This document shows, piece after piece, positions 1 through 64,000 of a DNA stretch of 64,000 nucleotides; positions within the stretch are counted from its first letter, which is position 1; every line of letters starts with the position of its first letter. The DNA comes from a bacterium. Its GTDB lineage: Bacteria > Verrucomicrobiota > Kiritimatiellia > SPBP01. The notes under the pieces are model-generated. The model saw only the letters and a program-made list of their open reading frames with translations, ran no database searches and was not told the origin of the DNA. The position numbers were made by a program, and so were the translations under genes. Location of the stretch: assembly GCA_037135275.1 (NCBI GenBank), contig JBAXKQ010000001.1, forward strand, positions 1,172-65,171, given 5' to 3'.

Positions 1-738
1 TACGGGGCTACCGTGGCGGAGATTCTCGAAACTCTCGAGGCGGCCCGTAAACGATTGCACGACCTCCAGACGAGGGGGGAACGGATTGCCGACCTCAACA
101 GCCGGATCGCCGCGGCAACAGCCGCCGTGAGGCGGCTTGGCGGCAAACTCGGCCGCGAGCGACGCTCTGCCGCCGTGAACCTCGCAAGCGCCATCACGCA
201 CGAACTCCAGGACCTCGGCTTCACAAAAGGTGCGTTCCACGTGGAGTTGGCTGACGCGGAACCGGCCGCCACCGGCACCGACACCATTGAGTTCGGCTTC
301 GCACCGAACGTGGGCGAGGCGATGCGGCCGCTGCGGATGATCGCATCCAGCGGTGAGATATCGCGCGTCATGCTTGCAACCAAGGCGGTCCTGGCGAAGC
401 ACGACCGGATCCCTGTGCTCGTCTTCGATGAAGTCGACACAAACGTCGGCGGCGAAATGGGCTTTGCCATCGGCCAGAAACTTGCCGGGATCGCCCGCAC
501 TCACCAGGTGATCTGCATAACCCACCTGCCGCAGGTCGCCGTCCACGGGCTATCCCACTTCGCCGTGGCGAAACAAGTTCGCGGGGACAGGACCTTCACG
601 GAGATACGAACCCTGGACGGCGAAGCCCGCACCGACGAAATCGCCCGCATGCTTGGCGGAAGCGCCCCTTCAAAGTTGACGAGAGATCATGCCCGTGAGA
701 TGCTCGGGGTCGGAATATCCGGCCGAAAGAAACTTTAG
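1..738 (+). CDS. recN: DNA repair protein RecN, C-terminal fragment (5' end lies outside the window)
   Basis: Translation shows the SMC-like C-terminal signature helix and D-loop region (PVLVFDEVDTNVGGE ... QVICITHLPQVAVHG...HF.V.K). The ORF is open back to the window start. Confidence 0.8.
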   Translation, partial: YGATVAEILETLEAARKRLHDLQTRGERIADLNSRIAAATAAVRRLGGKLGRERRSAAVNLASAITHELQDLGFTKGAFHVELADAEPAATGTDTIEFGFAPNVGEAMRPLRMIASSGEISRVMLATKAVLAKHDRIPVLVFDEVDTNVGGEMGFAIGQKLAGIARTHQVICITHLPQVAVHGLSHFAVAKQVRGDRTFTEIRTLDGEARTDEIARMLGGSAPSKLTRDHAREMLGVGISGRKKL

Positions 739-753
739 GGAAGGAGCAACCAG

Positions 754-1776
754 ATGAGACCATTTGTGTGCGTTGGCGAGAATATCCACTGCACCCGCAT
801 CTACAAGACCGACGGCAAGTTCGTCACGACAACCCCCACCGGCTATGCCATCCCCTACCGGCGTGACGGGGCCGTCTTCCAGCTTCCGGTGCCCGCGGTG
901 TTTCTGAATGGCGCCGACTGGGCCAACGGCAAGGTCAAGCACTGCGCCGTCGCAATCTGGCAGTGCACCTACGGAGACCAGGCCGGCAGGAGGGCGGGCG
1001 AGGAATACCTGTCCGCCCTGGCGCAGGCACAGGAGAAGGCCGGCGCGACATATCTCGACATAAATGTCGATGAGTTCAGCACCGATGTTGCTGAGCGCAC
1101 CCGGCTGGTGGACTTCACGGTCAAGCTTGTCCAGAAGGCTTCACGCCTCCCGGTGAGCATCGATTCCTCGAATCACGACATCCTTCGCGCCGGTCTTTCG
1201 GCCTGCGACCGCTCGCGCGGCGCGCCGATGTTGAACTCGGTTTCGCTGGAACGCACCGCCGCCATCGACCTTGCCGCCGAATTCAAGGCAGTCGTCATAG
1301 CTTCCGCCGCTGGTGAGTGCGACCTGCCGGCTTCCACCGCCGAGCGGCTTGCCAACCTGGCGAAGCTGGTGCCCCAGTTGAATGCAAAGGGGATCAAGGG
1401 CGGCGCCATCCACATCGACCCGCTGGTCTTCCCCATCTCGACCGACCAGGGAAACGGTAACGCCTTCCTCGACGCGGTCTCACAGGTGCGCAAGACCTAC
1501 GGCCCCGAGGTCCACATCGTCGCCGGCCTCAGCAATGTGTCGTTCGGCATGCCCAACAGGAAACTGCTCAACCAGGTGTTCGCGTGGCTGGCGATCCAGG
1601 CTGGCGCCGACGGCGGGATAGTCGATCCGCTCCAGATCAACGCTGGCATCATGGAGAAGCTGGACACTAACTCCGCGACCTTCGGGCTCGCAAAGGCGCT
1701 GCTGACCGGTCAGGACGAATTCGGGATGAACTACATAGCGGCCTGCCGCGACGGGACAATCCCCGCCGGGGCCTGA
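754..1776 (+). CDS. pterin-binding domain protein (DHPS / methyltetrahydrofolate methyltransferase-like TIM barrel)
   Basis: N-terminal VGENIHCT resembles the pterin-binding GERxN motif. Length of 340 aa fits MtrH/AcsE/DHPS-like proteins. I cannot name a specific family. Confidence 0.4.
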   Translation: MRPFVCVGENIHCTRIYKTDGKFVTTTPTGYAIPYRRDGAVFQLPVPAVFLNGADWANGKVKHCAVAIWQCTYGDQAGRRAGEEYLSALAQAQEKAGATYLDINVDEFSTDVAERTRLVDFTVKLVQKASRLPVSIDSSNHDILRAGLSACDRSRGAPMLNSVSLERTAAIDLAAEFKAVVIASAAGECDLPASTAERLANLAKLVPQLNAKGIKGGAIHIDPLVFPISTDQGNGNAFLDAVSQVRKTYGPEVHIVAGLSNVSFGMPNRKLLNQVFAWLAIQAGADGGIVDPLQINAGIMEKLDTNSATFGLAKALLTGQDEFGMNYIAACRDGTIPAGA

Positions 1777-1780
1777 GCCG

Positions 1781-2875
1781 TTAATCCCTGAAGAACATGC
1801 AGAGGCGCATGGACCAGTAGGCAATCAGCGCCGTCGCCGGAAGAGTGAGGACCCAGGCCCATACAATGCGGCCGACCACACCCCACTTGACGGCGCTGAG
1901 CCGCTTCGTGGCGCCAACTCCCATGATCGATGTCGAAATTACGTGGGTTGTCGACAGTGGTATCCCAAGCCGGCTGGCGGCAAAGATGATTGTCGCTGCG
2001 GTGGTCTCGGCGGCAAATCCGTGGATCGGCTGCAGGCGCACCATCTTGTGGCCAAGAGTCCTTATGATCCGCCAGCCTCCTGTCGCCGTCCCGGCGGCAA
2101 TAGTCAGCGCGCATATCACCTTAACCCAGTCTGCGACGGCAAACTCCGGCGTGTAAAGAAAGCCGAGCCACGAAGGCAGGTTGTCGAAGGTGCCGTCCTT
2201 GGTGGCGGTGAATAATACCAGCGCGACCACACCCATCGTTTTCTGCGCATCATTCGTGCCGTGGCTGAAAGCCATGCCGGCGGCGCTGACCAGTTGCAGT
2301 TTGCCGAACACCCGGTTGATCACCCGCGGCGTCACTTTCACAAGGCATACGGTGAGAAGGAGCATCAGCAGCAGTCCCACTGCGAAACCAAGCGCCGGCG
2401 ATGTGATCATCGGAACGACAACCTTGTGCCACAGCCCTTCCGCCTTGCCCGTGGTTTCGTTCACCACCGACCATCGGATGACGGACCATTTGCCGTTCGA
2501 AGAAGCAAACGCCGCCCCGCAAAGGCCGCCGATCAGCGCATGGCTTGAGCTGGATGGGAGCCCCAGCCACCATGTGGCTAGATTCCACACAATTGCGCCT
2601 ATCAGGGCACACAGGATCGTGTGAACTGTGATGTAACTGGTATCGACGAGCCCGGTTCCAATCGTGGTCGCAACCGAAACCCCCACCAGCGCGCCGAGGA
2701 GGTCGAAGACCGCAGCCATCAGCACTGCCTGCCTGGGGGTAAGGACCTTGGTCGAGACCACGGTCGCAATCGAGTTGGCCGAGTCATGAAACCCGTTGAT
2801 GTACTCGAACACCAACGCTGCGATTAGTATGAGGAGTATGAGACTCACAGTCCGACTTCCCCCTCCACGAAACAA
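1781..2875 (-). CDS. pitA: inorganic phosphate transporter, PiT family
   Basis: N-terminal FEYINGFHDSANSIATVVST and repeated GTNDAQKTMG motifs are PiT hallmarks. It is a polytopic membrane protein. Confidence 0.85.
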   Translation of the reverse strand: MFRGGGSRTVSLILLILIAALVFEYINGFHDSANSIATVVSTKVLTPRQAVLMAAVFDLLGALVGVSVATTIGTGLVDTSYITVHTILCALIGAIVWNLATWWLGLPSSSSHALIGGLCGAAFASSNGKWSVIRWSVVNETTGKAEGLWHKVVVPMITSPALGFAVGLLLMLLLTVCLVKVTPRVINRVFGKLQLVSAAGMAFSHGTNDAQKTMGVVALVLFTATKDGTFDNLPSWLGFLYTPEFAVADWVKVICALTIAAGTATGGWRIIRTLGHKMVRLQPIHGFAAETTAATIIFAASRLGIPLSTTHVISTSIMGVGATKRLSAVKWGVVGRIVWAWVLTLPATALIAYWSMRLCMFFRD

Positions 2876-3057
2876 GACAAACGGAGCGGCCCAGAAAACC
2901 AGAGATTGTCACATTAGCAGGTCCGGTCAGGGCAGGCCACCAGAAAACTCAGGCAGTATTCCATCACAACGACAATTTCCAGCATCTCATGGAACCGCAA
3001 AATTCCCTCAGGCATTTGCTTGCATCATAGCCGGCAAGAATGTAATAGACACCGCCA

Positions 3058-4491
3058 TTGGGAGCGACCGAGTATGCCTGCACGGCAGCTTCGCCCCCAC
3101 GGAGGCTCGGCAAAGTGCATACCAAGACAAGGGCGATCACAAAACTGATTCTAGAGGCAGCCAGCAAAGCACGGGATGAGACCGGCAACGAACCCGATTC
3201 GACCGTGGTGACTTCCGTGGAATGGCCTGTGCATTGCACGGTCGGACCTGGACTTGAAGGCGCAATAGCGTGTGCGACCAAAGTCGGCTACGTGAACGGG
3301 TCAAAGGGCGCCCTGTGCTACCGCGGTTACGACATATTCGACCTGTGCGCGTACTCAACGTTTGAAGAAGTGTGCTACCTCCTCATGAAGGGCAATCTCC
3401 CCACCGAGGCCCAGCTCAAGGAGTTCAAGCAGATCCTCATCGGATACCGGAGCGCTCCAGACACCCTGCGCCACCTGATGACTTTCCCCATCGAGGAAAT
3501 GTCGACCATGGGTGCGCTGCGGCTCGGGACCAACCTGATGCGCTACAAGCTTACCGAGCTCGAGCCTGAAACCGCCAAGGCCGAGGAGGGCCGATTCATC
3601 GGCTCAGACGAGGACTCCATCGCCATGGAAACCGTGCCGAAAGGCGAGGAGCACGCGATCTACGAATTCAACGGCGAGGAGATCTCGTCACGGATCGTCG
3701 AGGCCAGCTACCGCCTTATCGCCGGCCTCGCGTCTATCGGTGCTGCAATCGCCAGGATTCGCGGCGGCCACCTGCCGCTGGCACCAGACCCCAAGCTCAG
3801 CCACGCCGCCAACTTCCTCTACATGATGTCAGGCCGGCGCCCGACACCCGAGGAGGAGCGGATAATGGACGTCTGCCTCATCCTCCACGCCGACCATGGC
3901 ATGAATGCCAGCACTTTCGCCGCACTCGTGGTCGCCTCGACGCTTTCCGACATCTATTCGTCGGTGGGTGCCGGTATCGGCGCGTTGACTGGGCCCCTGC
4001 ACGGCGGCGCGAACGAGCAGGTCCTCAAGATGCTCAAGCAGATCGAGTCGCCCGCCAACGTGAAACCATGGTTCGAGAAGGCCCGCAGCCGGAAATCGCG
4101 CATCATGGGAATGGGGCACCGCGTCTACAAGGTCTACGATCCGCGCGCGCGGATACTCGGGCCACTAGCCAAGCATCTGTGCCGGCGCAATACCGACGCA
4201 TGGCGGCTCTACAAGACCGCTGTCGGCCTTGAGCGAGAGGTCATAACAAACCTCGGCAGGAAGGGGATCTTCCCGAACGTGGACTTCTACTCGGGAATGG
4301 TATACAGCGCTCTTAACATCCCAGACGCGATGTTCACGCCGATCTTCGCGGTGAGCCGCGTCTCAGGGTGGACCTCAAGGATCCTGGAATACCTCAGAAA
4401 TAACCGGATCTTCCGGCCCAGGGCCATGTACGGCGGCGCCGTGGGGCGGACGTATGTGCCCGTCCGCAAACGTGACGAACTCGCCAAGTAG
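3058..4491 (+). CDS. gltA: citrate synthase (true start probably internal, with a non-ATG start)
   Basis: Contains YRGYDI, LHADHG and GMGHRVYKVYDPRA motifs of type II citrate synthase. The first ~60 aa (Arg/Pro-rich) look like an over-extension of the ORF. Confidence 0.85.
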   Translation: MGATEYACTAASPPRRLGKVHTKTRAITKLILEAASKARDETGNEPDSTVVTSVEWPVHCTVGPGLEGAIACATKVGYVNGSKGALCYRGYDIFDLCAYSTFEEVCYLLMKGNLPTEAQLKEFKQILIGYRSAPDTLRHLMTFPIEEMSTMGALRLGTNLMRYKLTELEPETAKAEEGRFIGSDEDSIAMETVPKGEEHAIYEFNGEEISSRIVEASYRLIAGLASIGAAIARIRGGHLPLAPDPKLSHAANFLYMMSGRRPTPEEERIMDVCLILHADHGMNASTFAALVVASTLSDIYSSVGAGIGALTGPLHGGANEQVLKMLKQIESPANVKPWFEKARSRKSRIMGMGHRVYKVYDPRARILGPLAKHLCRRNTDAWRLYKTAVGLEREVITNLGRKGIFPNVDFYSGMVYSALNIPDAMFTPIFAVSRVSGWTSRILEYLRNNRIFRPRAMYGGAVGRTYVPVRKRDELAK

Positions 4492-4500
4492 CGGGGTTCT

Positions 4501-5631
4501 TCACCTTACCCGGCGGAGCAGGACGAGACCAAGGCCCAGTGACGCCACAACCGGCGTGAACATCAGCAGGTCTGGCCTTAGCTCGTGGCGTGTCGCCAGC
4601 GAGTCCACCAGCAGGATGCACATGTAGAAACAGAACACCACAAGCAGGCTGATCACTATACCTGAAGTGGCCGACGTCCGCCGGGTCGTTAACCCCAGTG
4701 GTATGCCGAGAAGAACGAACGCCACACAGGAAAGCGATATGACAATGCGCTGGCTTAACTCCACGGCCAGCGACATCCTGTAGGCGGGACTGTTGTGCGT
4801 GCTCATCATGTCGTCGATCAACTCGCTCGCAGTCCGGTCGGGCATGCGCTTCCTGTACTCAGTCCCCATGCGATAACCGAGGTCCACCACGTAGGTGCAT
4901 GACCCTTCTATCAGCACGGCCCCGGGACGTCCGGGTACAAGCGGATTCACCGTAACGCCGCCGCTCAGCACAATTGTCATGGTCTTGCCAGCCTCGTCCA
5001 TTTCAATGACGCCGGCCCCGGCCCTGGTCTCCTGACCGAATTTGCCCGGCCTGTCGTCGTAGATGATAACGTCGCTGACCCGAAAACTGCGCGGGTTCTT
5101 GTCGGCAACACATGAGCCCACGTATATTGCGTAGCCGGGGATCCCGTACACAAACCTGCCGGGCGTGAGCAGCGCACGGACAATCTCTCCCTTGTGTTTG
5201 TATATGGTCTGCCGGTGCAGGTAGTGCATTTTGGCCACAAGTTCCGAGTTGATGTAAAGGCAGACACACGAGAGCAGCAGCGCAAAAAGCATCGGCCTCG
5301 ATATGATCTGCCAGATACTCACCCCGCAGGCCCGCATCGCCGATATTTCGCCGTCAGCCGACATCCGCTCGAAGACCAGGTGGCTCGCTGTCATCGAACT
5401 GATTGGAATGGCGAACGGGAGCACCATGGGAATTGCCGACAGGAAGACCACGACCATGGGCTCCCACGGAAAGCCGCGCGCAAGCTTGTCGGAGATCTGC
5501 GCCAACGCGCCAAGGCTCATGATGAACGTCACCACGACCAGAGTGATCGTGAACGTGATCACGAAATTGTTCAGTATGTATCTGTTCAGCAGGCGCACGG
5601 GTAGACAAATAGCCGACGTTCCGTTCCGCAT
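4501..5631 (-). CDS. LPS export ABC permease, LptF/LptG (YjgP/YjgQ) family
   Basis: LNRYILNNFVITF... N-terminus typical of LptF/G. It has six TM segments with a large periplasmic loop. The start is chosen at the internal Met (MRNGTS) because the upstream ORF extension is Arg/Cys-rich junk. Confidence 0.75.
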   Translation of the reverse strand: MRNGTSAICLPVRLLNRYILNNFVITFTITLVVVTFIMSLGALAQISDKLARGFPWEPMVVVFLSAIPMVLPFAIPISSMTASHLVFERMSADGEISAMRACGVSIWQIISRPMLFALLLSCVCLYINSELVAKMHYLHRQTIYKHKGEIVRALLTPGRFVYGIPGYAIYVGSCVADKNPRSFRVSDVIIYDDRPGKFGQETRAGAGVIEMDEAGKTMTIVLSGGVTVNPLVPGRPGAVLIEGSCTYVVDLGYRMGTEYRKRMPDRTASELIDDMMSTHNSPAYRMSLAVELSQRIVISLSCVAFVLLGIPLGLTTRRTSATSGIVISLLVVFCFYMCILLVDSLATRHELRPDLLMFTPVVASLGLGLVLLRRVR

Positions 5632-5764
5632 GCAACCATATTCGACCGCACACCGCGAATACACCGCCCGAAAACGAGGCTGCCGACAACGTGTGAGACG
5701 CTTAGGGCACCCTGGAGTCAGGCCGTAGATCACCAGACTTGACGCAGCGCGAACCCCTGCGCTA

Positions 5765-6826
5765 TTGTCACACATTATGCGACTGTCCCCCAGTATTCTG
5801 GCTCTGATTATTGCCGTTGCAGCGACTTCCTCGCCAGCCGCGGACGCCGAAAAGCCTGCCGCTCCCTCAAAGGTGGAGAAGAAGCAGTCCAGCATGTTTT
5901 CGCGGCCAAAGAAACAAACGCCCGCAGAACAACTCGCCTATGCCGGCTCGCTCAAGAACGCCGGGAAGCGTTCTGAAGCGGCAAAGCAGTACAACACCCT
6001 CGTGCAACGGTGGCCCGATTCAACCCAGGCCTCTGTCGCACAACTTGAATACGCCCGCATCCTGGAGGCCGCCGGCGACTATGCCGCCGCCTTCGATGAA
6101 TATGAGTACCTTATCCAGTACTACCCTGGGCAGTTCCAGTATGCTGATGTGCTGGAGAGTGAGTTCCGCATCGCGAACGCCATAATGACGTCCCGCAGCA
6201 AAATCCTCGGTATTCTGCCGGGCTCCGCGGGCTATTCGACCGCACTCCCCCTGTTTGAGCGGGTTGTCATCAATGCCCCACAGTGGAGCGGCACACCAAA
6301 GGCGCAGTTCAATATCGGCTGGATACACGAAAATCTCGAGGCCTACGACCTGGCCGCCGACGCTTACGAACTGGTGCAGCAGAACTATCCACGAAGCGAA
6401 GTCGCGGCTGATGCCGCCTTCCAGCAGGGATACTGCCTCTACGTCATCGCAAAGACCCGTCCGAACGAGGAACGCGGTCTCCTTGCGGTGAGAGCACATT
6501 TCCAGAGATTCCTGCGCTCCTATCCCGATCATGCGGCGGCGGGCGACGCCGCCGGGTACCTTAACGACATCCTGCAACGGCTGACCAAAATGGCCTACGA
6601 ACGCGCGGTATTCTACGATAAGGGCAATCACGCCAAGGCCGCAGTCATCGCCTATAAGGATTTCATGAACAAGTTCCCCGACGCGCCGCAGGCGCGGATC
6701 GCCCAGCTCAGGATTGAAGAACTCGGCGACGAGGCCGGCACCGTGAAAACCCAACCCGAACCCGGGACGGACAGCGAACACAAGCACATCTCGGGCGGTA
6801 TTTCAGGTGATGACAATGACCGCTAG
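5765..6826 (+). CDS. secreted TPR-repeat protein (BamD/YbgF-like)
   Basis: It has a signal peptide (ILALIIAVAATSSPAADA) and TPR-like helical repeats rich in Tyr and Ala. There is no lipobox Cys, so the BamD assignment is tentative. Confidence 0.4.
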   Translation: MSHIMRLSPSILALIIAVAATSSPAADAEKPAAPSKVEKKQSSMFSRPKKQTPAEQLAYAGSLKNAGKRSEAAKQYNTLVQRWPDSTQASVAQLEYARILEAAGDYAAAFDEYEYLIQYYPGQFQYADVLESEFRIANAIMTSRSKILGILPGSAGYSTALPLFERVVINAPQWSGTPKAQFNIGWIHENLEAYDLAADAYELVQQNYPRSEVAADAAFQQGYCLYVIAKTRPNEERGLLAVRAHFQRFLRSYPDHAAAGDAAGYLNDILQRLTKMAYERAVFYDKGNHAKAAVIAYKDFMNKFPDAPQARIAQLRIEELGDEAGTVKTQPEPGTDSEHKHISGGISGDDNDR

Positions 6827-6887
6827 AGTGACCCAAACAGCTGCTGCGCCTGCGCGCAACCGCCGGCTGCTGCCTGATGCCCGCTCA

Positions 6888-7388
6888 ATGGCATGGCTCA
6901 CCACCGTGGCCGTCATGATGATCGGCTTGGCTGGGTGCCAGGGCTATCGGCTGGGAACCAGCCTGCCGCCGGACATAACTTCCATATGCGTCAGGCCGGC
7001 CGTAAACCAGACAGCCGAACCCGGGCTCGAAACCATCGCCACAACTGCCGCTGTCCGCGAATTTCAGAAGGATGGCAGCCTGAGTCTCGCCGACATGGAC
7101 AAGGCCGATGTGGTTCTTGAGATGACCATGGTGGATTTCAGGCTGGAACCTTTGCGGTATTCCAAGGACAGGGCCACAGAGACACTGGAATTCCGGCTCG
7201 TGATCAGCGCGAATGCAGTCCTGAAAAGCGGCAGGAACGGCGCAATTATTTCAACCTACACTAGATTGAGCGGAAAGACCGATTTTGCGCCGTCCGGCGA
7301 CTTGGCAAGCGCAAAGCGACGGGCAATTCCCGCCGCTGCGCTGGATCTGGCTCACGCGGTTGTCGGCGCTGTAGTGGAAGCCTGGTGA
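6888..7388 (+). CDS. lptE: LPS-assembly lipoprotein LptE
   Basis: Lipobox LAGC followed by QGYRLG (compare E. coli LptE CGWHLRD). TLEFRLVISANAVL aligns with the E. coli TAEYQMIMTVNATVL strand. Size is ~165 aa. Confidence 0.65.
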   Translation: MAWLTTVAVMMIGLAGCQGYRLGTSLPPDITSICVRPAVNQTAEPGLETIATTAAVREFQKDGSLSLADMDKADVVLEMTMVDFRLEPLRYSKDRATETLEFRLVISANAVLKSGRNGAIISTYTRLSGKTDFAPSGDLASAKRRAIPAAALDLAHAVVGAVVEAW

Positions 7389-7651
7389 GACGCGCTCTTC
7401 TTGACCAGCAAGGCGGCTCGCGATTTCTTCCGGCTGGCGGTATTGGCCTTAATGATGCCCTTCTTCGCAGCCTTGTCCACTACCGAGAAGAAAGCACTCA
7501 TTGCCTGGGCCTTCTTCTTCGCGTCTCCCTCGGCAATGGCGGCAACAACCGCCTTCTTTGCCTTGCTGACCGCGCTCTTTGCCGCCCTGTTCTTCAGGCG
7601 GGCCTCTTCTGAGGTCCGCATTCTCTTTGCCGCGCTCTTTGTATGGGGCAT
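7352..7651 (-). CDS. rpsT: 30S ribosomal protein S20
   Basis: Begins MPHTKSAAKRMRTSEEARLKNRAAKSAV, the classic bS20 N-terminus. An AAGGAG Shine-Dalgarno lies 8 nt upstream. It overlaps the lptE 3' end convergently by 37 bp. Confidence 0.9.
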   Translation of the reverse strand: MPHTKSAAKRMRTSEEARLKNRAAKSAVSKAKKAVVAAIAEGDAKKKAQAMSAFFSVVDKAAKKGIIKANTASRKKSRAALLVKKSASHQASTTAPTTA

Positions 7652-7747
7652 CGCTTTGAACTCCTTTAGGTATTGTCTGACCAATTCAAAAGTGGTGGAA
7701 TAGTACCGATTAAGGTCACTAAGTCAATACGAATCTGGACTGTTGAC

Positions 7748-8428
7748 ATGACAAGGTTGCTGTTGAAGATCCTGCTTCTTGCGTGCGGCCTGGGGCTTCT
7801 GCCGTTCTGCGCTGCCGCGACCTGGGCCGTTGTGTCACTCATCGGCTCTCTCCGCCCAGAATCCATCCTCGTCCTGCCCGTTTCCATCTGGGCCCTGCTG
7901 GCAGGCCTGGGCTTGTGGCTCGTTGTCTATTTCGCACTGCCACGGCCTGTCCGCAGCTATGTGCTGGCTCATGAACTCACCCACGCCCTCTGGGCGTCCC
8001 TCATGGGGGCGGAGGTCCGCGGCATTTCTCTCGCGAAGGAGAGCGGCAGCGTGGTGGTATCGAAAAGCAATATCCTCATCACCCTCGCCCCGTACTTCTT
8101 CCCGCTGTACACCGTCATCGTCATTCTCGTGTACGCCCTGCTTTCCCTTTTTGTAAACACCGCCGAATACGAGTGGGTATGGCTCTTCATGGTCGGCCTC
8201 ACATGGTCATTTCATCTCACATTTACCATCAGCGCCATCCTGGGACACCAAACCGATATCGCCGAGTACGGGCATGTCTTCTCCCTCGCTTTCATCTACC
8301 TGGTGAACGTGCTTGAAATAGGCGCCTGGATCCTGGTCGTAACACCAGCCAGCACCCGAACATTCGCCGTCTTCCTTTTGGATGATTCGCGCGCCGTCTG
8401 GGCCTGGATTATGACGTGGTTTTTCTAG
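7748..8428 (+). CDS. polytopic membrane protein with HExxH (HELTH) motif, putative zinc metallopeptidase
   Basis: It has 5–6 hydrophobic segments. HELTHALWASLMG lies in the first cytoplasmic/periplasmic loop. I do not recognise a characterised family. Confidence 0.45.
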   Translation: MTRLLLKILLLACGLGLLPFCAAATWAVVSLIGSLRPESILVLPVSIWALLAGLGLWLVVYFALPRPVRSYVLAHELTHALWASLMGAEVRGISLAKESGSVVVSKSNILITLAPYFFPLYTVIVILVYALLSLFVNTAEYEWVWLFMVGLTWSFHLTFTISAILGHQTDIAEYGHVFSLAFIYLVNVLEIGAWILVVTPASTRTFAVFLLDDSRAVWAWIMTWFF

Positions 8429-8691
8429 AAGTCGGGCCCGCGCGGCTGCGATCCACCACGTCCCGGCAAAAAAAACTTTCGAAACCTTACAATAAATTGG
8501 TAGGTCTGTGCGTTATACATATATACGGAATGATCTGTTGAAAGGCTCCCGGGGGGGGCTTGCCGATGGACCTGTCCGACATAACTCGTTGCGCAGGAGC
8601 ATGATGCCAAAAAGGACTCCTGCGGCACATAAGCGTGAGTGCAGCCGTTTACTGACTGCGAGGCTGCAGAAAGAGGGTTGGTAACTTCGCC

Positions 8692-9300
8692 ATGGAAGAC
8701 GCCATTGCTGGTGAAAGTGACAAATTCCTGGTGGAGCAGCACCGACGTGGCGATGCAACTGCCCTCGAGAAGCTGTTGTCGAGGCACGGGCCTGGCCTTT
8801 TCCGTTTCATCATGAGCTTGGCTAGGCAAAATGACGAGGCTGAGGAGATGTTCCAGGAGGTGTGGTTTCGCGCAATCAACGGGATGGACAAATACAAGGA
8901 TGAGCGCTTTCTGTCATGGCTCATGCGAATCGCACACAACCTGTCAATAGACAGGTGGCGCAGGACAAGGGCAAACGTCGTGAGCCTCGACGACATGGAT
9001 GAGGAAACAGGGTTGAGCATGGCCAGCATGCTGATCAGCGCAGGACCGGACCCGTTCGGACACGTGGCGACGCTGGATATCGAGGCGCAGGTCGCGGCAG
9101 CGCTGGATGCCCTGCCGCTGGAGCAGCGGGAAGTCTTCCTGATGCGCGTGTATGAGAATATGTCATTCAAGGAGATCGCCGGGATACAGGGCGTATCAGT
9201 CAACACGGTCCTCGCGAGAATGCAGTACGGCCTGAGCAAGTTGCGGCTCATGCTGCGCGATGTATTCAGCAAAACGAAGGGAACAGAAGATGAACTGTGA
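8692..9300 (+). CDS. ECF (σ70 family) RNA polymerase sigma factor
   Basis: Region 2 (FQEVWFRAINGMDKY ... LMRIAHNLSIDRWRR) and region 4 (REVFLMRVYENMSFKEIAGIQGVSVNTVLARMQYGLSKLR) are present. Confidence 0.85.
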   Translation: MEDAIAGESDKFLVEQHRRGDATALEKLLSRHGPGLFRFIMSLARQNDEAEEMFQEVWFRAINGMDKYKDERFLSWLMRIAHNLSIDRWRRTRANVVSLDDMDEETGLSMASMLISAGPDPFGHVATLDIEAQVAAALDALPLEQREVFLMRVYENMSFKEIAGIQGVSVNTVLARMQYGLSKLRLMLRDVFSKTKGTEDEL

Positions 9301-9898
9301 ATCAGCCAGGCAGGAAATGCTTCTTGAGAGCTCTGGTGAACTGCCCGCCGACGGGAAAGCCGCCCTTCAACGCCACTTGGCGGAATGCGGCGACTGCCGC
9401 GGCTTCATGGCGGATATGAAAGCCATCGTCCGCCTTGTGGAGCGTGCCGCGCCGGATTCCATGCCGTCGCACGACACCATAGAGCAAATCCTCGCGAAGG
9501 GCCGGCTCGTCACCGACAGGCGACCGTCGTACATATTCACCTTTACGGCCAGGCGCCTGCTGGCCGTGGCTGCAGGATTCATGGTCGTCGCCGCCGGAGT
9601 CAGCCTGCTGGCCGTGGTGCACACCCGCCTGGGATCCGCGGCACATGGCCTGAGAGTATCCCAGATGGGCACAATCATGGCCATGGTGGCGGAAGACGAA
9701 TCAGCAGCCGCCGAGGCGGCTGCCCACGGGGATATATACCCAGATATGCGGGCTCTGGCGGCACACATACTTCAGGTCGAGGGCCTCGCGGCGGAAGAGC
9801 AGGCTGACAACGAAGAAACTATTCCTGGCGAGGATGAGCAGCCCAGAGATCTTCAATCGCGTAGTACTTCCGGCTCTCAACCAGCAGAATGTGCGTGA
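9290..9898 (+). CDS. anti-sigma factor, zinc-finger (ZAS-like), single TM
   Basis: An 11-nt overlap with the sigma gene suggests translational coupling. It has the HLAECGDCR zinc-binding motif and one TM helix (LLAVAAGFMVVAAGVSLLAVV). Confidence 0.6.
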   Translation: MNCESARQEMLLESSGELPADGKAALQRHLAECGDCRGFMADMKAIVRLVERAAPDSMPSHDTIEQILAKGRLVTDRRPSYIFTFTARRLLAVAAGFMVVAAGVSLLAVVHTRLGSAAHGLRVSQMGTIMAMVAEDESAAAEAAAHGDIYPDMRALAAHILQVEGLAAEEQADNEETIPGEDEQPRDLQSRSTSGSQPAECA

Positions 9899-10262
9899 CG
9901 ACATCAACGTAATCCAGGACCATCCAGCCGGATTCGGCCTGCTCGGACTTCCGGTAGCACTGCGTTCCAAGCTCCTTCAGCCTAATCTGTACCTCGTCCG
10001 ACATTGCCCCGATATGGGGCGCGTTGTGGCCGGACACTATCACAAAGTAGTCCGTCACGTTTGAGTCGCCCCTCACGTCCACAATTACCGGATCGACCCC
10101 CTTCTTCTCTTCGAGGATCTTAACAATCTGCTTCGCCAGGGCATGGGCCGGCGACGGCGGCTCATTCTTGCGCGTGGACCGGACCCTCTGTTTGGGCGCC
10201 TTGGCAGAGACCTTCTTGGCCGGCTTCTTCTGCTTCCTGTTCTTCGCATCAATCTTCTTCAT
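9819..10262 (-). CDS. rsfS: ribosomal silencing factor RsfS (Iojap), with Lys-rich N-terminal extension
   Basis: Core VIVDVRGDSNVTDYFVIVSGHNAPHIGAMSDEV...WMVLDYVDVVTHILLVESRKYYAIEDLW matches RsfS. It lies immediately downstream of nadD, a conserved pair. Confidence 0.85.
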   Translation of the reverse strand: MKKIDAKNRKQKKPAKKVSAKAPKQRVRSTRKNEPPSPAHALAKQIVKILEEKKGVDPVIVDVRGDSNVTDYFVIVSGHNAPHIGAMSDEVQIRLKELGTQCYRKSEQAESGWMVLDYVDVVTHILLVESRKYYAIEDLWAAHPRQE

Positions 10263-10293
10263 CTGTGTCTGCCCTCTCCCATCTGTAGTCCAC

Positions 10294-10923
10294 CTATCCG
10301 CCATACAACCGGTGTTCGGTAATATACATCTCCACCGCCGGATGAACAAGGTAACGTATACTGAGCCCCTCTGCAATCCTGTGGCGAAGTTCCGAAGACG
10401 ATACTTCCATCCTGTGCCCGCGTGTCACACCCGCTAGAATCTTCTCCCGCCACGGCGGTTTGATCCGCAGGGCATCCTTGGCTTCCGCCGCTCCGGGGCT
10501 CGCCGGCCGTTCGAATATGCTGAACTCACACAGCCCGAGCAGATCATAGATATCCTTCCAGAGGTGCAGCTCAGGAAGACTGTCGGAGCCGGTTATGAAG
10601 TGGATCGTCGCGCCCGGACACTGGTTGCGGACCTCCCTCACTGTATCGATCGCATAGGACGAGCCGCCACGCTTGATCTCTATGTCCGACACGGCAAAGC
10701 GTTCGTCGCCATCGATCGCCGCCTCCAGCATCGCGAGCCTGTGCTGGGCCGGGACGAGGCCGCGACAGATCTTGTGCGGCGGACTGGCACAGGGAATGAA
10801 CAGGATACGTGTAAGCCCGAGCTGCTCGAAGGCGTCCTGCGCAAGGATCATGTGGCCGATGTGAAACGGGTTGAACGTGCCCCCAAGGAGACCGAGGCGT
10901 TCTGGCGATGAACCACTCATCAA
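10294..10923 (-). CDS. nadD: nicotinate-nucleotide adenylyltransferase
   Basis: GGTFNPFHIGH (HxGH nucleotidyltransferase motif) and SSTxIR-like SSSELRHRI motif are present. Confidence 0.9.
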   Translation of the reverse strand: MMSGSSPERLGLLGGTFNPFHIGHMILAQDAFEQLGLTRILFIPCASPPHKICRGLVPAQHRLAMLEAAIDGDERFAVSDIEIKRGGSSYAIDTVREVRNQCPGATIHFITGSDSLPELHLWKDIYDLLGLCEFSIFERPASPGAAEAKDALRIKPPWREKILAGVTRGHRMEVSSSELRHRIAEGLSIRYLVHPAVEMYITEHRLYGG

Positions 10924-10949
10924 TCGATACTACCTTTTCACGAAGCCGC

Positions 10950-11026
10950 TGGTACCCCGGGCGCGACTTGAACGCGCGACCCCAGGATTAGGAATCCTGT
11001 GCTCTGTCCAACTGAGCTACCGGGGC
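10950..11026 (-). tRNA. tRNA-Arg (anticodon CCT)
   Basis: Reverse complement folds as a cloverleaf: GCCCCGG acceptor, GCTC/GAGC D-stem, anticodon loop TTCCTAA, GGTTCAAGTC-type T-arm, and encoded CCA. Confidence 0.85.
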
Positions 11027-11390
11027 AACGTTGACTGTCCGGCATCTCTGCAGCCCGGAATAACGTTCGCTGTGCCTGCAATTAGTATTCAAAGCCGGAC
11101 CAAAGTCGAGACTTTTCGCTCGCAAGTGCAATCTTTCATCTCCCGCCGGGACCACCACACCCATGCGCTGGACCGGCTATCGCCGTTGCTTCCAGCCCAA
11201 AACCAGCCACGACCCTCGCTTTGCTATGCGGCCATTGCCCACCAATGCTGTGTTTTGCCTTGTATCGACTCTCGCTTCTGTCGTATATGGAGCGGCCATT
11301 GGGTGACAGGCATCGCCCCCGCACAGGCAATTGGAGCGATGACACACCCTGGCCTGCGGGACCTTCATCGGCCCCGCTATCCGCAGCATT

Positions 11391-11466
11391 GCCAGCTTAG
11401 CTCAGTTGGTAGAGCAGCTGATTTGTAATCAGCAGGTCTCCGGTTCGAGCCCGGAAGCTGGCTCCA
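11391..11466 (+). tRNA. tRNA-Thr (anticodon TGT)
   Basis: GCCAGCT acceptor, GCTCAGTTGGTAGAGC D-arm, anticodon loop TTTGTAA, GGTTCGAGCCCGG T-arm, and encoded CCA. Confidence 0.85.
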
Positions 11467-11677
11467 CTTTCGCCTTTTGAACCAACGGCGGCGCAGCCCC
11501 TCAACATCCCTCAGCCCAGGAGATGGGTGTCCCCATCAGGACCGTTTGATGACCCGTTGCCTTTCCTGATCCTTGTCAAAAGCGATAATGTATGCAACGC
11601 TTCCCCCCTGTTGATGCTGAGAGCATGTTACTCTGGAAGAATGAACGCGACCGGAAAGGCGGGAGAGAACGACCACA

Positions 11678-13276
11678 ATGAAGGCGACTCACCTAACGTC
11701 ACACTGGCAGCTCTTCCTGGACGATTCCCTGATTGAACGCGCGACCGGCTTCGACCAGCGGATACGCCAGCCGCGCAAGCACGGCATCCTGTTTCCCGAC
11801 CGCCAACCTTGGGAACACGGCATCGGCATGTTCCAGCCCGTCTACGATGACGGCCGGTTCCACGCCATCTACCGCGTCAACTGGCTGGATCCGGAAATCG
11901 AGGCCTTTCATGCCTCGCAGGGCTGGAAGGGGGACCCCGCGGACCTCGGCGCGGCCACCGAGTGGGCGTATGCGACCAGCTCGGACGGCATCCACTGGGA
12001 GCGGCCGGCCCTGCTATTGTGCGAGACACCCGTGTTCCGGGACGGCAAGATCAGCGGCAGGACCCGCGAGAACAACTGCGGCGTACCGTTCGACTTCATC
12101 CGCGACCTGGGGCGCGACGGCAACGTCACCGATCCAGCGCGACGGTTCTTGTTGCGGACGCGGACTGGCCAGGGAACACCCGCGGGCCGATCCCACCACG
12201 CGCAGGCCCGGAACCCCGGCGGGCTCTACTTTGCCGCGGAGTTTCCGGACTTCGTCCATGATCCCGACTGGCAGCGGAAGCTGATGCCGATAAACGGCCG
12301 GATGTCTCCGCGCGGCTTCGGCAACTTCACCGGCTGGGACGATCTCAACGGGGAATGGATCGCGTTCATGCAGGGCACGGCGCCCCGGTGGTTTCCCGCG
12401 CGCGACATCGCCAGGCATTGGTCGAAGGATTTCAAGACGTGGGAGTCGCGAGGCGTGCTGTATCCCGACGCCCTCGATCCGCACACCCTGGAGCACTACG
12501 ACGAGTTCATGGAGATCCAGGTGATCCGCAAGGGCGACCTCTGGCTCGGCTTCATGGCAGTGTTCCACTCCGACCGCACCAGCCCGGACTACATGCCGCC
12601 GTTCATCGAGAAAGAGAACTTCCGTTTCGCCTACGACTTGCCGAACTACTGCACACGGAAAGGCACGACCGACCTCCGACTGGTCACCAGCCGCGACGGC
12701 GGGCACACCTGGAACCGCGTCGCCAACCGACAGGCCTGGCTCCCGCACGGCGCGAATGATGACGACTTCGACCGGTGCGCCTACACGGGCACCCCGATCA
12801 CAGTCGGTGAGACGGACCATTTCTACTACATGGCCAAGAACGGCGACCATCTGGAGAGCCTGCATGACCGGACGCCCTACTACAAGGACCGGACCACGGG
12901 GTGGAACGCGGCACTGGCCTCCTACCCGCGCGACCGCTACGTGAGCATATCCACGGGCACGTATCCGGCCATCCTCTACACCCGTCCCATGCTCCTGCCG
13001 CCCGGAGGCCTGCGGCTCAACGCCGATGCCTCGCACGGCGAGATCCGCGTTGAGATCGCCGCCGCACCCGCCGGGGGCATCGACGACATCCACTCCGCAC
13101 CCGTGGAGGAGGGTTTCTCGTTCCATGACTGCACGCCGGTCCAGGGCAACGGGGTGGAACAGCCAGTGCGGTGGCGGCGCCGGCCGGACACCGCCGCCTT
13201 GCAGGGCCATCCCGTGCGCTTGCGGTTCTACGTGAGAAATGCGGATCTGTACGGCTTCCGAATCGAAGCCTCCTGA
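11678..13276 (+). CDS. BNR/Asp-box repeat β-propeller protein, glycoside hydrolase-like, cytoplasmic (no signal peptide)
   Basis: Asp-box motifs SSDGIHWERP and SRDGGHTWNRV. It is Trp-rich with a C-terminal β-sandwich ending VRLRFYVRNADLYGFRI. It is a paralogue of the next gene. Confidence 0.55.
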   Translation: MKATHLTSHWQLFLDDSLIERATGFDQRIRQPRKHGILFPDRQPWEHGIGMFQPVYDDGRFHAIYRVNWLDPEIEAFHASQGWKGDPADLGAATEWAYATSSDGIHWERPALLLCETPVFRDGKISGRTRENNCGVPFDFIRDLGRDGNVTDPARRFLLRTRTGQGTPAGRSHHAQARNPGGLYFAAEFPDFVHDPDWQRKLMPINGRMSPRGFGNFTGWDDLNGEWIAFMQGTAPRWFPARDIARHWSKDFKTWESRGVLYPDALDPHTLEHYDEFMEIQVIRKGDLWLGFMAVFHSDRTSPDYMPPFIEKENFRFAYDLPNYCTRKGTTDLRLVTSRDGGHTWNRVANRQAWLPHGANDDDFDRCAYTGTPITVGETDHFYYMAKNGDHLESLHDRTPYYKDRTTGWNAALASYPRDRYVSISTGTYPAILYTRPMLLPPGGLRLNADASHGEIRVEIAAAPAGGIDDIHSAPVEEGFSFHDCTPVQGNGVEQPVRWRRRPDTAALQGHPVRLRFYVRNADLYGFRIEAS

Positions 13277-13507
13277 GGCTGGACACTTCGGAAAGGAAAT
13301 CACATATACCACTGACTGACGCGGAAATGCTGCAACTCAAGCGCTGGAACACGCCCACGATCTACAATGGCTGGGAGCAGATCACCTCCGGAACACCGCG
13401 CAACCGGGTCGATGGCGGCGCAAGCGCAGGCAATTGTGCGGCGGGAAGACCTCTGTCGGCATAGACGTGGAGCGAACCCTTCGCGGTGTCACAAACTGGA
13501 GCATCGA

Positions 13508-14944
13508 ATGAACAACACTCGCCTGTTGATTGAGCCGGGATTGATTGAGGAGATGAAGTTGCTCGAGCCGGTCGTGGGCACGGTGGCCAAGGCCGCAGAG
13601 AATCCGCTGCTGCGGGAGGACGTTCCCTGGGAGCCACGCTGGGACGACATGAAACCGAGCGTGTGGCATGACCCCGCAACCGGCCGCACGCATCTCTGGT
13701 ACACCCCCTTTATCCACGACTCGCTCACATCCGACGTCGGCAGCGAGCCCTGGAACGTGCCTGCCTGGCCGCCCGCGCGGGAGTATCATGTGATCACGCC
13801 GGGGCAATACCGGGAGTTCGCCTTGTGCTACGCGTATTCCGACGACGGCATTCACTGGACCCGGCCATGCCTGAACCGTGTCGAGTACATGGGCAGCAGC
13901 CGGAACAACATCCTGCTGCGCGATCCGGACCGCCATCCGACCTCGTGGATGCGCGGCGTGATCGGCTGCGGCATCCGGCATGACGACCGCGAAACCGATC
14001 CGGCCCGCCGTTTCAAGATGATCGGCGCCGCCCCGCACGGCGGGGGCGAGATGGGGGTTGCCGTCAGCTACTCCGCCGATGGGCTTTCCTGGGAGCTTCC
14101 GCACCGGGTCCTGCCGCCGGAAGCCTGGAACGATGGCAGAATCGGCTGGGGCGACACGCTTAACGCATGGCTTCATGCCCCGGACCTGGGCCGCTACGTC
14201 GCCTTCACGCAATCATGGAGCTCCGGCGAAGGGCGCCGCCGTCTCAAGCTCCGCATGGAGAGCGAGGACTTCGAGCACTGGACGAATCCGGAAGTGACCA
14301 CCTACAGCCCCGACGTAGAAGTTCACACGCATGTGCCGTTCCGCTACGGGAACCTGTACCTGGCTCTCCTGCACACTGTGACGACACCGGACGGCTGGGG
14401 CGATGGGACGGTGGACGTGGAACTCGGTGTGAGCACAGACACAAGAACCTGGACCCGGTTTGCACCCGGGCGCTGCCTGATTCCTCGCGGCGCCCCCGGG
14501 TCAATGGACAGCGGTTGCATCTTCAGCGCCCTGGCACCGGTGGTCGTAGGTGATGAGATCCGCCTGTACTATTGCGGAAACGACGGCACCATCCGCGGCT
14601 GGCGCCGGGGCTTCTGGTGCCTGGCAACCCTGCCCCGCGACCGTTGGGGCGGCTACACCCGCCTGCCGCTCGATCCCGCTGGCGAATTGGTCACCCGGCC
14701 GGTCGTGTATCCCGGCGGGGAGCTGCACGTGAACGTCGACGCCGCATGCGGCTCACTCACCGTCGAGGCACTCGGCACGGATGGCGGCGTGCTCGCCACC
14801 AGCGCCAGCCTGACCGGCAACCACTTCGCGCAGCCGATTCGCTGGGAAACCGGCGGCCTGGCCGGGCGGACCGGGCAGCCGATACGCTTACGATTCCGGC
14901 TGCGCGGCGCCACACTGTATGCCTTTTCTTGTGGCACAGAGTGA
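13508..14944 (+). CDS. BNR/Asp-box repeat β-propeller protein, paralogue of the preceding gene
   Basis: Asp-box motifs YSDDGIHWTRP, YSADGLSWELP and VSTDTRTWTRF. The C-terminus IRLRFRLRGATLYAFS parallels the upstream paralogue. The start is set at the internal ATG (MNNTRLL) after the Arg-rich ORF extension. Confidence 0.55.
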   Translation: MNNTRLLIEPGLIEEMKLLEPVVGTVAKAAENPLLREDVPWEPRWDDMKPSVWHDPATGRTHLWYTPFIHDSLTSDVGSEPWNVPAWPPAREYHVITPGQYREFALCYAYSDDGIHWTRPCLNRVEYMGSSRNNILLRDPDRHPTSWMRGVIGCGIRHDDRETDPARRFKMIGAAPHGGGEMGVAVSYSADGLSWELPHRVLPPEAWNDGRIGWGDTLNAWLHAPDLGRYVAFTQSWSSGEGRRRLKLRMESEDFEHWTNPEVTTYSPDVEVHTHVPFRYGNLYLALLHTVTTPDGWGDGTVDVELGVSTDTRTWTRFAPGRCLIPRGAPGSMDSGCIFSALAPVVVGDEIRLYYCGNDGTIRGWRRGFWCLATLPRDRWGGYTRLPLDPAGELVTRPVVYPGGELHVNVDAACGSLTVEALGTDGGVLATSASLTGNHFAQPIRWETGGLAGRTGQPIRLRFRLRGATLYAFSCGTE

Positions 14945-14970
14945 CGTGAATTGTGGCCCGACAGCCTCAT

Positions 14971-15001
14971 GTGACAGCAACGGCATGTAGCTGCGAGCGG
15001 C
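14971..15001. repeat. 31-bp intergenic repeat, copy 1 (GTGACAGCAACGGCATGTAGCTGCGAGCGGC)
   Basis: 26/31 identical to 43135–43165. Both copies sit 27–30 bp downstream of a plus-strand stop codon. Confidence 0.4.
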
Positions 15002-15426
15002 AGCAGATGGCAGGCCGCTGGCTGGCGGCTGCCGTGCTGGGGCGGCTCGATGCAGTTGACGGTGAAGTTGACGCTGAGGCCAGGAGCGATTGAGTTCGCG
15101 AGGCAGTTGGCGATGGATGCGTAGCCACTGGAAGGTCACGTGCACAGCCAAGGATCCGCAGGAGCCTGGCTGTCCTCATCCCGGCCACCCAGCCCACTCC
15201 GTCCACCCAGTCCACTTCCACACCATCCACCGCTTCGCCCGCCCCACATGCTGCGACAGGTCAGATTGTTGCAGAAATGCTGGCCGATAGGAGGTATGTC
15301 CCCGCGGGGGGGCAGTGCGGCGGGCGGGGCGCCTCCGGGGCACAACAAGGGAATTGCCACGGCCACCCGTCCGTGTTATCGGTGAGACCCATGGCACGTA
15401 TACCGTGCCGCGGCCTGGGACATCGC

Positions 15427-16764
15427 ATGACCAAGATGAAGATCCTATCGATACCGTTGGTGGCGCTGATGATGCTCTCTGGCGCGCTTTTCATTCCTGC
15501 GCGCGCCTGGTGCGCCGCCCCGGGCCGTGGTCCGATCACCGCCAACGACGACATGGGTGCTGCTATCCCTGCGCTTGATCCGGTTGTGATCGCCTATTTC
15601 TACCAGCCTGGGTGCAGGGAATGCCTGATCGTGTCAAATGAGGTCCTGCCGGAACTCGAGGCGCGATGCGAGGGCTTCTATCAGCTCAGGTACTTCGACA
15701 CCGGCGTCAAGTCGAACTACCTTCTCCTGGCGGCATACCAGGTCCAGCTCGACGTGAAGGGGGATGAAGCCGTCTGTATGATCGTCAATGGACGGATCGC
15801 ACTGAATGGCTTGAAGGCCATCAAAACCCGGCTGATCACCACGATCGAGGAATGCGTCCAGCAACAACTCGCCGGCCCGCCGGTACACAAGTTGCCGATT
15901 GTCACCCCGCCGGCAGGAGCAGGAAGCCCGGCGCTTCTGGCGGATCGAATGAGGACATTCACCCTTCCGGCCGTACTGGGCAGCGGCTTGATCGATGGCC
16001 TGAATCCATGCGCCATTTCGACCCTGGTGTTCTTTATGAGCCTGCTGGCGGTAGCTAGGGTCCGGGCACGTGGGCTGCTCATAATGGGGTTGGCTTTCGG
16101 CACCGGGACATTCCTCACCTACACAGCACTCGGGTTCGGTCTCCTGCGGACGCTGCGCTTTCTCACCGGCTTCGAGTGGCTGCGCCTCGCCGTGGAAGCG
16201 GGCATGGTGTCGGCGCTCGTGATACTGGCATGCCTGTCGTTCAGGGACGCGTACCGCTTCAAGAGGAGCGGCAATCCGTCCGATGTACTCCTCCGAATTC
16301 CGGACGGCATGAGGACCAGCATGCACCGGGTAATGCGCCTCGGGCTGGCTGGCCCGGGGCTGGCGATTGGCGGATTCCTGGCTGGCTCGGCCGTGACTGC
16401 CCTGGAGAGCGTATGCACCGGTCAGCTCTATATCCCGACGCTGACTCTCATCATTGAGGACAGCGGCACCAGCCCGGAGCTCACTGCCAGGGCGTGGGTG
16501 TACCTGCTGCTCTACAACATCATGTTCATCGTGCCGCTCGCGGCCGTCTTCGTGGCAACGTACCTCGGCCTTGGCACCGGTTCGCTACTGCGGTGGAGTA
16601 AGCGCAATGTGGTTACGGCCAAGATCATGCTCGGGATGCTATTTGTGGTGCTCGCCATTCTGCTGACCCTGCTGTATGCAGGCGGCAGGACAGTTGTGCG
16701 GGACGCCCGGCCGAAGGCCGATGCGAACGACTCATCAGTGCCGGGGGTACGTCACCTGCCATAG
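15427..16764 (+). CDS. thiol:disulfide interchange protein, DsbD/CcdA family, with N-terminal periplasmic thioredoxin-like domain
   Basis: It has a signal peptide, a thioredoxin-like CxxC (YQPGCRECL), and a membrane core with GLNPCAISTLVFFMSL plus a second Cys at ESVCTGQLYIP (CcdA/DsbD β-domain motifs). Confidence 0.7.
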   Translation: MTKMKILSIPLVALMMLSGALFIPARAWCAAPGRGPITANDDMGAAIPALDPVVIAYFYQPGCRECLIVSNEVLPELEARCEGFYQLRYFDTGVKSNYLLLAAYQVQLDVKGDEAVCMIVNGRIALNGLKAIKTRLITTIEECVQQQLAGPPVHKLPIVTPPAGAGSPALLADRMRTFTLPAVLGSGLIDGLNPCAISTLVFFMSLLAVARVRARGLLIMGLAFGTGTFLTYTALGFGLLRTLRFLTGFEWLRLAVEAGMVSALVILACLSFRDAYRFKRSGNPSDVLLRIPDGMRTSMHRVMRLGLAGPGLAIGGFLAGSAVTALESVCTGQLYIPTLTLIIEDSGTSPELTARAWVYLLLYNIMFIVPLAAVFVATYLGLGTGSLLRWSKRNVVTAKIMLGMLFVVLAILLTLLYAGGRTVVRDARPKADANDSSVPGVRHLP

Positions 16765-17484
16765 GAAGAGCCCCTGTGGCGGTGCGGTAGGAACCCTGGC
16801 AGTCCGTTCCCGGGAGTGCAGAATGACTCTTGCGCCTTCAGGCGGAACAGCGCCCTCGCCTACCCGGATCAGGAAGCCCGCGAGACTCCTCACCATCTTG
16901 TACAGAAAGCCGTCGGCTGTCGCCGAAATGACAATCTCCGAACCCCGCCGCGTGACCGAAAGCCGGCTCAGGTGACGCACCGTGGTTTCGACAAAGCGAT
17001 TGGGATTGGCCGTGAACGCGGCGAAGTCGTGCTTACCCTCGAGGAGCCTCGCGGCCCTGGCCATGGCCGCAACGTCGAGAGGATCCCTGATCTGTGTCCT
17101 GTAGAGCCGCAGGAACGGGGGCACCACCGGCCCGTTCCAGATGAAGTAGCGGTATTCCTTCCTGATCGCACTGCGCCTGGCGTCGAAATCGCTCCTCACG
17201 CGCCTGACCTGATCAACCCTGATATCGGGCGGCAACACCGCATTGAGCCCCTTGCGGAGGGCGGTCACAACGTCGCCGTCCCTTTCAAGGTCCACGTGCA
17301 CGACCTGCCTGCGGGCGTGTACGCCCTGGTCGGTACGGCCGCTGCCGTGGGCTATGACCTTCTCGGTGGTAACTCGGAAGATGGCATCCTGAAGCGTTGC
17401 CTGCACAGTGGAATGGCCCGGCTGAATCTGCCAGCCGGCGTACGCCGAACCGTCGTATCCCAGAACTATCTTGTATCGGGTCAC
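16735..17484 (-). CDS. truA: tRNA pseudouridine(38–40) synthase
   Basis: YDGSAYAGWQIQP and GRTDQGVHARRQV catalytic-Asp motifs. Confidence 0.9.
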   Translation of the reverse strand: MTRYKIVLGYDGSAYAGWQIQPGHSTVQATLQDAIFRVTTEKVIAHGSGRTDQGVHARRQVVHVDLERDGDVVTALRKGLNAVLPPDIRVDQVRRVRSDFDARRSAIRKEYRYFIWNGPVVPPFLRLYRTQIRDPLDVAAMARAARLLEGKHDFAAFTANPNRFVETTVRHLSRLSVTRRGSEIVISATADGFLYKMVRSLAGFLIRVGEGAVPPEGARVILHSRERTARVPTAPPQGLFLWQVTYPRH

Positions 17485-17492
17485 CCGGGCCC

Positions 17493-17921
17493 TCAGGCAG
17501 GATTGGCGTTGTTGGTACGATCGAGGTATCCCTGCAGAATCACCTGGGCGGCGAGCTGGTCGCGCACATTCTTGCGCTTCTCCCTCCTGGTGTCGGCCTG
17601 CACCAGCATCCGCTCGACCATGGCCGTGCTCAGCCGCTCATCCCACATCTCGACACGCAAACCTGTTGCAGCGCGCAGGGTATCCGCAAACTCGGTCACA
17701 CCCTTGACGGCGAAGCCGGACGTGCCATCCATGTTCAACGGCAGGCCAAGGACAATCCACGCGACCTGCTTCTCGACGCATGTCGCCTTGATGGCAAGGA
17801 CAGCCTTTTCAGGGTTGCCGACTACAACAGTGCCGAGGGGCATGGCTATGATGCCAGTCTCGTCGCTCAGGGCGAGGCCGATCCGGCGTGTACCGTAGTC
17901 TATTCCAAGCAGGCGCGGCAT
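17493..17921 (-). CDS. ruvX: Holliday-junction resolvase-like nuclease YqgF/RuvX
   Basis: LLGIDYGTRRIGLALSD RNase H-like motif, 142 aa. Confidence 0.9.
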   Translation of the reverse strand: MPRLLGIDYGTRRIGLALSDETGIIAMPLGTVVVGNPEKAVLAIKATCVEKQVAWIVLGLPLNMDGTSGFAVKGVTEFADTLRAATGLRVEMWDERLSTAMVERMLVQADTRREKRKNVRDQLAAQVILQGYLDRTNNANPA

Positions 17922-17924
17922 TGT

Positions 17925-19007
17925 CTAGAGCAACTCCCGGTAGGTGTCTGCCTCACGCAGCAGTTTCACAAGCTTCTTGACGTCCTCCGCCCTGTCCTTG
18001 CGGCAGACCAGCGTCGCGCCGGGCGCCTGGACAACGATGAGGTCACTCACCCCGATCAGGCCGGTAAGCCTGTCGCCCGCCACAACGATATTCCCGCCAC
18101 TGTCGACACATTCGCCGCAGCCGATCCTGATGTTCCCGTCCTTGTCCTGCTTGAAGTGGTGCTCAAGCGAAGCCCAGGTCCCGACATCGTCCCAGGCGAA
18201 ATCGCACCTGGCGACCAGTATGTTCCCGGCCTTCTCCATCACCGCGTAATCGATCGATATCTTTTGCAGCCTGCCGTACTCCCTTGCAAGCGCCCCCTGA
18301 AACTTGCCGGTACCGGCCAGCGGTTCAAGCCTGCGCGCCATCTCGAACAACCCAGGGGTATAATGCTTCAGGGCATTCTGGATCGCATCAACGGTCCATA
18401 CAAACATGCCCGAGTTCCAGAAATACCTGCCCGTCGCCAGATACTTCCGCGCGGTCTTCAGGTCCGGCTTCTCGACAAACCGCACAGTGCGGAACAGCTT
18501 CAGGCTGCCGCCGGTGGCAACCTGCCTGCCGGCCTCTATGTAACCATACCCGGTGGCAGGCCTGTCAGGCGCGACGCCAATAGTGACCAGCACCTCATCA
18601 CGCGCGGCAGCATCCATGCAGTACTTGAGCGTCTTCCGGAACTTGGAAGCCGGGCTGATGAGTTGATCCGCCGTCAGCACGGCAAAGACGCCATCCGGTG
18701 AGCGGCTGCGGACAAGGGCCGACGCCAGTGCAATTGCCGCCGCAGTGTCCCGCCCTACCGGCTCACCCACGATATTTCCAGCCGGAATCGACCTGAGGCA
18801 CTTGCGGATGCCCGGCACAAGATCCGCCGTTGTGATGACAAGTGTATTCTCGGGCTTGATCAGTCCGCGAAGCCGCTCGGCAGCCATCGCTATGAGCGCT
18901 TTGCCGCCGACAAGAGACAGCATCTGTTTGGGCCTGGCTGTTGTGCTGAGCGGCCAGAACCTCTCACCGCGGCCACCCGCCATTATCACGGCAAACGCGT
19001 TCTTCAT
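17925..19007 (-). CDS. mannose-1-phosphate guanylyltransferase family (sugar-phosphate nucleotidyltransferase)
   Basis: AVIMAGGRGERFWPLS NTP-transferase P-loop. It is 360 aa with no PMI domain. Confidence 0.75.
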   Translation of the reverse strand: MKNAFAVIMAGGRGERFWPLSTTARPKQMLSLVGGKALIAMAAERLRGLIKPENTLVITTADLVPGIRKCLRSIPAGNIVGEPVGRDTAAAIALASALVRSRSPDGVFAVLTADQLISPASKFRKTLKYCMDAAARDEVLVTIGVAPDRPATGYGYIEAGRQVATGGSLKLFRTVRFVEKPDLKTARKYLATGRYFWNSGMFVWTVDAIQNALKHYTPGLFEMARRLEPLAGTGKFQGALAREYGRLQKISIDYAVMEKAGNILVARCDFAWDDVGTWASLEHHFKQDKDGNIRIGCGECVDSGGNIVVAGDRLTGLIGVSDLIVVQAPGATLVCRKDRAEDVKKLVKLLREADTYRELL

Positions 19008-19789
19008 TGTTTTCTCCGGTCTGTCTTTTCCGACCCGCAGTTAAGCTCGTAAATCCGCCACAAGCCGCGAAGGGTGAGGTCGGGATCAATGACAAACGGC
19101 ATTCCGAGTCCGCGCAGCACCTTCCTGGCGTACCCACCCGTTGCGCAGAGCCTGACCCCATGCTTCCCCGTGGTCTTCAGCAGGTGTCCCGTCAGCTCGC
19201 GCACGAGGCCGCGATAACCCACGACAACGCCAATACGCATGGCGCCGGCTGTGCTCTTCCCTATGCCGCCGCAAGTGCCGCCGGCGCGGATCCTTGGCAG
19301 CAGCGCGGTCTTCTCCGCGAGGCACTCGCCGATGATCGCCGGTCCCGGTGCAATGACGCCGCCGAGAAACTCGCGGTCGCCGGAGACCACATCAAGCGTC
19401 GTTGCAGTGCCGACATCGACCACGATGGCCGGCACGCCGTGGTGCCACGCCGCGCCGCAGGCGTCGGCCAGCCTGTCCGCACCGATCGTCCCCGGCCTCG
19501 GGTAACGGAGCTTCAGGCCGAGGTTCACGCGGTGTGAAACTGTGATAACATTTTTCCCGACCAGCCGCCGGAGTTCACGCAGCCAGGGGGCGTTCACCCG
19601 CGGCACCACTGAGCAGAAGACTGCCGCGGTTGTGCTCCGCCTCCCCACCAGGCGCTCGAGGCTTTTCCGGATCGCGGCGGGTTTGCACGACGCCGTCGGC
19701 AGGCGGCCCCGGCGCGCAATACGGCCGTCGGCTGAGAGCCCCAGTTTCACCGATGTATTCCCTGCATCGACGAGTATGACGAAGCTCAT
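19004..19789 (-). CDS. coaX: type III pantothenate kinase
   Basis: ILVDAGNTSVKLGL and ASKHA-fold motifs (VVDVGTATT). There is a 4-nt overlap with the upstream gene. Confidence 0.9.
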   Translation of the reverse strand: MSFVILVDAGNTSVKLGLSADGRIARRGRLPTASCKPAAIRKSLERLVGRRSTTAAVFCSVVPRVNAPWLRELRRLVGKNVITVSHRVNLGLKLRYPRPGTIGADRLADACGAAWHHGVPAIVVDVGTATTLDVVSGDREFLGGVIAPGPAIIGECLAEKTALLPRIRAGGTCGGIGKSTAGAMRIGVVVGYRGLVRELTGHLLKTTGKHGVRLCATGGYARKVLRGLGMPFVIDPDLTLRGLWRIYELNCGSEKTDRRKQ

Positions 19790-19791
19790 CC

Positions 19792-20649
19792 CTAGAACTC
19801 CAGTGAAAGATCAGCGGCCGGCGCCGAATGCGTCAGGCATCCGAGGGAGATGGCATCCACACCGGTGCGGGCGACCGCGTCGATGTTGGCGGCCGTGATG
19901 CCGCCCGACGCCTCGAGGCGGCTTCTCCCGGCGCAAAGCTTCACGCAACGCCGCATCGTGGCAGGCTTCATGTTGTCCAGCAGGATCCAGTCCGGCCGGC
20001 CCGCCAGGGCACTGACGAGTTCCTTCTCGTCTTCCACTTCTATCTCGATTTCGAGCCCTGGTGAATTCTTCCTGGCGGCTTTCACTGCGGCGCCGAGGTC
20101 GCCGGCATGGGCGCGGTTCCACAGTATGCGATGGTTGTCCTTGATAAGGACCTTGTCGTAGAGCCCCATCCTGTGGTTAGTGCCCCCGCCGCAGAGAACG
20201 GCGTACTTCTCCAGCACACGGAGCCCGGGAGTGGTCTTGCGGGTATCCAGGATCTTTACGCCGAAGCACCTGGCCCGTGCGACAAAGCCGGCGGTCATGG
20301 TGGCAATGCCGGTCATCCTCTGCATGAAGTTGAGGGCCGTCCGCTCCGCTGTGAGGATCGAGGCCGCTGGTCCGCGTATGGTCATGATCACATCACCGGC
20401 CCGAACCTGCCTGCTGTCACCGGCAAGGATCCTTACCCTGAGGCGCCCGTCAACCTGCAGGCAGACAGTCCGAGCCACAGTGCTGCCGCTGACCACGTAG
20501 TTACCCCTTGAGACTATCGAGGCGGAAGCCACCGCGTCGGCAGGCACGAGGGATGCGGTTGTCGCGTCACCGCCACCGACATCCTCCTCGAGGGCGCGCC
20601 GCACAAGGGTTTGTACTTCAGCACTATCAGCTATTACGGGCAATCGCAT
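19792..20649 (-). CDS. nadC: nicotinate-nucleotide (quinolinate) pyrophosphorylase
   Basis: The C-terminal 286 aa of the 420-aa ORF match NadC (LDTRKTTPGLR, LLDNM, GGIT). The upstream 135 aa are Arg/Ser-rich with no homology, so the start is placed at the internal ATG at 20649. Confidence 0.8.
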   Translation of the reverse strand: MRLPVIADSAEVQTLVRRALEEDVGGGDATTASLVPADAVASASIVSRGNYVVSGSTVARTVCLQVDGRLRVRILAGDSRQVRAGDVIMTIRGPAASILTAERTALNFMQRMTGIATMTAGFVARARCFGVKILDTRKTTPGLRVLEKYAVLCGGGTNHRMGLYDKVLIKDNHRILWNRAHAGDLGAAVKAARKNSPGLEIEIEVEDEKELVSALAGRPDWILLDNMKPATMRRCVKLCAGRSRLEASGGITAANIDAVARTGVDAISLGCLTHSAPAADLSLEF

Positions 20650-20659
20650 AAGACAAGCC

Positions 20660-21844
20660 CTACTTGGTACTCCACCGGCAAGGCATGAAGCAGCCTTCAA
20701 AGGATTTATCGGCCGTGACATGTATCTGGTGAGTGTTTTCGAGCCTGAAGTAGTTAGTCTTGTGATCCGCCGAATGAACCGAGAACGAAAGCAGGTACGT
20801 GCCACGCGACATCCCCAGCGGCTCGATCCGGAACGCGATCTCGCCCTTTCCGTCGATCCGCGGCAGATCACATTTCTCGATCTGCGTATTGTTGCCGTAG
20901 ACAACGTGTCCGTTGATGTCCGCAACAGCGAATCCGAAAACCGGCTCCGGAACGGGGTGTTTCGCCGTGTACCGGATCCTGGCGACGAGGGGGCCGCCGC
21001 ACCTGAACTGGTCTGTTCCGACGCCGTCACCGGCATCAAGCACAACCTCGTCAATGATCACTTCCTGGGTGCCCCACACTCTCTTCGCACTTGCCGCCTG
21101 CTTGCGACGGATGAATTCCTGGTACTCCTCCACCATCCCGGACGGTGTGCCGATTCCGTGCACGGTCCCGTTCTCCAGGAAGAGGAGGCGGTCGCTGACG
21201 GATGTGATCGTGGGCAGATCGTGGGAGATAATGATCATCGTCTTGCCGGCCGTCCGGTACTCCTTCATGCGGTCGAGGCACTTCCTTTGGAACGTGGCAT
21301 CGCCCACGGCCAGCACCTCGTCTATCAGCAGGATGTCCGGGTCCACCTCAACGGCCACCGCGAAACCCAGCCTCACGTACATACCGGATGAGTAGTGCTT
21401 GACCGGTTCGTCAATCCACTTGCCGAGTTCGGAGAACTCGACAATGGTATCGAAGCGCCTGGTCATCTGCTTGCGGGTCAGGCCCATGATCGCGCCGTAC
21501 AGGAAGACATTCTCGCGGCCGGTCAGTTCCGGGTGGAACCCGGCGCCGAGCTCCAGAAGCGAGGAGATAGTGCCGGTCGCGCTGATCGTTCCGGTCGTTG
21601 GCGGCATTGTCCCGCTGATAAGCGCCATCAGGGTGCTCTTGCCGGCGCCGTTGGCCCCGATGATTCCCAGCGTTTCTCCCCGCTTGACGGTGAAACACAC
21701 ATCCTTGAGCGCCCAGAACTCGCTGGCTGGCCGGCGACGGCCGCGGACGAAGTCCAGCGCGGTAGCCTTCAGGGTCCGGGAAGCGTGATGCTTCAGCCGG
21801 AACCGTTTGCCGACACCCTGCACAGTTATGACAGCGTCATTCAT
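20660..21844 (-). CDS. polysaccharide/O-antigen ABC exporter ATP-binding protein (Wzt/KpsT/TagH-like) with C-terminal substrate-binding β-domain
   Basis: Walker A GANGAGKST, signature YSSGMYVRLGFA, Walker B ILLIDEVLAVGD, plus a ~150-aa C-terminal extension typical of Wzt. Confidence 0.8.
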   Translation of the reverse strand: MNDAVITVQGVGKRFRLKHHASRTLKATALDFVRGRRRPASEFWALKDVCFTVKRGETLGIIGANGAGKSTLMALISGTMPPTTGTISATGTISSLLELGAGFHPELTGRENVFLYGAIMGLTRKQMTRRFDTIVEFSELGKWIDEPVKHYSSGMYVRLGFAVAVEVDPDILLIDEVLAVGDATFQRKCLDRMKEYRTAGKTMIIISHDLPTITSVSDRLLFLENGTVHGIGTPSGMVEEYQEFIRRKQAASAKRVWGTQEVIIDEVVLDAGDGVGTDQFRCGGPLVARIRYTAKHPVPEPVFGFAVADINGHVVYGNNTQIEKCDLPRIDGKGEIAFRIEPLGMSRGTYLLSFSVHSADHKTNYFRLENTHQIHVTADKSFEGCFMPCRWSTK

Positions 21845-21846
21845 CT

Positions 21847-22644
21847 CTAGAACTCGTCAACAAACCGTTTTTCTATCTTCTGGAAGAAGGCGATACCCGC
21901 AATGCAGACCAGCCACGCCACACCAAACGACATCAACGTCAGCCTTGGGGCAATGATGTCGGCCCCGAGTATTGCCGTCCTGTACGCCGTGACAATGCCG
22001 GTCATCGGATTCAGGAACGCGAGCCGCTGGTACATCACCGGTATCATTTCGAGGTAGTAGATGACTGGCGTGAGGAAGAACCACGCAAGCAGGATGACGC
22101 CAACCACATGCTCGGTGTCGCGAAAGAACACGTTCAACGCCGACAGAATGAGACCAAGTCCGAGGCACAGCGCAAAATGCGTTAGGATGACCGCCGGCAA
22201 CAGCCACAGGTGATGGAAATGCACGGGTGCGAATCCACCCACTTTTAGGAACGCCGCATAGCCGAAGAGGATGACAAGCGAGAACAGGAAGTTGACGAGG
22301 TTGGCTATGCTCATTGACATAGGCAGGATTATCCGGGGAAAGACGCTCCGGGCGACCAGGTTGGAGTTGCCAAGGATGCTGTTGAGCGAGTCGTTCAGGC
22401 ACATCGAGAGGAACTGCCAGGTAATAACACCAGTGACCAGCATCGGCAGGAAGAGCAGGTCATCGGCACGGTAGCACTTGAGGATCTTGAGAAAGATCGC
22501 GTATATGAGGATGAAGAAGAGCGGATTAAGCAGGCTCCAGAAGAATCCCAGAACGGACCTCTTGTACCGGATCTTCAGGTTGCGTCCCACCATGATTCCA
22601 AGCAAATCACGATGGGTGTTCAAATCTTTGAGCAGTTTCCACAT
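21847..22644 (-). CDS. ABC-2 type polysaccharide exporter permease (Wzm/KpsM/TagG-like)
   Basis: It has six TM segments and the ABC-2 family pattern. The start is placed at the internal Met (MWKLLKDL); the upstream ORF part is Pro/Arg-rich junk. Confidence 0.75.
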   Translation of the reverse strand: MWKLLKDLNTHRDLLGIMVGRNLKIRYKRSVLGFFWSLLNPLFFILIYAIFLKILKCYRADDLLFLPMLVTGVITWQFLSMCLNDSLNSILGNSNLVARSVFPRIILPMSMSIANLVNFLFSLVILFGYAAFLKVGGFAPVHFHHLWLLPAVILTHFALCLGLGLILSALNVFFRDTEHVVGVILLAWFFLTPVIYYLEMIPVMYQRLAFLNPMTGIVTAYRTAILGADIIAPRLTLMSFGVAWLVCIAGIAFFQKIEKRFVDEF

Positions 22645-23031
22645 GGCCCGCCGATTATCATTTATCGGGAGCGACCTCGTCAATGCCCATTTGCACGAGT
22701 GGACGGCCGCCGGAGGCCGTCGCCGACACGACTCCGGGGCGGCCCGCCCCGGCATCGCGGAGCCCGGCGGAGGCCAGCACTTCCACCGCCGCCATGAGGG
22801 CCAGCAAGGTCGTGCGCCTATGCCCGGCGCCGGCCGGAACGGAAGCGAGACCGCACAAGTCACGGTCCGACAGCTTGATTTCACAGCAGGAGATGGAATC
22901 GCGATGCGCCGTTTCGAGGACTTCAAGCCTGCCGTAGCCGCATCTTCGCTCAAGGAGGGCCGCGTAGTTCTCCGGACTGTTTCTACCGATGGCGGTAATT
23001 ATACCCTAACCGGTTATGAAAACACGCCGCC

Positions 23032-23298
23032 TCATTTTGTCCGGTTGGCGTAGACGTACTGGGCAATGGTGCGGACATTGACGAGTATCTTCCGGGCCAC
23101 CTTCGAGTCCTCTATCCTCGCGCCGTAATGTTTCTCGAGCATTACGATCAGTTCCAGCGCATCCACCGAGTCAAGGCCGACACCTTCGCCGAAAAGCGGT
23201 ATGTCAGCGTCGAGTTTCTCCGGCGTCATGCCTACCATGTTCAGGCGGGCAATGATTTGCGTCTTGAGTTGAGGAATAAGCTCTTCAATTGTCTGCAT
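23032..23298 (-). CDS. acyl carrier protein
   Basis: GLDSVDALELIVMLE phosphopantetheine-attachment Ser motif, ~88 aa. Confidence 0.8.
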   Translation of the reverse strand: MQTIEELIPQLKTQIIARLNMVGMTPEKLDADIPLFGEGVGLDSVDALELIVMLEKHYGARIEDSKVARKILVNVRTIAQYVYANRTK

Positions 23299-23312
23299 TA
23301 TCGGCACCCCGG

Positions 23313-24602
23313 CTAAGAAACGGTCCTCGCTTTGTGGATCAGGATGCTACCTGCAATGGCCGCACCCGAGAAGCACACAAGTTTGCAAATATCAGGCAGT
23401 ACATCCACCGTGGAGGCGTTACGCAGGAACAGGTCGTTGAAGGCGGTCAACCCCCAGTTCAGCGGCGAGTACGGACTGATGCTCTGCATGATCTGGGGCA
23501 TTGCAAACACCGGCACCCATACACCGCCGACGGCAGCCAGAATCACCACTGATATCGACCCGAATGACAGCGCCTGCTGTGGGGTCCTGAAATAGACGGC
23601 GATGAGCAGGCCGTACCCTGTGGCGGCCATCGCCACCGCCAGACCTGTGAGAATCACTCCCGCCCAGTTCGTGCCAATCACCAGCCTGCTCAACCCCACG
23701 AGCGGCATCAGGTATATGCCGCTGGCGATCAACAGAGAAAGCTGCAGGAGACAGACCGCCGCATAGAACAGGAACTTGCCGACAACGACGGGGAGTTGCG
23801 AGCCGGCGATCAGCCGCAGCCGCAACATGCTCCCGTCCTCCCGCTCCTTGATGAAGTTGCCTGCCAGTGGAAACAGGATGAAGAACATGGCGAACATGGA
23901 CCAGGCCGGGACATTATGCTGGACTGCATTGAGGGCCATGCCCTCGCGCTCCTTGCCGGATGCATCGGACTGGGCCACCTCGATCATGCGCGAGAGGTCA
24001 ATACCCGGCGGCGGCTCCCCGCCGCCGTCGGCAAGTTGTTCCTGTATGGCGGCCGTGAGCCATTCCGCCTGCTGGCCGATAATCATCCTCTCAACTGCCG
24101 CCGAAAGGGTTTGCCTGTAGTTGGCCTTGATCGCCGGATCAAAAAGGATCTCCACCCGCACGGCGGCATCGCCGGCACGGGGCGTCTCCACCGCATCCCG
24201 GCCGCCACGCGCGAGCAGTCCCCTCACGACGCCGTCCATCCTCCCCATCAGGGTGGCGGTCGCGCCCACGGGAATAATCACCGCCGCCTGGTAGTCCCCG
24301 CTCTGCACCAGCTTCCTCGCGGCGTCCCTGGTCAGGGCTTTTCCGCCCTTCTTCTCACGCGTGGTGATGCGTATCCCACCCGACTCCTGGAATGAGGCCT
24401 CAATGCCCGCGCCAAGATCATCCTGGTCCTCATCGACAAGAAGAACGTCAATCCTTGTCTCCTGGAACTGGCGGAAGGTGTTGTCCTGGATGACGGCCAT
24501 CACGACAACAAGGGCCAGCGGCATGATGAACACCAGCGCCATGCCGCCCGGGTCGCGGACGAGAAGCAGGAGCTCTTTCTTGATGGTCGCCAGAATCTTC
24601 AA
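23313..24602 (-). CDS. ABC-2 family transporter permease with large extracytoplasmic loop
   Basis: It has an N-terminal TM, a ~200-aa loop, then 5 TM segments (YadH/NatB-like topology). There is a 4-nt overlap with the ATPase gene. Confidence 0.7.
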   Translation of the reverse strand: MKILATIKKELLLLVRDPGGMALVFIMPLALVVVMAVIQDNTFRQFQETRIDVLLVDEDQDDLGAGIEASFQESGGIRITTREKKGGKALTRDAARKLVQSGDYQAAVIIPVGATATLMGRMDGVVRGLLARGGRDAVETPRAGDAAVRVEILFDPAIKANYRQTLSAAVERMIIGQQAEWLTAAIQEQLADGGGEPPPGIDLSRMIEVAQSDASGKEREGMALNAVQHNVPAWSMFAMFFILFPLAGNFIKEREDGSMLRLRLIAGSQLPVVVGKFLFYAAVCLLQLSLLIASGIYLMPLVGLSRLVIGTNWAGVILTGLAVAMAATGYGLLIAVYFRTPQQALSFGSISVVILAAVGGVWVPVFAMPQIMQSISPYSPLNWGLTAFNDLFLRNASTVDVLPDICKLVCFSGAAIAGSILIHKARTVS

Positions 24603-25348
24603 TCGCGTATCCCCCTGCCAGTGAGGTGCAGGAACAAGTCTTCGAGGTTGTTTCTGCCCGAGGCCGCCAGCATATCGGCCAGCGCCCCCTTCGCGATCAT
24701 GCGGCCTTCGTCGATAATGGCGAACCTGGTGCAGATCCTCTCCGCCTCCTCCAGGAGATGGGAGGAATACAGAATGGTCACGCCGTCTGATCGAAGTTTG
24801 GTCATGTAGTCCACGATCATGTTCCGCGACTGCACGTCCACGCCAGAGGTTGGTTCATCGAGAATGACCATGCGCGGATGGTGCAACAGGGCGGCGATCA
24901 GGTTGAGTCGCCGCTTCATGCCGCCGGAAAAGTGCTGAACACGCATGTTTGCCTTGTCCAGGAGCCCGAACTCTTCCAGGAAATGATTCACGTTCGAATG
25001 GATCGAGCTGCGGCGAAGGCCGTACATGCGGCAGAAGTAGACGAGGTTCTCGGCGGCCGTCAACGCCGGGAACAGGGCGATATCCTGGGGCGCAACCCCG
25101 ATCTGGCTCCGGATCTCGTCGCCATGCCTGGCCGCATCCAGGCCAAAGACGCGTACGCTTCCCGCATCGCACCTCAACAGGCCGCAGAGCGCCATCAGTG
25201 TTGTCGATTTCCCGGCGCCGTTGGGCCCGAGAAGCCCGAAAATCTCCCGTTCGTGCACCTCAAAGCTGAGCTGATCGACAGCCGGCTTTCCGGAGCCCCT
25301 GTAGACTTTGGTAAGTCCTGAGACCTCTATGACTGCGGGCGTCGTCAC
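24599..25348 (-). CDS. ABC transporter ATP-binding protein
   Basis: Walker A GPNGAGKSTT, signature FSGGMKRRLN, Walker B VILDEPTSGVD. Confidence 0.85.
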   Translation of the reverse strand: MTTPAVIEVSGLTKVYRGSGKPAVDQLSFEVHEREIFGLLGPNGAGKSTTLMALCGLLRCDAGSVRVFGLDAARHGDEIRSQIGVAPQDIALFPALTAAENLVYFCRMYGLRRSSIHSNVNHFLEEFGLLDKANMRVQHFSGGMKRRLNLIAALLHHPRMVILDEPTSGVDVQSRNMIVDYMTKLRSDGVTILYSSHLLEEAERICTRFAIIDEGRMIAKGALADMLAASGRNNLEDLFLHLTGRGIRD

Positions 25349-26346
25349 TTTATTGCTTCTCTCAAGCCGGTGAAAATGCCGTGCTCCCTGTCCGCTATCT
25401 CCAGCAGAATAGTGGACATCGCCGCGTAGGATTCATGCTCGCTGTTGCGATCCTTGATGATCCTGCCGGCAATCGCGGCGAAATCCCGCCAGCGATCGCC
25501 GTTTTCCGTCATTGCACGCGAAAGCGCCATGAGACGCGAATTATCCAGCACGGCGGAGGCCTCCTGGAGAAAGGATGCGTATATGAAGCGGAATCCGCCC
25601 CCGCCGGTCCCGATCTCCTCCTGCATCCTTATGAAGTGGCCAAGGTAGAGCGACGCTTTCTTCTCGCCAAGCTTCTCCGGCCATTTCTTCATCACTCTGG
25701 CGACATGACGGATTCCCCTTACTCCCAGGAACGGGAACGGAATTCCCAGCATGTCGAAGCAGTTCTTGCGGATACCCCTGACGATCGCGCCTGGCAGGTC
25801 AATCTTTGCCGGGACCTTCACCGGGTAATACATCCGCCCCTTCGGCTCAAACATGCCTTTCGCCCAGCGGACGCGCATCAAGTCCGCGCGGCTCAGGGAC
25901 TCGACGTTTTCCATGACGGGGTCGCTTATGAGATACCGCCCATCCTGCCTGCCGAAGACAATGATGTTGTGGGCATTGAAATGAAAACGGTACGGCGCCG
26001 GAAAATATGTCAGGTGAAACACCCCAACCTGCAACCCGACAGGAATGCCCATGGCAAGCGCCCGGTCAAGAGCTTCCATGGATGCTTCCTTGTCCCTGAA
26101 TTTCTGCCTGCAGATCTCGATTCCGAGCGCGGTGGCCGCGCGCTTGAATATCGTGCCGGGGAGGGGCCGGAATGTTGTGGTCGGCATGCCGTTGTGCCTG
26201 AGGATAGGCATGTAGGCAAAGAACAGCCCGGCGCCGATGCCGAATACCATGGACTCGCTGATGTCCACGCCGTGGTATCTCAACAGGTTCGCTGTGGCGC
26301 CATTCTCGCAATGCGCAGACTGGCCGTGTTTGAAATCAATGGTCAT
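25345..26346 (-). CDS. BtrH N-terminal domain / DUF4872-type papain-like protein (predicted ACP-dependent acyl/aminoacyl transferase)
   Basis: HGQSAHCENGATANLLRYHG matches the BtrH_N catalytic-Cys region. The 333 aa length fits the two-domain BtrH_N+DUF4872 architecture. Confidence 0.55.
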   Translation of the reverse strand: MTIDFKHGQSAHCENGATANLLRYHGVDISESMVFGIGAGLFFAYMPILRHNGMPTTTFRPLPGTIFKRAATALGIEICRQKFRDKEASMEALDRALAMGIPVGLQVGVFHLTYFPAPYRFHFNAHNIIVFGRQDGRYLISDPVMENVESLSRADLMRVRWAKGMFEPKGRMYYPVKVPAKIDLPGAIVRGIRKNCFDMLGIPFPFLGVRGIRHVARVMKKWPEKLGEKKASLYLGHFIRMQEEIGTGGGGFRFIYASFLQEASAVLDNSRLMALSRAMTENGDRWRDFAAIAGRIIKDRNSEHESYAAMSTILLEIADREHGIFTGLREAIK

Positions 26347-26816
26347 TCATCTCCGTCGCGTCGCGGATCTTCGCGTGTGGGCACGGCTGCCTGTTTCCAC
26401 GGAACGGCAAGCACCGCCTCGGTCAGCGTCACCAGTTCACCCACGGGAACGTCGAACACCTCTGCATACTTCCCAAGCGTGACGCTGTCCAGATTGCGGA
26501 AAGCCTCCGGATCAAGGTGCACCCTGATCTTCCGCTTCGGAATGCCGGTATATGCGGAGAGAAGCGCCACGTCGAACATGCTCCGGGCCATGTAGAAGGC
26601 CAGTGGACTGGCTTTGCCCTCCTTTACCGACAGATAGGCCGCCTTCACATCTTCGTTGATCTGCTCCCATGCCTGCAGCAATGCGGCATTCTTGGGCCCC
26701 CAGCCGCAACTGAGAACCTTGACATAGTTGCCCTTTTCGTCGACGGCATAGCAGAGTTCGCGTGTCCGCCCTTCCATCAGATTGTCGTCGTCCTGGGGAA
26801 CTTGTTCTTGCTTCAT
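26343..26816 (-). CDS. hypothetical protein (157 aa) embedded in the ACP/KAS-III cluster
   Basis: It is tightly coupled (4-nt overlaps) to both neighbours. I recognise no motif. Confidence 0.45.
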   Translation of the reverse strand: MKQEQVPQDDDNLMEGRTRELCYAVDEKGNYVKVLSCGWGPKNAALLQAWEQINEDVKAAYLSVKEGKASPLAFYMARSMFDVALLSAYTGIPKRKIRVHLDPEAFRNLDSVTLGKYAEVFDVPVGELVTLTEAVLAVPWKQAAVPTREDPRRDGDE

Positions 26817-26817
26817 G

Positions 26818-27966
26818 TCAACACACCGTCAAAAGCATAAAGGCATAGGAAAAACGGGCACTTTCCGGAACCATTCCAAGCAGTTTCATCCCCTTGTCGA
26901 GCCTTCCCGAGTGGAATAACTCCTCGAGGATGAGATAGATCGACGCACTCCCGACATTTCCCACCTGCGAAAGGTTCGTGAACCATTTCTCCTGTGGAAT
27001 GCCGATTCCATGCCTGGTCATGGCCTCGTCCAGCGGTTCCCGGAAGAATTCCGACGATATGTGGGGCAGGTAATAGTCGACACTCCCCGCCTTCAGGCCG
27101 TGTTTGAGCATCGACTTCGCGAGACTCTCCGCCGCGAGCTTGACGACGTGCCGGTTCAGCAGACCGACATCCTGCTTGATCGCGAACACGGACCGCGACA
27201 ACCACTCCTCCGGCGTGAGCACTTTCCAGCTCGTCATCTTCCCGTCGTCCGCCTTGTCGAGACCCGCGTACATGCAGGTGTCGATCTGGCCTGCAAAGGA
27301 GTACGTATCGATCCAGTCGAGCCGGAGGGAGAGGCTGCCCTTGTTGTCCGGCCGGGATTGAAGCAGCGCCGCGCCAGCCCCGTCAGAAAGCATCCATCTC
27401 AGGAAATCCTTTTCAAACGCCAGTATCGGATTCCGCTCCAACCTGGCCAGGTTCGCAACTTCACTCTCGTAGTTGCGCGCAAGGAGGAGCGGGGAGACAA
27501 ACTCCGATCCCGTACACACCGCGTTCGAACTGTTCCCGGCCACTATCGACATCATGCCGTATTTCAGGGCTTGCATCCCCGAGCAACAAACTCCGGAAGG
27601 CGACACGATCTCGATCGCCGGACACCCCAGGCAGCCGTGGACCATGGCCGCGTGGGAGGGAAGTATCTGATCCGGAATGGACGTACCACAGCACAAAAGT
27701 TCTATGTCACCGGCACGGAAGGAGGGGTCCAGCAGGCCCTCCACCGCCATGGCCGTCATTTCCGAGTTGGTGTGCGTGAACCGTCCGCCGCTGTCGATGG
27801 CGTAGTGCCGTCGCTTGATGCCGTTCCGCCTGGAGACGATCCGCCAGCTTCTCGAAGCCTTGCCGTTGATCCTGCCGAGAAGCTTCTCCATGCCGTCATT
27901 CGTGACGGGGTCGTTCGGCAGGAACTTACCGAGCCTGGTTATGTATGCTTTGTTTGCCATCCGCAA
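26818..27966 (-). CDS. 3-oxoacyl-ACP synthase III family condensing enzyme (DarB-like)
   Basis: Thiolase-fold KAS III pattern with active-site Cys context GVCCSGMQAL and C-terminal HxxxN region (NLSQVGNVGSASIYL). 382 aa. Confidence 0.75.
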   Translation of the reverse strand: MRMANKAYITRLGKFLPNDPVTNDGMEKLLGRINGKASRSWRIVSRRNGIKRRHYAIDSGGRFTHTNSEMTAMAVEGLLDPSFRAGDIELLCCGTSIPDQILPSHAAMVHGCLGCPAIEIVSPSGVCCSGMQALKYGMMSIVAGNSSNAVCTGSEFVSPLLLARNYESEVANLARLERNPILAFEKDFLRWMLSDGAGAALLQSRPDNKGSLSLRLDWIDTYSFAGQIDTCMYAGLDKADDGKMTSWKVLTPEEWLSRSVFAIKQDVGLLNRHVVKLAAESLAKSMLKHGLKAGSVDYYLPHISSEFFREPLDEAMTRHGIGIPQEKWFTNLSQVGNVGSASIYLILEELFHSGRLDKGMKLLGMVPESARFSYAFMLLTVC

Positions 27967-28897
27967 CAGTCCGGCGACCCTTGAACTTGTTCAGTACAAG
28001 CCCCAATAGCGAGTTAAGCGGGGAGACGATAACAAACGCCAGAACAAGTTCCAGAAAAAATGCGCCCAGCAGGACTTTCCTGAGCCTCGGACGCTTCCTG
28101 ATCTGTCCAGCCCACAGGAGAAACACCCTCTTAGCACGATTCTCCAGCCGTGCCAACGAAAGATTCCTTCCGGCCCCGCCGCACTGCTGAAGAATGTCGT
28201 CGAGCTGAAGAATCCTGCCGTCCAGGAGGGCTTGTCGAATGATCCCCCCGCATGAGGAGGCGGCCTCGATATCGGCCCCGGAAACCCCGGGCGCAGGAAA
28301 GACACCCAGAAACCGGGCCTTTCTGCCGCCAAACATCCAATAGCAGATGGTGACGAGACTCACCAGATTCGGGGCCTTGTCCACCAGGACAATATTGCCC
28401 CTTATGGTCCCGCCGAGAGTCTCAACTTGTGCTTTTACCCTCTCGAAGGACTTCACCCACATGTTTCGCGCACCTATCACGGTGAGGAGGTTGGCGCCTT
28501 TGAGCAGTCGTGCCGCTGCCGGACTCTTGAGAAACGCTGTGACGGGAAGGGAAGGCGACAGGTACCAGGGTTGGAAGGCGAGTATGATCAGGTCATGCTC
28601 GCCGGGATTCACGGCGGGACCCGGCTTCAAGTCCACCGGTTCCTCCAGCACGGATTCGGGAAAGACATCAAGGAATCCGCGCAGACTCCATGGAAAGGGA
28701 TAAGCATTGACCGGCTGGATTTCGAGGTAGTCTATTGAGAATTCCTGCGTCGAAAGGGGCCGCAGCATGGAATCAAGGATCTGCTTCAGTTGCCCCGTCT
28801 GCGTGTAGTATATTACCAGTATTTTCTTCACAGCAACCAGAACCTGTGGCTTCCACAACCGCCGGATCGCCGGGACGCCCTTGCTTCGATTCTGCAT
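27926..28897 (-). CDS. flavodoxin-like fold protein, DarA-like (dialkylresorcinol-type cyclisation/aromatisation partner)
   Basis: ILVIYYTQTGQL flavodoxin-like start, 323 aa. It sits immediately upstream of the KAS III gene and overlaps it by ~40 nt. The DarA assignment is by context and my recall of the family, not by a measured alignment. Confidence 0.4.
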   Translation of the reverse strand: MQNRSKGVPAIRRLWKPQVLVAVKKILVIYYTQTGQLKQILDSMLRPLSTQEFSIDYLEIQPVNAYPFPWSLRGFLDVFPESVLEEPVDLKPGPAVNPGEHDLIILAFQPWYLSPSLPVTAFLKSPAAARLLKGANLLTVIGARNMWVKSFERVKAQVETLGGTIRGNIVLVDKAPNLVSLVTICYWMFGGRKARFLGVFPAPGVSGADIEAASSCGGIIRQALLDGRILQLDDILQQCGGAGRNLSLARLENRAKRVFLLWAGQIRKRPRLRKVLLGAFFLELVLAFVIVSPLNSLLGLVLNKFKGRRTVADGKQSIHNQAR

Positions 28898-29163
28898 ACC
28901 CCGCCCGCGCCCTGCAAATCACGCTCCAGCACCGTATGCAGCTCTCAACCCGGCAATATACTTGCCCACGACCGGCATATCCAGTTCCGATGAGGAGAAT
29001 ATCCTCTGCCCTTTGTCAACCTGACCATACTCCGCGGGATCTCTGGCGCTCCGAACGGCAATCTTGAAGAAAGTAAGAGTTCACAACCGGGCGACAAAAG
29101 GGTATCAGGTGTGTCAGGAGACTGCGGCCTTTTCGGTTTGCAGCGGGATGCGAGGAGCCGGGC

Positions 29164-29769
29164 ATGAACAAACAGAGGTCGGAATTGGTTGTCGGGGTTG
29201 ATCTTGACGGCGTTTGCGCCGATTTCTACGGCCGGATGCGGGAAATAGCCGCCGAATGGTTTGAAAAAGACATCAGGGAGCTGCCTGCAAACCCAACCTA
29301 CGGCCTCGAGGAATGGGGAGTTACCGGCCCGGACAGCTACCAGAGCCTTCACCGGTTTGCCGTCACTCAAAGGGATCTCTTCAAGACAATGACCATGATG
29401 CCCGGGGCGCGGAGGTACCTCCGCAGACTCTCCGACGACGGTTGCCGCATCAGGATCATAACACACCGGCTTTTCATTCATCATTTCCATGCGTCGGCCG
29501 TCCAGCAGACCATCGAATGGCTTGACCGCAACGGGATACCGTACTGGGACCTGTGTTTCATGAAGGATAAAGACGCGGTTGGCGCGAACGTCTACATTGA
29601 AGACGCCCCGCAGAACATCGCGGCACTGAGAGCCGGCGGCAATTACACCATCTGCTTCGCGAACAGCACAAATGTTGACGTGCGCGAGCCGCGGGCGAAG
29701 TCATGGGCGGAAGTCTACAAGCTCATCACAAAGAAGAAGGTTGAGCTCCTGGCTGCCGCCTCGAAGTAG
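29164..29769 (+). CDS. 5'(3')-deoxyribonucleotidase (HAD superfamily, NT5C family)
   Basis: [12 protein letters not shown] motif I of HAD nucleotidases, ~200 aa. Confidence 0.7.
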
Positions 29770-29854
29770 AATCAACGCGCCTGCGCCCGGAGAAAACCCG
29801 ACGGGCCGGAAGCAGGTAAGACAGGAACGGCGTCAGGCGCGGCCGCAGAATGCG

Positions 29855-30217
29855 CTACTGAACTTTTCTGCAGACGATCTCATACCCGTCAATGGTGGTC
29901 ATGTACAGCTTGTCGGGCATCAGCCTGTACTCGTATTCGTCGCTGTAGGCCTTGGACTTCATCGAGATGACAAGCTTCGTACCCTCGGTGTGCCAGATGC
30001 CGCTCTCGGTGGTGCTGGCACCCTTGGTGTTCAGCATGACGAGCGAGCCGTCGGCATTGAATGTTACGTGGAAATAGGGAAAGTAGGTGGGATTCTCTTC
30101 GCGCCATGATCCGACAAGGTTAGAGTCGCAACCCCACAGGACTTCGTCCCCGTTGTCGCAGCCCCATACGCAGCAAAGGGCCGATATGATCGCAATCGCC
30201 GCCACAAATCTCTTCAT
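29855..30217 (-). CDS. small lipoprotein, hypothetical
   Basis: MKRFVAAIAIISALCCVWGCDNG has a signal peptide plus lipobox. The start is placed at the internal Met. Confidence 0.5.
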   Translation of the reverse strand: MKRFVAAIAIISALCCVWGCDNGDEVLWGCDSNLVGSWREENPTYFPYFHVTFNADGSLVMLNTKGASTTESGIWHTEGTKLVISMKSKAYSDEYEYRLMPDKLYMTTIDGYEIVCRKVQ

Positions 30218-30349
30218 GCGGGCACCCTCTCCATTTGCACACGCCGTAACAAGAACCAGTCCCCAAGTGTCGAACAGCCTACAGGCCATGAGCCGACGCT
30301 GTCAAACAAAAGAATTGGACGGTGCGCCGGCGAATGGCAGGGCCCCAAA

Positions 30350-31162
30350 TCATGGACGTTTCAGGCCCATGACCCTGTGCTTGAGCACCGGAATCCGGCT
30401 GCGCGTTGCACCCAGCAGCCCTGGATCCAGCTCCGTCGTCAGGACGCTTTCGCTCCGCCGTGCCTCGCAAAGCACCTCGCCCCACGGCCCCACCACCATG
30501 CTGTGGCCGTAGCTGGACACCCCGCTGGCCTCGTTCCTGCCGCACTGGTTCGGCGCCACCACAAAACACTGATTCTCAATGGCGCGCGCCCTCACCAGGA
30601 CCTTCCAGTGATCCCGCCCGGTCCGTTGGGTGAAGTTCGACGGCACGAACATCAGCGCGGCGCCGCTCGCGGCGTAGCGCCTGAACAGCTCCGGAAAACG
30701 GAGGTCGTAGCAGATCGCGAGCCCGACCGGCCACCCCTCGATATCCGTCATCACCGGAGTCCGGCCCGCCGAGTACACATCGGTCTCCCTGACGTGCGTC
30801 CCGTCGTCGAGCCTCGCATCAAAGAGGTGCATCTTCCTGTACGTCGCCGCGATGCGCCCCCGCCGGTCGATCAACACGCACGTGTTGTACGTCCGGCCCC
30901 GCGCTCTTTCGATAATGCTGCCTGCCAGAATCCACGCCGCTTTCCGCCTCGCCAGGCCACACAACCCGCGGATGAGCGGACCATCCAGCGGCTCGGCGGC
31001 CGCCAGGTAGTCGACTGTCCCGCCCCTGACAGAAAACACTTCCGGCAGGGCAATGATGTCGGCGGACCTTACGCCGGATACCACCTTCTCAAGCCGCCGC
31101 ATATTCCGCACGCTGTCCAGGCCCGCGGCTACCTGTACGACTGCAACCCTGAGCTTCTTCAT
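30350..31162 (-). CDS. carbon-nitrogen hydrolase (nitrilase superfamily amidohydrolase)
   Basis: E-K-C triad context: IIALPEVF, RKMHLFD, LAICYDLRFPE. Confidence 0.85.
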   Translation of the reverse strand: MKKLRVAVVQVAAGLDSVRNMRRLEKVVSGVRSADIIALPEVFSVRGGTVDYLAAAEPLDGPLIRGLCGLARRKAAWILAGSIIERARGRTYNTCVLIDRRGRIAATYRKMHLFDARLDDGTHVRETDVYSAGRTPVMTDIEGWPVGLAICYDLRFPELFRRYAASGAALMFVPSNFTQRTGRDHWKVLVRARAIENQCFVVAPNQCGRNEASGVSSYGHSMVVGPWGEVLCEARRSESVLTTELDPGLLGATRSRIPVLKHRVMGLKRP

Positions 31163-31165
31163 GTG

Positions 31166-32341
31166 TCACTCCAATCTTCGCCTGAACCTGGTCACGGCAA
31201 GTGTGAGTATTACGGCACCTATCGCCAGCATGGCAAGCGCATCCGGCCACAACTCCGCCCAGCCGGCCCCTTTCAGGAAGATTCCGCGCACTATCGTGAG
31301 GTAGTATTTCAAGGGAAAGATGTAGGTTGCGCAGCGGATTGCGTACGGCATGTTCTCGACGGGAAAGATGAAGCCCGATAGCAGCACGAAGGGCATCATC
31401 ACGAAGAAAGCCGCAATCAGCATGGCCTGCTGCTGCGTCCTGGCAATGGTGGAAACCAGCAATCCCAGCCCCGTCGTTGTGAGAAGAAATATCCCCGAGA
31501 GCGCGTAGATCAGCGCAACACTGCCCATGAGCGGCACATTGAAGACGTACAGCATTACCGGCAGGGCGAGCGAGATCTCCACAAACCCGATGGCAACGAA
31601 CGGCAGAAGCTTGCCGGCTATCAGCTCGCCCTCACGCAGCGGGGTAACGATGATCTGCTCCATCGTGCCATCCTCCCGCTCCTTCACAAGCGCCATCGCG
31701 CTGACGATCATCGTCGTAACAAGCAGCAGCACACCCATCACCCCCGGCACCATGTAGTACTTGGATGTGAGGCCGGGATTGTACCACACGCGCGTGGCCG
31801 CGGCCACAGCCGGCAGCTGGAGGCCGGCCATGGCGGGCGCCTGCACCTGCGCCTTTTCAATGCTCACAAGCGCGTCGAGCTGCCCTCGCGCCGCGGCGGA
31901 TGAGTACTGTCGGACCGCCTTGCCGATGTAGTTCAAACCGTGCACGGCGAAATTGCTGTCAGCGCCGTCCACCAGCACCTGAATCGGCGCCTGCTCGCCG
32001 CGGGAAACATGTGCGCCGAACCCGGGCGGAATCGACAACACCAGCCCGGCCCTTCCCGAAACGAGGGCGTCGTCGTCCTGTGCCGCGCATCCATCGAGCG
32101 ACGAGGTCTGGAAGTATCCCGAGGCGCCCAGCGCCCGCACCAGCTCACGGCTGTAGAATGAGCGGTCGCCATCCCGTATCGCCAGGGATATGTTGTTCAC
32201 CTCCGTTGTGGCCGCATAGCCGAGCACGATGAGCTGGATGAACGGCGCCACGACAAGGATGCCGAACAACCGCTTGTCCCTCAGCGTCTGGGTCATCTCC
32301 TTCCGGAGCAGGCAGCCTATCCTGTGAAGTGACGCTCTCAA
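31166..32341 (-). CDS. ABC-2 transporter permease (YbhR/YbhS-like)
   Basis: N-terminal TM, a large periplasmic domain, and a C-terminal 5-TM ABC-2 core. Confidence 0.8.
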   Translation of the reverse strand: MRASLHRIGCLLRKEMTQTLRDKRLFGILVVAPFIQLIVLGYAATTEVNNISLAIRDGDRSFYSRELVRALGASGYFQTSSLDGCAAQDDDALVSGRAGLVLSIPPGFGAHVSRGEQAPIQVLVDGADSNFAVHGLNYIGKAVRQYSSAAARGQLDALVSIEKAQVQAPAMAGLQLPAVAAATRVWYNPGLTSKYYMVPGVMGVLLLVTTMIVSAMALVKEREDGTMEQIIVTPLREGELIAGKLLPFVAIGFVEISLALPVMLYVFNVPLMGSVALIYALSGIFLLTTTGLGLLVSTIARTQQQAMLIAAFFVMMPFVLLSGFIFPVENMPYAIRCATYIFPLKYYLTIVRGIFLKGAGWAELWPDALAMLAIGAVILTLAVTRFRRRLE

Positions 32342-32345
32342 CCGG

Positions 32346-33470
32346 TTACACCGCCTTTCGCGTGGTTCTCACGGCAAGCAAAGTGAAGATCATGCCAAGC
32401 AGCAGCATGCACGCAAAGTCGCGCCACACAACCGCAAACGAAGCGCCCTTGAGGATAATCTCCCTCAGCGCCGACACGAAATACCGCGGCACAACAATGT
32501 ACGTTACCACCTGGATCGGGGCCGGCATGTTGTGTATCGGGAAAATCAGGCCCGACAGGATGATCGAGGGGAGCAGCGACGTGATCACGGCCACCGTGAA
32601 CGCCGTCTGCTGCGACCGCGTGATCGACGAGATCAGTATCCCCCAGCTCAGGGCGGCAAAAAGGAATACCAGCGTCGTGAATGCCAGCAGCAGGTACGAT
32701 CCCTGTACGCGGATGTCGAACAGGATCCGGCCTACCACGAGAATGAGAATCATGGTGAGGAATCCGATCACCACGTAGGGCAACGTCTTTCCAAGGACCA
32801 GCTCAGCCGGCCGCACGGGCGAGACCATCATCTGTTCAATGGTCTCCTGCTCCTTCTCCCGTACAATAGAAAGGCAGGTTGTGATGGCGGCCGACAGCAT
32901 CAGCAGCATGGCAATCAGCCCCGGCACCAGAAACTTGGCGCTGTTGAGTTCCGGGTTGAACCAGATCCGCGGTTCCGTCACGACAACAGGCAGCGACAAC
33001 GAAGCGCCCGCCCGCCGGAGAGCCTCCACCCGGACCCTGCGCGTGGTGCGGTCAACCAGCGCCTCAAGGTACCCGGCTGCGGCCGATGCCGCGTTCGCCT
33101 CGGCGCCGTCCACCAGGAACTGCACCTCAGCCGTCTCGCCGCGGGCCAGCTTCGCCGCGTACCCGGCCGGCACCACGAGAACTGCGCGCGCCTCGCCGCG
33201 GCAGAGAATGTCGTCAGCTTCGGACGGACGCGAGAGCTCATGCACCCGGTCGAAATACGGGTTCTGGAACAGGCCGTCGAGAAGGACCCGGCTCTCCTGC
33301 GTGCGGTCCCCGTCCAGTACCGCAACCGGAATGTGTTTTACGTCGAAGGACAGGGCATACCCGTAGAGCACAAGCAGCAGCGCCGGGACAACGACCAGCA
33401 GGCCAAGCGACAACGGATCTCGCCCGATCTGCCGGAACTCCTTCTTCAGTATCGCGAGAAACCTTTTCAT
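32346..33470 (-). CDS. ABC-2 transporter permease (YbhS/YbhR-like), paralogue of the previous gene
   Basis: Same architecture. The two paralogues start MKRFLAILKKEFRQIGRDP and MRASLHRIGCLLRKEMTQTLRDK. Confidence 0.8.
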   Translation of the reverse strand: MKRFLAILKKEFRQIGRDPLSLGLLVVVPALLLVLYGYALSFDVKHIPVAVLDGDRTQESRVLLDGLFQNPYFDRVHELSRPSEADDILCRGEARAVLVVPAGYAAKLARGETAEVQFLVDGAEANAASAAAGYLEALVDRTTRRVRVEALRRAGASLSLPVVVTEPRIWFNPELNSAKFLVPGLIAMLLMLSAAITTCLSIVREKEQETIEQMMVSPVRPAELVLGKTLPYVVIGFLTMILILVVGRILFDIRVQGSYLLLAFTTLVFLFAALSWGILISSITRSQQTAFTVAVITSLLPSIILSGLIFPIHNMPAPIQVVTYIVVPRYFVSALREIILKGASFAVVWRDFACMLLLGMIFTLLAVRTTRKAV

Positions 33471-34453
33471 GTCATTGCCCGCCCTGCCACGTCAGGGCCC
33501 GCGGCCGGTTGCTGAACCATTCGAACAAAGGCGTCTTCAAGGCTCACCTCAACGCGGTTGATCGATTCGACCTCAATCCCGCGGGCGGCAGCAGCCAGGC
33601 CGAGGCTCGCCTCGTCGTACGCGCCACGGCGGCAGAAGACATGCAGGCGATGCCCGAAATACGATGTCGCCATAACCCCCTCCAGCCGGTCTGTCTCCTG
33701 CTTCGCCCTGCGCAGGGACGGGCTGGCTAGTTCAAACAGGTCACCGTCAACCGCCTTGCTCCTGATGCCAGCGGGTGTGTCGAGGGCAACCATCCGGCCG
33801 GCGTTGATCAGGCCGATCCGGCTGCAGAACTCCGCCTCGTCCATGAAGTGAGTGGTGACGAGGGCCGTGACACCGCGCGACACCATGTTCTGGATCAGGT
33901 CCCAGAAGCGCCGCCTTGATATGGGGTCCACTCCGCTGGTTGGTTCGTCGAGGAAGAGTATCGACGGCTCGTGAAGGATCGCGCATCCCAGGGCGAGGCT
34001 CTGCTGGGTTGCGCCTGACAGGAGCCCTGTCAGCCGGTCCTCCATGCCGCCCAGGCCGGCCATGGCGATGACGGCCCCGGTCCTCTCACGCAGGCGCGCA
34101 CCCTCCAGGCCGTAAACGCCGCCGAAGAAGGCAATGTTCTCCCTGACCGTGAGGTCCCTGTAAAGACTGAATCGTTGCGACATGTAACCAAGGTTCTGCC
34201 GCACTTTCGCCGGCTCGCGGTTGATGTCGAAGCCTCCGACCGATGCAGTGCCGGAAGTGGATTCAAGCAGCCCGCACAGCATGCGGATGGCAGTGGATTT
34301 CCCGGCGCCATTCGGCCCGAGCAGCCCGAATATCTCGCCCTTCGCAACGCTGAAGGCCAGGCGATCCACGGCGGTGAAGCGGCCGAACCTCTTGGTCAGC
34401 ATGTCGGCGCATATGGCTGTGTTGTTGCCGTTGGACTGCACTGGTTCTTCCAT
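33467..34453 (-). CDS. ABC transporter ATP-binding protein (YbhF-like)
   Basis: GPNGAGKST, LSGATQQSLALGCA, LFLDEPTSGVD. Confidence 0.85.
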   Translation of the reverse strand: MEEPVQSNGNNTAICADMLTKRFGRFTAVDRLAFSVAKGEIFGLLGPNGAGKSTAIRMLCGLLESTSGTASVGGFDINREPAKVRQNLGYMSQRFSLYRDLTVRENIAFFGGVYGLEGARLRERTGAVIAMAGLGGMEDRLTGLLSGATQQSLALGCAILHEPSILFLDEPTSGVDPISRRRFWDLIQNMVSRGVTALVTTHFMDEAEFCSRIGLINAGRMVALDTPAGIRSKAVDGDLFELASPSLRRAKQETDRLEGVMATSYFGHRLHVFCRRGAYDEASLGLAAAARGIEVESINRVEVSLEDAFVRMVQQPAAGPDVAGRAMT

Positions 34454-34476
34454 TCCACACCTTTCCAGGGGCCCGG

Positions 34477-35802
34477 TCAGAGTTTGCTTCCAGGCACGAC
34501 GGTCTGTCCCGCCGCATGCGTCAGGGCCGCGCGAGCGAGCGCAAGGTCCGCTTGCGCAACCGCCGACTCGTTCTGCGCATCGGTCAACCGCGCGTGGGCG
34601 TCAAGCACATCAGAGTTCCGGACAATGCCGTTCTTCCAGAGCTCTGTGGCCGATTCCAGGTTGAGTTCTGCGCTCTTCCGCGCCCGGGCTGAAAGCTGGA
34701 CCCGCTCAAGCGCGTCCCTGAGCGCGATGAGCGACTCCTTGACATCGAGCGTCACCTGCTCCTCCTGCTGCCGGCGGCGCAACTCCGCCTGGGCGGCCCT
34801 GGCGTCGGCCTCCTCCGCCTTCGCCCGCGCGAGGCCCCAGTCGAGGAGATTCCAGGCGACCGTCACGCCGGCAAAAGCGTCGCCCTTCCATTCTTCGGCA
34901 GGCGGGATATAGAGCATGTTCGGGTTGGCATATTCGTAGCGCGCGGCGAGATATACCTGCGGCTGGAGCGCACCGCGCGCTGCCCGGGCTGTTTCCACGG
35001 CGGCGTCCAGCTCCCTGCCGCGTGCGGCGCATTCCGGCCGGTTCGTCAGCGCCGTGTCGCGCAGCAGTTTCTCGTCCGGCGCTTCACCTGCAACGTCCGC
35101 CGCAATGGGCTCCGGAACGGCGTTCGTGGCCAGCTCAATGCCGGTGAGACGCCATATCTGCGCCCGCGCGTACTCCGCCTGCCGCTGCACCTGCTCGAGC
35201 GCCAGGCGTGTCCGGTCGACCAGCACATCGGTCGCCAGCGCATCGTTGTCAGTCACCAGCCCGGCTTCCCGCATGTTGTGGATATCCGCGGCGTGGGCGG
35301 TCATGCGCCGGACCGCGGCTTCGAGCACATCGCGGGCGCGGTACGCCTTGGCCCAGTTCCAGTAGGCCGACAGCGCCTGCAGGACCACATCGGCGCGGAC
35401 ACCGTCGCGGGCCGCGACGACTGCCTGCTCCTGGAGGCCGGCGGACCGCCTCAGGCCGGCAAGGCGATTCCCGGTGTAGACCGGCTGCAGGAGCGACACC
35501 GCGGCGCCGTACCGCTGTTCGATCGCGGGGATCACAATCATGCCGAGCTGGACGTCCTCCAGGCCCTCGTAGCGCATGGCCCGAGCCTCCAGGTCCAGCG
35601 ATGGAAGGCCATACGCCGTCGCCTGCCTCCCCCTCGCCCTGGCGGCCCTGACTTCCTGGTCGGCTGTGCCGATGGCAAGGCTGTGGCCGACAGCGGCTTT
35701 CACGATCATATCGCTGCCCACAGCCGGAGGTTCATCGGCCGGAACGGCTGTGCCCGGCACAAAGTGGAGCAGGATAAGCGTCAGGACAAGGCGCAGTTTC
35801 AT
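34477..35802 (-). CDS. TolC-family outer-membrane efflux protein
   Basis: It has a signal peptide and two repeats of the coiled-coil/β-strand TolC pattern. It is Ala/Arg-rich with helical repeats. 441 aa. Confidence 0.75.
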   Translation of the reverse strand: MKLRLVLTLILLHFVPGTAVPADEPPAVGSDMIVKAAVGHSLAIGTADQEVRAARARGRQATAYGLPSLDLEARAMRYEGLEDVQLGMIVIPAIEQRYGAAVSLLQPVYTGNRLAGLRRSAGLQEQAVVAARDGVRADVVLQALSAYWNWAKAYRARDVLEAAVRRMTAHAADIHNMREAGLVTDNDALATDVLVDRTRLALEQVQRQAEYARAQIWRLTGIELATNAVPEPIAADVAGEAPDEKLLRDTALTNRPECAARGRELDAAVETARAARGALQPQVYLAARYEYANPNMLYIPPAEEWKGDAFAGVTVAWNLLDWGLARAKAEEADARAAQAELRRRQQEEQVTLDVKESLIALRDALERVQLSARARKSAELNLESATELWKNGIVRNSDVLDAHARLTDAQNESAVAQADLALARAALTHAAGQTVVPGSKL

Positions 35803-36749
35803 TTTCTATCTCCCGTTGGTTCCCTCGAACTCACAAGGCCGATCAGTGCGTCTTCCAGGGAGGGCTTCACCTCGAGCAGGGAGGCCGGCCCCATGCCGCG
35901 ACTCTCAAGCATGGCTACAGCCTCCATAGCCTCCGGCCGGCCGTTCTGGCTCCACATGTGGAGGCGACTGCCGTAGAGCACAAGGCGCTCCGGCGACCAT
36001 CTAGCGCGCAGGATGGAGTACGCCGCCGCCGGCGATGCGCACTGGATATTGTAGATGCAGCCGGGCAATGCCGCCTTCACCTCGGCTGGCGTACCGGACA
36101 TGAGCGTGTGCCCGCGATTGATGAGACTGATCCTGTGGCACCGCTCCACCTCGTCCAGGTAGGGCGACGTCATGAAGATCGTCACTCCCTGCTCAAGAAT
36201 ATCGCTCAGGATGTTCCAGAACTCACCCCTCGAAACGGGGTCGACACCGGTTGACGGCTCATCAAGGAAAACGAGATCCGGGGTGTGCACGAGAGTGCAG
36301 GCCAGCGCGAGTTTCTTCTTCATGCCACCAGACAATGCGCGGGCCAGGCGAGTCCTGAATGGGGTCAGCCTCGTGAAATCGAGCAATTCATTCCTCCGCG
36401 AGCGGAGATCGGCGACCCCGTGGATATCGGCAAAGAACTCGATATTCTCGTCGACAGTGAGGTCTCCGTAGAGCGTGAAGTTCTGGGAGAGGTAGCCGAT
36501 CCGGCCCTTGATCTTTTCAGGTTCGCGGGCAAGGTCGTGGCCAAGAACCATGCCCTCGCCGGACGTAGGTTTGAGAATGCCGCAGAGCAGGCGGATGGCT
36601 GTGCTCTTGCCCGCCCCGTCCGGACCGACAAGCCCGAACATCTCGCCCTTGCGCACATCAAGATCCAGCACAGACACCGCCGCCGTCTCGCCAAACAGCC
36701 GGGCAAGGCCCCTGGTGCGGACCACAAGTTTGTCAGGTTCCATTCTCAT
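35799..36749 (-). CDS. ABC transporter ATP-binding protein (YbhF-like)
   Basis: GPDGAGKST, LSGGMKKKLALACT, VFLDEPSTGVD. Confidence 0.85.
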   Translation of the reverse strand: MRMEPDKLVVRTRGLARLFGETAAVSVLDLDVRKGEMFGLVGPDGAGKSTAIRLLCGILKPTSGEGMVLGHDLAREPEKIKGRIGYLSQNFTLYGDLTVDENIEFFADIHGVADLRSRRNELLDFTRLTPFRTRLARALSGGMKKKLALACTLVHTPDLVFLDEPSTGVDPVSRGEFWNILSDILEQGVTIFMTSPYLDEVERCHRISLINRGHTLMSGTPAEVKAALPGCIYNIQCASPAAAYSILRARWSPERLVLYGSRLHMWSQNGRPEAMEAVAMLESRGMGPASLLEVKPSLEDALIGLVSSREPTGDRK

Positions 36750-36774
36750 CGGGTAGCAGCAGTGTTACAGGCAG

Positions 36775-37734
36775 TCAGGGGACATCGAGGTAGCCATCAG
36801 CAGGCATGCCGGGCTTGAACACTCCATCGGGATTGCGAAGAGCGATCTTGACCCGGTAAACCAGCTTGCTCCGTTCTTCCGACGTCTGCACGTTTTTCGG
36901 AGTGAACTCGGCTTCCTGCGAAACGAAGCTCACCACGCCCTTGAACACCGTGTCAACCCCGTCGATCCGCACGCTTGCGGGACTGCCCAGTCTTGCCTTT
37001 GCGATCCTGTTCTCCGGCACGTAGATTGAAAGCCAAACATCGTCCAGCCTGGAAATCGTGACAATGGCGGTCCCTGGCCCTGCGAACTCGCCCTCTTCCC
37101 TGCTGCGCGTGGTTACAACACCGTCTGCCGGGGCCACAACGACGCAATCGGCCACGGCCTTGTCGACCATGGCGAGGCGCGCACCGGTCTGGTCGACCAT
37201 TGCCTGGGCCGCGCGAATTTCTTCCCTGCGGCTGCCGTGCAGAAGCCTTGCCAGCGTCTGCTCGGCGCCGGACAGCATGGCGGCGGTCCGCTCTGCTTGC
37301 GCCTGAGCGTCATCGAGCTGTTTGCGCGGAATGCTGTTCTTCTTGAACAACTCCTCCATCCGGCCGAGATCCGTTTTTGCAGCACCGGCCACGGCCTGTG
37401 CCTCGCGCACCTGTTCCCTGGCACGCTGCACGTCCTCCTCCCTCGTCCCGGCAACCAGGAGATCAAGCTGGGCCTGGGCGCCGGCCAGCATCGCCCCGGC
37501 CTCTCGCCGCCTGAGTTCAAAGTCGGTCGGATCGATCGTGGCTACCTGATCACCCTTCCTGACCGCCGCCCCTTCCTGCGGCACAATCTTCACAATGCGA
37601 CCGGCTACCTGCGGCGAAACAACAACCTGTGTGCACTCGATGGTGCCCGAGCCGTCCGGCCCGGCGCTGCGCCGACCGCAGCCGGCAAGAATCACGACAA
37701 CAAGCACACACGCTGCCGGAGCTGCGATTCTCAT
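36775..37734 (-). CDS. HlyD-family periplasmic adaptor (membrane fusion protein, YbhG-like), lipoprotein
   Basis: It has a lipobox (ILAGC), a biotinyl-lipoyl-like β-region, and a long coiled coil (Gln/Ala/Arg-rich). Confidence 0.8.
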   Translation of the reverse strand: MRIAAPAACVLVVVILAGCGRRSAGPDGSGTIECTQVVVSPQVAGRIVKIVPQEGAAVRKGDQVATIDPTDFELRRREAGAMLAGAQAQLDLLVAGTREEDVQRAREQVREAQAVAGAAKTDLGRMEELFKKNSIPRKQLDDAQAQAERTAAMLSGAEQTLARLLHGSRREEIRAAQAMVDQTGARLAMVDKAVADCVVVAPADGVVTTRSREEGEFAGPGTAIVTISRLDDVWLSIYVPENRIAKARLGSPASVRIDGVDTVFKGVVSFVSQEAEFTPKNVQTSEERSKLVYRVKIALRNPDGVFKPGMPADGYLDVP

Positions 37735-37766
37735 CGTTCATCCCTCCCCACGACGTCACTGTGCGA

Positions 37767-39149
37767 CTACCGGCGTCCGCGCCCGCCGCCGCCACCACGG
37801 CTGTGACCCCCACGGGATCCGCCACGGGACTGGCCCCCGCGGAAACCGCCGCCCGGCCGGTTGCCGACCGGACGCGACGCGCGACGCGCGTGCTGCACCG
37901 GCATCCCCGGCGGCGGTTTGACCAGCTCTTCGTCCGGTACTGAGCACTGGATCTTGCGTCCAATGAATTTCTCGATCTCCGGAATCGTAAACGCCTCGCG
38001 CTCGCAGGCAAACATGATCGCCGTACCGTTCTTGCCGACGCGCGCAGTCCGGCCTATTCGATGCACATAATCCTCAGGTTCATACGGAACATCGTAGTTG
38101 ATGACGTGGGTCACATCGTCAACGTGGATGCCGCGGGCGGCAACGTCGGTGGCCACAACCACCGGCAGCCTGCCATCCCGAAAACCGTCCAGCGTCCTCA
38201 TCCGCTTCTCCTGCGGCATGGCTCCAGACAGGAGCCCGCAGGCAATCCCGCAGACCTTCAGGTCGTCCGCCACCTGAGCGCCGATGTCGCGCCTGTTCAC
38301 AAACACCATAACCCGCGTCATGGCCTTCTGCTTGAGCAGGTTGGCCAGCAGCGGGAACTTGTCCTCTGACCGGATCGCATAGATGATCTGGTCGACTGTG
38401 TCCACGGTCACCTTGTCGGGCTCCACCACCACTTTTTCAGGATCCACGGTCCACTGCGACGCGAGCCTGAGCACTTCAGGAGACAATGTGGCGCTGAAGA
38501 GCATTGTCTGCCGCTTTTCCCTTGGCGGCAGATACCTGATGATGGTCTTGACGTCCGGTATGAAGCCCATATCGAGCATGCGGTCCGCCTCATCAAGAAC
38601 AAGAATTTCCACATGCTGGAGGTCGAGATGGCCGCGCCGCTTGAAGTCCATCAGCCGGCCCGGAGTGGCGGCAAGCACGTCGACACGCTTGTGCGTCAGG
38701 GTGTCCTGCTGGAGCTTGTAGTCCATTCCGCCAAACACAGCCATGCTGGTAAAGCCGGTGTACTTGCCGAGGTTGCCGGCGTCGTCAAGGATCTGGACGA
38801 CGAGTTCGCGCGTGGGCGCGAGTATCAGCGCACGCGGCGCGCCATTCCTGCGGTCGGCCTGTTTCGGGCCATTGAGGAAGCGCGCGAACGCCGCCAGCAG
38901 GAAGGCGGCCGTCTTGCCGGAGCCGGTCTGCGCCTGGCCGGCTACATCCTTGCCAGCCAGTGCGGGTGGCAGCGTGCCGGCCTGCACCTTCGTGCAGTAC
39001 TGGAATCCAAGGTCCGCTGCCGCGTGCAGCAACTCGGGCGGGAGATTCAAGTCCTGGAACCGCGTCTTGCCATCCGCCGGCGGCACCTGGAACTGGTCCG
39101 GAGTCCAGCCTTCATGGCCGGATGCCCCATGCCTGGGTTCGCCGCTCAT
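37767..39149 (-). CDS. DEAD-box ATP-dependent RNA helicase with C-terminal RGG-rich tail
   Basis: Q motif, AQTGSGKT (motif I), VLDEADRML (DEAD), SAT, and a C-terminus of GGGFRGGQSRGGSRGGHSRGGGGGRGRR. The start is placed at ATG 39149, preceded by GGGGG 4 nt upstream. The ORF stays open to 39410, which would add an Arg-rich N-terminal tail. Confidence 0.85.
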   Translation of the reverse strand: MSGEPRHGASGHEGWTPDQFQVPPADGKTRFQDLNLPPELLHAAADLGFQYCTKVQAGTLPPALAGKDVAGQAQTGSGKTAAFLLAAFARFLNGPKQADRRNGAPRALILAPTRELVVQILDDAGNLGKYTGFTSMAVFGGMDYKLQQDTLTHKRVDVLAATPGRLMDFKRRGHLDLQHVEILVLDEADRMLDMGFIPDVKTIIRYLPPREKRQTMLFSATLSPEVLRLASQWTVDPEKVVVEPDKVTVDTVDQIIYAIRSEDKFPLLANLLKQKAMTRVMVFVNRRDIGAQVADDLKVCGIACGLLSGAMPQEKRMRTLDGFRDGRLPVVVATDVAARGIHVDDVTHVINYDVPYEPEDYVHRIGRTARVGKNGTAIMFACEREAFTIPEIEKFIGRKIQCSVPDEELVKPPPGMPVQHARRASRPVGNRPGGGFRGGQSRGGSRGGHSRGGGGGRGRR

Positions 39150-39451
39150 GCGCCCCCTTTGTTCGTGAGGTGCCGGCCTGTCGCTCTGCCCGCGATGACC
39201 GTGCCGCTCCGGCCGCGACCGCTCGGGCGGTCCGCGGCGATCGCCACGGCGGTGATCTTCCGGTGCGCGGCGTTCGCCATGCCGTCCGCGGTGGGCGGAA
39301 TGCTGTTCGGGCTCCTTCTTTGCGACCGGCGCAGCGATCGGAGCCGCGGCTGGCGCATCGCGTCCGCCGCGCAATGTCTTGCGTACCTTATTGATAAGTC
39401 TTCTCAGCATTATAGATGCCTCTTTCTTTCAGCTTGATGCAACCTGACTTC

Positions 39452-40720
39452 CTACTCCTCAACAACCGGCAGGGTAACCTGGTGACCCACCGGCTCCACT
39501 GCGGGCACTTCCGATCCGGTCGCGCCAAGCTCCTTGAGGCGACGCGCACACGGTATCACACGGGACTGCAACGAACCGATACTGTCGTTGTACGACTTCA
39601 CTGCCGAATCAAGGCTGCGCCCGGTCTTGTTGAGATGTCCGATGAAGACAAAGAGCCGGTCGCAGAGCTCGTGGGCCTCGTTGGCTATCTCGCGCGTGTT
39701 CTCTGTCAGCTTCTGCTGCTGCCACGCGTAGGACACCGTCTTGAGCAGCGCCAGCAGCGTTACCGGAGTCGCGAGCAGCACGCGCTGATTGAATGCATAG
39801 TCGAGCAGGTCGCGGTCGCCCTCAAGCGCCGCGCTCAGGAATGCCTCGTGGGGAACGAACATGATTATGAAGTCCGGCGCCCGTTCGTACTGCTTCCAGT
39901 ACTCCTTGCCGGCAAGCTCGCGGACCCGCCCGCGCACCGCGGTGGCGTGGGCCTGCAGGCCGGCCTTACGCCGCGTGGTATCCTGGACTTCAATCGCATC
40001 CAGGTAGGTCTTCATGGTTGTCTTCGCATCAACGGCAATGATCCCCTCGTTGGGCAGGCGGACGATCATGTCCGGCTTGCCGGCCTCCGTCCGCTCCTGC
40101 TCATCAAAGTCAACATGCCTGACCATCCCTGCGAGCTCGACGATGCGCCGCATCTGGACCTCACCCCATTCACCTCGCGCGCCGCTGCTGGTGGTGAGGG
40201 CTGTGCTGAGGCTGCTGGTCGTCGAGCGGAGCTGGTTGTAGGCGTCTTTCAACTGGCCAAGGTGCTCATCGAGACTGCGGTAGGCGCCCTCCCGCTTCTG
40301 CTCAAGCTCCCGAACGTGCTCGTCAAGCGCCTTCAGGCTCTTCTCCATCGGAACAAGGAGCTGCTCGCGTGCCCGGCCGGCAAACTGCTCCGTGTTGCCC
40401 TTGAGCGCTTCCGCGGCCAGCGCCTGGAAGGCCTCGCGCAGCTTCTCCTCGGCACGGGTCAACCAGAGATTCTTGTCCCTTTCCGCCTCGGCAGCCTGCG
40501 AGGTCTCGGCGATCCGGGCCAGCAGCCCTGAGTTCTCGCGGGTCAACTCGAGGATCCGCCCCTCGAGACCGGGAACCCGATCCGCCTCCTGCCGCGCCCC
40601 CGCCCTTTCCTCCGCCAGCTGCCGCATCTGGGCTGCCCGCACCAACAGCGCCACAAGGTAGCCAATGGCCGAGCCCACCCCGGCAATCACAAGCATTATT
40701 GCTGTCGTCTCCAGTGTCAT
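39452..40720 (-). CDS. rmuC: DNA recombination protein RmuC
   Basis: N-terminal TM, a long coiled coil, and a conserved C-terminal RmuC nuclease-like domain (IIMFVPHEAFLSAALE ... LLATPVTLLALLKTV). Its start ATG overlaps the pfk stop (TGATG). Confidence 0.8.
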   Translation of the reverse strand: MTLETTAIMLVIAGVGSAIGYLVALLVRAAQMRQLAEERAGARQEADRVPGLEGRILELTRENSGLLARIAETSQAAEAERDKNLWLTRAEEKLREAFQALAAEALKGNTEQFAGRAREQLLVPMEKSLKALDEHVRELEQKREGAYRSLDEHLGQLKDAYNQLRSTTSSLSTALTTSSGARGEWGEVQMRRIVELAGMVRHVDFDEQERTEAGKPDMIVRLPNEGIIAVDAKTTMKTYLDAIEVQDTTRRKAGLQAHATAVRGRVRELAGKEYWKQYERAPDFIIMFVPHEAFLSAALEGDRDLLDYAFNQRVLLATPVTLLALLKTVSYAWQQQKLTENTREIANEAHELCDRLFVFIGHLNKTGRSLDSAVKSYNDSIGSLQSRVIPCARRLKELGATGSEVPAVEPVGHQVTLPVVEE

Positions 40721-41988
40721 CAGGTCAAATCTTTCGGTTGCCCGGTGTTGTCCAGCACGCTCTGCCAGAACAGGCCCCGGGTATCGATGTTCTTGCGCGC
40801 CCCAATCGCCAGTTCTGTCGGGATGTGCACGAACTGCCCGTTCCACACCCCGACAACCATCGCGGTCCTGCCTGACATCGCCGCATGAACAGCGTTGCCG
40901 GCAAGCTGGAAGCAGAACACCGAATCATCGGCATTTGCCGCCACGCTGCGGATGAGGTAGGAGGGGTCGATGTACTTGACGGCGACCGGCATGCCCGCCC
41001 TCTTGAAATGGCCGGTGATCTCCGCCTTCAGGTACAGGCCGATGTCACCAAGCGCCTTGTTGCCAGATGCGTCCGCGCCGGAGGTCACCACGAGTTCCTG
41101 GCCGGCGCCTTCCGCCACCACCACGACCGCGTGGGCTTTCCGCCGCAGCCTCTCCTCGAGGAACGACATCACCCTTGCAACCGAAAACGGCGCTTCCGGA
41201 ATCAGCACAAGATTGACGTCGCTGGACGCAAGGGTGGCGTAGGCAGCGACAAATCCTGCTTCCCGGCCCATCAACTTCACAAGTCCGACGCCGTTCCGCA
41301 CGCCCTTCGCCTCCATGTGCGCGCCGTCTATCGCGCTCTGACTCTCCTCCACCGCCGTTTCGAAACCGAAAGATCGCTCGGTGAAGGTGATGTCGTTGTC
41401 TATTGTCTTGGGTATGCCGATAACACTTATAGGAAGCCCGCGCCGCTCTATCTCACGCGCAACAACCAGCGCCCCGCGCTGGGTGCCGTCACCGCCAACA
41501 GTGAACAGTATGTTGATGCCGTTGCGGACCAGGTACTCGACCATTTCCTTGGGATCCTGGCCCCCGCGGGATGTGCCAAGGATCGTGCCGCCGTGCCGGT
41601 GAATGTCGGCCACAACATCGGGATTGAGCTCAAGCGGGAGGTGGCCGAATGACGCGACCAGACCCTCGTAGCCGTACCGGAGGCCGACTATGCTTCTTAC
41701 CCCGTACCTGTACCAGAGAACCATGACCAGGGCGCGGATGACGTCGTTCAACCCCGGACACAGCCCGCCGCAGGTTACCACCGCGGCCCGGACGGCGGCG
41801 GGATCGAAGAAACTCTTGCGCCGCGGGCCGGCTTTTTCAAGCGACGGCGGGTTCCGGTCGCAGCCCATGCACGTGGCAAGGGTCGCATCAACGAGGACCC
41901 GGTCGCCATTCTCAACAAAAGTGGTGGTTTCTACGTTTGAGTCAAATAGAGCTGGACCAAGTGTCGCAATACTGAACTTATCCTGCAT
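40720..41988 (-). CDS. 6-phosphofructokinase (ATP- or PPi-dependent, long form)
   Basis: GGLCPGLN, FTVGGDGT, GIPKTIDND motifs of the PFK-A family. 422 aa. Confidence 0.85.
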   Translation of the reverse strand: MQDKFSIATLGPALFDSNVETTTFVENGDRVLVDATLATCMGCDRNPPSLEKAGPRRKSFFDPAAVRAAVVTCGGLCPGLNDVIRALVMVLWYRYGVRSIVGLRYGYEGLVASFGHLPLELNPDVVADIHRHGGTILGTSRGGQDPKEMVEYLVRNGINILFTVGGDGTQRGALVVAREIERRGLPISVIGIPKTIDNDITFTERSFGFETAVEESQSAIDGAHMEAKGVRNGVGLVKLMGREAGFVAAYATLASSDVNLVLIPEAPFSVARVMSFLEERLRRKAHAVVVVAEGAGQELVVTSGADASGNKALGDIGLYLKAEITGHFKRAGMPVAVKYIDPSYLIRSVAANADDSVFCFQLAGNAVHAAMSGRTAMVVGVWNGQFVHIPTELAIGARKNIDTRGLFWQSVLDNTGQPKDLT

Positions 41989-42215
41989 TCATGTCTCCCT
42001 GCGGACGGGGAATGACCGTTGACACTGGAATACTGGCCAGCACAGATCATCCCCCGACGCGCTCACAATAGGAGCATCCCTGCTGAAACGCAATATCGAA
42101 CAGGAACACCCCGGACAGCGCAGCGGAAGAACCGGAGCACATACGCGTTGCGGTTGTTTGTGATCTTGAGACTCCGCCTTGTGCAGGCGAAGGTAAGCTG
42201 GTATTTTCCTGGGCA

Positions 42216-43106
42216 TTGCCGGAACGCGACGATTCTGACATGACGGAATCATTGAAACATAACAGCGCCAAGCCTCCCGCCCCTCAACCGACCTGGATCG
42301 GGCGAAGCGAAATCCCGGCCATCGAGGGTGCGCTGGAGCCGTCGGCTTATGTCGCGCGCGCCTACCTGGAGGCCCGCGACCGTGGGGGCGAGACGCCAGC
42401 CTGGGCGCGAAAACAGCCGAATGGACAGTGGCTGTTCGACATCGAGTACATAAGGAATGACGCGCAGGTCAACCTCCGCACAATTGGAATTGGCGAGGCG
42501 GCCGCCATGCTCGGCGCTACGCGGCGGGCCGTTCAGACCTGGGTTGACCAGGGAGTCATAGCCGCATCCGGGGGCGCGGACCACACCAGCGGCGAGCGTC
42601 GGCGAATCCTGCGCACCGAGTTCATGCGCGCCCTGCCCCAGCTCAAGAAGCGGCTCGAGACGCCCGCGGTCCTCGGCTTCAAGAGGCAGCGGTCCGAAGT
42701 GCATGGGGCAGGTGTCGCCACCAAGCCAACCCGCTCGCTTCAGCATGCTGAAAGCGTTTCGACACACGAGGCGACCGCCACGCGGAAGGATGCTCTCAAC
42801 ACAGCCACAGCCCCGCATGAGGCAGGAGGCGTAACCACTCAATCGCCAAAGGATGAGGCGCGAAGGGCAAAGGAACGGGCCGCACACACCATCGAGTCCA
42901 TGCTGAGGGAGGCGCGGGACGCAAAACGCATGGAAGAAGAGCAGGAGGCACAGGCAACCAGGATCGCCCGGAACCTGCTGGACGCCGTTTTCAGCAATGA
43001 GCTGACACGCGTCGACGCCATGCTGATGTTCACCGATATGGCGGGACACCAGAACATCCCCGCACAGGTAGTGACCAGGGTCCGGAAGCAGTTTTTTGGC
43101 AGATGA
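42216..43106 (+). CDS. hypothetical protein with predicted helix-turn-helix (excisionase/MerR-like) segment
   Basis: IGIGEAAAMLGATRRAVQTWVDQGVI resembles a DNA-binding HTH. The C-terminal half is charged and low-complexity. Confidence 0.35.
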   Translation: MPERDDSDMTESLKHNSAKPPAPQPTWIGRSEIPAIEGALEPSAYVARAYLEARDRGGETPAWARKQPNGQWLFDIEYIRNDAQVNLRTIGIGEAAAMLGATRRAVQTWVDQGVIAASGGADHTSGERRRILRTEFMRALPQLKKRLETPAVLGFKRQRSEVHGAGVATKPTRSLQHAESVSTHEATATRKDALNTATAPHEAGGVTTQSPKDEARRAKERAAHTIESMLREARDAKRMEEEQEAQATRIARNLLDAVFSNELTRVDAMLMFTDMAGHQNIPAQVVTRVRKQFFGR

Positions 43107-43134
43107 CCCCCCCCAGGCGCTCGCGGCCACTCGG

Positions 43135-43165
43135 TGACGGCAACGGCGTGCAGCTGCAGGCGGCG
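43135..43165. repeat. 31-bp intergenic repeat, copy 2 (GTGACGGCAACGGCGTGCAGCTGCAGGCGGC); contains perfect 10-bp palindrome TGCAGCTGCA (43150–43159)
   Basis: 26/31 identical to 14971–15001, with the same placement just 3' of a plus-strand stop codon. Confidence 0.4.
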
Positions 43166-43341
43166 CCCCCGGATTGTAGCGGATTCAAGCTGCCGGGAAG
43201 ATTTCCGGCAAGAGCCACAACATCACTTTTGCGGCCTGCGCAGGCGATATGAATTGGCTCAAAATGAATTGCGCGCCGGGGCGAAAGAGATAGAATGACG
43301 GCGTTTCACATCGGTGTGCGTGGTTTCTGCCGCCAGACACA

Positions 43342-45903
43342 ATGCGGCGCAACCGGGAAGAATCGGGCATGAGGCGGGTCAAACATCGTTTCTTCTGTGA
43401 TGGTGGAAGCATCTCCTCGTTGAGGCTAGGTCTGTTTGCGGTCTGCCTGATGGCGGCCGGTTATGCGGCGGCCCAGACAAACGTCGCCGGAACCGTTGCG
43501 GTTGCCGGGGTGTACTACAACGACCCGCCCTATCATTTCGTTGATTCCGAAGGCCTGCCCGCCGGTTTCGATATTGACCTGCTCAAGGCCGCCGCAGCCG
43601 CCACCGGCCTGGAGATCAGGATACGGATGGGCACGCCCGACGATATCCGCTCCGCCCTGGCAACCGGCGGAGTCTCAATGGTTGCCGGCACCTTCCAAAC
43701 TGCTGAAATCGCGGACTTTGCCGATTTCTGCACTCCTTATATCCTTGTCCGGTACTCGCTCTTCGCCGGCAGCAACACCAGAGCCAACTCCCCGGATGGC
43801 ATAAGCGGCAGGTCTGTCGTTGTTAGGCGTGGCGACGGCATCGGCCTTTTCGTAAGGACCAACAACTTCTCCGACCGGATCGTGGAAGTCGACTCATACG
43901 AGGATGCGCTGAATCTGGTGGCGTTCGGCCACTACGACTTCGCACTTCTGCCGACAGACAGGGGTCAGTACTCCGCCGATCAATACATGCTTTCGTCAAT
44001 GGTGAAGAGCGTCGGCAAGCCGGTGTGCCGCTCAGGATATGGATTCGTGGTGGCAAAGGGCGAGAAGGCGCTCCTCGATCGGCTCAACCAGGGATTGAGC
44101 AGGATAATCACCGAGGGAAAGTACAAGGAAATCGAGAGCCGGTGGCTTGCCAACTACACAGGGCCGCAGGCCAGGACGGCGGGCTTCCTGTACAGGAACC
44201 GGTTGGGTCTGGCCACTGCCGGACTTGCGCTGCTGGCCTCCTTCGTTGTCGCAAACCTCCTTATGCGGCGCAAGGTCTCAGTCCGAACAACCGAACTGAC
44301 TGCAACAATACGCGATTCCAGAAAGGCAAATGACGACCTGCGTGCGGAAATACATCGAATGGCCGCGATTCTGGGCAGTGCACCCTTCGGAATCATGGTG
44401 TTGACCGGCTGGGACTGGGAGTCGGAGGTCCTCTACTGCAACACAGCCTTCGTCAACCTGTTTGGTTACGAACAGGATGTTCTTCCCACATTCAGAAGCC
44501 TGGCAAACCTGATCTTCCCTGATGACGAATATCGCAACCGCTTGCAGGCGAGGTGGAACAACCTGGGCGAACAGAGCTCGTCGGGTGGCGGCTTCACCCT
44601 GTCGGCAAGCACCATGGACGGCAAGAAGAGGCACATTGACTTCCGGGCCGTGCCGATCGGCGACGGCCGGGTGGTCGTGATGTTCTCGGACGTCACCGAA
44701 AAAGAGTTGATGGAGGAGGAGCGGCAGCGCGTTGATGAGCAGATCCGCCAGTCCCAGAAGCTCGAGGCCATGGGCCAACTCGCCGGCGGGGTGTCACACG
44801 ACCTCAACAACCTGCTCGCTCCCATTCTCGGGAACGCGCAGCTCCTCCTGATGGAACTCGGCGCCGACAAGGATAAGGGAGTGCTTGCGCAGGAGATTGT
44901 CAGCGCGGCAAAGCGCGCCGGCGAACTTACGAAGCAGCTGCTTGCGTACGCCAGGAAGGGTAAATTCCAGGTGATCCAGGTGGACATCCACAGCAGCATC
45001 CATGAAGTCACCACGCTCCTTCAGCGCAGCATAGACAAGCTTATAGAGGTGAAGGAAGACTTGCAGGCCGCCAAGCCGGTCATAATGGGCGATCCAACCC
45101 AGATCAACGGCGCCTTTCTCAACCTGGGCGTGAATGCCAGGGATGCCATGCCCAACGGCGGCCAACTTATCTTCTCGACGCGAATGATAACCGCGGACAA
45201 GGAGATATGCCGCCGCCTGTCCCACGAGATCACCCCGGGCGAGTACCTGCAGGTGCGAGTGAGCGACACGGGAACCGGCATGACCAAGGAGGTAAGGCAG
45301 CGTCTCTTCGAGCCATTCTTCACCACCAAGCAGATCGGCAAAGGTACCGGCCTGGGCCTTGCCGCCGTATTCGGGTGCGTGAAGAATCACCACGGCACGA
45401 TTACCGTGGAAAGCGAACCCGGCAAAGGCACAACATTTTCCATCCTGTTGCCGGCCGTCGGCAAAGCCACAACGGAGGAGAAGAAGGAAGCCGCCTTCAC
45501 GCAGGGCACCGGGCACGTACTGATCATCGACGACGAGGAGACTGTGCGACGTTTCCTCGGCCGCACGCTTGAAAAGCTCGGTTATCGCGTCTCCCTCTGC
45601 CAGGACGGAGTGGCCGGTGTCGAATTCTACAAGAACAACTTCAAGGAGATCGACCTGGTCATCCTCGACATGATCATGCCTAACCTGGACGGCAAGGGAG
45701 CCCTCACTCAGCTCAAAAAGATCAACCCCGCCATCAATGCGCTGATAGTATCCGGATACTCCACCGACAAGACTGCGGTGGAGTGCATGAAACTCGGCGC
45801 GAGAGGTTTCCTTGCCAAACCGTGCCAGATTGACGAACTCGCCCGGTCGGTGTCGTTGTGCATAGGGGCCGGGATCGAACAGACAGAGGCGATACTGAAG
45901 TGA
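43342..45903 (+). CDS. hybrid sensor histidine kinase/response regulator with periplasmic solute-binding (SBP_bac_3-like) domain and PAS domain
   Basis: Signal/TM, a periplasmic SBP-like domain, a TM helix, PAS, HisKA (VSHDLNNLLAPILG), HATPase (GTGLGLAAV) and a C-terminal REC domain (LIIDDEE...ILDMIMP). Confidence 0.85.
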   Translation: MRRNREESGMRRVKHRFFCDGGSISSLRLGLFAVCLMAAGYAAAQTNVAGTVAVAGVYYNDPPYHFVDSEGLPAGFDIDLLKAAAAATGLEIRIRMGTPDDIRSALATGGVSMVAGTFQTAEIADFADFCTPYILVRYSLFAGSNTRANSPDGISGRSVVVRRGDGIGLFVRTNNFSDRIVEVDSYEDALNLVAFGHYDFALLPTDRGQYSADQYMLSSMVKSVGKPVCRSGYGFVVAKGEKALLDRLNQGLSRIITEGKYKEIESRWLANYTGPQARTAGFLYRNRLGLATAGLALLASFVVANLLMRRKVSVRTTELTATIRDSRKANDDLRAEIHRMAAILGSAPFGIMVLTGWDWESEVLYCNTAFVNLFGYEQDVLPTFRSLANLIFPDDEYRNRLQARWNNLGEQSSSGGGFTLSASTMDGKKRHIDFRAVPIGDGRVVVMFSDVTEKELMEEERQRVDEQIRQSQKLEAMGQLAGGVSHDLNNLLAPILGNAQLLLMELGADKDKGVLAQEIVSAAKRAGELTKQLLAYARKGKFQVIQVDIHSSIHEVTTLLQRSIDKLIEVKEDLQAAKPVIMGDPTQINGAFLNLGVNARDAMPNGGQLIFSTRMITADKEICRRLSHEITPGEYLQVRVSDTGTGMTKEVRQRLFEPFFTTKQIGKGTGLGLAAVFGCVKNHHGTITVESEPGKGTTFSILLPAVGKATTEEKKEAAFTQGTGHVLIIDDEETVRRFLGRTLEKLGYRVSLCQDGVAGVEFYKNNFKEIDLVILDMIMPNLDGKGALTQLKKINPAINALIVSGYSTDKTAVECMKLGARGFLAKPCQIDELARSVSLCIGAGIEQTEAILK

Positions 45904-47105
45904 AACGTCTCCAGCCCGGCATCGACGAGCTTATTTCCCGGCACAGCGACTGGTTGAGGGGCAGACGCATCGGCCTCGTGAGCCACGTCGCCGCCGTTGA
46001 TTCCCTCGGCTGCCCGTCGGCAACCCGGCTCGCCCGGCATTGCGGAGCCGGCCTCGTCTGCATCTTCTCGCCGGAGCATGGCTTCTTCGGGTCCGCCCCG
46101 CCGGGCGCATCGCTCCGCTCCCGCCGGCACCCCGGCCTCGGACTGCCGGTTTACTCGCTGTACGGCGAGACCAGGGAGCCGACACCTGCCATGCTGTCCG
46201 GCATCGACACCATCGTCTTCGACATACAGGACATCGGGGCGCGCCCCTACACCTATGTCTCCACCCTGCGCCTCGTCCTCGAGGCGGCCGCAAAAGCCGG
46301 GAAGAGAGTGATCGTGGCTGACCGCCCCGTGCCGCTGCCTTGTGTTGTCGACGGACCGATGACCGAGGATAACTGTTCGAGTTTCGTGTCGCTGATCCCC
46401 TCACCCATGGCCTATGGCATGACACCGGGCGAAGCGGCCACCTGGCTGGTGAAGACACTCCGGCTCGACCTGCATCTGGAGGTCGCGCCCATGTCCGGCT
46501 ACACGCGCCAACCGGGCAGGGACCCGGGCTGGCCGCCATGGATACCTCCGTCCCCCGGCATTCGCGCCTGGGAATCGGCAATGTGTTTCCCGGCAACCGT
46601 GTGTTTTGAAGGCCTCGGCGCGATCGACCATGGACGCGCAACCAACATGGCTTTCCAGGTGATCGGGAGCGAATGGATGCGTGGCGGGGATGTTGCCGGC
46701 TACCTTTCCGGCTTGAAACTGCCGGGCGTCATGTTCTACCCGCACAACTATGTCCCTTGCGCGGTCGACAGCGGGACGGCAATGCTGGACGGCATCCGCA
46801 TGACCATCACCGAACCCGGTCGTTTCCGGCCTGTCCGCACGGCAGTGTCGATCATTCACTGCCTCCAGGACCTGTACGGCAGGCGACGCGTCTGGGCCAC
46901 CGGCAAGAGCCGGCCCGAATTCTTCGATAAGCTCTTCGGCACGACATCAGTCAGGGAAGCCCTTCTCGACGGCGAGGACGGGGCGACAATAGCCGCCAGG
47001 TGGGATGCTGCCCTTGCCGCTTTCCGGTCGGCGCGAAAGCCGTGCCTCCTGTACAGCGACACCGAATCCCGTGGCACAGCCCACAGGAAAAGGGCAAGCC
47101 GGTGA
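45900..47105 (+). CDS. DUF1343 family protein (NamZ-like exo-β-N-acetylmuramidase)
   Basis: IGLVSHVAAVDS ... IVFDIQDIGARPYTYVSTL pattern of the DUF1343/YzbB family. A GTG start overlaps the kinase TGA stop (GTGA). Confidence 0.65.
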   Translation: MKRLQPGIDELISRHSDWLRGRRIGLVSHVAAVDSLGCPSATRLARHCGAGLVCIFSPEHGFFGSAPPGASLRSRRHPGLGLPVYSLYGETREPTPAMLSGIDTIVFDIQDIGARPYTYVSTLRLVLEAAAKAGKRVIVADRPVPLPCVVDGPMTEDNCSSFVSLIPSPMAYGMTPGEAATWLVKTLRLDLHLEVAPMSGYTRQPGRDPGWPPWIPPSPGIRAWESAMCFPATVCFEGLGAIDHGRATNMAFQVIGSEWMRGGDVAGYLSGLKLPGVMFYPHNYVPCAVDSGTAMLDGIRMTITEPGRFRPVRTAVSIIHCLQDLYGRRRVWATGKSRPEFFDKLFGTTSVREALLDGEDGATIAARWDAALAAFRSARKPCLLYSDTESRGTAHRKRASR

Positions 47106-49063
47106 AACGCCCCGTGAAAGCCGTCCTGCTCGCCGCAGGCCTGGGTATGCGCATGCGGCCGCTGACAGATAACCTTCCAAAGGCGATGCTGCCGCTTTGG
47201 GGCAAGCCGCTCGTTGGCCACGTGATAGACCTCGTGAGGAGCTGGGGGGTGCGCGAGATCCTCGTCAATGCCCACCACTCCCCCGCGCCGCTGATTCAAT
47301 ACCTCATGAGACGGCCGAAGGATGGAATAATGATCAACATATCCTTCGAGCCCGACCTGCTGGGCACAGGCGGCGCGCTCAAACATGCCGCCTGGTTTGC
47401 CGGTGACGCCCCTTTCTGGATCGTAAACACAGACATAGCGGTTGACGTCTCCCCGCTCCCGCTCCTTGCGGAGTTCCACAAGCACCCGGCCATTGCCGCT
47501 CTCTGGCTGGATGCCCAGGCGGGCCCGCGGACTGTCGAAATGCACGACCACCAAGTCGGTTGTTTCAGCAGCGCCCGCCCGGGCACCACCGGCACATACA
47601 CCTTCTGCGGGCTTCAGCTGGTGTCTCCCGCCCTGCTCCGGTACATGCCTGACGGCAGGTGTTTCTCGCTGGTGGAGATCTACGAGAGAGCGCTGGCCGC
47701 GGGCGAGGAGATCCGCGGGCTGACCGTCCCGGACTCCTACTGGGCGGATCTCGGAACACCTCCGGCGTATCGCGAGGCACATCGCGAGGTGTTCCGGCGC
47801 AACAGGGCGGGGCTGCCGGGCGGCCGCCTCCTCAACCGTTCGGGAATACGAACCACGGCGTCTCTCCGGCGCTCTGGCATCACCGTGAGCGGGTACGCCT
47901 CGGTCGGCGCTGGAGCTTCTGTCGGGACTGGCGCCACGATTGTCGAATCAGTCGTATGGGACGGGGCACAGGTCAAACCCGGCTGCAGGCTTGCCAACTC
48001 GATCGCCGCTGGAGGCGCTGTCGTATCGGGAGACGTAGAGGGCGTTGCAGCACCGTTCCGGCCCGGCAGCGGATCATCACCACTCACCGTCCGGGCGCTT
48101 AGCGCCATCGGATGGAAAACCGCCCGGACAACTGCAATCAGCCTGGGCGCCAGGGGGTCGGACAGGTCGTTCACACGCCTCTCGGCGGCCGGCCGGAACG
48201 CAATCATGATCAGGTACGGAACCAGCCGGCCCGAGAATGGACGGTATGCGTCACACGCCCTGTTCCTCAAAGCCGGGGGCGTGCCTGTGCCCGCGGTGCA
48301 GGCCGATATACCCGAAGACCGGACGGTCATCATGGAGTATGTCACAGGGCCGTCGCTGGAGCAGCTGGCGGAATCGCTGTCGTCATCGGCCCTGGAGAAG
48401 AGATACCGGCACGTTCTCGATGCCGTGCTGCTTATGCACGGCATCCCGCAAAAGTTGATCAAGCGAAGAGGGATGAATCTGGAGCCGCAGTTCTCAGCTG
48501 CCGTCTATTCTTGGGAGCGGGATCTCGTGGCCAGGCATTTCCTGCGAGGCTGGCTGAATCTGGAAGAACCTGTCGTGGCAAGTGTCGTGCGGGAGCTGGA
48601 GTCGGTTGCCGACAGACTCGCTGCGGCCCCGCTGGTTCTCGTGCACCGGGACCTGCAGTCCAGCAACATCATCTGGTCACGAAACCGGCCGGTCTTAATT
48701 GACTTCCAGGGAATGCGCCTGGGCCCCGCCGTCTACGACCTGGCCTCGCTGCTGTGCGATCCATATGTGCAGCTTCGACCCGCCGTGCAGTTGCGCCTGC
48801 TGGAGTACTATGCAGCGCGCACAGCCCGGCCGGAACAGGTGAAGGAGCTGTTCTGGTGGGCCGCGGTCCAGCGGCTTGCCCAGGCTCTTGGCGCATTCGG
48901 CCGCCTTGGCGCAAGCCGGGACACCAGGGGCTTTGCGCGTCACATTGCTCCTGGCCTCGTCATGATGGACCGTGCGCTCTCACATGTCGAAGGGCTGGAC
49001 CGGACACGAACGCTGGTACGCCGGCTGGTGTCGACATCCGCGGCCCGGGCTGATGGAGGGTAG
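47102..49063 (+). CDS. bifunctional fusion: N-terminal sugar-1-phosphate nucleotidyltransferase (MurU-like) + left-handed β-helix + C-terminal anomeric sugar kinase (AmgK-like, APH fold)
   Basis: N-terminus KAVLLAAGLGMRMRPLTDNLPKAMLPL (NTP-transferase). Middle has hexapeptide repeats (GAGASVGTGATIVESVVWDGAQV). C-terminus has HRDLQSSNII (Brenner motif) and IDFQGM (DFG-like). A GTG start overlaps the namZ stop (GTGA). Confidence 0.65.
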   Translation: MKRPVKAVLLAAGLGMRMRPLTDNLPKAMLPLWGKPLVGHVIDLVRSWGVREILVNAHHSPAPLIQYLMRRPKDGIMINISFEPDLLGTGGALKHAAWFAGDAPFWIVNTDIAVDVSPLPLLAEFHKHPAIAALWLDAQAGPRTVEMHDHQVGCFSSARPGTTGTYTFCGLQLVSPALLRYMPDGRCFSLVEIYERALAAGEEIRGLTVPDSYWADLGTPPAYREAHREVFRRNRAGLPGGRLLNRSGIRTTASLRRSGITVSGYASVGAGASVGTGATIVESVVWDGAQVKPGCRLANSIAAGGAVVSGDVEGVAAPFRPGSGSSPLTVRALSAIGWKTARTTAISLGARGSDRSFTRLSAAGRNAIMIRYGTSRPENGRYASHALFLKAGGVPVPAVQADIPEDRTVIMEYVTGPSLEQLAESLSSSALEKRYRHVLDAVLLMHGIPQKLIKRRGMNLEPQFSAAVYSWERDLVARHFLRGWLNLEEPVVASVVRELESVADRLAAAPLVLVHRDLQSSNIIWSRNRPVLIDFQGMRLGPAVYDLASLLCDPYVQLRPAVQLRLLEYYAARTARPEQVKELFWWAAVQRLAQALGAFGRLGASRDTRGFARHIAPGLVMMDRALSHVEGLDRTRTLVRRLVSTSAARADGG

Positions 49064-49073
49064 CGACAGATCC

Positions 49074-50663
49074 ATGGCCAACACAACTGAAACAAGAATG
49101 CCGTGGGATCTGCTGACGTTCATCCTCATCGGGCTCTTCGCCATGTTCCAGGCAATCCAATGGCCCGACCTGCCGCGGTTCATGGACGTCTACTATCACC
49201 TGTCCGTTGCCAACGGCTTCTCGGCGGCAGGTGGCTATGTCTCGCACGCGTTCTGGGAGTACGCCCCTGTCGGCAGGCCGCACCTGTATCCGCCGCTGCT
49301 CCACTTTGTCATGCTTGGCCTGTCCAAGCTCGGTCTCTCGTGGATATCCGTAGGCCGACTGGTCGAATGCCTTGCCCTGCCACTGTTTCTACTGGCACTC
49401 GGAGTGACAGTGAAAAGGATCAACTCGTCCGGCGCCGCCTTCTTTTCCGTCCTGATCGCCTCGTCATTCTTTTCGCTCTACCTCGACATCGGGATATTGC
49501 TGCCTTCCACACTGGCCATCACCCTCGGGTTGCTTGCCCTGACCGCGGTTCACAGCGGCAGGACAATAGCCGGCGCCATCCTGCTTGGGCTGGCGTTTTA
49601 CTCGCACATATACATGGCTGGCATGATTTCGGTCGCAGTCGCGGCATACGGCCTGTGTTCGCCGGGCCTCAGGGCGCGGGCGTTTGCAGCAATTCTCTTC
49701 GCAGTCATCCTCGCTGCGCCGCTGTTCGGCCACATCCTCCGGTACGGGGAGTTCTTCTCGCACATCAGCGTGAAGGAATCCCGCATCCTTGAGATCCACC
49801 CACTCGTCTACCCGCTGGCTGCGGCAGGCCTGATCCTCGCGGTGCGTGGAGGAACAAACTGGAGCGCCCCGGCCGGAATGGCCCTTGCAATGCTCCCGCT
49901 CCTCTTCACGCATAACGTGCGGTTCCTGGGCGGGTACGGCATGATAGGGTTCATATGGCTGGGTGGGATCGGCCTTTACCTGGCCGGACTCCGGTTTGCC
50001 GTCTCGATACGCGCGCAAACCGCCCTCGTCGGCGCAGCCCTGCTGATCTTCTTCGGCATTGCGCCAGTCCTGCACATGGACACCACGGAAACAAAGGTCC
50101 GCGCCAGGTTTTTCGACAGTACTATTACGCACTTCTTTCTCCCTGATCACCTCCGCACCGGCAGGTCAAAGGAACATTCCATCTACGGGCTGCCCGGATT
50201 GCCCGAAGACTATGGCAGAATAGCAGCCATCGTCAGCGCCAACAGTGGAAAGAACGACATCATATGGGCTGACTCCGAATACCAGGGCGCGATAGTCGCC
50301 CTGCTGGCCGGGCGCGCGACCTCCTCCGCCACAATGCGTGAAATCCGCGCATCAAGTCAGTTTGATGCGCAGGCCCTTTCCCGCGTGTTGATCTGGTTCA
50401 AAAGGCCAGAGGAGGACATCCGGACCAGGACGCTGCCGCCAGCCACCCGTTACAACCTCCAGCTTCTCGCAGAGACCGACTCAGCGTGCGTCTTCCTCAA
50501 CCCCGCTCATTGCCCCGAAGTGATGGCGCCGGCTCCACTGCTGCGCTCAGGCTGGATCGCCTTCATCCTCCTTGTGCTCGCCGCGCTGGCCGCGCTCGAT
50601 ATTCTGCGCGGGCCGTGGGCCAGGCGAAATAATATTGGCAATGGCGAATCGCTCGTGCAATAA
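49074..50663 (+). CDS. large polytopic membrane protein (≥11 TM), possible GT-C-fold glycosyltransferase/ligase-like
   Basis: The hydrophobicity pattern gives ≥11 TM segments, with a ~150-aa C-terminal soluble domain and a final TM. I recognise no diagnostic motif. Confidence 0.4.
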   Translation: MANTTETRMPWDLLTFILIGLFAMFQAIQWPDLPRFMDVYYHLSVANGFSAAGGYVSHAFWEYAPVGRPHLYPPLLHFVMLGLSKLGLSWISVGRLVECLALPLFLLALGVTVKRINSSGAAFFSVLIASSFFSLYLDIGILLPSTLAITLGLLALTAVHSGRTIAGAILLGLAFYSHIYMAGMISVAVAAYGLCSPGLRARAFAAILFAVILAAPLFGHILRYGEFFSHISVKESRILEIHPLVYPLAAAGLILAVRGGTNWSAPAGMALAMLPLLFTHNVRFLGGYGMIGFIWLGGIGLYLAGLRFAVSIRAQTALVGAALLIFFGIAPVLHMDTTETKVRARFFDSTITHFFLPDHLRTGRSKEHSIYGLPGLPEDYGRIAAIVSANSGKNDIIWADSEYQGAIVALLAGRATSSATMREIRASSQFDAQALSRVLIWFKRPEEDIRTRTLPPATRYNLQLLAETDSACVFLNPAHCPEVMAPAPLLRSGWIAFILLVLAALAALDILRGPWARRNNIGNGESLVQ

Positions 50664-50783
50664 TGAAACAAGTAGGTAGTTTCCTGGCACCTGTCCACTG
50701 AGTTTGCAGGGCAGGATTTCTTACCGGTCCGGGGGGCGGCTGCGGCCCGGCTTTGGAAGACCACCGCCGAGAGGGAGGAGACA

Positions 50784-51965
50784 ATGAGCCCGGTAATCAG
50801 AACATCATCGGCTCCGTCAACGAATGCGGGTCCCGCAAAGACGTCCCTGATGCAGAAGGCGGTTACTGAAAAGGCCGCTGTTGCCGGCACAAAACTGTCC
50901 AGGAAGCGAGTACCTGGCGCAAAAGCCATCGTGAACAAGGAACTGCCCGCTTTTTCCAGACAGCTTTCCGCGATGCTTTCCGCCGGCATGCCCATCGTCA
51001 CGTCACTCACAGCCCTTCACGAACAAATCTCCAACCAGAACTTCAAGGTCGTTGTCGGACAGATACGACAGAGCATTGAGAATGGATCCGCTTTCTCGGA
51101 ATCGCTGAAAGCGTTTCCAAGCGTGTTCAACGATCTGTACATTAATATGATTCGCGGCGGCGAGCAGGGCGGGCAGCTTGCCGAAACTATCGGCCGTATC
51201 GCCGACTTCCTGGAAAGTGCCGCGAAACTCAGGCGCAAGGTGAAGTCGGCCATGAGCTATCCGGTGGCCGTCATGGGCATTGCCCTGGCCCTCGCCACCC
51301 TGATGATCATTTTCATTGTCCCGGTGTTCCAGGAGATGTTCGAGCAGTTCGGCGGCAAGTTACCAGGCCCTACACAGTTCCTGGTGAATGTCAGCGATGG
51401 CATACGAACATGGTGGTACATCGTATTTCCGGCGGTATTCGCCCTGTACTACGTCGTGAAGAAATGGGCTGGAACGGCCTCCGGCCAGTTTATCCTTGCC
51501 CGGTTCTACCTGAAAATGCCTGTTATCGGAGCCCTGGTGCAGAAAGTTGCCATGGCCCGTTTCGCCAGGACCTTCGCCCAGCTTATTCATAGCGGTGTCC
51601 CGATTCTGACCGCACTGGACATAACCGCAGGAGCGGCAGGTAATAAGGTTGTGGAAAAGGCCGTCCGCGACGGGTTGGAAAGTGTCGAAAAAGGAGAGCC
51701 TTTGTCGGCTTGCCTGGCCACAAAGCCATGTTTTACGCCAATCCTTGTGCACATGCTGGCTGCCGGCGAAAAGACCGGCAAGGTTGATGAAATGATGGAC
51801 AATATTGCCACATTCTACGAAGACGAAGTCGATGGCATGCTCAGTTCGTTGACGTCCTTGCTCGAACCACTCCTCATGGTCTTCCTGGGTGCAACGATCG
51901 GTGGCATCGTTATATGTATGTTCCTCCCCATCTTCAAGCTGGGCGATCTCGTCAGCAAAGGATAG
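50784..51965 (+). CDS. type IV pilus assembly / type II secretion platform protein (PilC/GspF family)
   Basis: Two T2SSF repeats. FSRQLSAMLSAGMPIV and FARTFAQLIHSGVPIL are the duplicated GspF motifs. Confidence 0.85.
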   Translation: MSPVIRTSSAPSTNAGPAKTSLMQKAVTEKAAVAGTKLSRKRVPGAKAIVNKELPAFSRQLSAMLSAGMPIVTSLTALHEQISNQNFKVVVGQIRQSIENGSAFSESLKAFPSVFNDLYINMIRGGEQGGQLAETIGRIADFLESAAKLRRKVKSAMSYPVAVMGIALALATLMIIFIVPVFQEMFEQFGGKLPGPTQFLVNVSDGIRTWWYIVFPAVFALYYVVKKWAGTASGQFILARFYLKMPVIGALVQKVAMARFARTFAQLIHSGVPILTALDITAGAAGNKVVEKAVRDGLESVEKGEPLSACLATKPCFTPILVHMLAAGEKTGKVDEMMDNIATFYEDEVDGMLSSLTSLLEPLLMVFLGATIGGIVICMFLPIFKLGDLVSKG

Positions 51966-52230
51966 CTGTTTGAGCATAGGCGAAACTGGCGCATTAGCAG
52001 TCTTCGCACTTTCGTGAAAAAACGCCCTATCACGCCATGTTTGCAGGGGTTTTGTCGCATTTGAGATGTTTTAGCTTTGATTCCAGTCGCAATCTTGATA
52101 GCCTCCTTTGTTGTTAATGACATCTGCCGGAGAATCAACCCGCAGGGTTGGCAGTCAGGCGTAGGCCTGCAATCAACCCAGACGTAGATGGCTACAGTTT
52201 GTTGTTCCCGGCCGCAGAGGGTGGCACAGC

Positions 52231-53619
52231 ATGGCGCGAATACTACTAGTCGATGACGAACCCAGCATCCTTAGTGTGCTCAACACACTTCTGACTGTTG
52301 AAGGCTACCAGGTGGTCCCCATCCAGGATGGCAACAAAGCCGTTCAGGCCATAAAGTCGGAGGAATTCGACTTGATGATCTCCGACATACGCATGACCCC
52401 GATCAGCGGAATGGAGCTGCTCAGGCTTGTGCACGATGTGCGCCCGTCGATGGCCGTAATCATGGTAACTGCGTTCGGATCCGTCGAAACCGCCGTGGAA
52501 GCACTCCGAATGGGGGCCTATGACTATGTTACGAAGCCCTTCAAGATAGATGAGCTTCTCATCACCGTCGAAAGAGCCCTCGAGTACAAGAAGACAATGT
52601 CCGAAAACGTCGATCTGAAGGCCCAGGTGGGCGCTTTGTACAAGTTCGAAAGCATAGTCGCAGAGAGCCCGACAATGAGGAATCTCTGCGAGATGCTCGA
52701 ACACGTGGCCCCCACCGATACAACCGTCCTCATTTCCGGCGAAAGCGGCAGCGGAAAGTCTCTTATTGCTCGCACGCTGCACGAACACAGCAGTCGCAAG
52801 GGCGCCAAGTTCGTGTCGGTAAATTGTGAGGCTGTTCCGATCGCCATGCTTGAGGCTGAGCTGTTTGGCTACGCCAAAGGAGCATCACAAGAGGATCCCG
52901 CCGGAAAAGAGGGCGCTTTCGAGTCAGCAACCGGTGGCACTGTCTACCTTGCCGGCATAGAGACAATGCCCCTTGGAATTCAAGAGAAGCTTGTGAGAAT
53001 GCTTCAGGAGAAGGAGATTGCGCGTGTAGGTGGCACCTCCAAGACCCGCGTGAATATACGGATTCTTGCAGGCACCAGCATCAATTTGGAGCGTCTTATC
53101 AGGGAGGGCCGGTTCAGGGAAGACCTCTACTACCGCCTGAGCGTGATTCCCATGGAAATCAAGCCCCTGCGGGACCGGAAGGAAGATATCCTTCCGCTCG
53201 TCTACCACACGATTCTAAAGGAACTCGGCGCAGGGGCCGAAATGCCTGCCCTTGAGCCCCAAGTGCGGGATATCCTGATCAACTACACTTGGCCAGGAAA
53301 CGCCCGCGAACTGGTGTCCGCCGTGAAACACGCGGTTTCCCTGGCAAAGAACAAGGTCATCGGCAAGAGTGACCTGCCCCCGGATATCGTGGCTGCTGTG
53401 AAGTCGACCGGCACCACACCAGCGGCGCCAGCCGGACCGGCCGACGAGGCCCGTGGCAGATCTCTCAAGGCCTTCCTTCGCACCAAAGAGAAGGAATATG
53501 TCGAGCAGGTGCTTGAACATACTCAGGGCGACAAGAGCAAGGCTGCAAAGGCGCTCAAGATCAGTCTTGCTACACTTTATCGTAAATTGCCTGACAAAAG
53601 CAAAGAATCAGGCCTTTAG
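52231..53619 (+). CDS. σ54-dependent response regulator (NtrC/PilR family)
   Basis: REC domain (ILLVDDEPSIL...MISDIRMTP), AAA+ σ54 activator domain (GESGSGKS, GAFESATGGTVYL, ESEL-like GAFE), and a C-terminal Fis-type HTH. Confidence 0.85.
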   Translation: MARILLVDDEPSILSVLNTLLTVEGYQVVPIQDGNKAVQAIKSEEFDLMISDIRMTPISGMELLRLVHDVRPSMAVIMVTAFGSVETAVEALRMGAYDYVTKPFKIDELLITVERALEYKKTMSENVDLKAQVGALYKFESIVAESPTMRNLCEMLEHVAPTDTTVLISGESGSGKSLIARTLHEHSSRKGAKFVSVNCEAVPIAMLEAELFGYAKGASQEDPAGKEGAFESATGGTVYLAGIETMPLGIQEKLVRMLQEKEIARVGGTSKTRVNIRILAGTSINLERLIREGRFREDLYYRLSVIPMEIKPLRDRKEDILPLVYHTILKELGAGAEMPALEPQVRDILINYTWPGNARELVSAVKHAVSLAKNKVIGKSDLPPDIVAAVKSTGTTPAAPAGPADEARGRSLKAFLRTKEKEYVEQVLEHTQGDKSKAAKALKISLATLYRKLPDKSKESGL

Positions 53620-53800
53620 TCGTCACTTTCGCAGCGACGATAAATCTCTTTCTCTTTCCTGCAATGATGAGAGGATGACAAGAACCGATCAGCTTCTGTC
53701 TGCTCGTCTTCGCACAATTGATCAGTCTTGTCTATCCCGCCGGACCGTTTCAGGCCAGACTGAGCTTGAATTTATCTCCTGAACTTCATCCTTGCATCCT

Positions 53801-53816
53801 TGGCACGGCAGCTGCT
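53801..53816 (+). promoter_or_regulatory. σ54 (RpoN) −24/−12 promoter: TGGCACGGCAGCTGCT
   Basis: It matches TGGCAC-N5-TTGC at 14/15 defined positions (GG at −24, GC at −12). It lies ~70 nt upstream of the pilin ATG and directly downstream of the σ54 activator gene. Confidence 0.6.
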
Positions 53817-53887
53817 ATAGTCTGTCTCGTTGTTAGTTGTAAGGGGCACAAGAGAGTGCTAGAGGGTAAACAGAAAGGCAGGTACGA

Positions 53888-54259
53888 ATGAGGAAGTCTG
53901 GTTTCACGTTGGTAGAGATAATGATTGTGGTGGCGATCATCGGGTTGCTCGCTGCAATCGCGGTACCGGCATTCATGAAGGCACGTAACAATGCCCGCAG
54001 GAGTGCATGCGTAAACAACCTCAGGCTGATCGAGGCGGCCAAGGACAACTACGCAATCGACTACGGCGGAACAAACGGTACGACATTGAACTGGGATAAC
54101 CTGTGCTTCTACATGAAGGACTTGACGAACAAGTGCTTCTGTCCCGCTGCGTTGTCAACAGCTCGCAGTCCGACAAACTACAACATGGGTGTAGTCGGCT
54201 CGAACGCGCTCTGCCTGATCGTGGGCGACACGGGCGGCCACACGACCACCAACAGGTAA
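53888..54259 (+). CDS. type IV pilin (prepilin-type N-terminal cleavage/methylation domain)
   Basis: MRKSGFTLVEIMIVVAIIGLLAAIAVP carries the class III signal peptide with G−1/F+1/E+5. It also has a C-terminal Cys pair (CPAALSTARSPTNYNMGVVGSNALC). Confidence 0.85.
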   Translation: MRKSGFTLVEIMIVVAIIGLLAAIAVPAFMKARNNARRSACVNNLRLIEAAKDNYAIDYGGTNGTTLNWDNLCFYMKDLTNKCFCPAALSTARSPTNYNMGVVGSNALCLIVGDTGGHTTTNR

Positions 54260-54282
54260 TCGTGGTTGGGTAAGATGGAGGA

Positions 54283-54318
54283 GGCCGGATCTGACATAGA
54301 TCCGGCCTTTTTCTTTTC
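54283..54318 (+). terminator. Rho-independent terminator downstream of the pilin gene
   Basis: A perfect 9-bp stem GGCCGGATC/GATCCGGCC with a 7-nt loop, followed by TTTTTCTTTTC. Confidence 0.7.
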
Positions 54319-54429
54319 AGTGGCATCAGCCATTTGTCCTGCTTGATGCCGTCTCGCGCCGGAGTGTGCTGGAAAGTGGCCCTGGCCGTTTTGCGGGTGG
54401 TGGATTTGCTGGTGCTGCCCGGGTTGCTG

Positions 54430-55656
54430 CTATATCTCGAGAATCCGGCTGCCGGCTGAACCTGGCTTTTCTTCAAGGTACGGGGTGGTGCGGTATTCTT
54501 CGATGGCGTTGAGCCTGTGCAGGATCTCTGAAAGAGTCTCCGCTGCCTGCAGGCACGATCCTACGATACGCGTAATAGAAGGGTCTGCCTGGCCGAGTTT
54601 CTTCTCCACAATTCCAAGGTTTGCCAGCAAAACTGTCGCAGGCTGACCAAGATGATGGCATGCGGCGCCCAGGCTCTCCAGCATGACACGCTGTCGCTCC
54701 GTTTCTCGAGTGGCCAGTTCTGCCCGCTTGCGGTCGCTGATATCCTCGAACGAGAAGACGATCCCCACTTTGCGGCCATCGGCGTCGAGATTATGGGCAG
54801 CAATAGCCTGCAGGTCAAATTCTGACCCGTCGGGTCGAACCGCCTTCGATTCACGCATCCAGGCCTGTTCCCGGCCTGCTATGAACTCCCGAAGGTCGCC
54901 GTCGCCTCCGTCCGCCTTCTTCCACAGACTGCGGACATCCTTTGACAAGACCTCCGCCTCATTCCGGCAACCCCACATTCGACAAACGGCGGGATTGATG
55001 TACTGGATCACACCGTCAAGGTCACATATGGCAATGCCGCTGTATGAATTGGCAATCGCGTTCTTTATGACCAGCAGCTTCTCCTCCGCCTCTTTCCGCA
55101 TTGTGACATCACGCACGAAGAAGCATAGGAAGTTCTGCTCGGCGAACTGTATTTCGTTCACGGCGATCTCGGCCGGGAAGAAAATTCCGTCCCTCCTGAC
55201 ACAGTAGCAGGCCTCTATCAGGATGAAACGATCGACCAGATTCTTCCTGATGGTGTCGATGAGGGAGGCATCCGAGGCCCCCGAAATGAGCTGCAGTATG
55301 TTTATCGTGCGCATCTCCTCGACGCTGTATCGGAAGAAGTTGGACGCGCGCACGTTGCCGTCTACAATGTTGCCCTCGAGGTCGGCGATGATGGCGGCAT
55401 CATAGACGCTCTGGAATAGCCCCTGGAAATCACGGTTCCCGAGCACAGAAGATATGTCAGGGGACGGCGTGCTCGACACCGCCTTCCTTCCGACGCGCCG
55501 GCCGGCGTGATGCCCTAGCCCGTGAGCGTGTGCCCCATGCGCAGACACATCCTCAGGGGCTATGTCTATCCGCATGGTGTGGGACAACCGCTCCCGCACA
55601 TCAATATCCTTCTGCATAGCAGTTCCTTGCATAATCTTCGAATAAGCCATCACCAA
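54430..55656 (-). CDS. tandem-PAS sensor protein with C-terminal DHp-like helix but no HATPase domain
   Basis: Two PAS folds, then ERQRVMLESLGAACHHLGQPATVLL resembling a HisKA H-box. The protein ends ~80 aa later with no ATP-binding G1/G2 boxes. Confidence 0.65.
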   Translation of the reverse strand: MVMAYSKIMQGTAMQKDIDVRERLSHTMRIDIAPEDVSAHGAHAHGLGHHAGRRVGRKAVSSTPSPDISSVLGNRDFQGLFQSVYDAAIIADLEGNIVDGNVRASNFFRYSVEEMRTINILQLISGASDASLIDTIRKNLVDRFILIEACYCVRRDGIFFPAEIAVNEIQFAEQNFLCFFVRDVTMRKEAEEKLLVIKNAIANSYSGIAICDLDGVIQYINPAVCRMWGCRNEAEVLSKDVRSLWKKADGGDGDLREFIAGREQAWMRESKAVRPDGSEFDLQAIAAHNLDADGRKVGIVFSFEDISDRKRAELATRETERQRVMLESLGAACHHLGQPATVLLANLGIVEKKLGQADPSITRIVGSCLQAAETLSEILHRLNAIEEYRTTPYLEEKPGSAGSRILEI

Positions 55657-55737
55657 ACGGGGATATGTACACGTGCCCCACTTCAGCTCTGAGGACTGGA
55701 ATGTTCCTGAGCATTTTCCGTGCCCAACGAGCCCAGG

Positions 55738-57465
55738 TTACCCTCCTCCACCGGTCACCTTCACAATGGTCTCTATGCTGGTGTCGCCGTCAGCCACCTT
55801 CTGGAGCCCAGCCTTCCGCAAAGTCACCATGCCTCGCTGTTCCGCCTGATCCCGTATGTCGTCGGCCACGTCCTGCCTGATGATGGCCGAGCGCACCTCT
55901 TCATCGATTGGCAGGACTTCCATTATGGACGCCCGGCCTTTGAAACCTGTGTTGTTGCACTTCGGACAGCCCACGGGGCCGAAAACCTTGCGCCCCTCGA
56001 AGATCGTCGGGTTCACCCCGTTGTCCTTGAGAAAAGCGAGCGGCAGTTCGATCTCCTTCTTGCAGACCGGGCAAAGCCGTCGGTACAGCCTCTGGGCCTG
56101 CGCCAGAATCACCGAGGAGGCAAGCAGGAACGGCTCGGTCCCCATGTCGAGCAGGCGGGTGATTGTGCTTGCGGCATCGTTGGCGTGAAGGGTGCTGAGC
56201 ACAAGATGGCCGGTCAAGGCTGCCTTGATTGCTATTTCTGCGGTTTCTCCGTCACGAATCTCACCAATGAGAATTATGTCCGGATCTTGACGCAGGATTG
56301 CGCGCAGGGCCGCGGCAAAAGTACACCCGACGTCAGGGCTGATTTTCACCTGTATGATGCCGGGAATCTGGTACTCAACCGGGTCTTCACAGGTCACCAG
56401 ATTCACGTCCAGTTTATTGAGCTCCTGGAGGCACGAGTACAGGGTTGTGGTCTTCCCGCTGCCTGTTGGGCCTGAGACCAGTATGATTCCGTGGGGCTGC
56501 TCGATGGCATAGCTGAGGGCGTCGTGCGCCTGCTTGTTCAACCCCAGCGCGGCCAGGTTCGGAAACAGACCGCTCTTGTCCAGGGTACGCATCACGACCC
56601 TGCCGCCGAAGATGGTGGGTAGCACGCTGACGCGGACGTCAATTGCTTTCCCGAGTGCCTTGATCCTGAACCGTCCATCCTGCGGAATGCGGTGTTCGCC
56701 GATGTCCAGATCGGCCATGATCTTGACACGCGAGATAATCGCGTTTTGAAGGGCTTTGGGCAGGTTTGGTCGCTCTATCAGCACACCGTCAACACGGTAG
56801 CGCAAGCGTACGTAGTCTTCCTGCGGTTCGATGTGAATGTCATTCGCCCTGAGACGCACCGACTCAAGGAGAATAGTGTTCACCATGCGGATGACCGGCC
56901 CCTCCTCGGCACCATCCTTCATGGCATCAGCACTGACCGCGTCCTGCTCCTCCCGCGAGCCCACCTGCAGTTCGTCCTCGGCGGACTTCATGATGTCTTC
57001 CATATCCAGGCCCTTGGCCCCGTCCACTTTGAGCTTGGTGAGAATCTTCTGGATTTCAGATTTGAGCGCAACCAGCGGGGTAATCTCAAGCCCGGTCACC
57101 ATGTGCAGGGTCTCGACGGCCACTATGTCGAACGGATCCCCCATGGCGACAGTGAGCGTCTTGGCCGTCCTTGCGAGCGGAATCGCCTGGTGCTTGGTCA
57201 TGGCCTCGCCGGGAATCGTCGCCAACATCTCGGCATCCGGGGTAAAATGGGCGAGTGAGATCGGCCTCATCTGGAGGTAGTCGGACACCGCAAGCGCGAC
57301 ATTCGCCTCGGAAACCAGCTGCTTGTCGACCAGGTAGACCTCGAGCGGGGTCCCGGAGGAAATGGCATCCTCCTCGGCCTTGTGCATCGCGGCGTTGTCA
57401 ATGAGCTTGCGCGCAATGAGAACGTCCGAGAACTTGCCACCTGACTGTGCTTTCCTGGCCGCCAT
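55738..57465 (-). CDS. type IV pilus assembly / T2SS ATPase (PilB/GspE family)
   Basis: N-terminal GSPII_E_N domain, Walker A GPTGSGKTTT, Asp box, Walker B, His box, and the tetracysteine motif CPVC...CPKC. Confidence 0.9.
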   Translation of the reverse strand: MAARKAQSGGKFSDVLIARKLIDNAAMHKAEEDAISSGTPLEVYLVDKQLVSEANVALAVSDYLQMRPISLAHFTPDAEMLATIPGEAMTKHQAIPLARTAKTLTVAMGDPFDIVAVETLHMVTGLEITPLVALKSEIQKILTKLKVDGAKGLDMEDIMKSAEDELQVGSREEQDAVSADAMKDGAEEGPVIRMVNTILLESVRLRANDIHIEPQEDYVRLRYRVDGVLIERPNLPKALQNAIISRVKIMADLDIGEHRIPQDGRFRIKALGKAIDVRVSVLPTIFGGRVVMRTLDKSGLFPNLAALGLNKQAHDALSYAIEQPHGIILVSGPTGSGKTTTLYSCLQELNKLDVNLVTCEDPVEYQIPGIIQVKISPDVGCTFAAALRAILRQDPDIILIGEIRDGETAEIAIKAALTGHLVLSTLHANDAASTITRLLDMGTEPFLLASSVILAQAQRLYRRLCPVCKKEIELPLAFLKDNGVNPTIFEGRKVFGPVGCPKCNNTGFKGRASIMEVLPIDEEVRSAIIRQDVADDIRDQAEQRGMVTLRKAGLQKVADGDTSIETIVKVTGGGG

Positions 57466-57471
57466 GTAACC

Positions 57472-59196
57472 TCACTCCCCGCCCGTAACCTCGAGCGCAC
57501 CCTCGAGGCTCGTGATGCCAATCCTTGCCTTATCCAGCCCAATCTCCTTGAGGGTCATCATGCCCTGGGATTTCGCCTTGATGGCGATTTCCTTTGAGCT
57601 GACCCCGCGAAGGATGTCCCTGCGCAATTCCCGGTTGATGGCCATGACTTCCATGATGGCGAGCCGCCCCTTGTAACCGGTGTTGTGGCATCTTGAACAC
57701 CCGCCCGCCTGGAACAAGGTCGCGCCATCGAAAATGGCGGGGTCAATGCTGTAGCTGCGCAATGTATCAATAGGGAGGTCCTTCCGCTCCTTCTTGCAGG
57801 CCTGGCAGAGCTTTCTTACGAGGCGCTGGGCCTGCGCCAGGATGAGCGAGGAGGCGAGGAGTGATGGCTCCACACCCATATCAACCAAACGGGTGATGGC
57901 GCCTGGTGCATCGTTCGTGTGAAGCGTGCTGAGGACAAGATGGCCGGTCAGCGCGGCCTTGATGGCGATGTCGGCCGTTTCGGAGTCGCGCGTCTCGCCC
58001 ACAAGGATAACGTCAGGGCTCTGACGAAGCACCGACCGGAGAGCCGCCGCAAATGTCAGCCCCACAAATGAGTTGATCTGCACCTGGTTGATGCCCGGCA
58101 ACTGATATTCCACCGGATCCTCGCAGGTCAGGATATTCACGTCCGGCTGGTTCATCTCCATGAGGCAGGAATAGAGCGTCGTGGTCTTTCCGCTGCCGGT
58201 GGGCCCTGTCACATAGATGATACCGTAGGGTTGCGAGATGCCGTACTTCATTGTCCTGTAGGCCTGCTCGTCAAGCCCGAGCGCGCCAAGGTTCGGAAAC
58301 AGCGCAGTCTTGTCAAGTATGCGCATACAGACCTTCTCGCCGAAGATCGTCGGCAGCGTGCTCACGCGAAGGTCCACTTCCTTGCCGAGCGCCCGTATCT
58401 TTATGCGGCCGTCCTGCGGAATACGCCTCTCCGCGATATCCATGCCGGACATGATCTTCATGCGCGAAAGCACCGCCCCCTGCAAACTCTTCGGCGGGTT
58501 TGGTCGCTCCATCAGAGAGCCGTCGATGCGGTACCGCAGCCTGAGCGCCTTTTCCTGGGGTTCGAGATGAATATCACTCGCGCCGGTCCTGAGCGACTCA
58601 AGCAGGATGGCGTTGACCATACGAACCACCGGCGCCGTATCCATGGATTCCATGTCGATGCTCGACTTGTCCTCGTCCTCGATCTTCTCCTGCCCGACTT
58701 CCAGGTCGGCATCAGCCTCCTTGAGCAGGTCCTCCATCTTGACGCCGTCGCCCGATTCCGGAAAGAAACGCTCGAACACATCGGCTATCTCTTTCTCCGC
58801 GGCGACGATGGGGGTGATATCGTACCCCGTGAGAAGCTGTATCTCATCCACGGCTGTGATATTGAACGGGTCGCCAAGCGCAAGAGTGAGGTTTCTACCG
58901 GTCTGCGCGAGGGGGAGAGCAAGGTGTCGCGCCAGGACATTACGTCCGATTTTCTCGATAAGCTGGGGGTTTGGCGTGAAGTGCGCCAGGCTGATGGGGG
59001 GCATCCTGAGATACTCAGAGATGGCGAGGGTCATGTCGGTCGGCGAGACAAGCTTCTTCTCGACAAGGTACCTCTCTATCCTGCCCCCGGCCTCCTTCGC
59101 TGAATCCACGGCCTTCTGCATCTCATCGGGCTTGATAACCCCGCGCCGGAGAAGGATATCACTTATCGTGTTATTCGACCCACCTTTGCCGGCCAT
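57472..59196 (-). CDS. second PilB/GspE-family secretion ATPase (tandem paralogue)
   Basis: Same domain order. Walker A GPTGSGKTTT and tetracysteine CQAC...CSRC. The start is ambiguous: in-frame ATGs sit at 59268, 59235 and 59196. Confidence 0.85.
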   Translation of the reverse strand: MAGKGGSNNTISDILLRRGVIKPDEMQKAVDSAKEAGGRIERYLVEKKLVSPTDMTLAISEYLRMPPISLAHFTPNPQLIEKIGRNVLARHLALPLAQTGRNLTLALGDPFNITAVDEIQLLTGYDITPIVAAEKEIADVFERFFPESGDGVKMEDLLKEADADLEVGQEKIEDEDKSSIDMESMDTAPVVRMVNAILLESLRTGASDIHLEPQEKALRLRYRIDGSLMERPNPPKSLQGAVLSRMKIMSGMDIAERRIPQDGRIKIRALGKEVDLRVSTLPTIFGEKVCMRILDKTALFPNLGALGLDEQAYRTMKYGISQPYGIIYVTGPTGSGKTTTLYSCLMEMNQPDVNILTCEDPVEYQLPGINQVQINSFVGLTFAAALRSVLRQSPDVILVGETRDSETADIAIKAALTGHLVLSTLHTNDAPGAITRLVDMGVEPSLLASSLILAQAQRLVRKLCQACKKERKDLPIDTLRSYSIDPAIFDGATLFQAGGCSRCHNTGYKGRLAIMEVMAINRELRRDILRGVSSKEIAIKAKSQGMMTLKEIGLDKARIGITSLEGALEVTGGE

Positions 59197-59403
59197 GCAG
59201 TCCTCCGATTCAGACAACAACCCCTCCTTTTTCATTATCAGTAAAACACACTTACAATGCCACAACAAAGTGCATGCGCCCTATTTGACTCTTGCAGCCG
59301 CGGATGGGGCCCAGTATATTCGGCGCCGGGTGGGGCATATCTTGTCTGCCGCTCCTCCTGCCTGAGCGTGTCGGGCAGCCCGATCCGAAACTGGAGGTGT
59401 GTG

Positions 59404-60009
59404 ATGGAGACCTGGACAACCTGGTGGGGCAGCCTGAGTTCCCTCAATCATTGGTTCTATGGTGCGGCGTTTTTCTTCAGCTTCTTCTTCCTCTGGCAGT
59501 TCGTCATGTCAATCATCGGCCTTGCGGGCGGAGAGGCACCCCTCGACACGCACGTGGACCCCTCGTGGGAGCACCAGTCGCCGGGTGACGCCGCCGATAC
59601 AGTTGCCGCATTCAAGCTTCTGAGCATACATTCCATCCTGGCATTCCTCACGCTGTTTACATGGGGCGGCGCGCTCTACATGAGCCACGGCGCGACAGTA
59701 TCGTGGTCGCTGGTGTACGCCTTCTGCTGGGGGGTCGCCGCCCTGCTGGTGGTCTCATGGATTCTCTACGGGATGCGCCGCATGACATCGTCGGGCAACA
59801 TGAACCTCGCGGCCTGCGTCGGAACCGAGGGCTCCCTCCACCTTGATATTCCCGCGGACGGCACCGGCGAGATTCGCATCCTGTGCGGAAATGCCACCAC
59901 CCATTTCAAGGCACGCGCCTCTGGCGGCGTTGCCATCAAGGCCGGCACACCGGTGAAGGTGCTGCGGGTCGTCGGTTTGAATACGGTCGAGGTTGAGCCG
60001 GTGAAATAG
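59404..60009 (+). CDS. NfeD-like membrane protein (C-terminal OB-fold β-domain)
   Basis: It has 3–4 TM helices, then GSLHLDIPADGTGEIRILCGNATTHFKARASGGVAIKAGTPVKVLRVVGLNTVEVEP typical of the NfeD short form. It lies directly upstream of a flotillin gene. Confidence 0.55.
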   Translation: METWTTWWGSLSSLNHWFYGAAFFFSFFFLWQFVMSIIGLAGGEAPLDTHVDPSWEHQSPGDAADTVAAFKLLSIHSILAFLTLFTWGGALYMSHGATVSWSLVYAFCWGVAALLVVSWILYGMRRMTSSGNMNLAACVGTEGSLHLDIPADGTGEIRILCGNATTHFKARASGGVAIKAGTPVKVLRVVGLNTVEVEPVK

Positions 60010-60109
60010 CAGCGGATGTCGGGTGGCGCTGGAACACCGGTCGCCGACCTCATGTCACCGGCCACGGATGTTCAACAGCAGAAGCTAGAAAAGGAAAGGA
60101 TAGAACACA

Positions 60110-61603
60110 ATGAGCAGTATTCCGGGCGTGTTTAGCTTGTTTGCAGAGCTGGGTGTGGGGCCTCAGGGGCAGCGTGCGTCGCCCGGGCTCTGGTTGCTCC
60201 TGATCCTCCTTGGCATTTCCATCGGCTTGATCATGCTCTTTGTGCGGCGCTACAAGCGCTGCCCCTCGAACAAGATCCTCGTCATCTACGGAAAGACCGC
60301 CGGCGGCGCGGCAAAGTGCGTCCACGGCGGCGCGGCTTTCGTGTGGCCCCTGCTCCAGGCCTATGACTACCTCGACCTGGAACCCTTCGTGGTGCCGATC
60401 GACCTCTCGAACGCACTCTCCCAGGAAAACATCCGCGTGTCAGTGCCGACTACCGTGACCGCCGCGGTCTCGAACCAGTCGGGCATAATGCAGAACGCCG
60501 CCATCCGCCTGCTCGGCCTCGCCACACAGCAGATCCAGACCCTCGCCACCGATATCATCATCGGCCAGATGCGCGCGGTCATCGCCACAATGAAGATCGA
60601 GGACATCAACCGCGATCGCCAGGCATTCATGGCCAAGGTTAATGAAGCCGTGGCCGTCGAGCTGGAGAAGGTCGGCTTGTCCGTGATCAACGTCAACATC
60701 CGCGACCTTGACGACGAATCCGGATACATCAAGGCCATCGGCCGGAAGGCTGCCGCCGAGGCCATCAACCAGGCCAACGTCGATGTCGCCGAGCAGGAGA
60801 AGCGCGGACAGATGGGCGTGGCAGAACGCAACCGCGACCAGCGTGTAGCGGTTGCGTCGGCAAACGCCGACGCTGAAATCGGCGAAGCCACCGCCACACG
60901 AAACAAGCGTCAACAGGTCGCGAAACTCGATGCCGAGGCTGTGAACTCCGAGACCGATGCCAACGCCAACAAGGCACGCTACCGCGCCACCCAGAAGGTC
61001 GCCGAGGAGGAGTCCCGCAACAAGGGTGAAACCGCCGCCAAGGAGGCGGATGGCTCAATCCGCGTCGCACAGGAAACTGCCCAGAAGAAGGCAGAAGATG
61101 CCCGCGCCCTCCGCGAAACATCCCGCCTGAACGCGGAAATCGTGGTGCCGGCCGAAGCCGACAAGAAGAAAGTCGTCATCGCCGCCGATGCCCAGAGGGA
61201 ACAGTCAGTGCTTATCGCGAAGGGCCAGGCCGAAGCCACCATCGCCAAGATGACGGCGGAAGGCAAGGGTGTCCAGGCTGTGCTGGACGGCAAGGCGATC
61301 GGTTACCGCAACCTCGTGCAGGCGGCAGGCGACCCGCAGGTGGCCGCATCCCTGCTACTGATCGAGAAGCTGACCGAGATAGCCCACGTCCAGGCCCAGG
61401 CCATACAGGACCTGCCCATCGACAAGATCGTCATCTGGGACGGCGGCGGACAGGGTGGCGGCATGAGCGACCTCGGAAAGAAGATCATGGGCGCCCTGCC
61501 CCCGATGCACGAGCTTGCCAAGCAGGTGGGACTGGAAATGCCGGAGTTCCTGGGCAAAATGGCCAGGGACGGGAAAGCGCCGGAAGAGAAGCCGACAAAG
61601 TAG
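60110..61603 (+). CDS. flotillin-like SPFH/Band-7 domain protein (YqiK/FloT-like)
   Basis: N-terminal TM, an SPFH domain, then a long Ala/Glu/Lys-rich coiled-coil flotillin repeat region. 497 aa. Confidence 0.8.
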   Translation: MSSIPGVFSLFAELGVGPQGQRASPGLWLLLILLGISIGLIMLFVRRYKRCPSNKILVIYGKTAGGAAKCVHGGAAFVWPLLQAYDYLDLEPFVVPIDLSNALSQENIRVSVPTTVTAAVSNQSGIMQNAAIRLLGLATQQIQTLATDIIIGQMRAVIATMKIEDINRDRQAFMAKVNEAVAVELEKVGLSVINVNIRDLDDESGYIKAIGRKAAAEAINQANVDVAEQEKRGQMGVAERNRDQRVAVASANADAEIGEATATRNKRQQVAKLDAEAVNSETDANANKARYRATQKVAEEESRNKGETAAKEADGSIRVAQETAQKKAEDARALRETSRLNAEIVVPAEADKKKVVIAADAQREQSVLIAKGQAEATIAKMTAEGKGVQAVLDGKAIGYRNLVQAAGDPQVAASLLLIEKLTEIAHVQAQAIQDLPIDKIVIWDGGGQGGGMSDLGKKIMGALPPMHELAKQVGLEMPEFLGKMARDGKAPEEKPTK

Positions 61604-61805
61604 GCCCCTCCACGTCGCGGCCGGCAGCCGTGTCCCGCGTCGCCATCCAGGCGGCGACGGGACCGGCCACGTGGCTTTTATCCGTGAAAAGCCGGAACAA
61701 ACTTGCCGCGGACAGCGTCCTACCTCATGATGTCAACGGTTCCGGTTCGGGCACGGACGGCAATATCGCCGGCGGCCAGCCCCTGAACCACAAGGAGGAC
61801 TTCCA

Positions 61806-64000
61806 TGAAGACTACCCTTGTTTGCGCCCTGGTTTGCGCCACAGCCCTCGCCGCTGGTGCGGTGAATATGCCGGCGCCCAACGAAGTGGGCACCAGGCAA
61901 AGGGCACAGAAGCTCCACAGCGACGGCAACTTCAAGGATGCGCTGGATCTGTTCCGCCAACTCGCGCTCGATACCAACACCACCCCCGACGAGGTCGGCA
62001 GCGACATGCAGATGGCAGCCTCCTGCCTGCTTGCGCTGAACAGGGATAACGAAAGCGACGAGCTCCGGGAAACATTCGCCGGCATCCATTCCAACAACTG
62101 GCAGGCGCTGCACGCAGCCGGCCGGAATCTCTACAGCGCACAGCATTATGGCACGATGATAGCCGGGAAGTTCGAACGGGGGCCCCACCGCGGCGGCGGC
62201 CGCCAGATGAACAGCTATGAACGTGACCGGTGCCGCGCACTCCAGCTCATGGATAAGGCAATGGCGCTCGGCGAGGCCGCCGCCGCGCAGGATTCCTCAC
62301 CGCGCATGCGGAGCAACCTGGCCGCGTTCATGTTCGAGTACGCGAGGATGTTGGCCGGCCACGGCTTGGGGTACGGCAATGTCGATTCGTGGCGCCTGCA
62401 GTACCTGACGGATCTCTCGAAACTGCCGGATTACGAGGAGGGCTACTGGCGCGGCGGATACGGCGACCCGGCCTCGCCGTGGGGGGCCCCCGTTGATGCC
62501 GCGGGCAACCCGGTTTTCCACAAGGTGCCCGCCAGCTGGGCATCGGCCACTACCGATGGCGAACGATGGCGCCTTCTGTTGGTCATGACGATGGAACTCG
62601 ACCAGAGCCTCACCACCGCCGTCCTGACCGACTATGCCGATTTCCTCCGCCAGCAGTTCGACGTCCAGACGATGGCGGACTACGGCACATTCCTCCGGGA
62701 CACCGATCCTGACGATGCGACCACTGAAAACGCCAGCATGTACCAGCTGCATACCCTGGATGAGGACGAGACCATCGCCAGGCTCGCAACAGGCATCAAG
62801 CGCTTCAGGCTGCCCGAAGACGTCAATTTCCTCACGATCTACCGAAAGGTAGAGGCATGGGACAGGCTCGGCGAGATCTTCGAGAACCGTCGGCAGTACG
62901 ACAAGGCCGCCGAATCCTGGAAGAAGGCAGGCAGGTCCGACAGGGTTGACCAGATCCTCGGCAACTGGGGCCAGTTCGAGCCGGTAGTGACCCACCCGGC
63001 AGGCTGTGAGGCAAGCGTCGAGTTCCGCTTCAGGAACGGCAACAAGGTGAGTTTCACCGCACAGGAAATCAACATCCGCAAGCTCCTCGACGACGTCAAG
63101 TCATACCTCAAATCCAACCCGAAGGAACTGGATTGGCAGAAGCTGGATGTCAAGAACATCGGCTACCGCCTCGTCGAGGGGAACCAGTCCAGGTACGTCG
63201 AGAAGAAGGTCGCGGAATGGGATCTCGACCTCAAACCGCGCCCAATGCATTTCGACAGGCGGATCACCGTCCCTACGCCTCTCAAGAAGGCCGGCGCCTA
63301 CCTGCTGACTGCAAAGATGGCCGACGGCAACACGAGCAAGATCGTCATGTGGCTGGATGACACCGTCATCGTCAGGAAACCGCTCGATAAGAAGGTCCAC
63401 TTCTTCGTCGCCGACGCCATCACCGGTGAGCCTCTCCAGAAGATCAATGTGGAGTTCTTCGGCTACAAGCAGGAGTACCAGTCCACCGGCAGGAACTACA
63501 CCATCACCACCGCCGATTTCGCTGAGTTCACAGACAGTGACGGACAGGTTTTGCCGTCGCAGGCCGACCTCGTCCGGGACTTCGAGTGGCTGATCATGGC
63601 GACCACTCCGCCGGAACAGGGCGGCCGCCTGGCGTACCTCGGCTTCACCGGGGTCTGGTACGGCAATTACCACGACCAGGAGTACAACCAGACAAAGGTC
63701 TTCGGAATCACCGACCGCCCCGTCTATCGGCCCGGCCAGCCGGTCCGCTTCAAGTTCTGGGTCCGCCACACAAAGTACGACCAGGCCGACACGTCGGATT
63801 TCGCCGGGCGCCCGTTTACACTCCGGATCCATGATTCCAAAGGCGAGAAGGTCCTGGAGCGGAATTTCACGGCCGACGACTACGGCGGTTTCGACGGCGA
63901 GTTCGCCCTCCCGGCTGATGCCGCGCTCGGCGTCTACAGCACGGTCCTCCCGGGCACCGGCCAGGGCATCAGTTTCCGTGTCGAGGAGTACAAGAAGCCT
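61806..64000 (+). CDS. large secreted protein, N-terminal part (open to the window end); α2-macroglobulin-like MG-domain architecture suspected
   Basis: Reading frame 3 is open from ATG 61806 to the window end, so it is absent from the ORF table because it has no stop. It has a signal peptide (MKTTLVCALVCATALAAGA). The later β-sandwich-like segments (QPVRFKFWVRH..., FTLRIHDSKGEKVLERNFTADDYGGFDGEFALP) resemble bacterial A2M MG domains. Confidence 0.45.

Follow-up and report, generated by a model that had tools for sequence, protein, structure and literature searches.

The two adjacent open reading frames, ORF A and ORF B, that lie downstream of a tRNA-Thr gene in the window (the whole 64,000-nucleotide stretch of DNA analysed here) appear, from their sequences and predicted structures, to encode two divergent paralogues belonging to a large family of five-bladed β-propeller proteins that lacks curation and is distant kin of GH130. 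We favour, with moderate confidence, an overall reading in which A and B are cytoplasmic GH130-like propeller enzymes encoded by a reduced gene cassette, which lies at a lineage-specific junction and was not integrated at the tRNA gene. Most likely, A and B would act in the cytoplasm on small glycans or glycosides that have been imported, cleaving them or processing them in some other way. In the fuller form of the cassette, the genes for A and B flank genes for an RraA-type (class II pyruvate-aldolase-like) protein and a D-2-hydroxyacid dehydrogenase, and the window copy has had its middle ~1.7 kb deleted while keeping 81 bp of RraA. The reduced cassette, the tRNA-Thr gene and a membrane-protein gene together occupy a junction that is specific to this lineage and has a conserved housekeeping block on either side; the cassette probably arrived there by duplication, translocation or transfer and not by site-specific tRNA integration. 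The features concerned are as follows.

10950–11026, minus strand: tRNA-Arg(CCT) (ARAGORN; Rfam RF00005, 66.3 bits)
11027–11390: 364-bp spacer between the divergent tRNA genes, also one edge of the synteny breakpoint
11391–11466, plus strand: tRNA-Thr(TGT), CCA encoded (ARAGORN; Rfam, 69.9 bits)
11678–13276, plus strand: ORF A, 532 aa, predicted A-type five-bladed β-propeller (residues ~10–417) and C-terminal β-sandwich (~420–532)
13306–13386, plus strand: 5′ remnant of an RraA-like aldolase gene, ~27 codons, 81 bp in the gap between ORFs A and B
13508–14944, plus strand: ORF B, 478 aa, predicted B-type five-bladed β-propeller and C-terminal β-sandwich (~381–478)
14945–15426: non-coding stretch 3′ of ORF B, 482 bp, with an 18-nt tandem repeat in two copies at 15181–15216
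15427–16764, plus strand: membrane-protein gene, 431–445 aa (NCBI call, 431 aa), converging on TruA
16735–17484, minus strand: TruA, the first gene of the conserved ManC-RuvX-TruA block and the right edge of the junction
29855–30217, minus strand: small lipoprotein gene, the far end of the 18.8-kb stretch 11027–29854

The longest reading of ORF B begins at 13367 and encodes 525 aa. Its true start appears to be 13508, because the NCBI gene call and the homologues begin at the same Met and because 13306–13386 is the leftover of another gene. The preliminary description of this region had proposed that A and B are paralogues with matching C-terminal β-sandwich tails, and both points were confirmed. 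The two proteins are related in BLASTP (28% identity, E = 8e-22) and in the hhalign comparison of the A- and B-subfamily profiles (probability 100%, E = 1e-90, 441 columns), and their AlphaFold (AF2) models, which are confident (pLDDT 92–93), each consist of a five-bladed propeller followed by a C-terminal β-sandwich. The Asp-box repeats that had been noted in both proteins are also present, mostly in relaxed forms: A contains three Asp-box-like motifs (S101, S249 and S338, with the strict SxDxGxTW at S338 only) and B contains four relaxed ones (S111, S189, S252 and S309), and they form conserved columns in both subfamilies. A rough estimate from amino-acid frequencies gives <0.1 such motifs per protein by chance. 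The characterization of A and B as sialidase-like BNR proteins was not upheld; a six-bladed sialidase/BNR (GH33) identity was rejected because both propellers are five-bladed and because neither protein matches Pfam BNR (PF02012) or BNR_2 (PF13088) at E ≤ 1. As previously remarked, neither carries a secretion signal: no N-terminal hydrophobic segment is present in A or B, which start 3–9 residues ahead of the first conserved strand. Since they have no export signals, A and B would act in the cytoplasm.

The A/B family profiles match 19,909, 11,109 and 3,851 clusters (at 50% identity) at E ≤ 1e-3, 1e-10 and 1e-30, respectively, in Planctomycetota, Verrucomicrobiota/Kiritimatiellia, Chloroflexota, Acidobacteriota and others. 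The family has no model in Pfam or NCBIfam and may already bear a CAZy number. Signals are absent from 17 of the 48 A-type and 20 of the 61 B-type members sampled, and the others bear one; many members are Sec- or TAT-exported. With this mixed membership, a missing signal peptide is not unusual, and the earlier comment that a cytoplasmic location would be exceptional does not apply to these proteins, which are not sialidase-like. Genes located near homologues include those for Opp-type and sugar ABC importers, SSF and MFS transporters, LacI and GntR regulators, sulfatases, LamG proteins, pectate-lyase-like β-helix proteins, an HpcH/HpaI aldolase, a GFO/IDH/MocA oxidoreductase and NANM, and an alginate lyase domain or BNR_2 domains occur as fusions in some members of the family. 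Paralogues stand side by side in five of the eight independent loci. Action on an internal or imported oligosaccharide had been suggested for A and B, and it is the imported part of this suggestion that the gene neighbourhoods of the homologues make plausible.

The enzymatic activity of A and B is putative, being deduced from sequence comparison and structural models. The Asp of the GH130 'EDPR' motif is an invariant candidate acid (PMC4599007). In the profile alignment, the Asp of GH130 'VEDPRI' aligns with the invariant D159 of B, and a conserved 'D-L' is found at position 143 in 45 of the 48 A-type sequences. A D143 and B D159, at the end of blade-2 strand 1, may be the counterparts of the GH130 general acid. 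However, their equivalence is insecure, as the pairing relies on a strand end, 'IR(H)D', common to both proteins and on the DSSP register, whereas in the hhalign comparison of the subfamilies B D159 is matched to A position 147, which is not conserved, and not to D143. Several arginines are invariant or nearly so (R156, R242 and R347 in A; R168, R245 and R317 in B), and these could bind phosphate or, equally, the carboxylate or sulfate of an acidic sugar.

The first of these two possibilities for the arginines bears on a rather unlikely alternative, namely that A and B are cytoplasmic glycoside phosphorylases that catalyse the phosphate-dependent cleavage of an imported disaccharide or oligosaccharide to yield a sugar 1-phosphate. 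The best sequence and Foldseek matches of the two proteins are GH130 phosphorylases (the family profiles give partial matches to GH130 β-1,2-mannobiose phosphorylase at E = 3.7e-10 and 9.4e-7), and A and B are signal-less, in line with the cytoplasmic location of GH130 phosphorylases (PMC4599007). However, these residues are just as well conserved in the many Sec- or TAT-exported members, in which phosphorolysis would be unexpected, and the alternative ligands of the arginines weaken the case for phosphate. Furthermore, the three basic residues that bind phosphate in GH130 phosphorylases are replaced, by a Glu pair, in secreted GH130 hydrolases (PMC4599007), whereas no alignment column switches residue between the 37 signal-less and the 72 signal-bearing members of the A/B family; as regards the three GH130 positions, the A/B–GH130 alignments lose reliability in blades 3–5. 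Because of this difference from GH130, hydrolysis would be preferred over phosphorolysis. It is improbable that A and B are carbohydrate deacetylases or other non-glycosidases built on the same scaffold, or non-catalytic binders; a GalNAc deacetylase is found among the closest folds to the models of A and B, together with GH130, GH137 and GH43/62.

The reduced state of the cassette is evident from the gap between ORFs A and B. The remnant shows 89% nucleotide identity to positions 1576–1656 of locus L162 and 85% to positions 5908–6002 of locus L001, and the RraA start codon in it is altered from ATG to ATA. The gene order in L162 is A′(83%)–RraA–2-Hacid_dh–B′(85%), in which the intact RraA-like gene corresponds to PF03737, and that in L001 is A(81%)–RraA–B(81%). 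The three cassette versions, which are ~80% identical to each other, are located in unrelated contexts, and the DNA homology between the copies ends at the coding regions. Because an intact A′–RraA–2-hydroxyacid dehydrogenase–B′ cassette is present in the same assembly or MAG as the window, it follows that the window copy has lost ~1.7 kb from its middle, comprising the rest of RraA and the 2-hydroxyacid dehydrogenase gene.

The present role of the window copy may be reduced, or it may be redundant with the intact copy. That it is a decaying relic, which became redundant after the loss of the aldolase and the dehydrogenase and is turning into a pseudogene with no present function, seems quite improbable. 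The internal deletion, the mutated RraA start codon, the intact paralogous cassette and the fact that no transporter, regulator or other carbohydrate gene is located near A and B in the window are consistent with such decay. However, both ORFs are full length, retain every family-invariant residue and have intact Shine-Dalgarno-like sequences, and lone A-type or B-type genes without partners occur in other genomes (L003 and L006). The pairwise dN/dS values of the A and B copies are 0.13–0.19; A and B are under purifying selection.

The tRNA-Arg(CCT) and tRNA-Thr(TGT) genes are divergent and 364 bp apart (ARAGORN, Rfam), exactly as stated in the preliminary description. With NadD downstream on the same strand, tRNA-Arg terminates a conserved block, and it adjoins NadD in the closest relative, L009, as well. 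We do not agree that the spacer between the two genes is unusually long, as a gap of 482 bp (14945–15426) exists within the same window, nor did the Rfam and folding checks find in it the conserved structure for which a test had been proposed. An Rfam search of the spacer at E ≤ 10 matched the tRNAs themselves and nothing else, and there was no excess folding (z-scores of −0.02 and −0.85 on the plus and minus strands, respectively). A sigma-70 consensus site was sought in the spacer and not found, and no similarity to it was detected among the 161 loci compared, except in the identical contig L002. The spacer is plain intergenic sequence that presumably, on the simplest view, holds the promoters of both tRNAs.

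The conserved block on the left of the segment consists of membrane protein-sigE-antisigma-RsfS-NadD-tRNA-Arg, and the ManC-RuvX-TruA block on the right is found in about 50 related metagenome loci. In L009, the NadD of which is 74% identical, sigE-antisigma-RsfS-NadD-tRNA-Arg is followed by a lipoprotein gene, 138 bp from tRNA-Arg, and a nitrilase gene. This lipoprotein is homologous to the product of 29855–30217 (BLASTP, 44% identity, E = 6e-38), and the nitrilase-to-DEAD-helicase block that flanks the latter is collinear with L009 (61–84% amino-acid identity). In L078 (TruA 80% identical), a transketolase gene follows TruA. The segment is thus not syntenic throughout the lineage: neither L009 nor L078, the nearest relatives available, has tRNA-Thr, A, B or the membrane-protein gene at this position, although this comparison comprises two relatives at about 75–80% protein identity in which the whole neighbourhood is rearranged. 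The relatives have no tRNA-Thr near NadD or TruA, and the membrane-protein gene was not found downstream of TruA in 80 related loci. Its product, with a signal-like segment at the N-terminus and a multi-pass C-terminal region, gave no hit in Pfam or NCBIfam; a CxxC and an 'NPC' motif were spotted by eye in its translation. The non-coding stretch 14945–15426 has no Rfam match at the gathering threshold and no similarity to other loci. The 18.8 kb between tRNA-Arg and the lipoprotein gene contains TruA, RuvX, CoaX and NadC, housekeeping genes that would be unexpected in a mobile element, which indicates a rearrangement junction and not a tRNA-targeted island. The segment is accessory DNA at a chromosomal rearrangement junction.

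That A and B came in on a mobile element which integrated at the tRNA-Thr 3′ end, a possibility raised by the preliminary description, is very improbable, even though the segment is missing in the nearest relatives, A and B are richer in GC than the neighbouring genes (overall GC, 0.655–0.661; GC3, 0.86 in A and 0.81 in B versus 0.65–0.78 in 13 other window genes) and the three similar cassette versions occupy unrelated contexts: no integrase, recombinase or other mobility gene is present between 11.4 and 16.8 kb (the supported ORFs in 11467–16764 are A, B and the membrane protein only), the 64 kb contain a single copy of the 25-nt tRNA-Thr 3′ end with three mismatches allowed, no flanking repeats were found around the segment, none of eight loci has a tRNA beside the homologues of A or B, tRNA-Thr itself belongs to the non-conserved DNA, the homology to the other copies is confined to coding regions, and the difference from L009 amounts to 18.8 kb, essential genes included.

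The tRNA pair and the spacer are ordinary and of no special importance; the protein pair is a pointer to a family with thousands of members, which often occurs in the glycan-utilisation loci of PVC bacteria, Planctomycetes and Chloroflexi, is covered by no Pfam or NCBIfam model or solved structure and is wrongly labelled 'hypothetical' or 'sialidase family'. A more speculative and rather doubtful idea is that this is an undescribed CAZyme family (at least about 4,000 clusters) whose members release or transform acidic sugars, and that subsequent breakdown by the aldolase and the dehydrogenase constitutes a new catabolic route. This idea draws on three features taken together, namely the cluster of invariant arginines, the repeated association with HpcH/RraA aldolases, sulfatases and NANM, and the fact that genuine sialidase domains are fused to some members; the acidic sugar meant here is, for example, a 3-deoxy-2-ulosonic or uronic acid. 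Characterization of one member would provide annotation for thousands of genes and could uncover a new specificity for sulfated or acidic glycans. Such experiments would be better aimed at the intact cassette (propeller–RraA aldolase–2-hydroxyacid dehydrogenase–propeller) than at the reduced window copy.

Alignment to a characterized family with intact catalytic residues had been considered in the preliminary description, but A and B fall outside every curated model tried. Bacterial sialidases (GH33) share Asp-box-like SxDxGxxW turns with A and B; a family paralogue (P0122) has been named 'sialidase family protein' by NCBI, and genuine BNR_2 domains are found fused to some members of the family. 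The GalNAc deacetylase of F. plautii (6n1a/6n1b), a deacetylase carrying a carbohydrate-binding module, is 14% identical to A and B. The GH137 β-L-arabinofuranosidase domain of BT_0996 (5mt2) shows ~15% identity with no sequence-level match and does not have a C-terminal β-sandwich of the A/B type. GH32/GH43 enzymes (invertases, sucrose-6-phosphate hydrolases and β-xylosidases), many of which are intracellular, combine a propeller with a C-terminal β-sandwich as A and B do; their profile matches to the A/B family are weak (E = 7e-4 to 2e-3), TM-scores across both domains are low (0.27–0.32), and the Pfam GH32 and GH43 models match neither A nor B. Among distant family members, GH32_N stays below its threshold in P0087 (16.7 versus 22.1 bits) and slightly exceeds the whole-protein cut-off in P0252 (25.7 versus 22.1 bits), with no single stretch passing alone. 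GH130 differs from the A/B family in several respects: the identity is only 12–19%, A and B are longer by 100–200 residues, with large loop insertions and a C-terminal β-sandwich not present in GH130, B-type proteins have no Arg at the GH130 'YR' motif, and no curated GH130 model recognizes the proteins (no match to Pfam Glyco_hydro_130; 13.3 bits against a cut-off of 450 for NF052550). Nevertheless, GH130 (Teth514_1789, 7fip; Teth514_1788, 9fj8; UhgbMP, 4udg; BT3780, 5a7v) provides the best sequence-profile and Foldseek matches and shares with the A/B family the five-bladed β-propeller, the blade-1 pattern 'PWE … YR … AYA(T/V)S.DG..W' and the coexistence of cytoplasmic and exported members.

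The preliminary description of this region, a divergent tRNA pair followed by two signal-less BNR-repeat β-propeller proteins, is accurate as a set of observations, and half of its interpretation stands. The segment does vary, and a role in handling imported sugars is probable, but the suggestions that it is an island, that its proteins are sialidase-like and that their cytoplasmic location is an oddity did not hold. The most useful results are the reassignment of the fold, the size of a protein family that is uncurated by Pfam and NCBIfam, the recognition of the pair as a cut-down propeller–aldolase–dehydrogenase–propeller cassette, and the mapping of a synteny breakpoint. The relevant features of the window are as follows.

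10950-11026, minus strand: tRNA-Arg(CCT), ARAGORN and Rfam in agreement
11391-11466, plus strand: tRNA-Thr(TGT), ARAGORN and Rfam in agreement
11678-13276: ORF A, 532 aa
13306-13386: remnant of an RraA-like gene, 81 bp, between A and B
13508-14944: ORF B, 478 aa, with the start taken from the NCBI gene call, close homologues and the upstream DNA
14945-15426: 482-bp stretch 3' of ORF B with no supported gene; an 18-nt tandem repeat in two copies at 15181-15216
15427-16764, plus strand: membrane protein, signal-like at its N-terminus, with a CxxC motif ('CREC') and, in its multi-pass region, an 'NPC' motif
47000-49063, plus strand: 687-aa protein in which a nucleotidyltransferase domain is fused to an APH-type kinase domain
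48972-50663: 563-aa ORF after this fusion, no Pfam match
50784-59268: type II secretion/type IV pilus genes (T2SSF and two T2SSE ATPases), a sigma-54 activator and a PAS protein

At 51-54 kb, GC falls to its minimum for the window (0.535-0.541).

ORFs A and B are paralogues (28% identity, E 8e-22 by BLASTP; probability 100%, E 1e-90 in the hhalign profile-profile comparison). A has three Asp-box-like turns and B has four, and both proteins lack a signal peptide. Searches of A and B against Pfam and NCBIfam yielded nothing usable; the only trace is a 13-bit match to a GH130 model, against a cut-off of 450. AlphaFold2 models built from family alignments (pLDDT 92.8 and pTM 0.92 for A; 92.1 and 0.93 for B) both display a propeller of five blades, each with four strands, and then a β-sandwich. 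The best structural matches of B are the GalNAc deacetylase (26.3), GH137 (25.2) and GH130 (23.2-25.2), followed by GH159, GH43, GH62 and GH117, whereas sialidases score 17.5 at most. The top Foldseek match of A is a GH130 β-1,2-mannobiose phosphorylase (E 3e-10), and the GH130 structure 7fip was found by the A profile at E 3.7e-10 and by the B profile at 9.4e-7. Sialidase matches at the sequence-profile level cover single Asp-box turns only. On the basis of these models and matches, the term 'BNR' is right for the motif and wrong for the fold family; A and B are GH130-like in their five blades, and their C-terminal β-sandwich is of the GH32/GH43 style. Some relatives, including P0087, P0106, P0133 and P0144-P0146, bear a precomputed PF22847.3 tag, but a local Pfam hmmscan gave no match to this model even at E<=1, and literature searches found no mention of PF22847 or of the assembly accession.

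When 1.84 billion cluster representatives were searched with the profile, 19,909 proteins matched at E<=1e-3, 11,109 at <=1e-10 and 3,851 at <=1e-30. Among the named sources are Chloroflexi, Planctomycetes, Latescibacterota, Hydrogenedentes, Acidobacteria, Verrucomicrobia and Bacteroidota MAGs, and some members have an alginate lyase domain, BNR_2 domains or FG-GAP repeats as fusion partners. The loci of relatives contain transporters (Opp-type and sugar ABC importers, SSF and MFS), LacI and GntR regulators, sulfatases, LamG proteins, pectate-lyase-like β-helix proteins, DUF4838, DUF5696/DUF6259 and DUF5107 proteins, HpcH/HpaI aldolase, GFO/IDH/MocA oxidoreductase and NANM. In five of the eight independent loci, two to three family members adjoin one another; this recurrence of neighbouring paralogues suggests that A and B may form a heteromer. 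Such neighbourhoods are the signature of glycan-utilisation loci. Clusters of two to three paralogues are located at 8216-13328 in L157/L158, 3619-10941 in L160 and 7938-11761 in L159, on Planctomycete-like, Caldilineaceae and other contigs, where they adjoin HpcH/HpaI aldolase, SSF/MFS transporters, sulfatases and NANM.

The 231 bp separating A from B are not neutral spacer. The 81-bp remnant there is 89% and 85% identical to the 5' end of the RraA-like gene in two other loci, L162 and L001, respectively; the start codon is now ATA, and the similarity ends abruptly past the remnant. The longest reading of ORF B, starting at 13367, was rejected because the added stretch belongs to this remnant and homologues begin at the 13508 Met. 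L162 is a 4.4-kb contig (SESE01005880.1) from the same assembly as the window's own public contig, and carries an intact cassette in the order A' (83% amino acid identity to A), RraA-like (274 aa), D-2-hydroxyacid dehydrogenase (334 aa) and B' (85% to B), with the RraA-like/dehydrogenase region at 1498-3330. The remnant and this intact cassette thus indicate that the window copy is the four-gene cassette after an internal loss of ~1.7 kb. This second copy of the cassette was reached via its RraA gene. L001 has the order A–RraA–B, and its RraA gene (5923-6663) contains an in-frame TAA stop. In the NCBI MAG, where A and B are WCL44_00085 and WCL44_00090, a relative of RraA is also present, as are relatives of A and B with 83% and 80% identity, respectively; these are taken to be on one contig, as a longest contig of 7,467 bp is recorded for each of the three. 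The RraA-like clade is highly conserved (72-85% identity over >100 clusters), and the gene is paired with the dehydrogenase elsewhere too. A and B themselves are intact, with pairwise dN/dS values of 0.13-0.19 among the three cassette versions.

The relationship of this segment to its surroundings was examined in distant relatives (Kiritimatiellae, Verrucomicrobiota, Victivallales and Lentisphaerae MAGs). The closest genome found via NadD (L009, MAG ELA441; NadD 74% identical) shares with the window a block consisting of a membrane protein, sigE, antisigma, RsfS, NadD and tRNA-Arg(CCT). Past tRNA-Arg in L009 come genes for a small lipoprotein, a nitrilase, an ABC-2 exporter set and a DEAD-box helicase, a second block that is present in full and collinear in the window at 29855-39374 (61-84% identical; lipoprotein 44%). 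The distance from tRNA-Arg to the small lipoprotein gene is 18.8 kb in the window (11027-29854) versus 138 bp in L009. This stretch is mostly housekeeping DNA, with TruA, RuvX, ManC, CoaX, NadC, a Wzm/Wzt-type ABC transporter, ACP, BtrH_N/DUF4872, KAS III-like and NT5C genes. Its ManC–RuvX–TruA block is conserved in ~50 related metagenome loci, and in none of these is TruA followed by the membrane protein, B or A; the closest (L078, TruA 80% identical) has a transketolase there. Hence, the stretch 11391-16764, with tRNA-Thr, A, B and the gene for the membrane protein, is a lineage-specific junction that separates two conserved blocks. The membrane protein, whose gene is missing from this position in relatives, matches no Pfam or NCBIfam model but resembles a fusion of thioredoxin-like and CcdA/DsbD-like domains. 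The adjacent 14945-15426 stretch has no Rfam match and no similarity elsewhere.

A tRNA-linked island had been proposed for this segment, and its variability among relatives agrees with that proposal. However, no integrase is present in the junction segment, neither att-like repeats of the tRNA-Thr 3' end nor flanking repeats were found, and none of the eight loci carrying A or B homologues has a tRNA; integration at the tRNA was therefore rejected. DNA-level homology to L001 and L162 stops at the coding regions, and GC3 is 0.86 in A and 0.81 in B versus 0.65-0.78 in 13 other window genes. From these comparisons, we conclude that the A/B segment is accessory DNA at a rearrangement breakpoint, probably moved or duplicated. 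The public contig SESE01000056.1 (L002), which matches this window, begins inside NadD at window position ~10760, just left of the tRNA pair; therefore, an earlier assembly broke there.

The two tRNAs are the only RNA families detected by ARAGORN and Rfam across the 64-kb window, and their coordinates bear out the 364-bp size of the spacer. Its length, previously regarded as unusual, is not exceptional in a window that also contains the 482-bp gap. A check for conserved structure was negative: Rfam returned tRNAs and noise at both the gathering threshold and E<=10, the folding energy was no better than that of shuffles on either strand (z = -0.02 and -0.85), and among 161 fetched loci only the identical contig L002 resembled the spacer. 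Scanning identified no sigma-70 consensus site, and the sole terminator is a tRNA arm. We read the spacer as plain intergenic DNA, within which the promoters of both tRNA genes must presumably lie.

For A and B, substrate and chemistry are inferred. In GH130, the 'VEDPRI' Asp is invariant and the sole candidate general acid (Cuskin et al. 2015, PMC4599007). In the profile alignment, this motif lies opposite 'fkDer' of B, where the aligned residue, D159, is invariant across the B alignment. In A, Asp143 ('IRD-L') is conserved in 45 of the 48 A-type sequences and is positioned at the end of the same β-strand; since hhalign pairs D159 with the variable A position 147 rather than with D143, the equivalence of the two residues is one that we infer. 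Residues common to both subfamilies (A/B) include E46/E42, D152/D164, R156/R168, D191, R242/R245, E276/E271, R347/R317, D365/D334 and Y383/Y354. Together with D143 and D221, the A residues of this list, along with their B equivalents, are candidates for lining the propeller funnel. The premise that a cytoplasmic location is unusual fails for this fold class, as 17 A-type and 20 B-type sampled members have no signal, alongside 31 and 41, respectively, with a Sec or twin-arginine signal. In GH130, the residues that bind phosphate in the cytoplasmic phosphorylases are exchanged for others in the exported hydrolases (PMC4599007). In contrast, no alignment column switches between signal-less and exported members of the A/B family, and this difference from GH130, as indirect evidence, inclines us to favour a single phosphate-independent chemistry shared by the two compartments.

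Follow-up and report, generated by a model that had tools for sequence, protein, structure and literature searches.

Dialkylresorcinol (DAR) lipids make up the lipid half of flexirubin-type pigments. In their synthesis, DarB joins a β-ketoacyl and an α,β-unsaturated acyl thioester through Michael addition and Claisen condensation, and the resulting carboxy-cyclohexanedione is aromatised with decarboxylation to a resorcinol by DarA (PMC3992019, PMC6836626). The darAB genes alone give DARs in E. coli (PMC3992019). This core chemistry of DarB/StlD, DarA and an ACP is shared by the locus described here, by darABC of Pseudomonas chlororaphis/aurantiaca (2-hexyl-5-propylresorcinol) and by StlC/StlD of Photorhabdus, although the latter two systems are without the DarG, DarH and ABC exporter genes found here. 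Pseudomonas darABC also resembles the present locus in having no dedicated ketosynthase (KS) and chain-length factor (CLF), its precursors being drawn from primary metabolism (PMC6836626).

A larger cluster, responsible for the DAR moiety of arcuflavin, is found in Azoarcus sp. BH72 (azo0293-azo0283; Schoner et al. 2014, PMC3949708), where the genes encode an aromatase, a ketosynthase, a conserved hypothetical protein, a BtrH-like protein, the ATPase and permease of an ABC transporter, and an ACP. Its order and content, darA-B-D-E-F-I-C, are the same as those found here, where the counterparts of Azoarcus darD/E/F/I are called darG/H/I/J (PMC3949708); the G/H/I/J lettering is Chitinophaga-style (PMC12968099) and is the one matched by the NCBIfam DarG and DarH models. 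The Azoarcus cluster differs in three respects: it continues with darJ (a KS) and darK, where only a KS stub is present here; a toxin-antitoxin pair separates its ABC genes; and an aryl-polyene (arc) cluster lies about 20 genes away (PMC3949708). No such cluster was found among the ORFs scanned in the 64 kb window, i.e., the whole stretch of DNA analysed.

Homologous flexirubin dar genes share this order across dozens of Bacteroidota loci (identity to the present proteins of 37-43% for DarA, 46-57% for DarB and 46-57% for DarH), examples of such dar regions being Flavobacterium johnsoniae darA/darB (darB is Fjoh_1102) and Chitinophaga pinensis Cpin_6850/6851. In many of these loci, darB and darG are set apart by an extra ~1 kb, and the permease and ACP genes by ~2 kb; they keep the KS/CLF genes after the ACP, which are lost here. 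Finally, among the closest relatives are two nine-gene stand-alone modules from uncultured organisms, L084 (Logan SRR22387863) and L082 (ENA ERZ21831265). The L084 proteins are each 61-75% identical to ours, with a G+C of 0.585-0.596 as compared to 0.587-0.608 here, and the module lies amid housekeeping genes with no polyene genes adjoining. In both modules the ACP is still followed by an intact KS (402-403 aa) and CLF (355-362 aa), again in contrast to the present locus.

The seven-gene operon and its products

An earlier note, made from the sequence alone, had described seven co-directional ORFs in this region, and an ORF check recovered all of them as closely packed genes on the minus strand at 23032-28897. 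Judging from gene content and order, these genes are probably a copy, truncated at its 3' end, of the extended dar operon already known for making and exporting DAR lipids. The kind of cluster is not new, its order having been published in 2014 for Azoarcus BH72; what is new is the missing KS/CLF pair. The features are as follows:

darA, 27926..28897, minus strand: putative DAR aromatase with an N-terminal flavodoxin-fold domain and a long C-terminal hydrophobic helix
darB, 26818..27966, minus strand: StlD/DarB-type ketosynthase, predicted to condense two fatty-acyl thioesters head to head to a carboxy-cyclohexanedione
darG (Azoarcus darD), 26343..26816, minus strand: small conserved 157-aa protein with an XRE-type helix-turn-helix fold
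darH (Azoarcus darE), 25345..26346, minus strand: predicted BtrH-related papain-fold acyltransferase
darI (Azoarcus darF), 24599..25348, minus strand: ABC exporter ATPase (Pfam ABC_tran, 1.6e-32)
darJ (Azoarcus darI), 23313..24602, minus strand: ABC-2 permease of the exporter (Pfam ABC2_membrane_3, 2.8e-30)
darC, 23032..23307, minus strand: dedicated acyl carrier protein (Pfam PP-binding, 2e-8)
KS pseudogene remnant, 22655..23035, minus strand: tblastn homology over 23035-22706, 110 codons

The order darA-darB-darG-darH-darI-darJ-darC recurs, with all seven genes colinear on the same strand, in 55 of 80 related loci, most of them from Bacteroidota along with several from Syntrophales, and the arrangement is therefore not a product of chance. 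Four of the six junctions are overlapping (35-41 nt for darA/darB; 4 nt each for darG/darH, darH/darI and darI/darJ), while spacers of 1 nt and 5 nt separate darB from darG and darJ from darC, respectively; the overlaps of at least 4 nt reported earlier for the whole island thus hold at four junctions but not at these two. Translational coupling via ATGA overlaps is kept in the operon. Promoter and terminator scans of 20.5-29.9 kb performed no better than on shuffled sequence.

Profile searches agreed with the domain identities first proposed for these proteins (ACP, ABC-2 permease, ATPase, BtrH_N/DUF4872, a 157-aa protein and a KAS-III-like enzyme), and curated NCBIfam cut-offs were passed by DarB, the DarG family and DarH. 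DarB, whose probable start is ATG 27960 (380 aa), scores 559.5 bits against NF053539 (resorcinol_DarB), a margin of just 9.5 bits over the cut-off of 550, and 551.7 against NF005293 (StlD/DarB; cut-off 450). Its alignment to StlD (PDB 5gk0, E 2.7e-118) spans the full length, and its C127, H302, N337 and E155, corresponding to the catalytic Cys-His-Asn triad and Glu base, fall in columns that are at least 95% conserved. DarA, by comparison with all relatives, possibly starts at GTG 28831 to give an MKKILV N-terminus. It found no match in Pfam or NCBIfam even at E 10, and the copies searched hold no curated DarA HMM, so its assignment rests on homologues, synteny, structure and the GenBank name. 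Specifically, in nearly all of the 80 loci the gene neighbouring the darB homologue encodes a homologue of this protein (E 1e-64 to 1e-123), the structure model of DarA adopts a flavodoxin fold, and GenBank already names the identical protein DarA. By these comparisons, made with genes that adjoin darB homologues, the protein described earlier as flavodoxin-like is homologous to DarA. Along with the NF053539 match, which makes DarB a DarB/StlD-type enzyme, this bears out the DarA/DarB/DarC dialkylresorcinol logic originally suggested for the island, and neither of the outcomes that the earlier note had named as refuting it was encountered.

The remaining products are equally typical of the family. 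DarG matches its family model, NF053536 (138.6, cut-off 70), but falls below the flexirubin-specific equivalog cut-off (NF053545; 145.7 bits vs 170), even though the NCBIfam DarB, DarG-family and DarH models all match. DarH scores 460.8 bits against NF053550 (DarH_acyl; cut-off 300), with Pfam matches to BtrH_N (1.6e-48) and DUF4872 (5.5e-57); it has no solved structure detectable by sequence, and among 69 homologues conservation reaches at least 95% at its H12-C13-E14-N15-G16, H122/H126-N127 and S141-D142-P143. DarI is DrrA-like (TIGR01188, 240 bits) and its position after darH is conserved among relatives, DarJ is colinear in relatives and departs from the consensus at 0 of 40 conserved columns, and DarC has a conserved D46-S47 phosphopantetheine attachment motif. 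The BtrH-like protein, the 157-aa protein and the exporter, once regarded as extras implying an unknown product, are instead standard, named members of extended dar clusters. A literature search found no experimental paper on the function of DarG or DarH, and to our knowledge the roles of DarG, DarH and DarI/DarJ have been experimentally addressed in no organism.

The truncated 3' end

In related loci the operon continues beyond the ACP. Among 17 with sufficient downstream sequence, the ACP is followed by a full-length KS in 16 and by both KS and CLF in 15; the pair is also present in L082, L084 and L085, the three closest relatives with gene calls read. Here, a KS stub, whose start overlaps the stop codon of the ACP gene in an ATGA, occupies most of the gap up to wzm (ATG at 22644), its homology ending ~60 bp short of that gene. 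By tblastn, the stub matches residues 1-110 of the full-length KS of L003 (53% identity, E 7e-29), L082 (54%, E 2e-40) and L084 (65%, E 1.5e-39). It contains an in-frame TAG at codon 10, a Tyr position in relatives, and is without the catalytic-Cys region (Cys163 in the L082 KS). No CLF homologue was found in the 64 kb window by tblastn with the relatives' genes. On this homology, the KS and chain-length-factor pair that normally ends the operon is deleted here, a 110-codon stub being left behind. The identical stub junction is present in a second deposited assembly, which was found through an exact-protein contig look-up with the 144-aa DarG call; look-ups with DarA and DarH gave no match. 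The incomplete 3' end had not been registered in the earlier note. The loss could mean that the operon is itself heading for loss.

Proposed pathway and alternative readings

The other seven genes contain no frameshifts or stops and have kept their catalytic residues. Of 319 columns conserved in the family, only 3 are changed in their proteins, and Syntrophales relatives are similar (0-3 departures per protein); conserved columns were counted instead of dN/dS, since at amino-acid identities of 60-77% the synonymous sites are saturated. Since the seven genes look intact, synthesis of a DAR-type lipid by the operon most likely continues. In the proposed pathway, DarC would carry an acyl substrate, and DarA, modelled as a membrane-anchored flavodoxin fold, may carry out a flavin-dependent dehydrogenation. 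DarH, by analogy with BtrH, would receive an acyl group from an ACP on its Cys13 and hand it to an acceptor, presumably the resorcinol hydroxyl in pigment producers. The ABC-2 exporter DarI/DarJ would then take the lipid out of the inner membrane, with DarG as a conserved HTH-fold accessory protein. The KS/CLF pair probably makes a dedicated β-ketoacyl-ACP in relatives; with the pair deleted, any DAR made here must therefore use precursors from housekeeping fatty acid synthesis (FAS), like darAB in E. coli.

It is possible, although we do not favour it, that the operon supplies the DAR portion of a flexirubin- or arcuflavin-type pigment, for which an aryl-polyene module elsewhere in the genome makes the acid that DarH esterifies to the resorcinol. 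The gene set is the same as in flexirubin producers, and the dar and polyene clusters of Chitinophaga pinensis and Azoarcus BH72 are separate loci (PMC3992019, PMC3949708), so the absence of polyene genes from the window is not decisive. Nonetheless, a scan of ~45 larger ORFs spread over the 64 kb turned up none of the components of such a module (type II KS/CLF, KR, dehydratase (DH), ammonia-lyase or XanB2, CoA ligase, LolA-like protein, acyltransferase). In tblastn searches, for which the queries were KS, CLF, acyltransferase, radical-SAM and dehydratase/PPTase genes of the relatives, the KS stub was the only match. The shortfall of DarG against the flexirubin-specific model and the occurrence of the L084 module on its own amid housekeeping genes likewise argue against a pigment.

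Another reading, which we consider unlikely, takes the seven genes as a non-functional relic in which the KS/CLF deletion killed the pathway and the remainder has yet to decay. The truncated, stop-containing KS and missing CLF would fit such a relic, as would the almost universal retention of the pair elsewhere; moreover, L085 has darG-H-I-J-C-KS-CLF without darAB, suggesting that KS/CLF are an integral part of how DarH, the exporter and the ACP operate. The intact reading frames and near-consensus sequences of the seven genes speak against it, as do the sufficiency of darAB for DAR formation in E. coli (PMC3992019) and the existence of Pseudomonas darABC and brt clusters without a dedicated KS/CLF (PMC6836626).

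Very improbable is the reading, following the surface glycolipid or pigment anchor suggested in the earlier note, in which the DAR lipid anchors a surface glycolipid or polysaccharide exported by the adjacent Wzm/Wzt, resembling the glycosylated bartolosides. The wzm/wzt genes do lie immediately downstream on the same strand, and the cyanobacterial brt cluster, which makes bartolosides, combines glycosylated DARs with a glycolipid exporter (PMC6836626). However, the island is not directly upstream of wzm as had been stated: the truncated KS pseudogene lies between darC and wzm, and the adjacency is therefore a scar of deletion or rearrangement. A wzm homologue is found beside dar in none of the 80 related loci and is uncalled in L082, L084 and L085, no glycosyltransferase domain was found among the genes scanned ~10 kb to each side, and the dar operon already has its own exporter. 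On the arrangement of these genes, wzm/wzt are neighbours unrelated to the dar operon, and the surface-glycolipid idea is unsupported.

Finally, there is next to no chance that the genes serve housekeeping fatty-acid-synthesis initiation (FabH plus ACP), a role that the earlier note had also rejected: the KAS-III fold and weak FabH matches (72.9 for TIGR00747, cut-off 292.1; 88.7 for NF006829, cut-off 249) are set against DarB and StlD scores above 550 and a best PDB match to StlD some 100 orders of magnitude ahead of any FabH, and a FabH identity is thereby refuted.

Significance of the truncated module

The discovery value of the locus is small, in that the cluster type was described in 2014, three of the proteins have curated NCBI models and DarA is already named in GenBank. 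Its analysis does correct a tempting but wrong link between a DAR lipid and an O-antigen-type exporter. It also provides a natural experiment, namely an extended dar module minus KS/CLF with the other seven genes intact. Taken together with L085, where darG to CLF occur without darAB, the loss suggests that extended dar clusters may be built of two separable sub-modules. In addition, the flavodoxin-fold model of DarA fits a flavin-dependent aromatisation, which is of interest as the relatives appear to be anaerobes.

As to origin, a single marker, TruA, has its nearest named relatives in Kiritimatiellia, Lentisphaerae and Verrucomicrobiota. Tested for signs of recent horizontal transfer, the dar genes were not anomalous in composition (GC3 0.73 for dar vs 0.76 +/- 0.04 for 27 other genes); at 0.587, the G+C of the module is intermediate between 0.608 for the window and 0.53-0.56 for the Syntrophales copies, which is suggestive only. 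Tentatively, a PVC-group host (an assignment based on TruA) may have taken the module from a Syntrophales-like donor. After the loss of KS/CLF, the seven genes might still make and export a DAR-type lipid anoxically from FAS precursors, with DarA as a membrane-bound, oxygen-independent flavin dehydrogenase and DarH acylating the resorcinol with a group other than an aryl polyene. If this is true, the locus would represent a naturally minimised extended dar pathway, and would help to distinguish what KS/CLF do from what DarG, DarH and DarI/DarJ do.

A dialkylresorcinol cluster of a described type

The seven genes at 23032-28897 of the window are a new copy of a known, already annotated type of 2,5-dialkylresorcinol (DAR) cluster, and the 3' truncation is their only unusual feature. 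All seven minus-strand ORFs claimed in the earlier note were found, with the domain content it had described (Pfam, NCBIfam). Its claim of overlapping genes stands for four of the six junctions, namely darA/darB (35-41 nt) and the next three overlapping pairs (4 nt each), while at the other two the genes stand 1 and 5 nt apart; the layout thus resembles an operon, with not every junction overlapping.

Features of the dar island and its 3' end (window coordinates)
22655-23035, minus strand: truncated beta-ketoacyl synthase pseudogene, between the ACP gene and wzm
23032-23307, minus strand: ACP, darC (domain content)
23313-24602, minus strand: ABC-2 permease, darJ (domain content)
24599-25348, minus strand: ABC ATPase, darI (domain content)
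25345-26346, minus strand: BtrH_N and DUF4872 protein, darH (Pfam/NCBIfam)
26343-26816, minus strand: 157-aa protein, darG (DarG-family model)
26818-27966, minus strand: KAS-III-like protein, darB (NCBIfam DarB/StlD models)
27926-28897, minus strand: 323-aa protein, darA (no Pfam/NCBIfam match)

Curated NCBIfam models for the dar system (DarB, DarG family and DarH) were applied with their own cut-offs. DarB scored 559.5 bits against resorcinol_DarB (cut-off 550) and 551.7 against the StlD/DarB family (cut-off 450), but only 73-89 bits against FabH models with cut-offs of 249-292, in keeping with the earlier view that the condensing enzyme is not a housekeeping FabH. It also aligns end to end with crystallised Photorhabdus StlD (5gk0; E 2.7e-118), and retains C127, H302, N337 and E155, each in a column whose conservation across 75 homologues is 95% or higher. 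The 157-aa protein exceeds the DarG-family cut-off (138.6 vs 70) and the BtrH-like protein that of the DarH acyltransferase (460.8 vs 300), the latter with a candidate papain-type triad of C13 (within an HCENG motif), H126 and D142. No model in the Pfam or NCBIfam libraries matched DarA; the identical GenBank entry MEI6969904.1 is named dialkylresorcinol condensing enzyme DarA, and in nearly all of 80 related loci, including those of many Flavobacterium species, Capnocytophaga, Parapedobacter and Syntrophales, a DarA homologue adjoins a darB homologue, lying directly upstream of it almost without exception. The proposed DarA/DarB/DarC logic was right. In that established chemistry, DarB joins two fatty-acyl thioesters, one beta-keto and the other alpha,beta-unsaturated, into a carboxy-cyclohexanedione, which DarA-type enzymes aromatise (PMC6836626).

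The BtrH-like enzyme, the small protein and the exporter had been taken as signs of an unknown pathway; they are instead standard parts of a described cluster, since the same gene set is known from Azoarcus BH72 and Chitinophaga, and 55 of the 80 loci carry all seven genes colinearly on a single strand (tblastn survey). The Azoarcus cluster, published in 2014, runs darA (aromatase), darB (cyclase), darD (hypothetical), darE (BtrH-like), darF (ABC ATPase), darI (permease) and darC (ACP), followed by darJ (ketosynthase) and darK (PMC3949708). In a comparative table of 2026, the Chitinophaga counterparts bear the letters A, B, G, H, I, J, C and D (PMC12968099), with which the NCBIfam names DarG and DarH agree.

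The truncated 3' end and the wzm junction

Where Azoarcus BH72 has a ketosynthase and darK after darC, the window has only a ketosynthase stub. Downstream of the ACP gene, a Syntrophaceae relative (L003) has genes for a 403-aa beta-ketoacyl synthase (KS) and a 365-aa chain-length-factor-like protein (CLF). A search of the window with both gave a single match, in which KS residues 1-110 align with minus-strand positions 23035-22706 at 53% identity (E 7e-29). The stub's ATG overlaps the ACP stop codon (ATGA), and its codon 10 is an in-frame TAG (23008-23006) where relatives have Tyr. Homology stops near codon 110-125, with stop codons at 22662-22655 and the wzm ATG at 22644; the catalytic-cysteine region (Cys163 in the KS of L082, an uncultured relative from ENA ERZ21831265) and the entire CLF gene are absent from the window. 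In the 17 related loci whose sequence extends 2.6 kb or more beyond the ACP gene, a full-length KS follows in 16 and KS plus CLF in 15. Gene calls in three of the closest relatives, L082, L084 (Logan SRR22387863) and L085, include both, and the L084 KS is the best match of the stub (65% identity).

It is unlikely that the junction is a peculiarity of a single assembly, because contig SESE01000056.1 (47,416 bp) of GCA_005795745.1 shows 100% identity with the window across the 20,435 bp compared, junction included; its annotation calls part of the stub (22658-22858) as a 66-aa hypothetical protein.

The earlier note had read the adjacent Wzm/Wzt exporter as pointing to a surface glycolipid. A wzm homologue was found in none of the 80 related loci, the gene calls of L082, L084 and L085 have none beside dar, and it is the truncated pseudogene that lies at the join with dar. 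The adjacency is best taken for a scar left by a deletion, which leaves the glycolipid interpretation unsupported. Downstream of wzt come nadC, coaX, mannose-1-phosphate guanylyltransferase, ruvX and truA, and a scan of genes up to about 10 kb from the island found no glycosyltransferase domain. There are glycosylated DARs whose clusters include a glycolipid exporter, as in the bartolosides (PMC6836626); that analogy was weighed and dropped, its defining features being absent at this locus.

Host, pigment and surrounding genes

Among named organisms, the dar proteins have their closest relatives in Syntrophales, and TruA (16735-17484) has its own in Kiritimatiellia, Lentisphaerae and Verrucomicrobiota (62-66% identity). 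This difference, seen with TruA as single marker, hints at horizontal acquisition of the module by a PVC-group bacterium; codon composition of the dar genes is without anomaly. A scan of some 45 larger ORFs across the 64 kb showed no aryl-polyene genes. A pigment role is possible, since the polyene cluster of known producers can sit elsewhere than dar (PMC3949708, PMC3992019).

Just upstream of the island, a large minus-strand efflux operon (30350-37734) encodes an HlyD-type adaptor, two ABC ATPases, a TolC-like outer-membrane protein, two ABC-2 permeases and a carbon-nitrogen hydrolase, in a YbhGFSR-like layout unrelated to dar. Two adjacent plus-strand ORFs of about 530 aa without Pfam match (11678-13276 and 13367-14944) are paralogues (28% identity over 453 residues, E 3e-21), and 15277-16764 is a third ORF without a match. 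At 55738-59268 (minus strand) and 50784-51965 lie two tandem PilB/GspE-type secretion ATPases with MshEN domains, a GspF-type platform protein and a sigma-54 response regulator, a set that suggests a locus for a type IV pilus or type II secretion.

In Syntrophales-type relatives, a conserved block precedes the dar module (L003 1154-6216, L002 1-3627, L082 157-4318). It comprises a KS, a lysophospholipid-type acyltransferase, a B12-binding radical-SAM enzyme and a dehydratase/PPTase fusion in L003, is without the KS in the L002 DNA examined, has PlsY in addition in L082, and may be a separate lipid-modification pathway. The block is absent from the window, where tblastn with the relatives' flanking KS, CLF, acyltransferase, radical-SAM and dehydratase/PPTase proteins matched only the stub.

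Possible sub-modules and likely function of the truncated operon

The extended cluster seems to consist of two separable sub-modules, because L085 (GCA_043805145.1, JAZDIK010000081.1, 10001-16084) carries darG-H-I-J-C-KS-CLF, 69-77% identical to the window proteins, and has neither darA nor darB within 10 kb, and darAB stand alone in several Desulfobacterales loci (L004, L008, L010). The KS and CLF may be functionally grouped with the ACP, DarH and the exporter, and such a partnership keeps alive the reading that the seven genes are a recently inactivated relic. We consider a relic unlikely: just three of 319 family-conserved columns are off consensus in the seven proteins (V for I beside the ACP serine, S45 in DarB and S258 in DarH), with comparable departures in Syntrophales relatives, and the candidate DarH triad and translational coupling are kept. 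Moreover, darA and darB of C. pinensis alone yield DAR in E. coli (PMC3992019), and Pseudomonas and cyanobacterial clusters are without a dedicated KS/CLF (PMC6836626). On these grounds, it is most likely that the truncated operon continues to produce a lipid of the DAR type, drawing on housekeeping precursors.

Follow-up and report, generated by a model that had tools for sequence, protein, structure and literature searches.

The AmgK/MurU shortcut and NamZ were each known before as separate proteins. In Pseudomonas, AmgK and MurU take MurNAc to MurNAc-1-P and then to UDP-MurNAc, according to passages of PMC8054146 and PMC13041923, and organisms with the anabolic route mostly lack NamZ (the NamZ paper, PMC8054146). 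In the locus described here, part of a window of 64,000 nucleotides (the whole stretch of DNA that was analysed), homologues of these proteins are joined genetically, and in three lineages related genes join them physically. The locus raises two questions: which nucleotide sugar such an arrangement would make, and whether the sensor histidine kinase whose gene overlaps that of NamZ belongs to the same system. In the literature searched, no description of the arrangement kinase, NamZ, fused enzyme was found.

Organization of the locus

The features of the locus are:

43342..45903, + strand: hybrid sensor histidine kinase, 853 aa (ORF and Pfam)
45900..45903, + strand: GTGA, kinase TGA stop and NamZ GTG start (sequence read directly)
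45900..47105, + strand: NamZ-family (GH171) exo-beta-N-acetylmuramidase homologue, 401 aa, without signal peptide
47102..47105, + strand: GTGA, NamZ TGA stop and fused-gene GTG start (sequence read directly)
47102..47806, + strand: MurU-like sugar-1-phosphate nucleotidyltransferase domain, aa 1-235 of the fused protein
47873..48061, + strand: short left-handed beta-helix (LbH), approximately aa 258-320, four strand rungs in the AF2 model
48119..49063, + strand: AmgK-like APH-fold sugar kinase domain with the stop codon, approximately aa 340-653
49074..50663, + strand: multi-pass membrane protein, 529 aa from ATG 49074 (ORF)

The gene order hybrid kinase, NamZ, fused protein and the two GTGA overlaps with embedded GTG starts, as proposed in the sequence-only reading, were confirmed. 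The kinase TGA occupies positions 45901-45903 and the GTG at 45900-45902 reads in the frame of the NamZ ORF. Similarly, the NamZ TGA occupies 47103-47105 and the GTG at 47102-47104, with the stretch GGAAAAGGG about 6 nt 5′ of the overlap, is in frame with the ORF which ends at 49063. The fused product is 653 aa long from GTG 47102 and not 654 aa as first given. Longer ORFs are possible using upstream starts (45858 for NamZ, 47000 for the fused gene) and the identical protein at NCBI (P0001) has 649 aa, matching a start at GTG 47114. We favour the start at 47102 because homologues open with the same M/V-K-R-P residues.

Four-nucleotide stop/start overlaps are not unusual in this genome: within the window, at least six further pairs of genes on one strand share one (19004-19007, 24599-24602, 25345-25348, 26343-26346, 33467-33470 and 35799-35802). 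It is the conservation of the overlaps in diverged genomes that is above chance, and not a single 4-nt overlap itself. An NTGA-type overlap between NamZ and the fused gene is possible, as judged by a candidate start, in 19 of 32 NamZ-linked loci, whose fused proteins are 41-63% identical to that of the window. At the other junction, an ATGA joins kinase and NamZ in all seven loci of the genome scan with an upstream kinase (locus L011 and six loci with a different kinase type) and also in locus L097. In total, nine loci have a hybrid histidine kinase gene that overlaps the NamZ start by 4 nt, and the sensors of these kinases are of two different architectures.

The membrane protein gene starts 10 nt past the fused-gene stop and is probably co-transcribed with it. 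The NCBI version has 521 aa, corresponding to a start at 49098. No Pfam or NCBIfam match was obtained. Its 56 homologues, one of which (P0122) is 69% identical, are all named hypothetical and two include PF13231 (PMT_2). A 551-aa gene product without Pfam match occupies the same position in L097 but the gene is absent from the L011 and L098 loci, and the membrane protein lies outside the conserved module.

The nucleotidyltransferase domain

Pfam identifies NTP_transferase, a weak LbH match (LbH_EIF2B) and APH in the fused protein, and the proposed layout, with the transferase N-terminal, the LbH in the middle and the kinase C-terminal, was borne out. An AF2 model of the whole protein has a pLDDT of 93.6 and a pTM of 0.88.

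The sequence-only reading had named ManC or GlmU as the families to which the N-terminal half might instead belong. By profile score and phylogeny, MurU is the closest family of the transferase domain, an outcome in favour of that reading's assignment to MurU. When the domain is taken alone, the NCBIfam MurU model NF045761 is the best match (109.3 bits), followed by archaeal GlmU (74 bits; GlmU models range from 37 to 74 bits) and ManC (72.5 bits). With the whole fused protein ManC leads slightly (107 against 106 bits for MurU), a lead which disappears once the LbH is removed. These scores are far below the equivalog cut-offs (109.3 against 250 for NF045761, 94.3 against 370 for NF045697); on NF045761, the values are 265 bits for MurU of Xanthomonas, 238 for the syntenic gene of Legionella and 134 for that of Bacteroides, the last two also falling short of the cut-off. 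The best PDB sequence match is P. putida MurU (4y7t), and with the MurU structure 4y7u Foldseek gives a target-normalised TM of 0.87 at 32% identity; overall identity to reference MurU is 27-33%. In neighbour-joining (NJ) trees built with few outgroups the domain groups with MurU references in 88 of 100 bootstraps and in none of 100 with GMPP/NDP-sugar synthases. The catalytic motifs are intact: the G-x-G-x-R...P-K loop, (E/G)TGG, N-x-D and W-x-D-x-G-T signatures align with P. putida MurU, and P26, K27, G88, T89, G91, N109, D111, W214, D216 and G218 are invariant among 59 homologues.

The left-handed beta-helix

Renner-Schneck et al. 2015, in a title cited by PMC6981941, describe MurU as a minimal enzyme with a single domain. 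The window protein departs from this minimal architecture, which has no C-terminal beta-helix: both the AF2 model and Foldseek place an LbH behind the transferase, with strands at residues 261-268, 279-285, 296-302 and 311-318. Transferase and LbH together align over 349 columns to GDP-mannose pyrophosphorylases (e.g. 7x8j), which are the best Foldseek match to this fold as a whole, and the NCBIfam ManC C-terminal region matches the LbH segment (1.2e-7). There is no match to an acetyltransferase family in Pfam or NCBIfam. The LbH is probably a linker with a role in structure or oligomerisation that descends from pyrophosphorylases of the GMPP/GlmU type.

The kinase domain of the fused protein

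For the C-terminal half, choline/ethanolamine or homoserine kinases had been put forward as the alternative to AmgK. This APH-fold domain (Pfam APH, 3.8e-20) has AmgK as its best-matching family on profile comparison: NF045759 scores 51.1 bits, Bud32 31, homoserine kinase 12 and Pfam Choline_kinase 16.5 bits, under its cut-off of 29. Here too the scores are far below the equivalog cut-offs (51.1 against 550 for NF045759, 33.7 against 500 for NF045698). Syntenic kinases from Xanthomonas (259 bits), Legionella (263 bits) and Bacteroides (64 bits) likewise fall short of the cut-off of 550, so that the AmgK cut-offs also exclude kinases adjoining murU-type genes. The sole significant PDB sequence match, 3csv, is also the best kinase fold match (target-normalised TM 0.77) and the 3csv fragment is itself AmgK-type (163.5 bits on NF045698). 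Identity to reference AmgK is 22-24%. H515, R516, D517, N522, D534 and Q536 are invariant in the 59 homologues, and the motifs HRDxxSxN, IDFQ(G/D)xxxGPxxYDLxSLL and QRxxxxLG are common to AmgK references and absent in ThiK and SrkA. An NJ tree with only these two E. coli proteins as outgroups separates the fused kinases and AmgK references from them in 59 of 60 bootstraps, and places the window kinase nearest to a Bacteroides AmgK-like protein in 36 of 60.

Association with NamZ and distribution of the family

The upstream gene product matches NamZ_N (1.6e-59, 201.2 bits, cut-off 26.9) and NamZ_C (2.2e-31, 110.1 bits, cut-off 25) in Pfam and aligns with PDB 4k05 over residues 3-377 (191.6 bits). 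Its N-terminus, VKRLQPGIDELISRH, has no hydrophobic signal sequence, and no signal-peptide-like hydrophobic stretch follows a start codon in the residues read ahead of the conserved N-terminal motif in 30 linked loci. The NamZs that have been characterised possess a signal sequence or are secreted (PMC8054146; bioRxiv 10.1101/2021.12.02.470905). This secreted or periplasmic location, which is typical of characterised GH171 enzymes but not strictly defining, is not indicated for the window NamZ.

The fused family comprises about 678 clusters at 50% identity and occurs in 512 species genomes, across a large section of the bacterial tree that has been little studied. The best matches to the window protein all come from MAGs of the PVC group (Kiritimatiellia, Lentisphaerota and Verrucomicrobiota) and annotation of the family is mostly generic, e.g. 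"phosphotransferase" or "sugar phosphate nucleotidyltransferase". Of 71 informative loci, 33 have NamZ directly 5′ of the fused gene and on its strand, and two more have it at a distance of up to 4 kb; half of the loci of the family lack a NamZ in the vicinity, and no other conserved neighbour was found in the 71 loci. In three divergent lineages, NamZ_N, NamZ_C, NTP_transferase and APH are present in a single protein of about 1046 aa (P0281, P0300 and P0302, mutually 36-46% identical); the two full-length genes contain no N and no internal stop. The conserved adjacency together with the three triple fusions ties the enzyme to the product of NamZ.

Relation to known systems

Pseudomonas putida and P. 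aeruginosa AmgK and MurU have the same two folds and, by inference, catalyse the same two reactions, but are two proteins, whereas the window encodes a single chain in the reverse order with an LbH inserted, at 22-33% identity. In an annotated collection the best matches of the two halves are adjacent genes: amgK and murU in Xanthomonas (where the gene is named murU) and Legionella, which overlap by 4 nt in both, and a kinase and a nucleotidyltransferase gene of the same families in Rhizobium and Bacteroides. The Legionella pair adjoins lptD, in contrast to the window, where NamZ is the partner. Fusions of AmgK-type kinases with further modules are frequent: a TsaE-AmgK protein in Rhizobium and an AmgK-RapZ-C-like protein in Bacteroides finegoldii are both encoded directly 5′ of murU but, unlike in the window, the transferase remains a separate gene.

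Tannerella forsythia also combines GH171 exo-muramidases (NamZ1/2/3) with AmgK and MurU in one organism (10.1101/2021.12.02.470905) and its AmgK and MurU are a working pair in E. coli (PMC13041923). For its NamZs, which have signal peptides, a periplasmic site of action is proposed (10.1101/2021.12.02.470905). The T. forsythia enzymes are separate, whereas the window NamZ has no signal peptide, its gene overlaps that of the activating enzyme, and the two are fused in three lineages.

A similar logic, from free sugar to nucleotide sugar in one protein and with the same domain order, is seen in FKP of Bacteroides fragilis, in which an N-terminal Rossmann-fold pyrophosphorylase and an LbH precede a C-terminal sugar kinase (PMC6468028). 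FKP is a tetrameric protein of about 105 kDa which uses GTP and fucose and its kinase has the GHMP fold, whereas that of the window has the APH fold. We consider the likeness to be an analogy and not family membership, because no relationship was seen between the sequences. GDP-mannose pyrophosphorylases (VTC1, GMPPB, Leishmania GDP-MP) and GlmU also carry an LbH behind the nucleotidyltransferase, but share only 20-23% identity with the window protein (32% for MurU) and include no kinase domain, and the window LbH is shorter.

Proposed pathway and alternative substrates

We consider it likely that NamZ and the fused enzyme together provide a cytoplasmic route from NamZ-released MurNAc through MurNAc-1-P to UDP-MurNAc. 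NamZ would remove the terminal beta-linked MurNAc from imported peptidoglycan-derived saccharides, e.g. MurNAc-GlcNAc; the AmgK-like domain would phosphorylate free MurNAc, and perhaps also GlcNAc, at C1; the MurU-like domain would convert MurNAc-alpha-1-P and UTP to UDP-MurNAc, which would then join peptidoglycan synthesis downstream of MurA/MurB. The domain identities, the intact catalytic motifs, the adjacency to NamZ with its overlapping codons and the triple fusions are observed; we infer the substrates, the nucleotide, substrate import and any channelling between the active sites. The analysis identified no transporter for the presumed substrate. GH171 enzymes vary in releasing a monosaccharide or a disaccharide (bioRxiv 10.1101/2021.12.02.470905).

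A reading that we consider improbable is that the main sugar salvaged by the fused enzyme is GlcNAc or another N-acetylhexosamine, with a NahK/AmgK-type 1-kinase and a GlmU-like pyrophosphorylase half making UDP-GlcNAc and not UDP-MurNAc. The NCBIfam name of the AmgK family is N-acetylmuramate/N-acetylglucosamine kinase, cleavage of MurNAc-GlcNAc by NamZ also frees GlcNAc (PMC8054146), an extension by an LbH characterises enzymes of the GlmU/GMPP type but not MurU, and half of the loci are without NamZ. However, the transferase scores higher on MurU than on any GlmU model and groups with MurU in the tree, the muramidase fusions in three lineages point to MurNAc, and the LbH has only about four rungs and no acetyltransferase family match. 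Even less probable is the fusion of a GMPP/ManC-like pyrophosphorylase with a kinase that acts on a sugar other than those of peptidoglycan, a GDP-sugar salvage of the FKP kind in which the neighbouring GH171 would act on another glycan. Many of the hosts belong to the PVC group, whose members are known glycan degraders. The Foldseek ranking over 349 columns, the slight ManC lead of the whole protein and the domain order of FKP (PMC6468028) are consistent with such an enzyme. This reading is countered by the fall of ManC behind MurU without the LbH, by Foldseek identities of 22% to GMPP against 32% to MurU, by the absence of any bootstrap grouping with GMPP and by a kinase that is AmgK-like with an APH fold and not GHMP; the GH171 activities reported in PMC8054146 and 10.1101/2021.12.02.470905 are, moreover, all on MurNAc linkages.

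The domain order, with an N-terminal transferase and a C-terminal APH-fold kinase, also recalls LicC/LicA. Treponema LicCA is a fused choline kinase and CTP:phosphocholine cytidylyltransferase. That the window protein is of this type is extremely unlikely: the matches are weak, the Choline_kinase score being under cut-off and the LicC match (PDB 1jyk, 39 bits) covering only the N-terminal 55 residues with the generic nucleotide-binding loop, whereas MurU and AmgK are clearly better matches, and choline metabolism offers no reason for the linkage to NamZ or the fusions with it.

The histidine kinase

The kinase has an N-terminal hydrophobic segment, a periplasmic solute-binding-protein domain as earlier proposed (SBP_bac_3, aa 55-270, nt 43504-44151), another hydrophobic segment at about aa 285-308 and PAS (aa 339-451), HisKA (aa 477-539; 2.9e-10), HATPase_c (aa 583-705; 8.6e-21) and receiver domains (aa 726-836; Response_reg, 2.3e-26). 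The H-box SHDLNNLL is present in the translation. The suggestion that the kinase senses cell-wall fragments found no support, the periplasmic domain resembling Lys/Arg/Orn, glutamine and cystine binding proteins.

Kinase orthologues of the same architecture are encoded directly 5′ of NamZ in L011 (an 861-aa ORF, 66% identity by tblastn over 93% of the query), L097 and L098, and the window kinase is probably translationally coupled to NamZ. Whether this reflects a functional connection is a separate matter. There is close to an even chance that the kinase is functionally unconnected to the salvage enzymes and that the overlaps reflect the tight operon packing common in this genome, as the six further overlaps in the window illustrate. 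In most of the loci with NamZ linkage the genes upstream are unrelated (VWA, citrate synthase, HtrA, GH26), the two kinase types are as similar to non-adjacent kinases as to each other (about 200 bits), no DNA-binding partner is encoded beside the kinase and its SBP domain looks like an amino-acid binder. On the other hand, the triad of kinase, NamZ and fused gene is kept in L098 at 57% identity with both flanks changed; a second deep clade, with fused proteins mutually 44-77% identical, has a REC-PAS hybrid kinase with the same ATGA onto NamZ; in a third locus, L099, a whole signalling cluster lies directly upstream; and in Rhizobium a PAS kinase gene overlaps the amgK start by 4 nt.

The stronger proposal is that peptidoglycan-sugar salvage is wired directly to two-component signalling, with hybrid kinases of at least two sensor designs repeatedly coupled through ATGA/GTGA to a cytoplasmic NamZ and to an enzyme with two or three functions that activates MurNAc in the PVC group, and a PAS kinase likewise to Rhizobium amgK-murU. 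We regard this as a speculative and rather unlikely reading. If it were so, the kinase might sense cell-wall-derived amino acids or fragments and set salvage capacity, or salvage flux might report the state of the envelope. The recurrent coupling to hybrid histidine kinases is open to test.

Implications

For metabolic labelling of peptidoglycan with modified MurNAc, AmgK and MurU have at present to be co-expressed (PMC13041923, PMC11957156). An enzyme that is naturally a single chain could serve as a compact tool for labelling and for chemoenzymatic UDP-MurNAc synthesis. If the preferred reading of NamZ and the fused enzyme is true, these genes would provide a complete cytoplasmic route from the glycan end to UDP-MurNAc, and the distribution of the family suggests scavenging of muramic acid by many bacteria of the PVC group.

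Gene organization of the locus

Three forward-strand genes, encoding a hybrid histidine kinase, a NamZ (GH171 exo-muramidase) and a fused protein whose two ends resemble MurU (MurNAc-1-P uridylyltransferase) and AmgK (MurNAc/GlcNAc 1-kinase), form an overlapping chain. The features of this region are:

42216-43106, + strand: HTH protein, 296 aa, with an excisionase/MerR-type HTH_17 motif at aa 92-138 and a long charged tail at the C-terminus
43342-45903, + strand: hybrid kinase, 853 aa, stop TGA at 45901-45903
45900-47105, + strand: NamZ, start GTG at 45900, stop TGA at 47103-47105
47102-49063, + strand: fused MurU-like/left-handed beta-helix (LbH)/AmgK-like protein, start GTG at 47102
49074-50663, + strand: multi-pass membrane protein, 529 aa, starting 10 nt past the fused-gene stop
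50784-53619, + strand: after the operon, T2SSF protein (type II secretion/type IV pilus platform protein) and sigma-54-dependent response regulator (REC-AAA-HTH_8)

The raw sequence and the ORF table agree with the coordinates proposed for the three genes by the sequence-only reading: the NamZ ORF ending at 47105 is read in the frame of GTG 45900, and the ORF ending at 49063 in that of GTG 47102, which overlaps the NamZ stop. Mechanical ORF calls are longer, with starts at 45858 (NamZ) and 47000 (fused gene), and the NCBI entry identical to the fused protein (P0001) has 649 aa, corresponding to a start at GTG 47114. We prefer 47102 to 47114 because homologues of the fused protein begin with M/V-K-R-P, as does the product from 47102, and because a purine-rich stretch lies about 6 nt 5′ of this codon. 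The start first proposed is thus kept, and the product is 653 aa long rather than 654 aa. Overlaps of 4 nt are common in this genome, with six further gene pairs within the window, so that a single overlap says little unless it persists across diverged genomes; in 19 of 32 linked loci a candidate start would produce the 4-nt NamZ/fused-gene overlap. A promoter and terminator scan of 41900-52300 gave the same counts as shuffled sequence and no sigma-70-like site between the three genes. Rfam detected no riboswitch or leader in the whole window, its sole matches being two tRNA genes on opposite strands (10953-11463), far from the locus.

The HTH_17 gene lies 235 nt upstream of the kinase and occupies the same place, at 50% identity, in L011, one of the loci compared in other genomes. 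The 529-aa membrane protein has no match in Pfam or NCBIfam; its 56 homologues, several from Omnitrophota, are all named hypothetical, and two of them carry PF13231 PMT_2 (GT-C glycosyltransferase family). Its position is taken by a 551-aa gene without Pfam match in L097, and it has no counterpart there in L011 or L098. The order T2SSF then REC-AAA-HTH_8 is kept in L011 and L097. This regulator could be a phosphorelay partner, though nothing ties it to the kinase.

Domain composition of the three proteins

Pfam identifies SBP_bac_3 (aa 55-270), PAS, HisKA, HATPase_c and a C-terminal receiver in the first protein, whose translation has hydrophobic segments on either side of the SBP domain. It is predicted to be a hybrid histidine kinase anchored in the membrane, whose periplasmic sensor resembles Lys/Arg/Orn, Gln and cystine binding proteins. 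The second matches NamZ_N (1.6e-59), NamZ_C (2.2e-31) and PDB entry 4k05 (191.6 bits), and clearly belongs to the GH171/NamZ family. The third includes, in order, an N-terminal nucleotidyltransferase, a short beta-helix and a C-terminal APH-fold kinase (Pfam). Its AlphaFold model, built with 59 homologues (pLDDT 93.6, pTM 0.88), has four beta-helix rungs at residues 261-318. The LbH is probably a linker or oligomerization element, as in related pyrophosphorylases.

Family assignment of the fused protein

Scored as a whole against NCBIfam, the fused protein reaches 107 bits with the mycobacterial ManC model, 106 with MurU and 49 with AmgK, all far under the curated cut-offs. This ManC/MurU ambiguity, which could suggest a GDP-sugar enzyme, is resolved by scoring the segments separately. 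The transferase domain alone is best matched by MurU (109 bits), followed by archaeal GlmU (74) and ManC (72.5), and the LbH segment has a single significant match, the C-terminal part of ManC. By fold, transferase and LbH together align with GDP-mannose pyrophosphorylases (GMPP) over 349 columns at 22% identity, and the alignment to MurU spans 233 columns at 32% identity (target-normalised TM 0.87). The best PDB sequence match to the transferase is P. putida MurU, 4y7t. In an NJ tree of the transferase catalytic domain the fused family is monophyletic (100/100) and groups with MurU references in 88/100 bootstraps, and with GMPP/NDP-sugar synthases in 0/100. The GDP-sugar reading is therefore disfavoured.

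A choline-related reading is likewise disfavoured: Pfam Choline_kinase falls under its cut-off on the fused protein, and the kinase domain alone is best matched by AmgK (51 bits), followed by Bud32 (31) and homoserine kinase (12). Both its only significant PDB sequence match and its best fold match (target-normalised TM 0.77) are 3csv, whose aligned fragment scores 163.5 bits on a second AmgK model. In 59/60 bootstraps the kinase domains fall with the AmgK references, apart from E. coli ThiK and SrkA, a weak test given the few outgroups; they also share AmgK-specific motifs. In transferase and kinase alike, the catalytic motifs are conserved without exception across 59 homologues.

The cut-offs were calibrated on annotated genomes by tblastn against PLSDB, in which some entries are chromosomes recorded as plasmids. 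The halves of the fused protein match neighbouring kinase and transferase genes in Xanthomonas (where the transferase gene is annotated murU), Legionella, Rhizobium and Bacteroides. On the AmgK model (cut-off 550) these kinases reach, in that order, 259, 263, 110 and 64 bits; on the MurU model the transferases reach 265, 238, 142 and 134. The window protein, with 51 and 109 bits, thus stands at about the same distance from the Pseudomonas-type models as do the two Bacteroides genes. As a membership test the NCBIfam cut-offs are too strict to inform, since syntenic AmgK/MurU genes also fall below them. Domain scores, trees and motifs together support the MurU and AmgK identities first proposed for the two halves; in these comparisons, grouping with choline or homoserine kinases, or with ManC/GlmU, was not found.

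Distribution and linkage to NamZ

A word-indexed search retrieved 463 full-length homologues, and an exhaustive search (E <= 1e-30) 678 representatives at 50% identity; the family is present in 512 species genomes. All of the 80 best-matching loci come from MAGs of Kiritimatiellia, Lentisphaerota/Victivallales, Verrucomicrobiota or unclassified bacteria. Most members carry generic names in public databases; one JGI entry is called N-acetylmuramate 1-kinase.

Of the 71 loci whose upstream sequence is long enough, 33 have NamZ immediately before the fused gene in the same orientation, and two more have it within 4 kb. NamZ is the only conserved neighbour: no transporter, amidase or NagZ is consistently linked. 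In loci without NamZ the neighbours vary; a TsaB-like gene (Pfam TsaD family) is often found divergently upstream (e.g. at L081 7139-7831 and in seven loci) and a sigma-70-like gene often downstream. The TsaB-like neighbours, together with a Rhizobium TsaE-AmgK fusion, hint that AmgK-type kinases and t6A genes form an old neighbourhood.

Among the residues read in 30 linked loci, no signal-peptide-like stretch precedes the conserved N-terminal motif of NamZ. In contrast, B. subtilis NamZ is secreted and the three T. forsythia NamZs all have predicted signal peptides (PMC8054146; 10.1101/2021.12.02.470905).

The exhaustive search also revealed three proteins with NamZ_N, NamZ_C, transferase and kinase in a single chain: P0281 (1046 aa), P0300 (1047 aa, with a repeated linker) and P0302 (truncated). 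Pairwise identity among the three is just 36-46%. The genes of the two full-length proteins come from different NCBI assemblies and contain neither N nor internal stops. A further candidate, in L049, is an artefact: an N run (~4350-4540) in NamZ, translated as XXXX, joins the genes into a 1045-aa ORF.

Histidine kinases upstream of NamZ

The same SBP_bac_3 hybrid kinase is found directly upstream of NamZ in L011, L097 and L098, whose fused proteins share 63%, 69% and 57% identity with that of the window; in L098 both flanks of the triad differ from those of the window. Six loci form a separate clade, whose fused proteins share 44-77% identity among themselves and 42-45% with that of the window. 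Here the kinase is instead a cytoplasmic REC-PAS-HisKA-HATPase-REC hybrid, and its stop overlaps the NamZ ATG (ATGA) in 6/6 loci. In L099 (1-7681), NamZ and the fused gene are directly preceded on the same strand by a dense cluster of signalling genes: a REC-SpoIIE phosphatase, a STAS protein, an NMT1-type binding protein, a HAMP kinase, several single receivers and a REC-kinase-REC hybrid. In the remaining NamZ-linked loci the gene upstream of NamZ is unrelated. The signalling link thus recurs, but in only three or four lineages. Common ancestry of the link is unsupported, since the two NamZ-adjacent kinase types have no specific similarity and are no closer to each other than to unlinked kinases.

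A parallel to this kinase-coupled layout occurs in a distant phylum. In Rhizobium sp. NLR16a (L100, NZ_CP072868.1, 4175-9016) an 860-aa PAS-PAS-HisKA-HATPase kinase gene overlaps the start of the TsaE-AmgK gene by 4 nt, and a murU-type transferase gene, addB and addA follow. In Bacteroides finegoldii (L086, 2935-4365) the AmgK-like kinase beside the murU-like gene has 476 aa; the last 140 residues correspond to the C-terminal part of the RNase adapter RapZ, and PGAP gives this name to the entire protein.

Discussion

NamZ and the fused protein probably constitute a cytoplasmic salvage line leading to UDP-MurNAc. NamZ would free terminal MurNAc from imported glycan fragments, the C-terminal kinase domain would phosphorylate it at C1 and the N-terminal domain would uridylylate the product to UDP-MurNAc, bypassing MurA/MurB; we infer the substrates, nucleotide, import and any channelling from sequence. 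The main rival is a fused enzyme preferring GlcNAc or another hexosamine, AmgK itself being a MurNAc/GlcNAc 1-kinase. The triple fusions provide what we consider the strongest evidence that the kinase-transferase enzyme acts on the NamZ product. The presence of ATP- and UTP-dependent domains in the same chain also implies that NamZ acts in the cytoplasm.

All parts of the predicted pathway belong to known families. FKP, the fucokinase/GDP-fucose pyrophosphorylase of B. fragilis, provides a precedent for the layout, with an N-terminal Rossmann pyrophosphorylase and LbH and a C-terminal sugar kinase (PMC6468028), but its kinase fold differs. Bacteria with the AmgK/MurU route are reported mostly to lack NamZ (PMC8054146). 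In the papers that we could search for AmgK or MurU, we found no description of a fused enzyme, the inspected matches to "fusion" or "fused" being tags or other proteins. New, as judged from sequence, are the predicted bifunctional and sometimes trifunctional form of the pathway, the addition of an LbH to a pathway enzyme, a NamZ without signal peptide and the lineage-specific coupling to hybrid kinases. The fused family would fill in this pathway for a poorly studied bacterial group and may offer a single-gene tool for peptidoglycan labelling, while the kinase coupling raises a testable signalling question.
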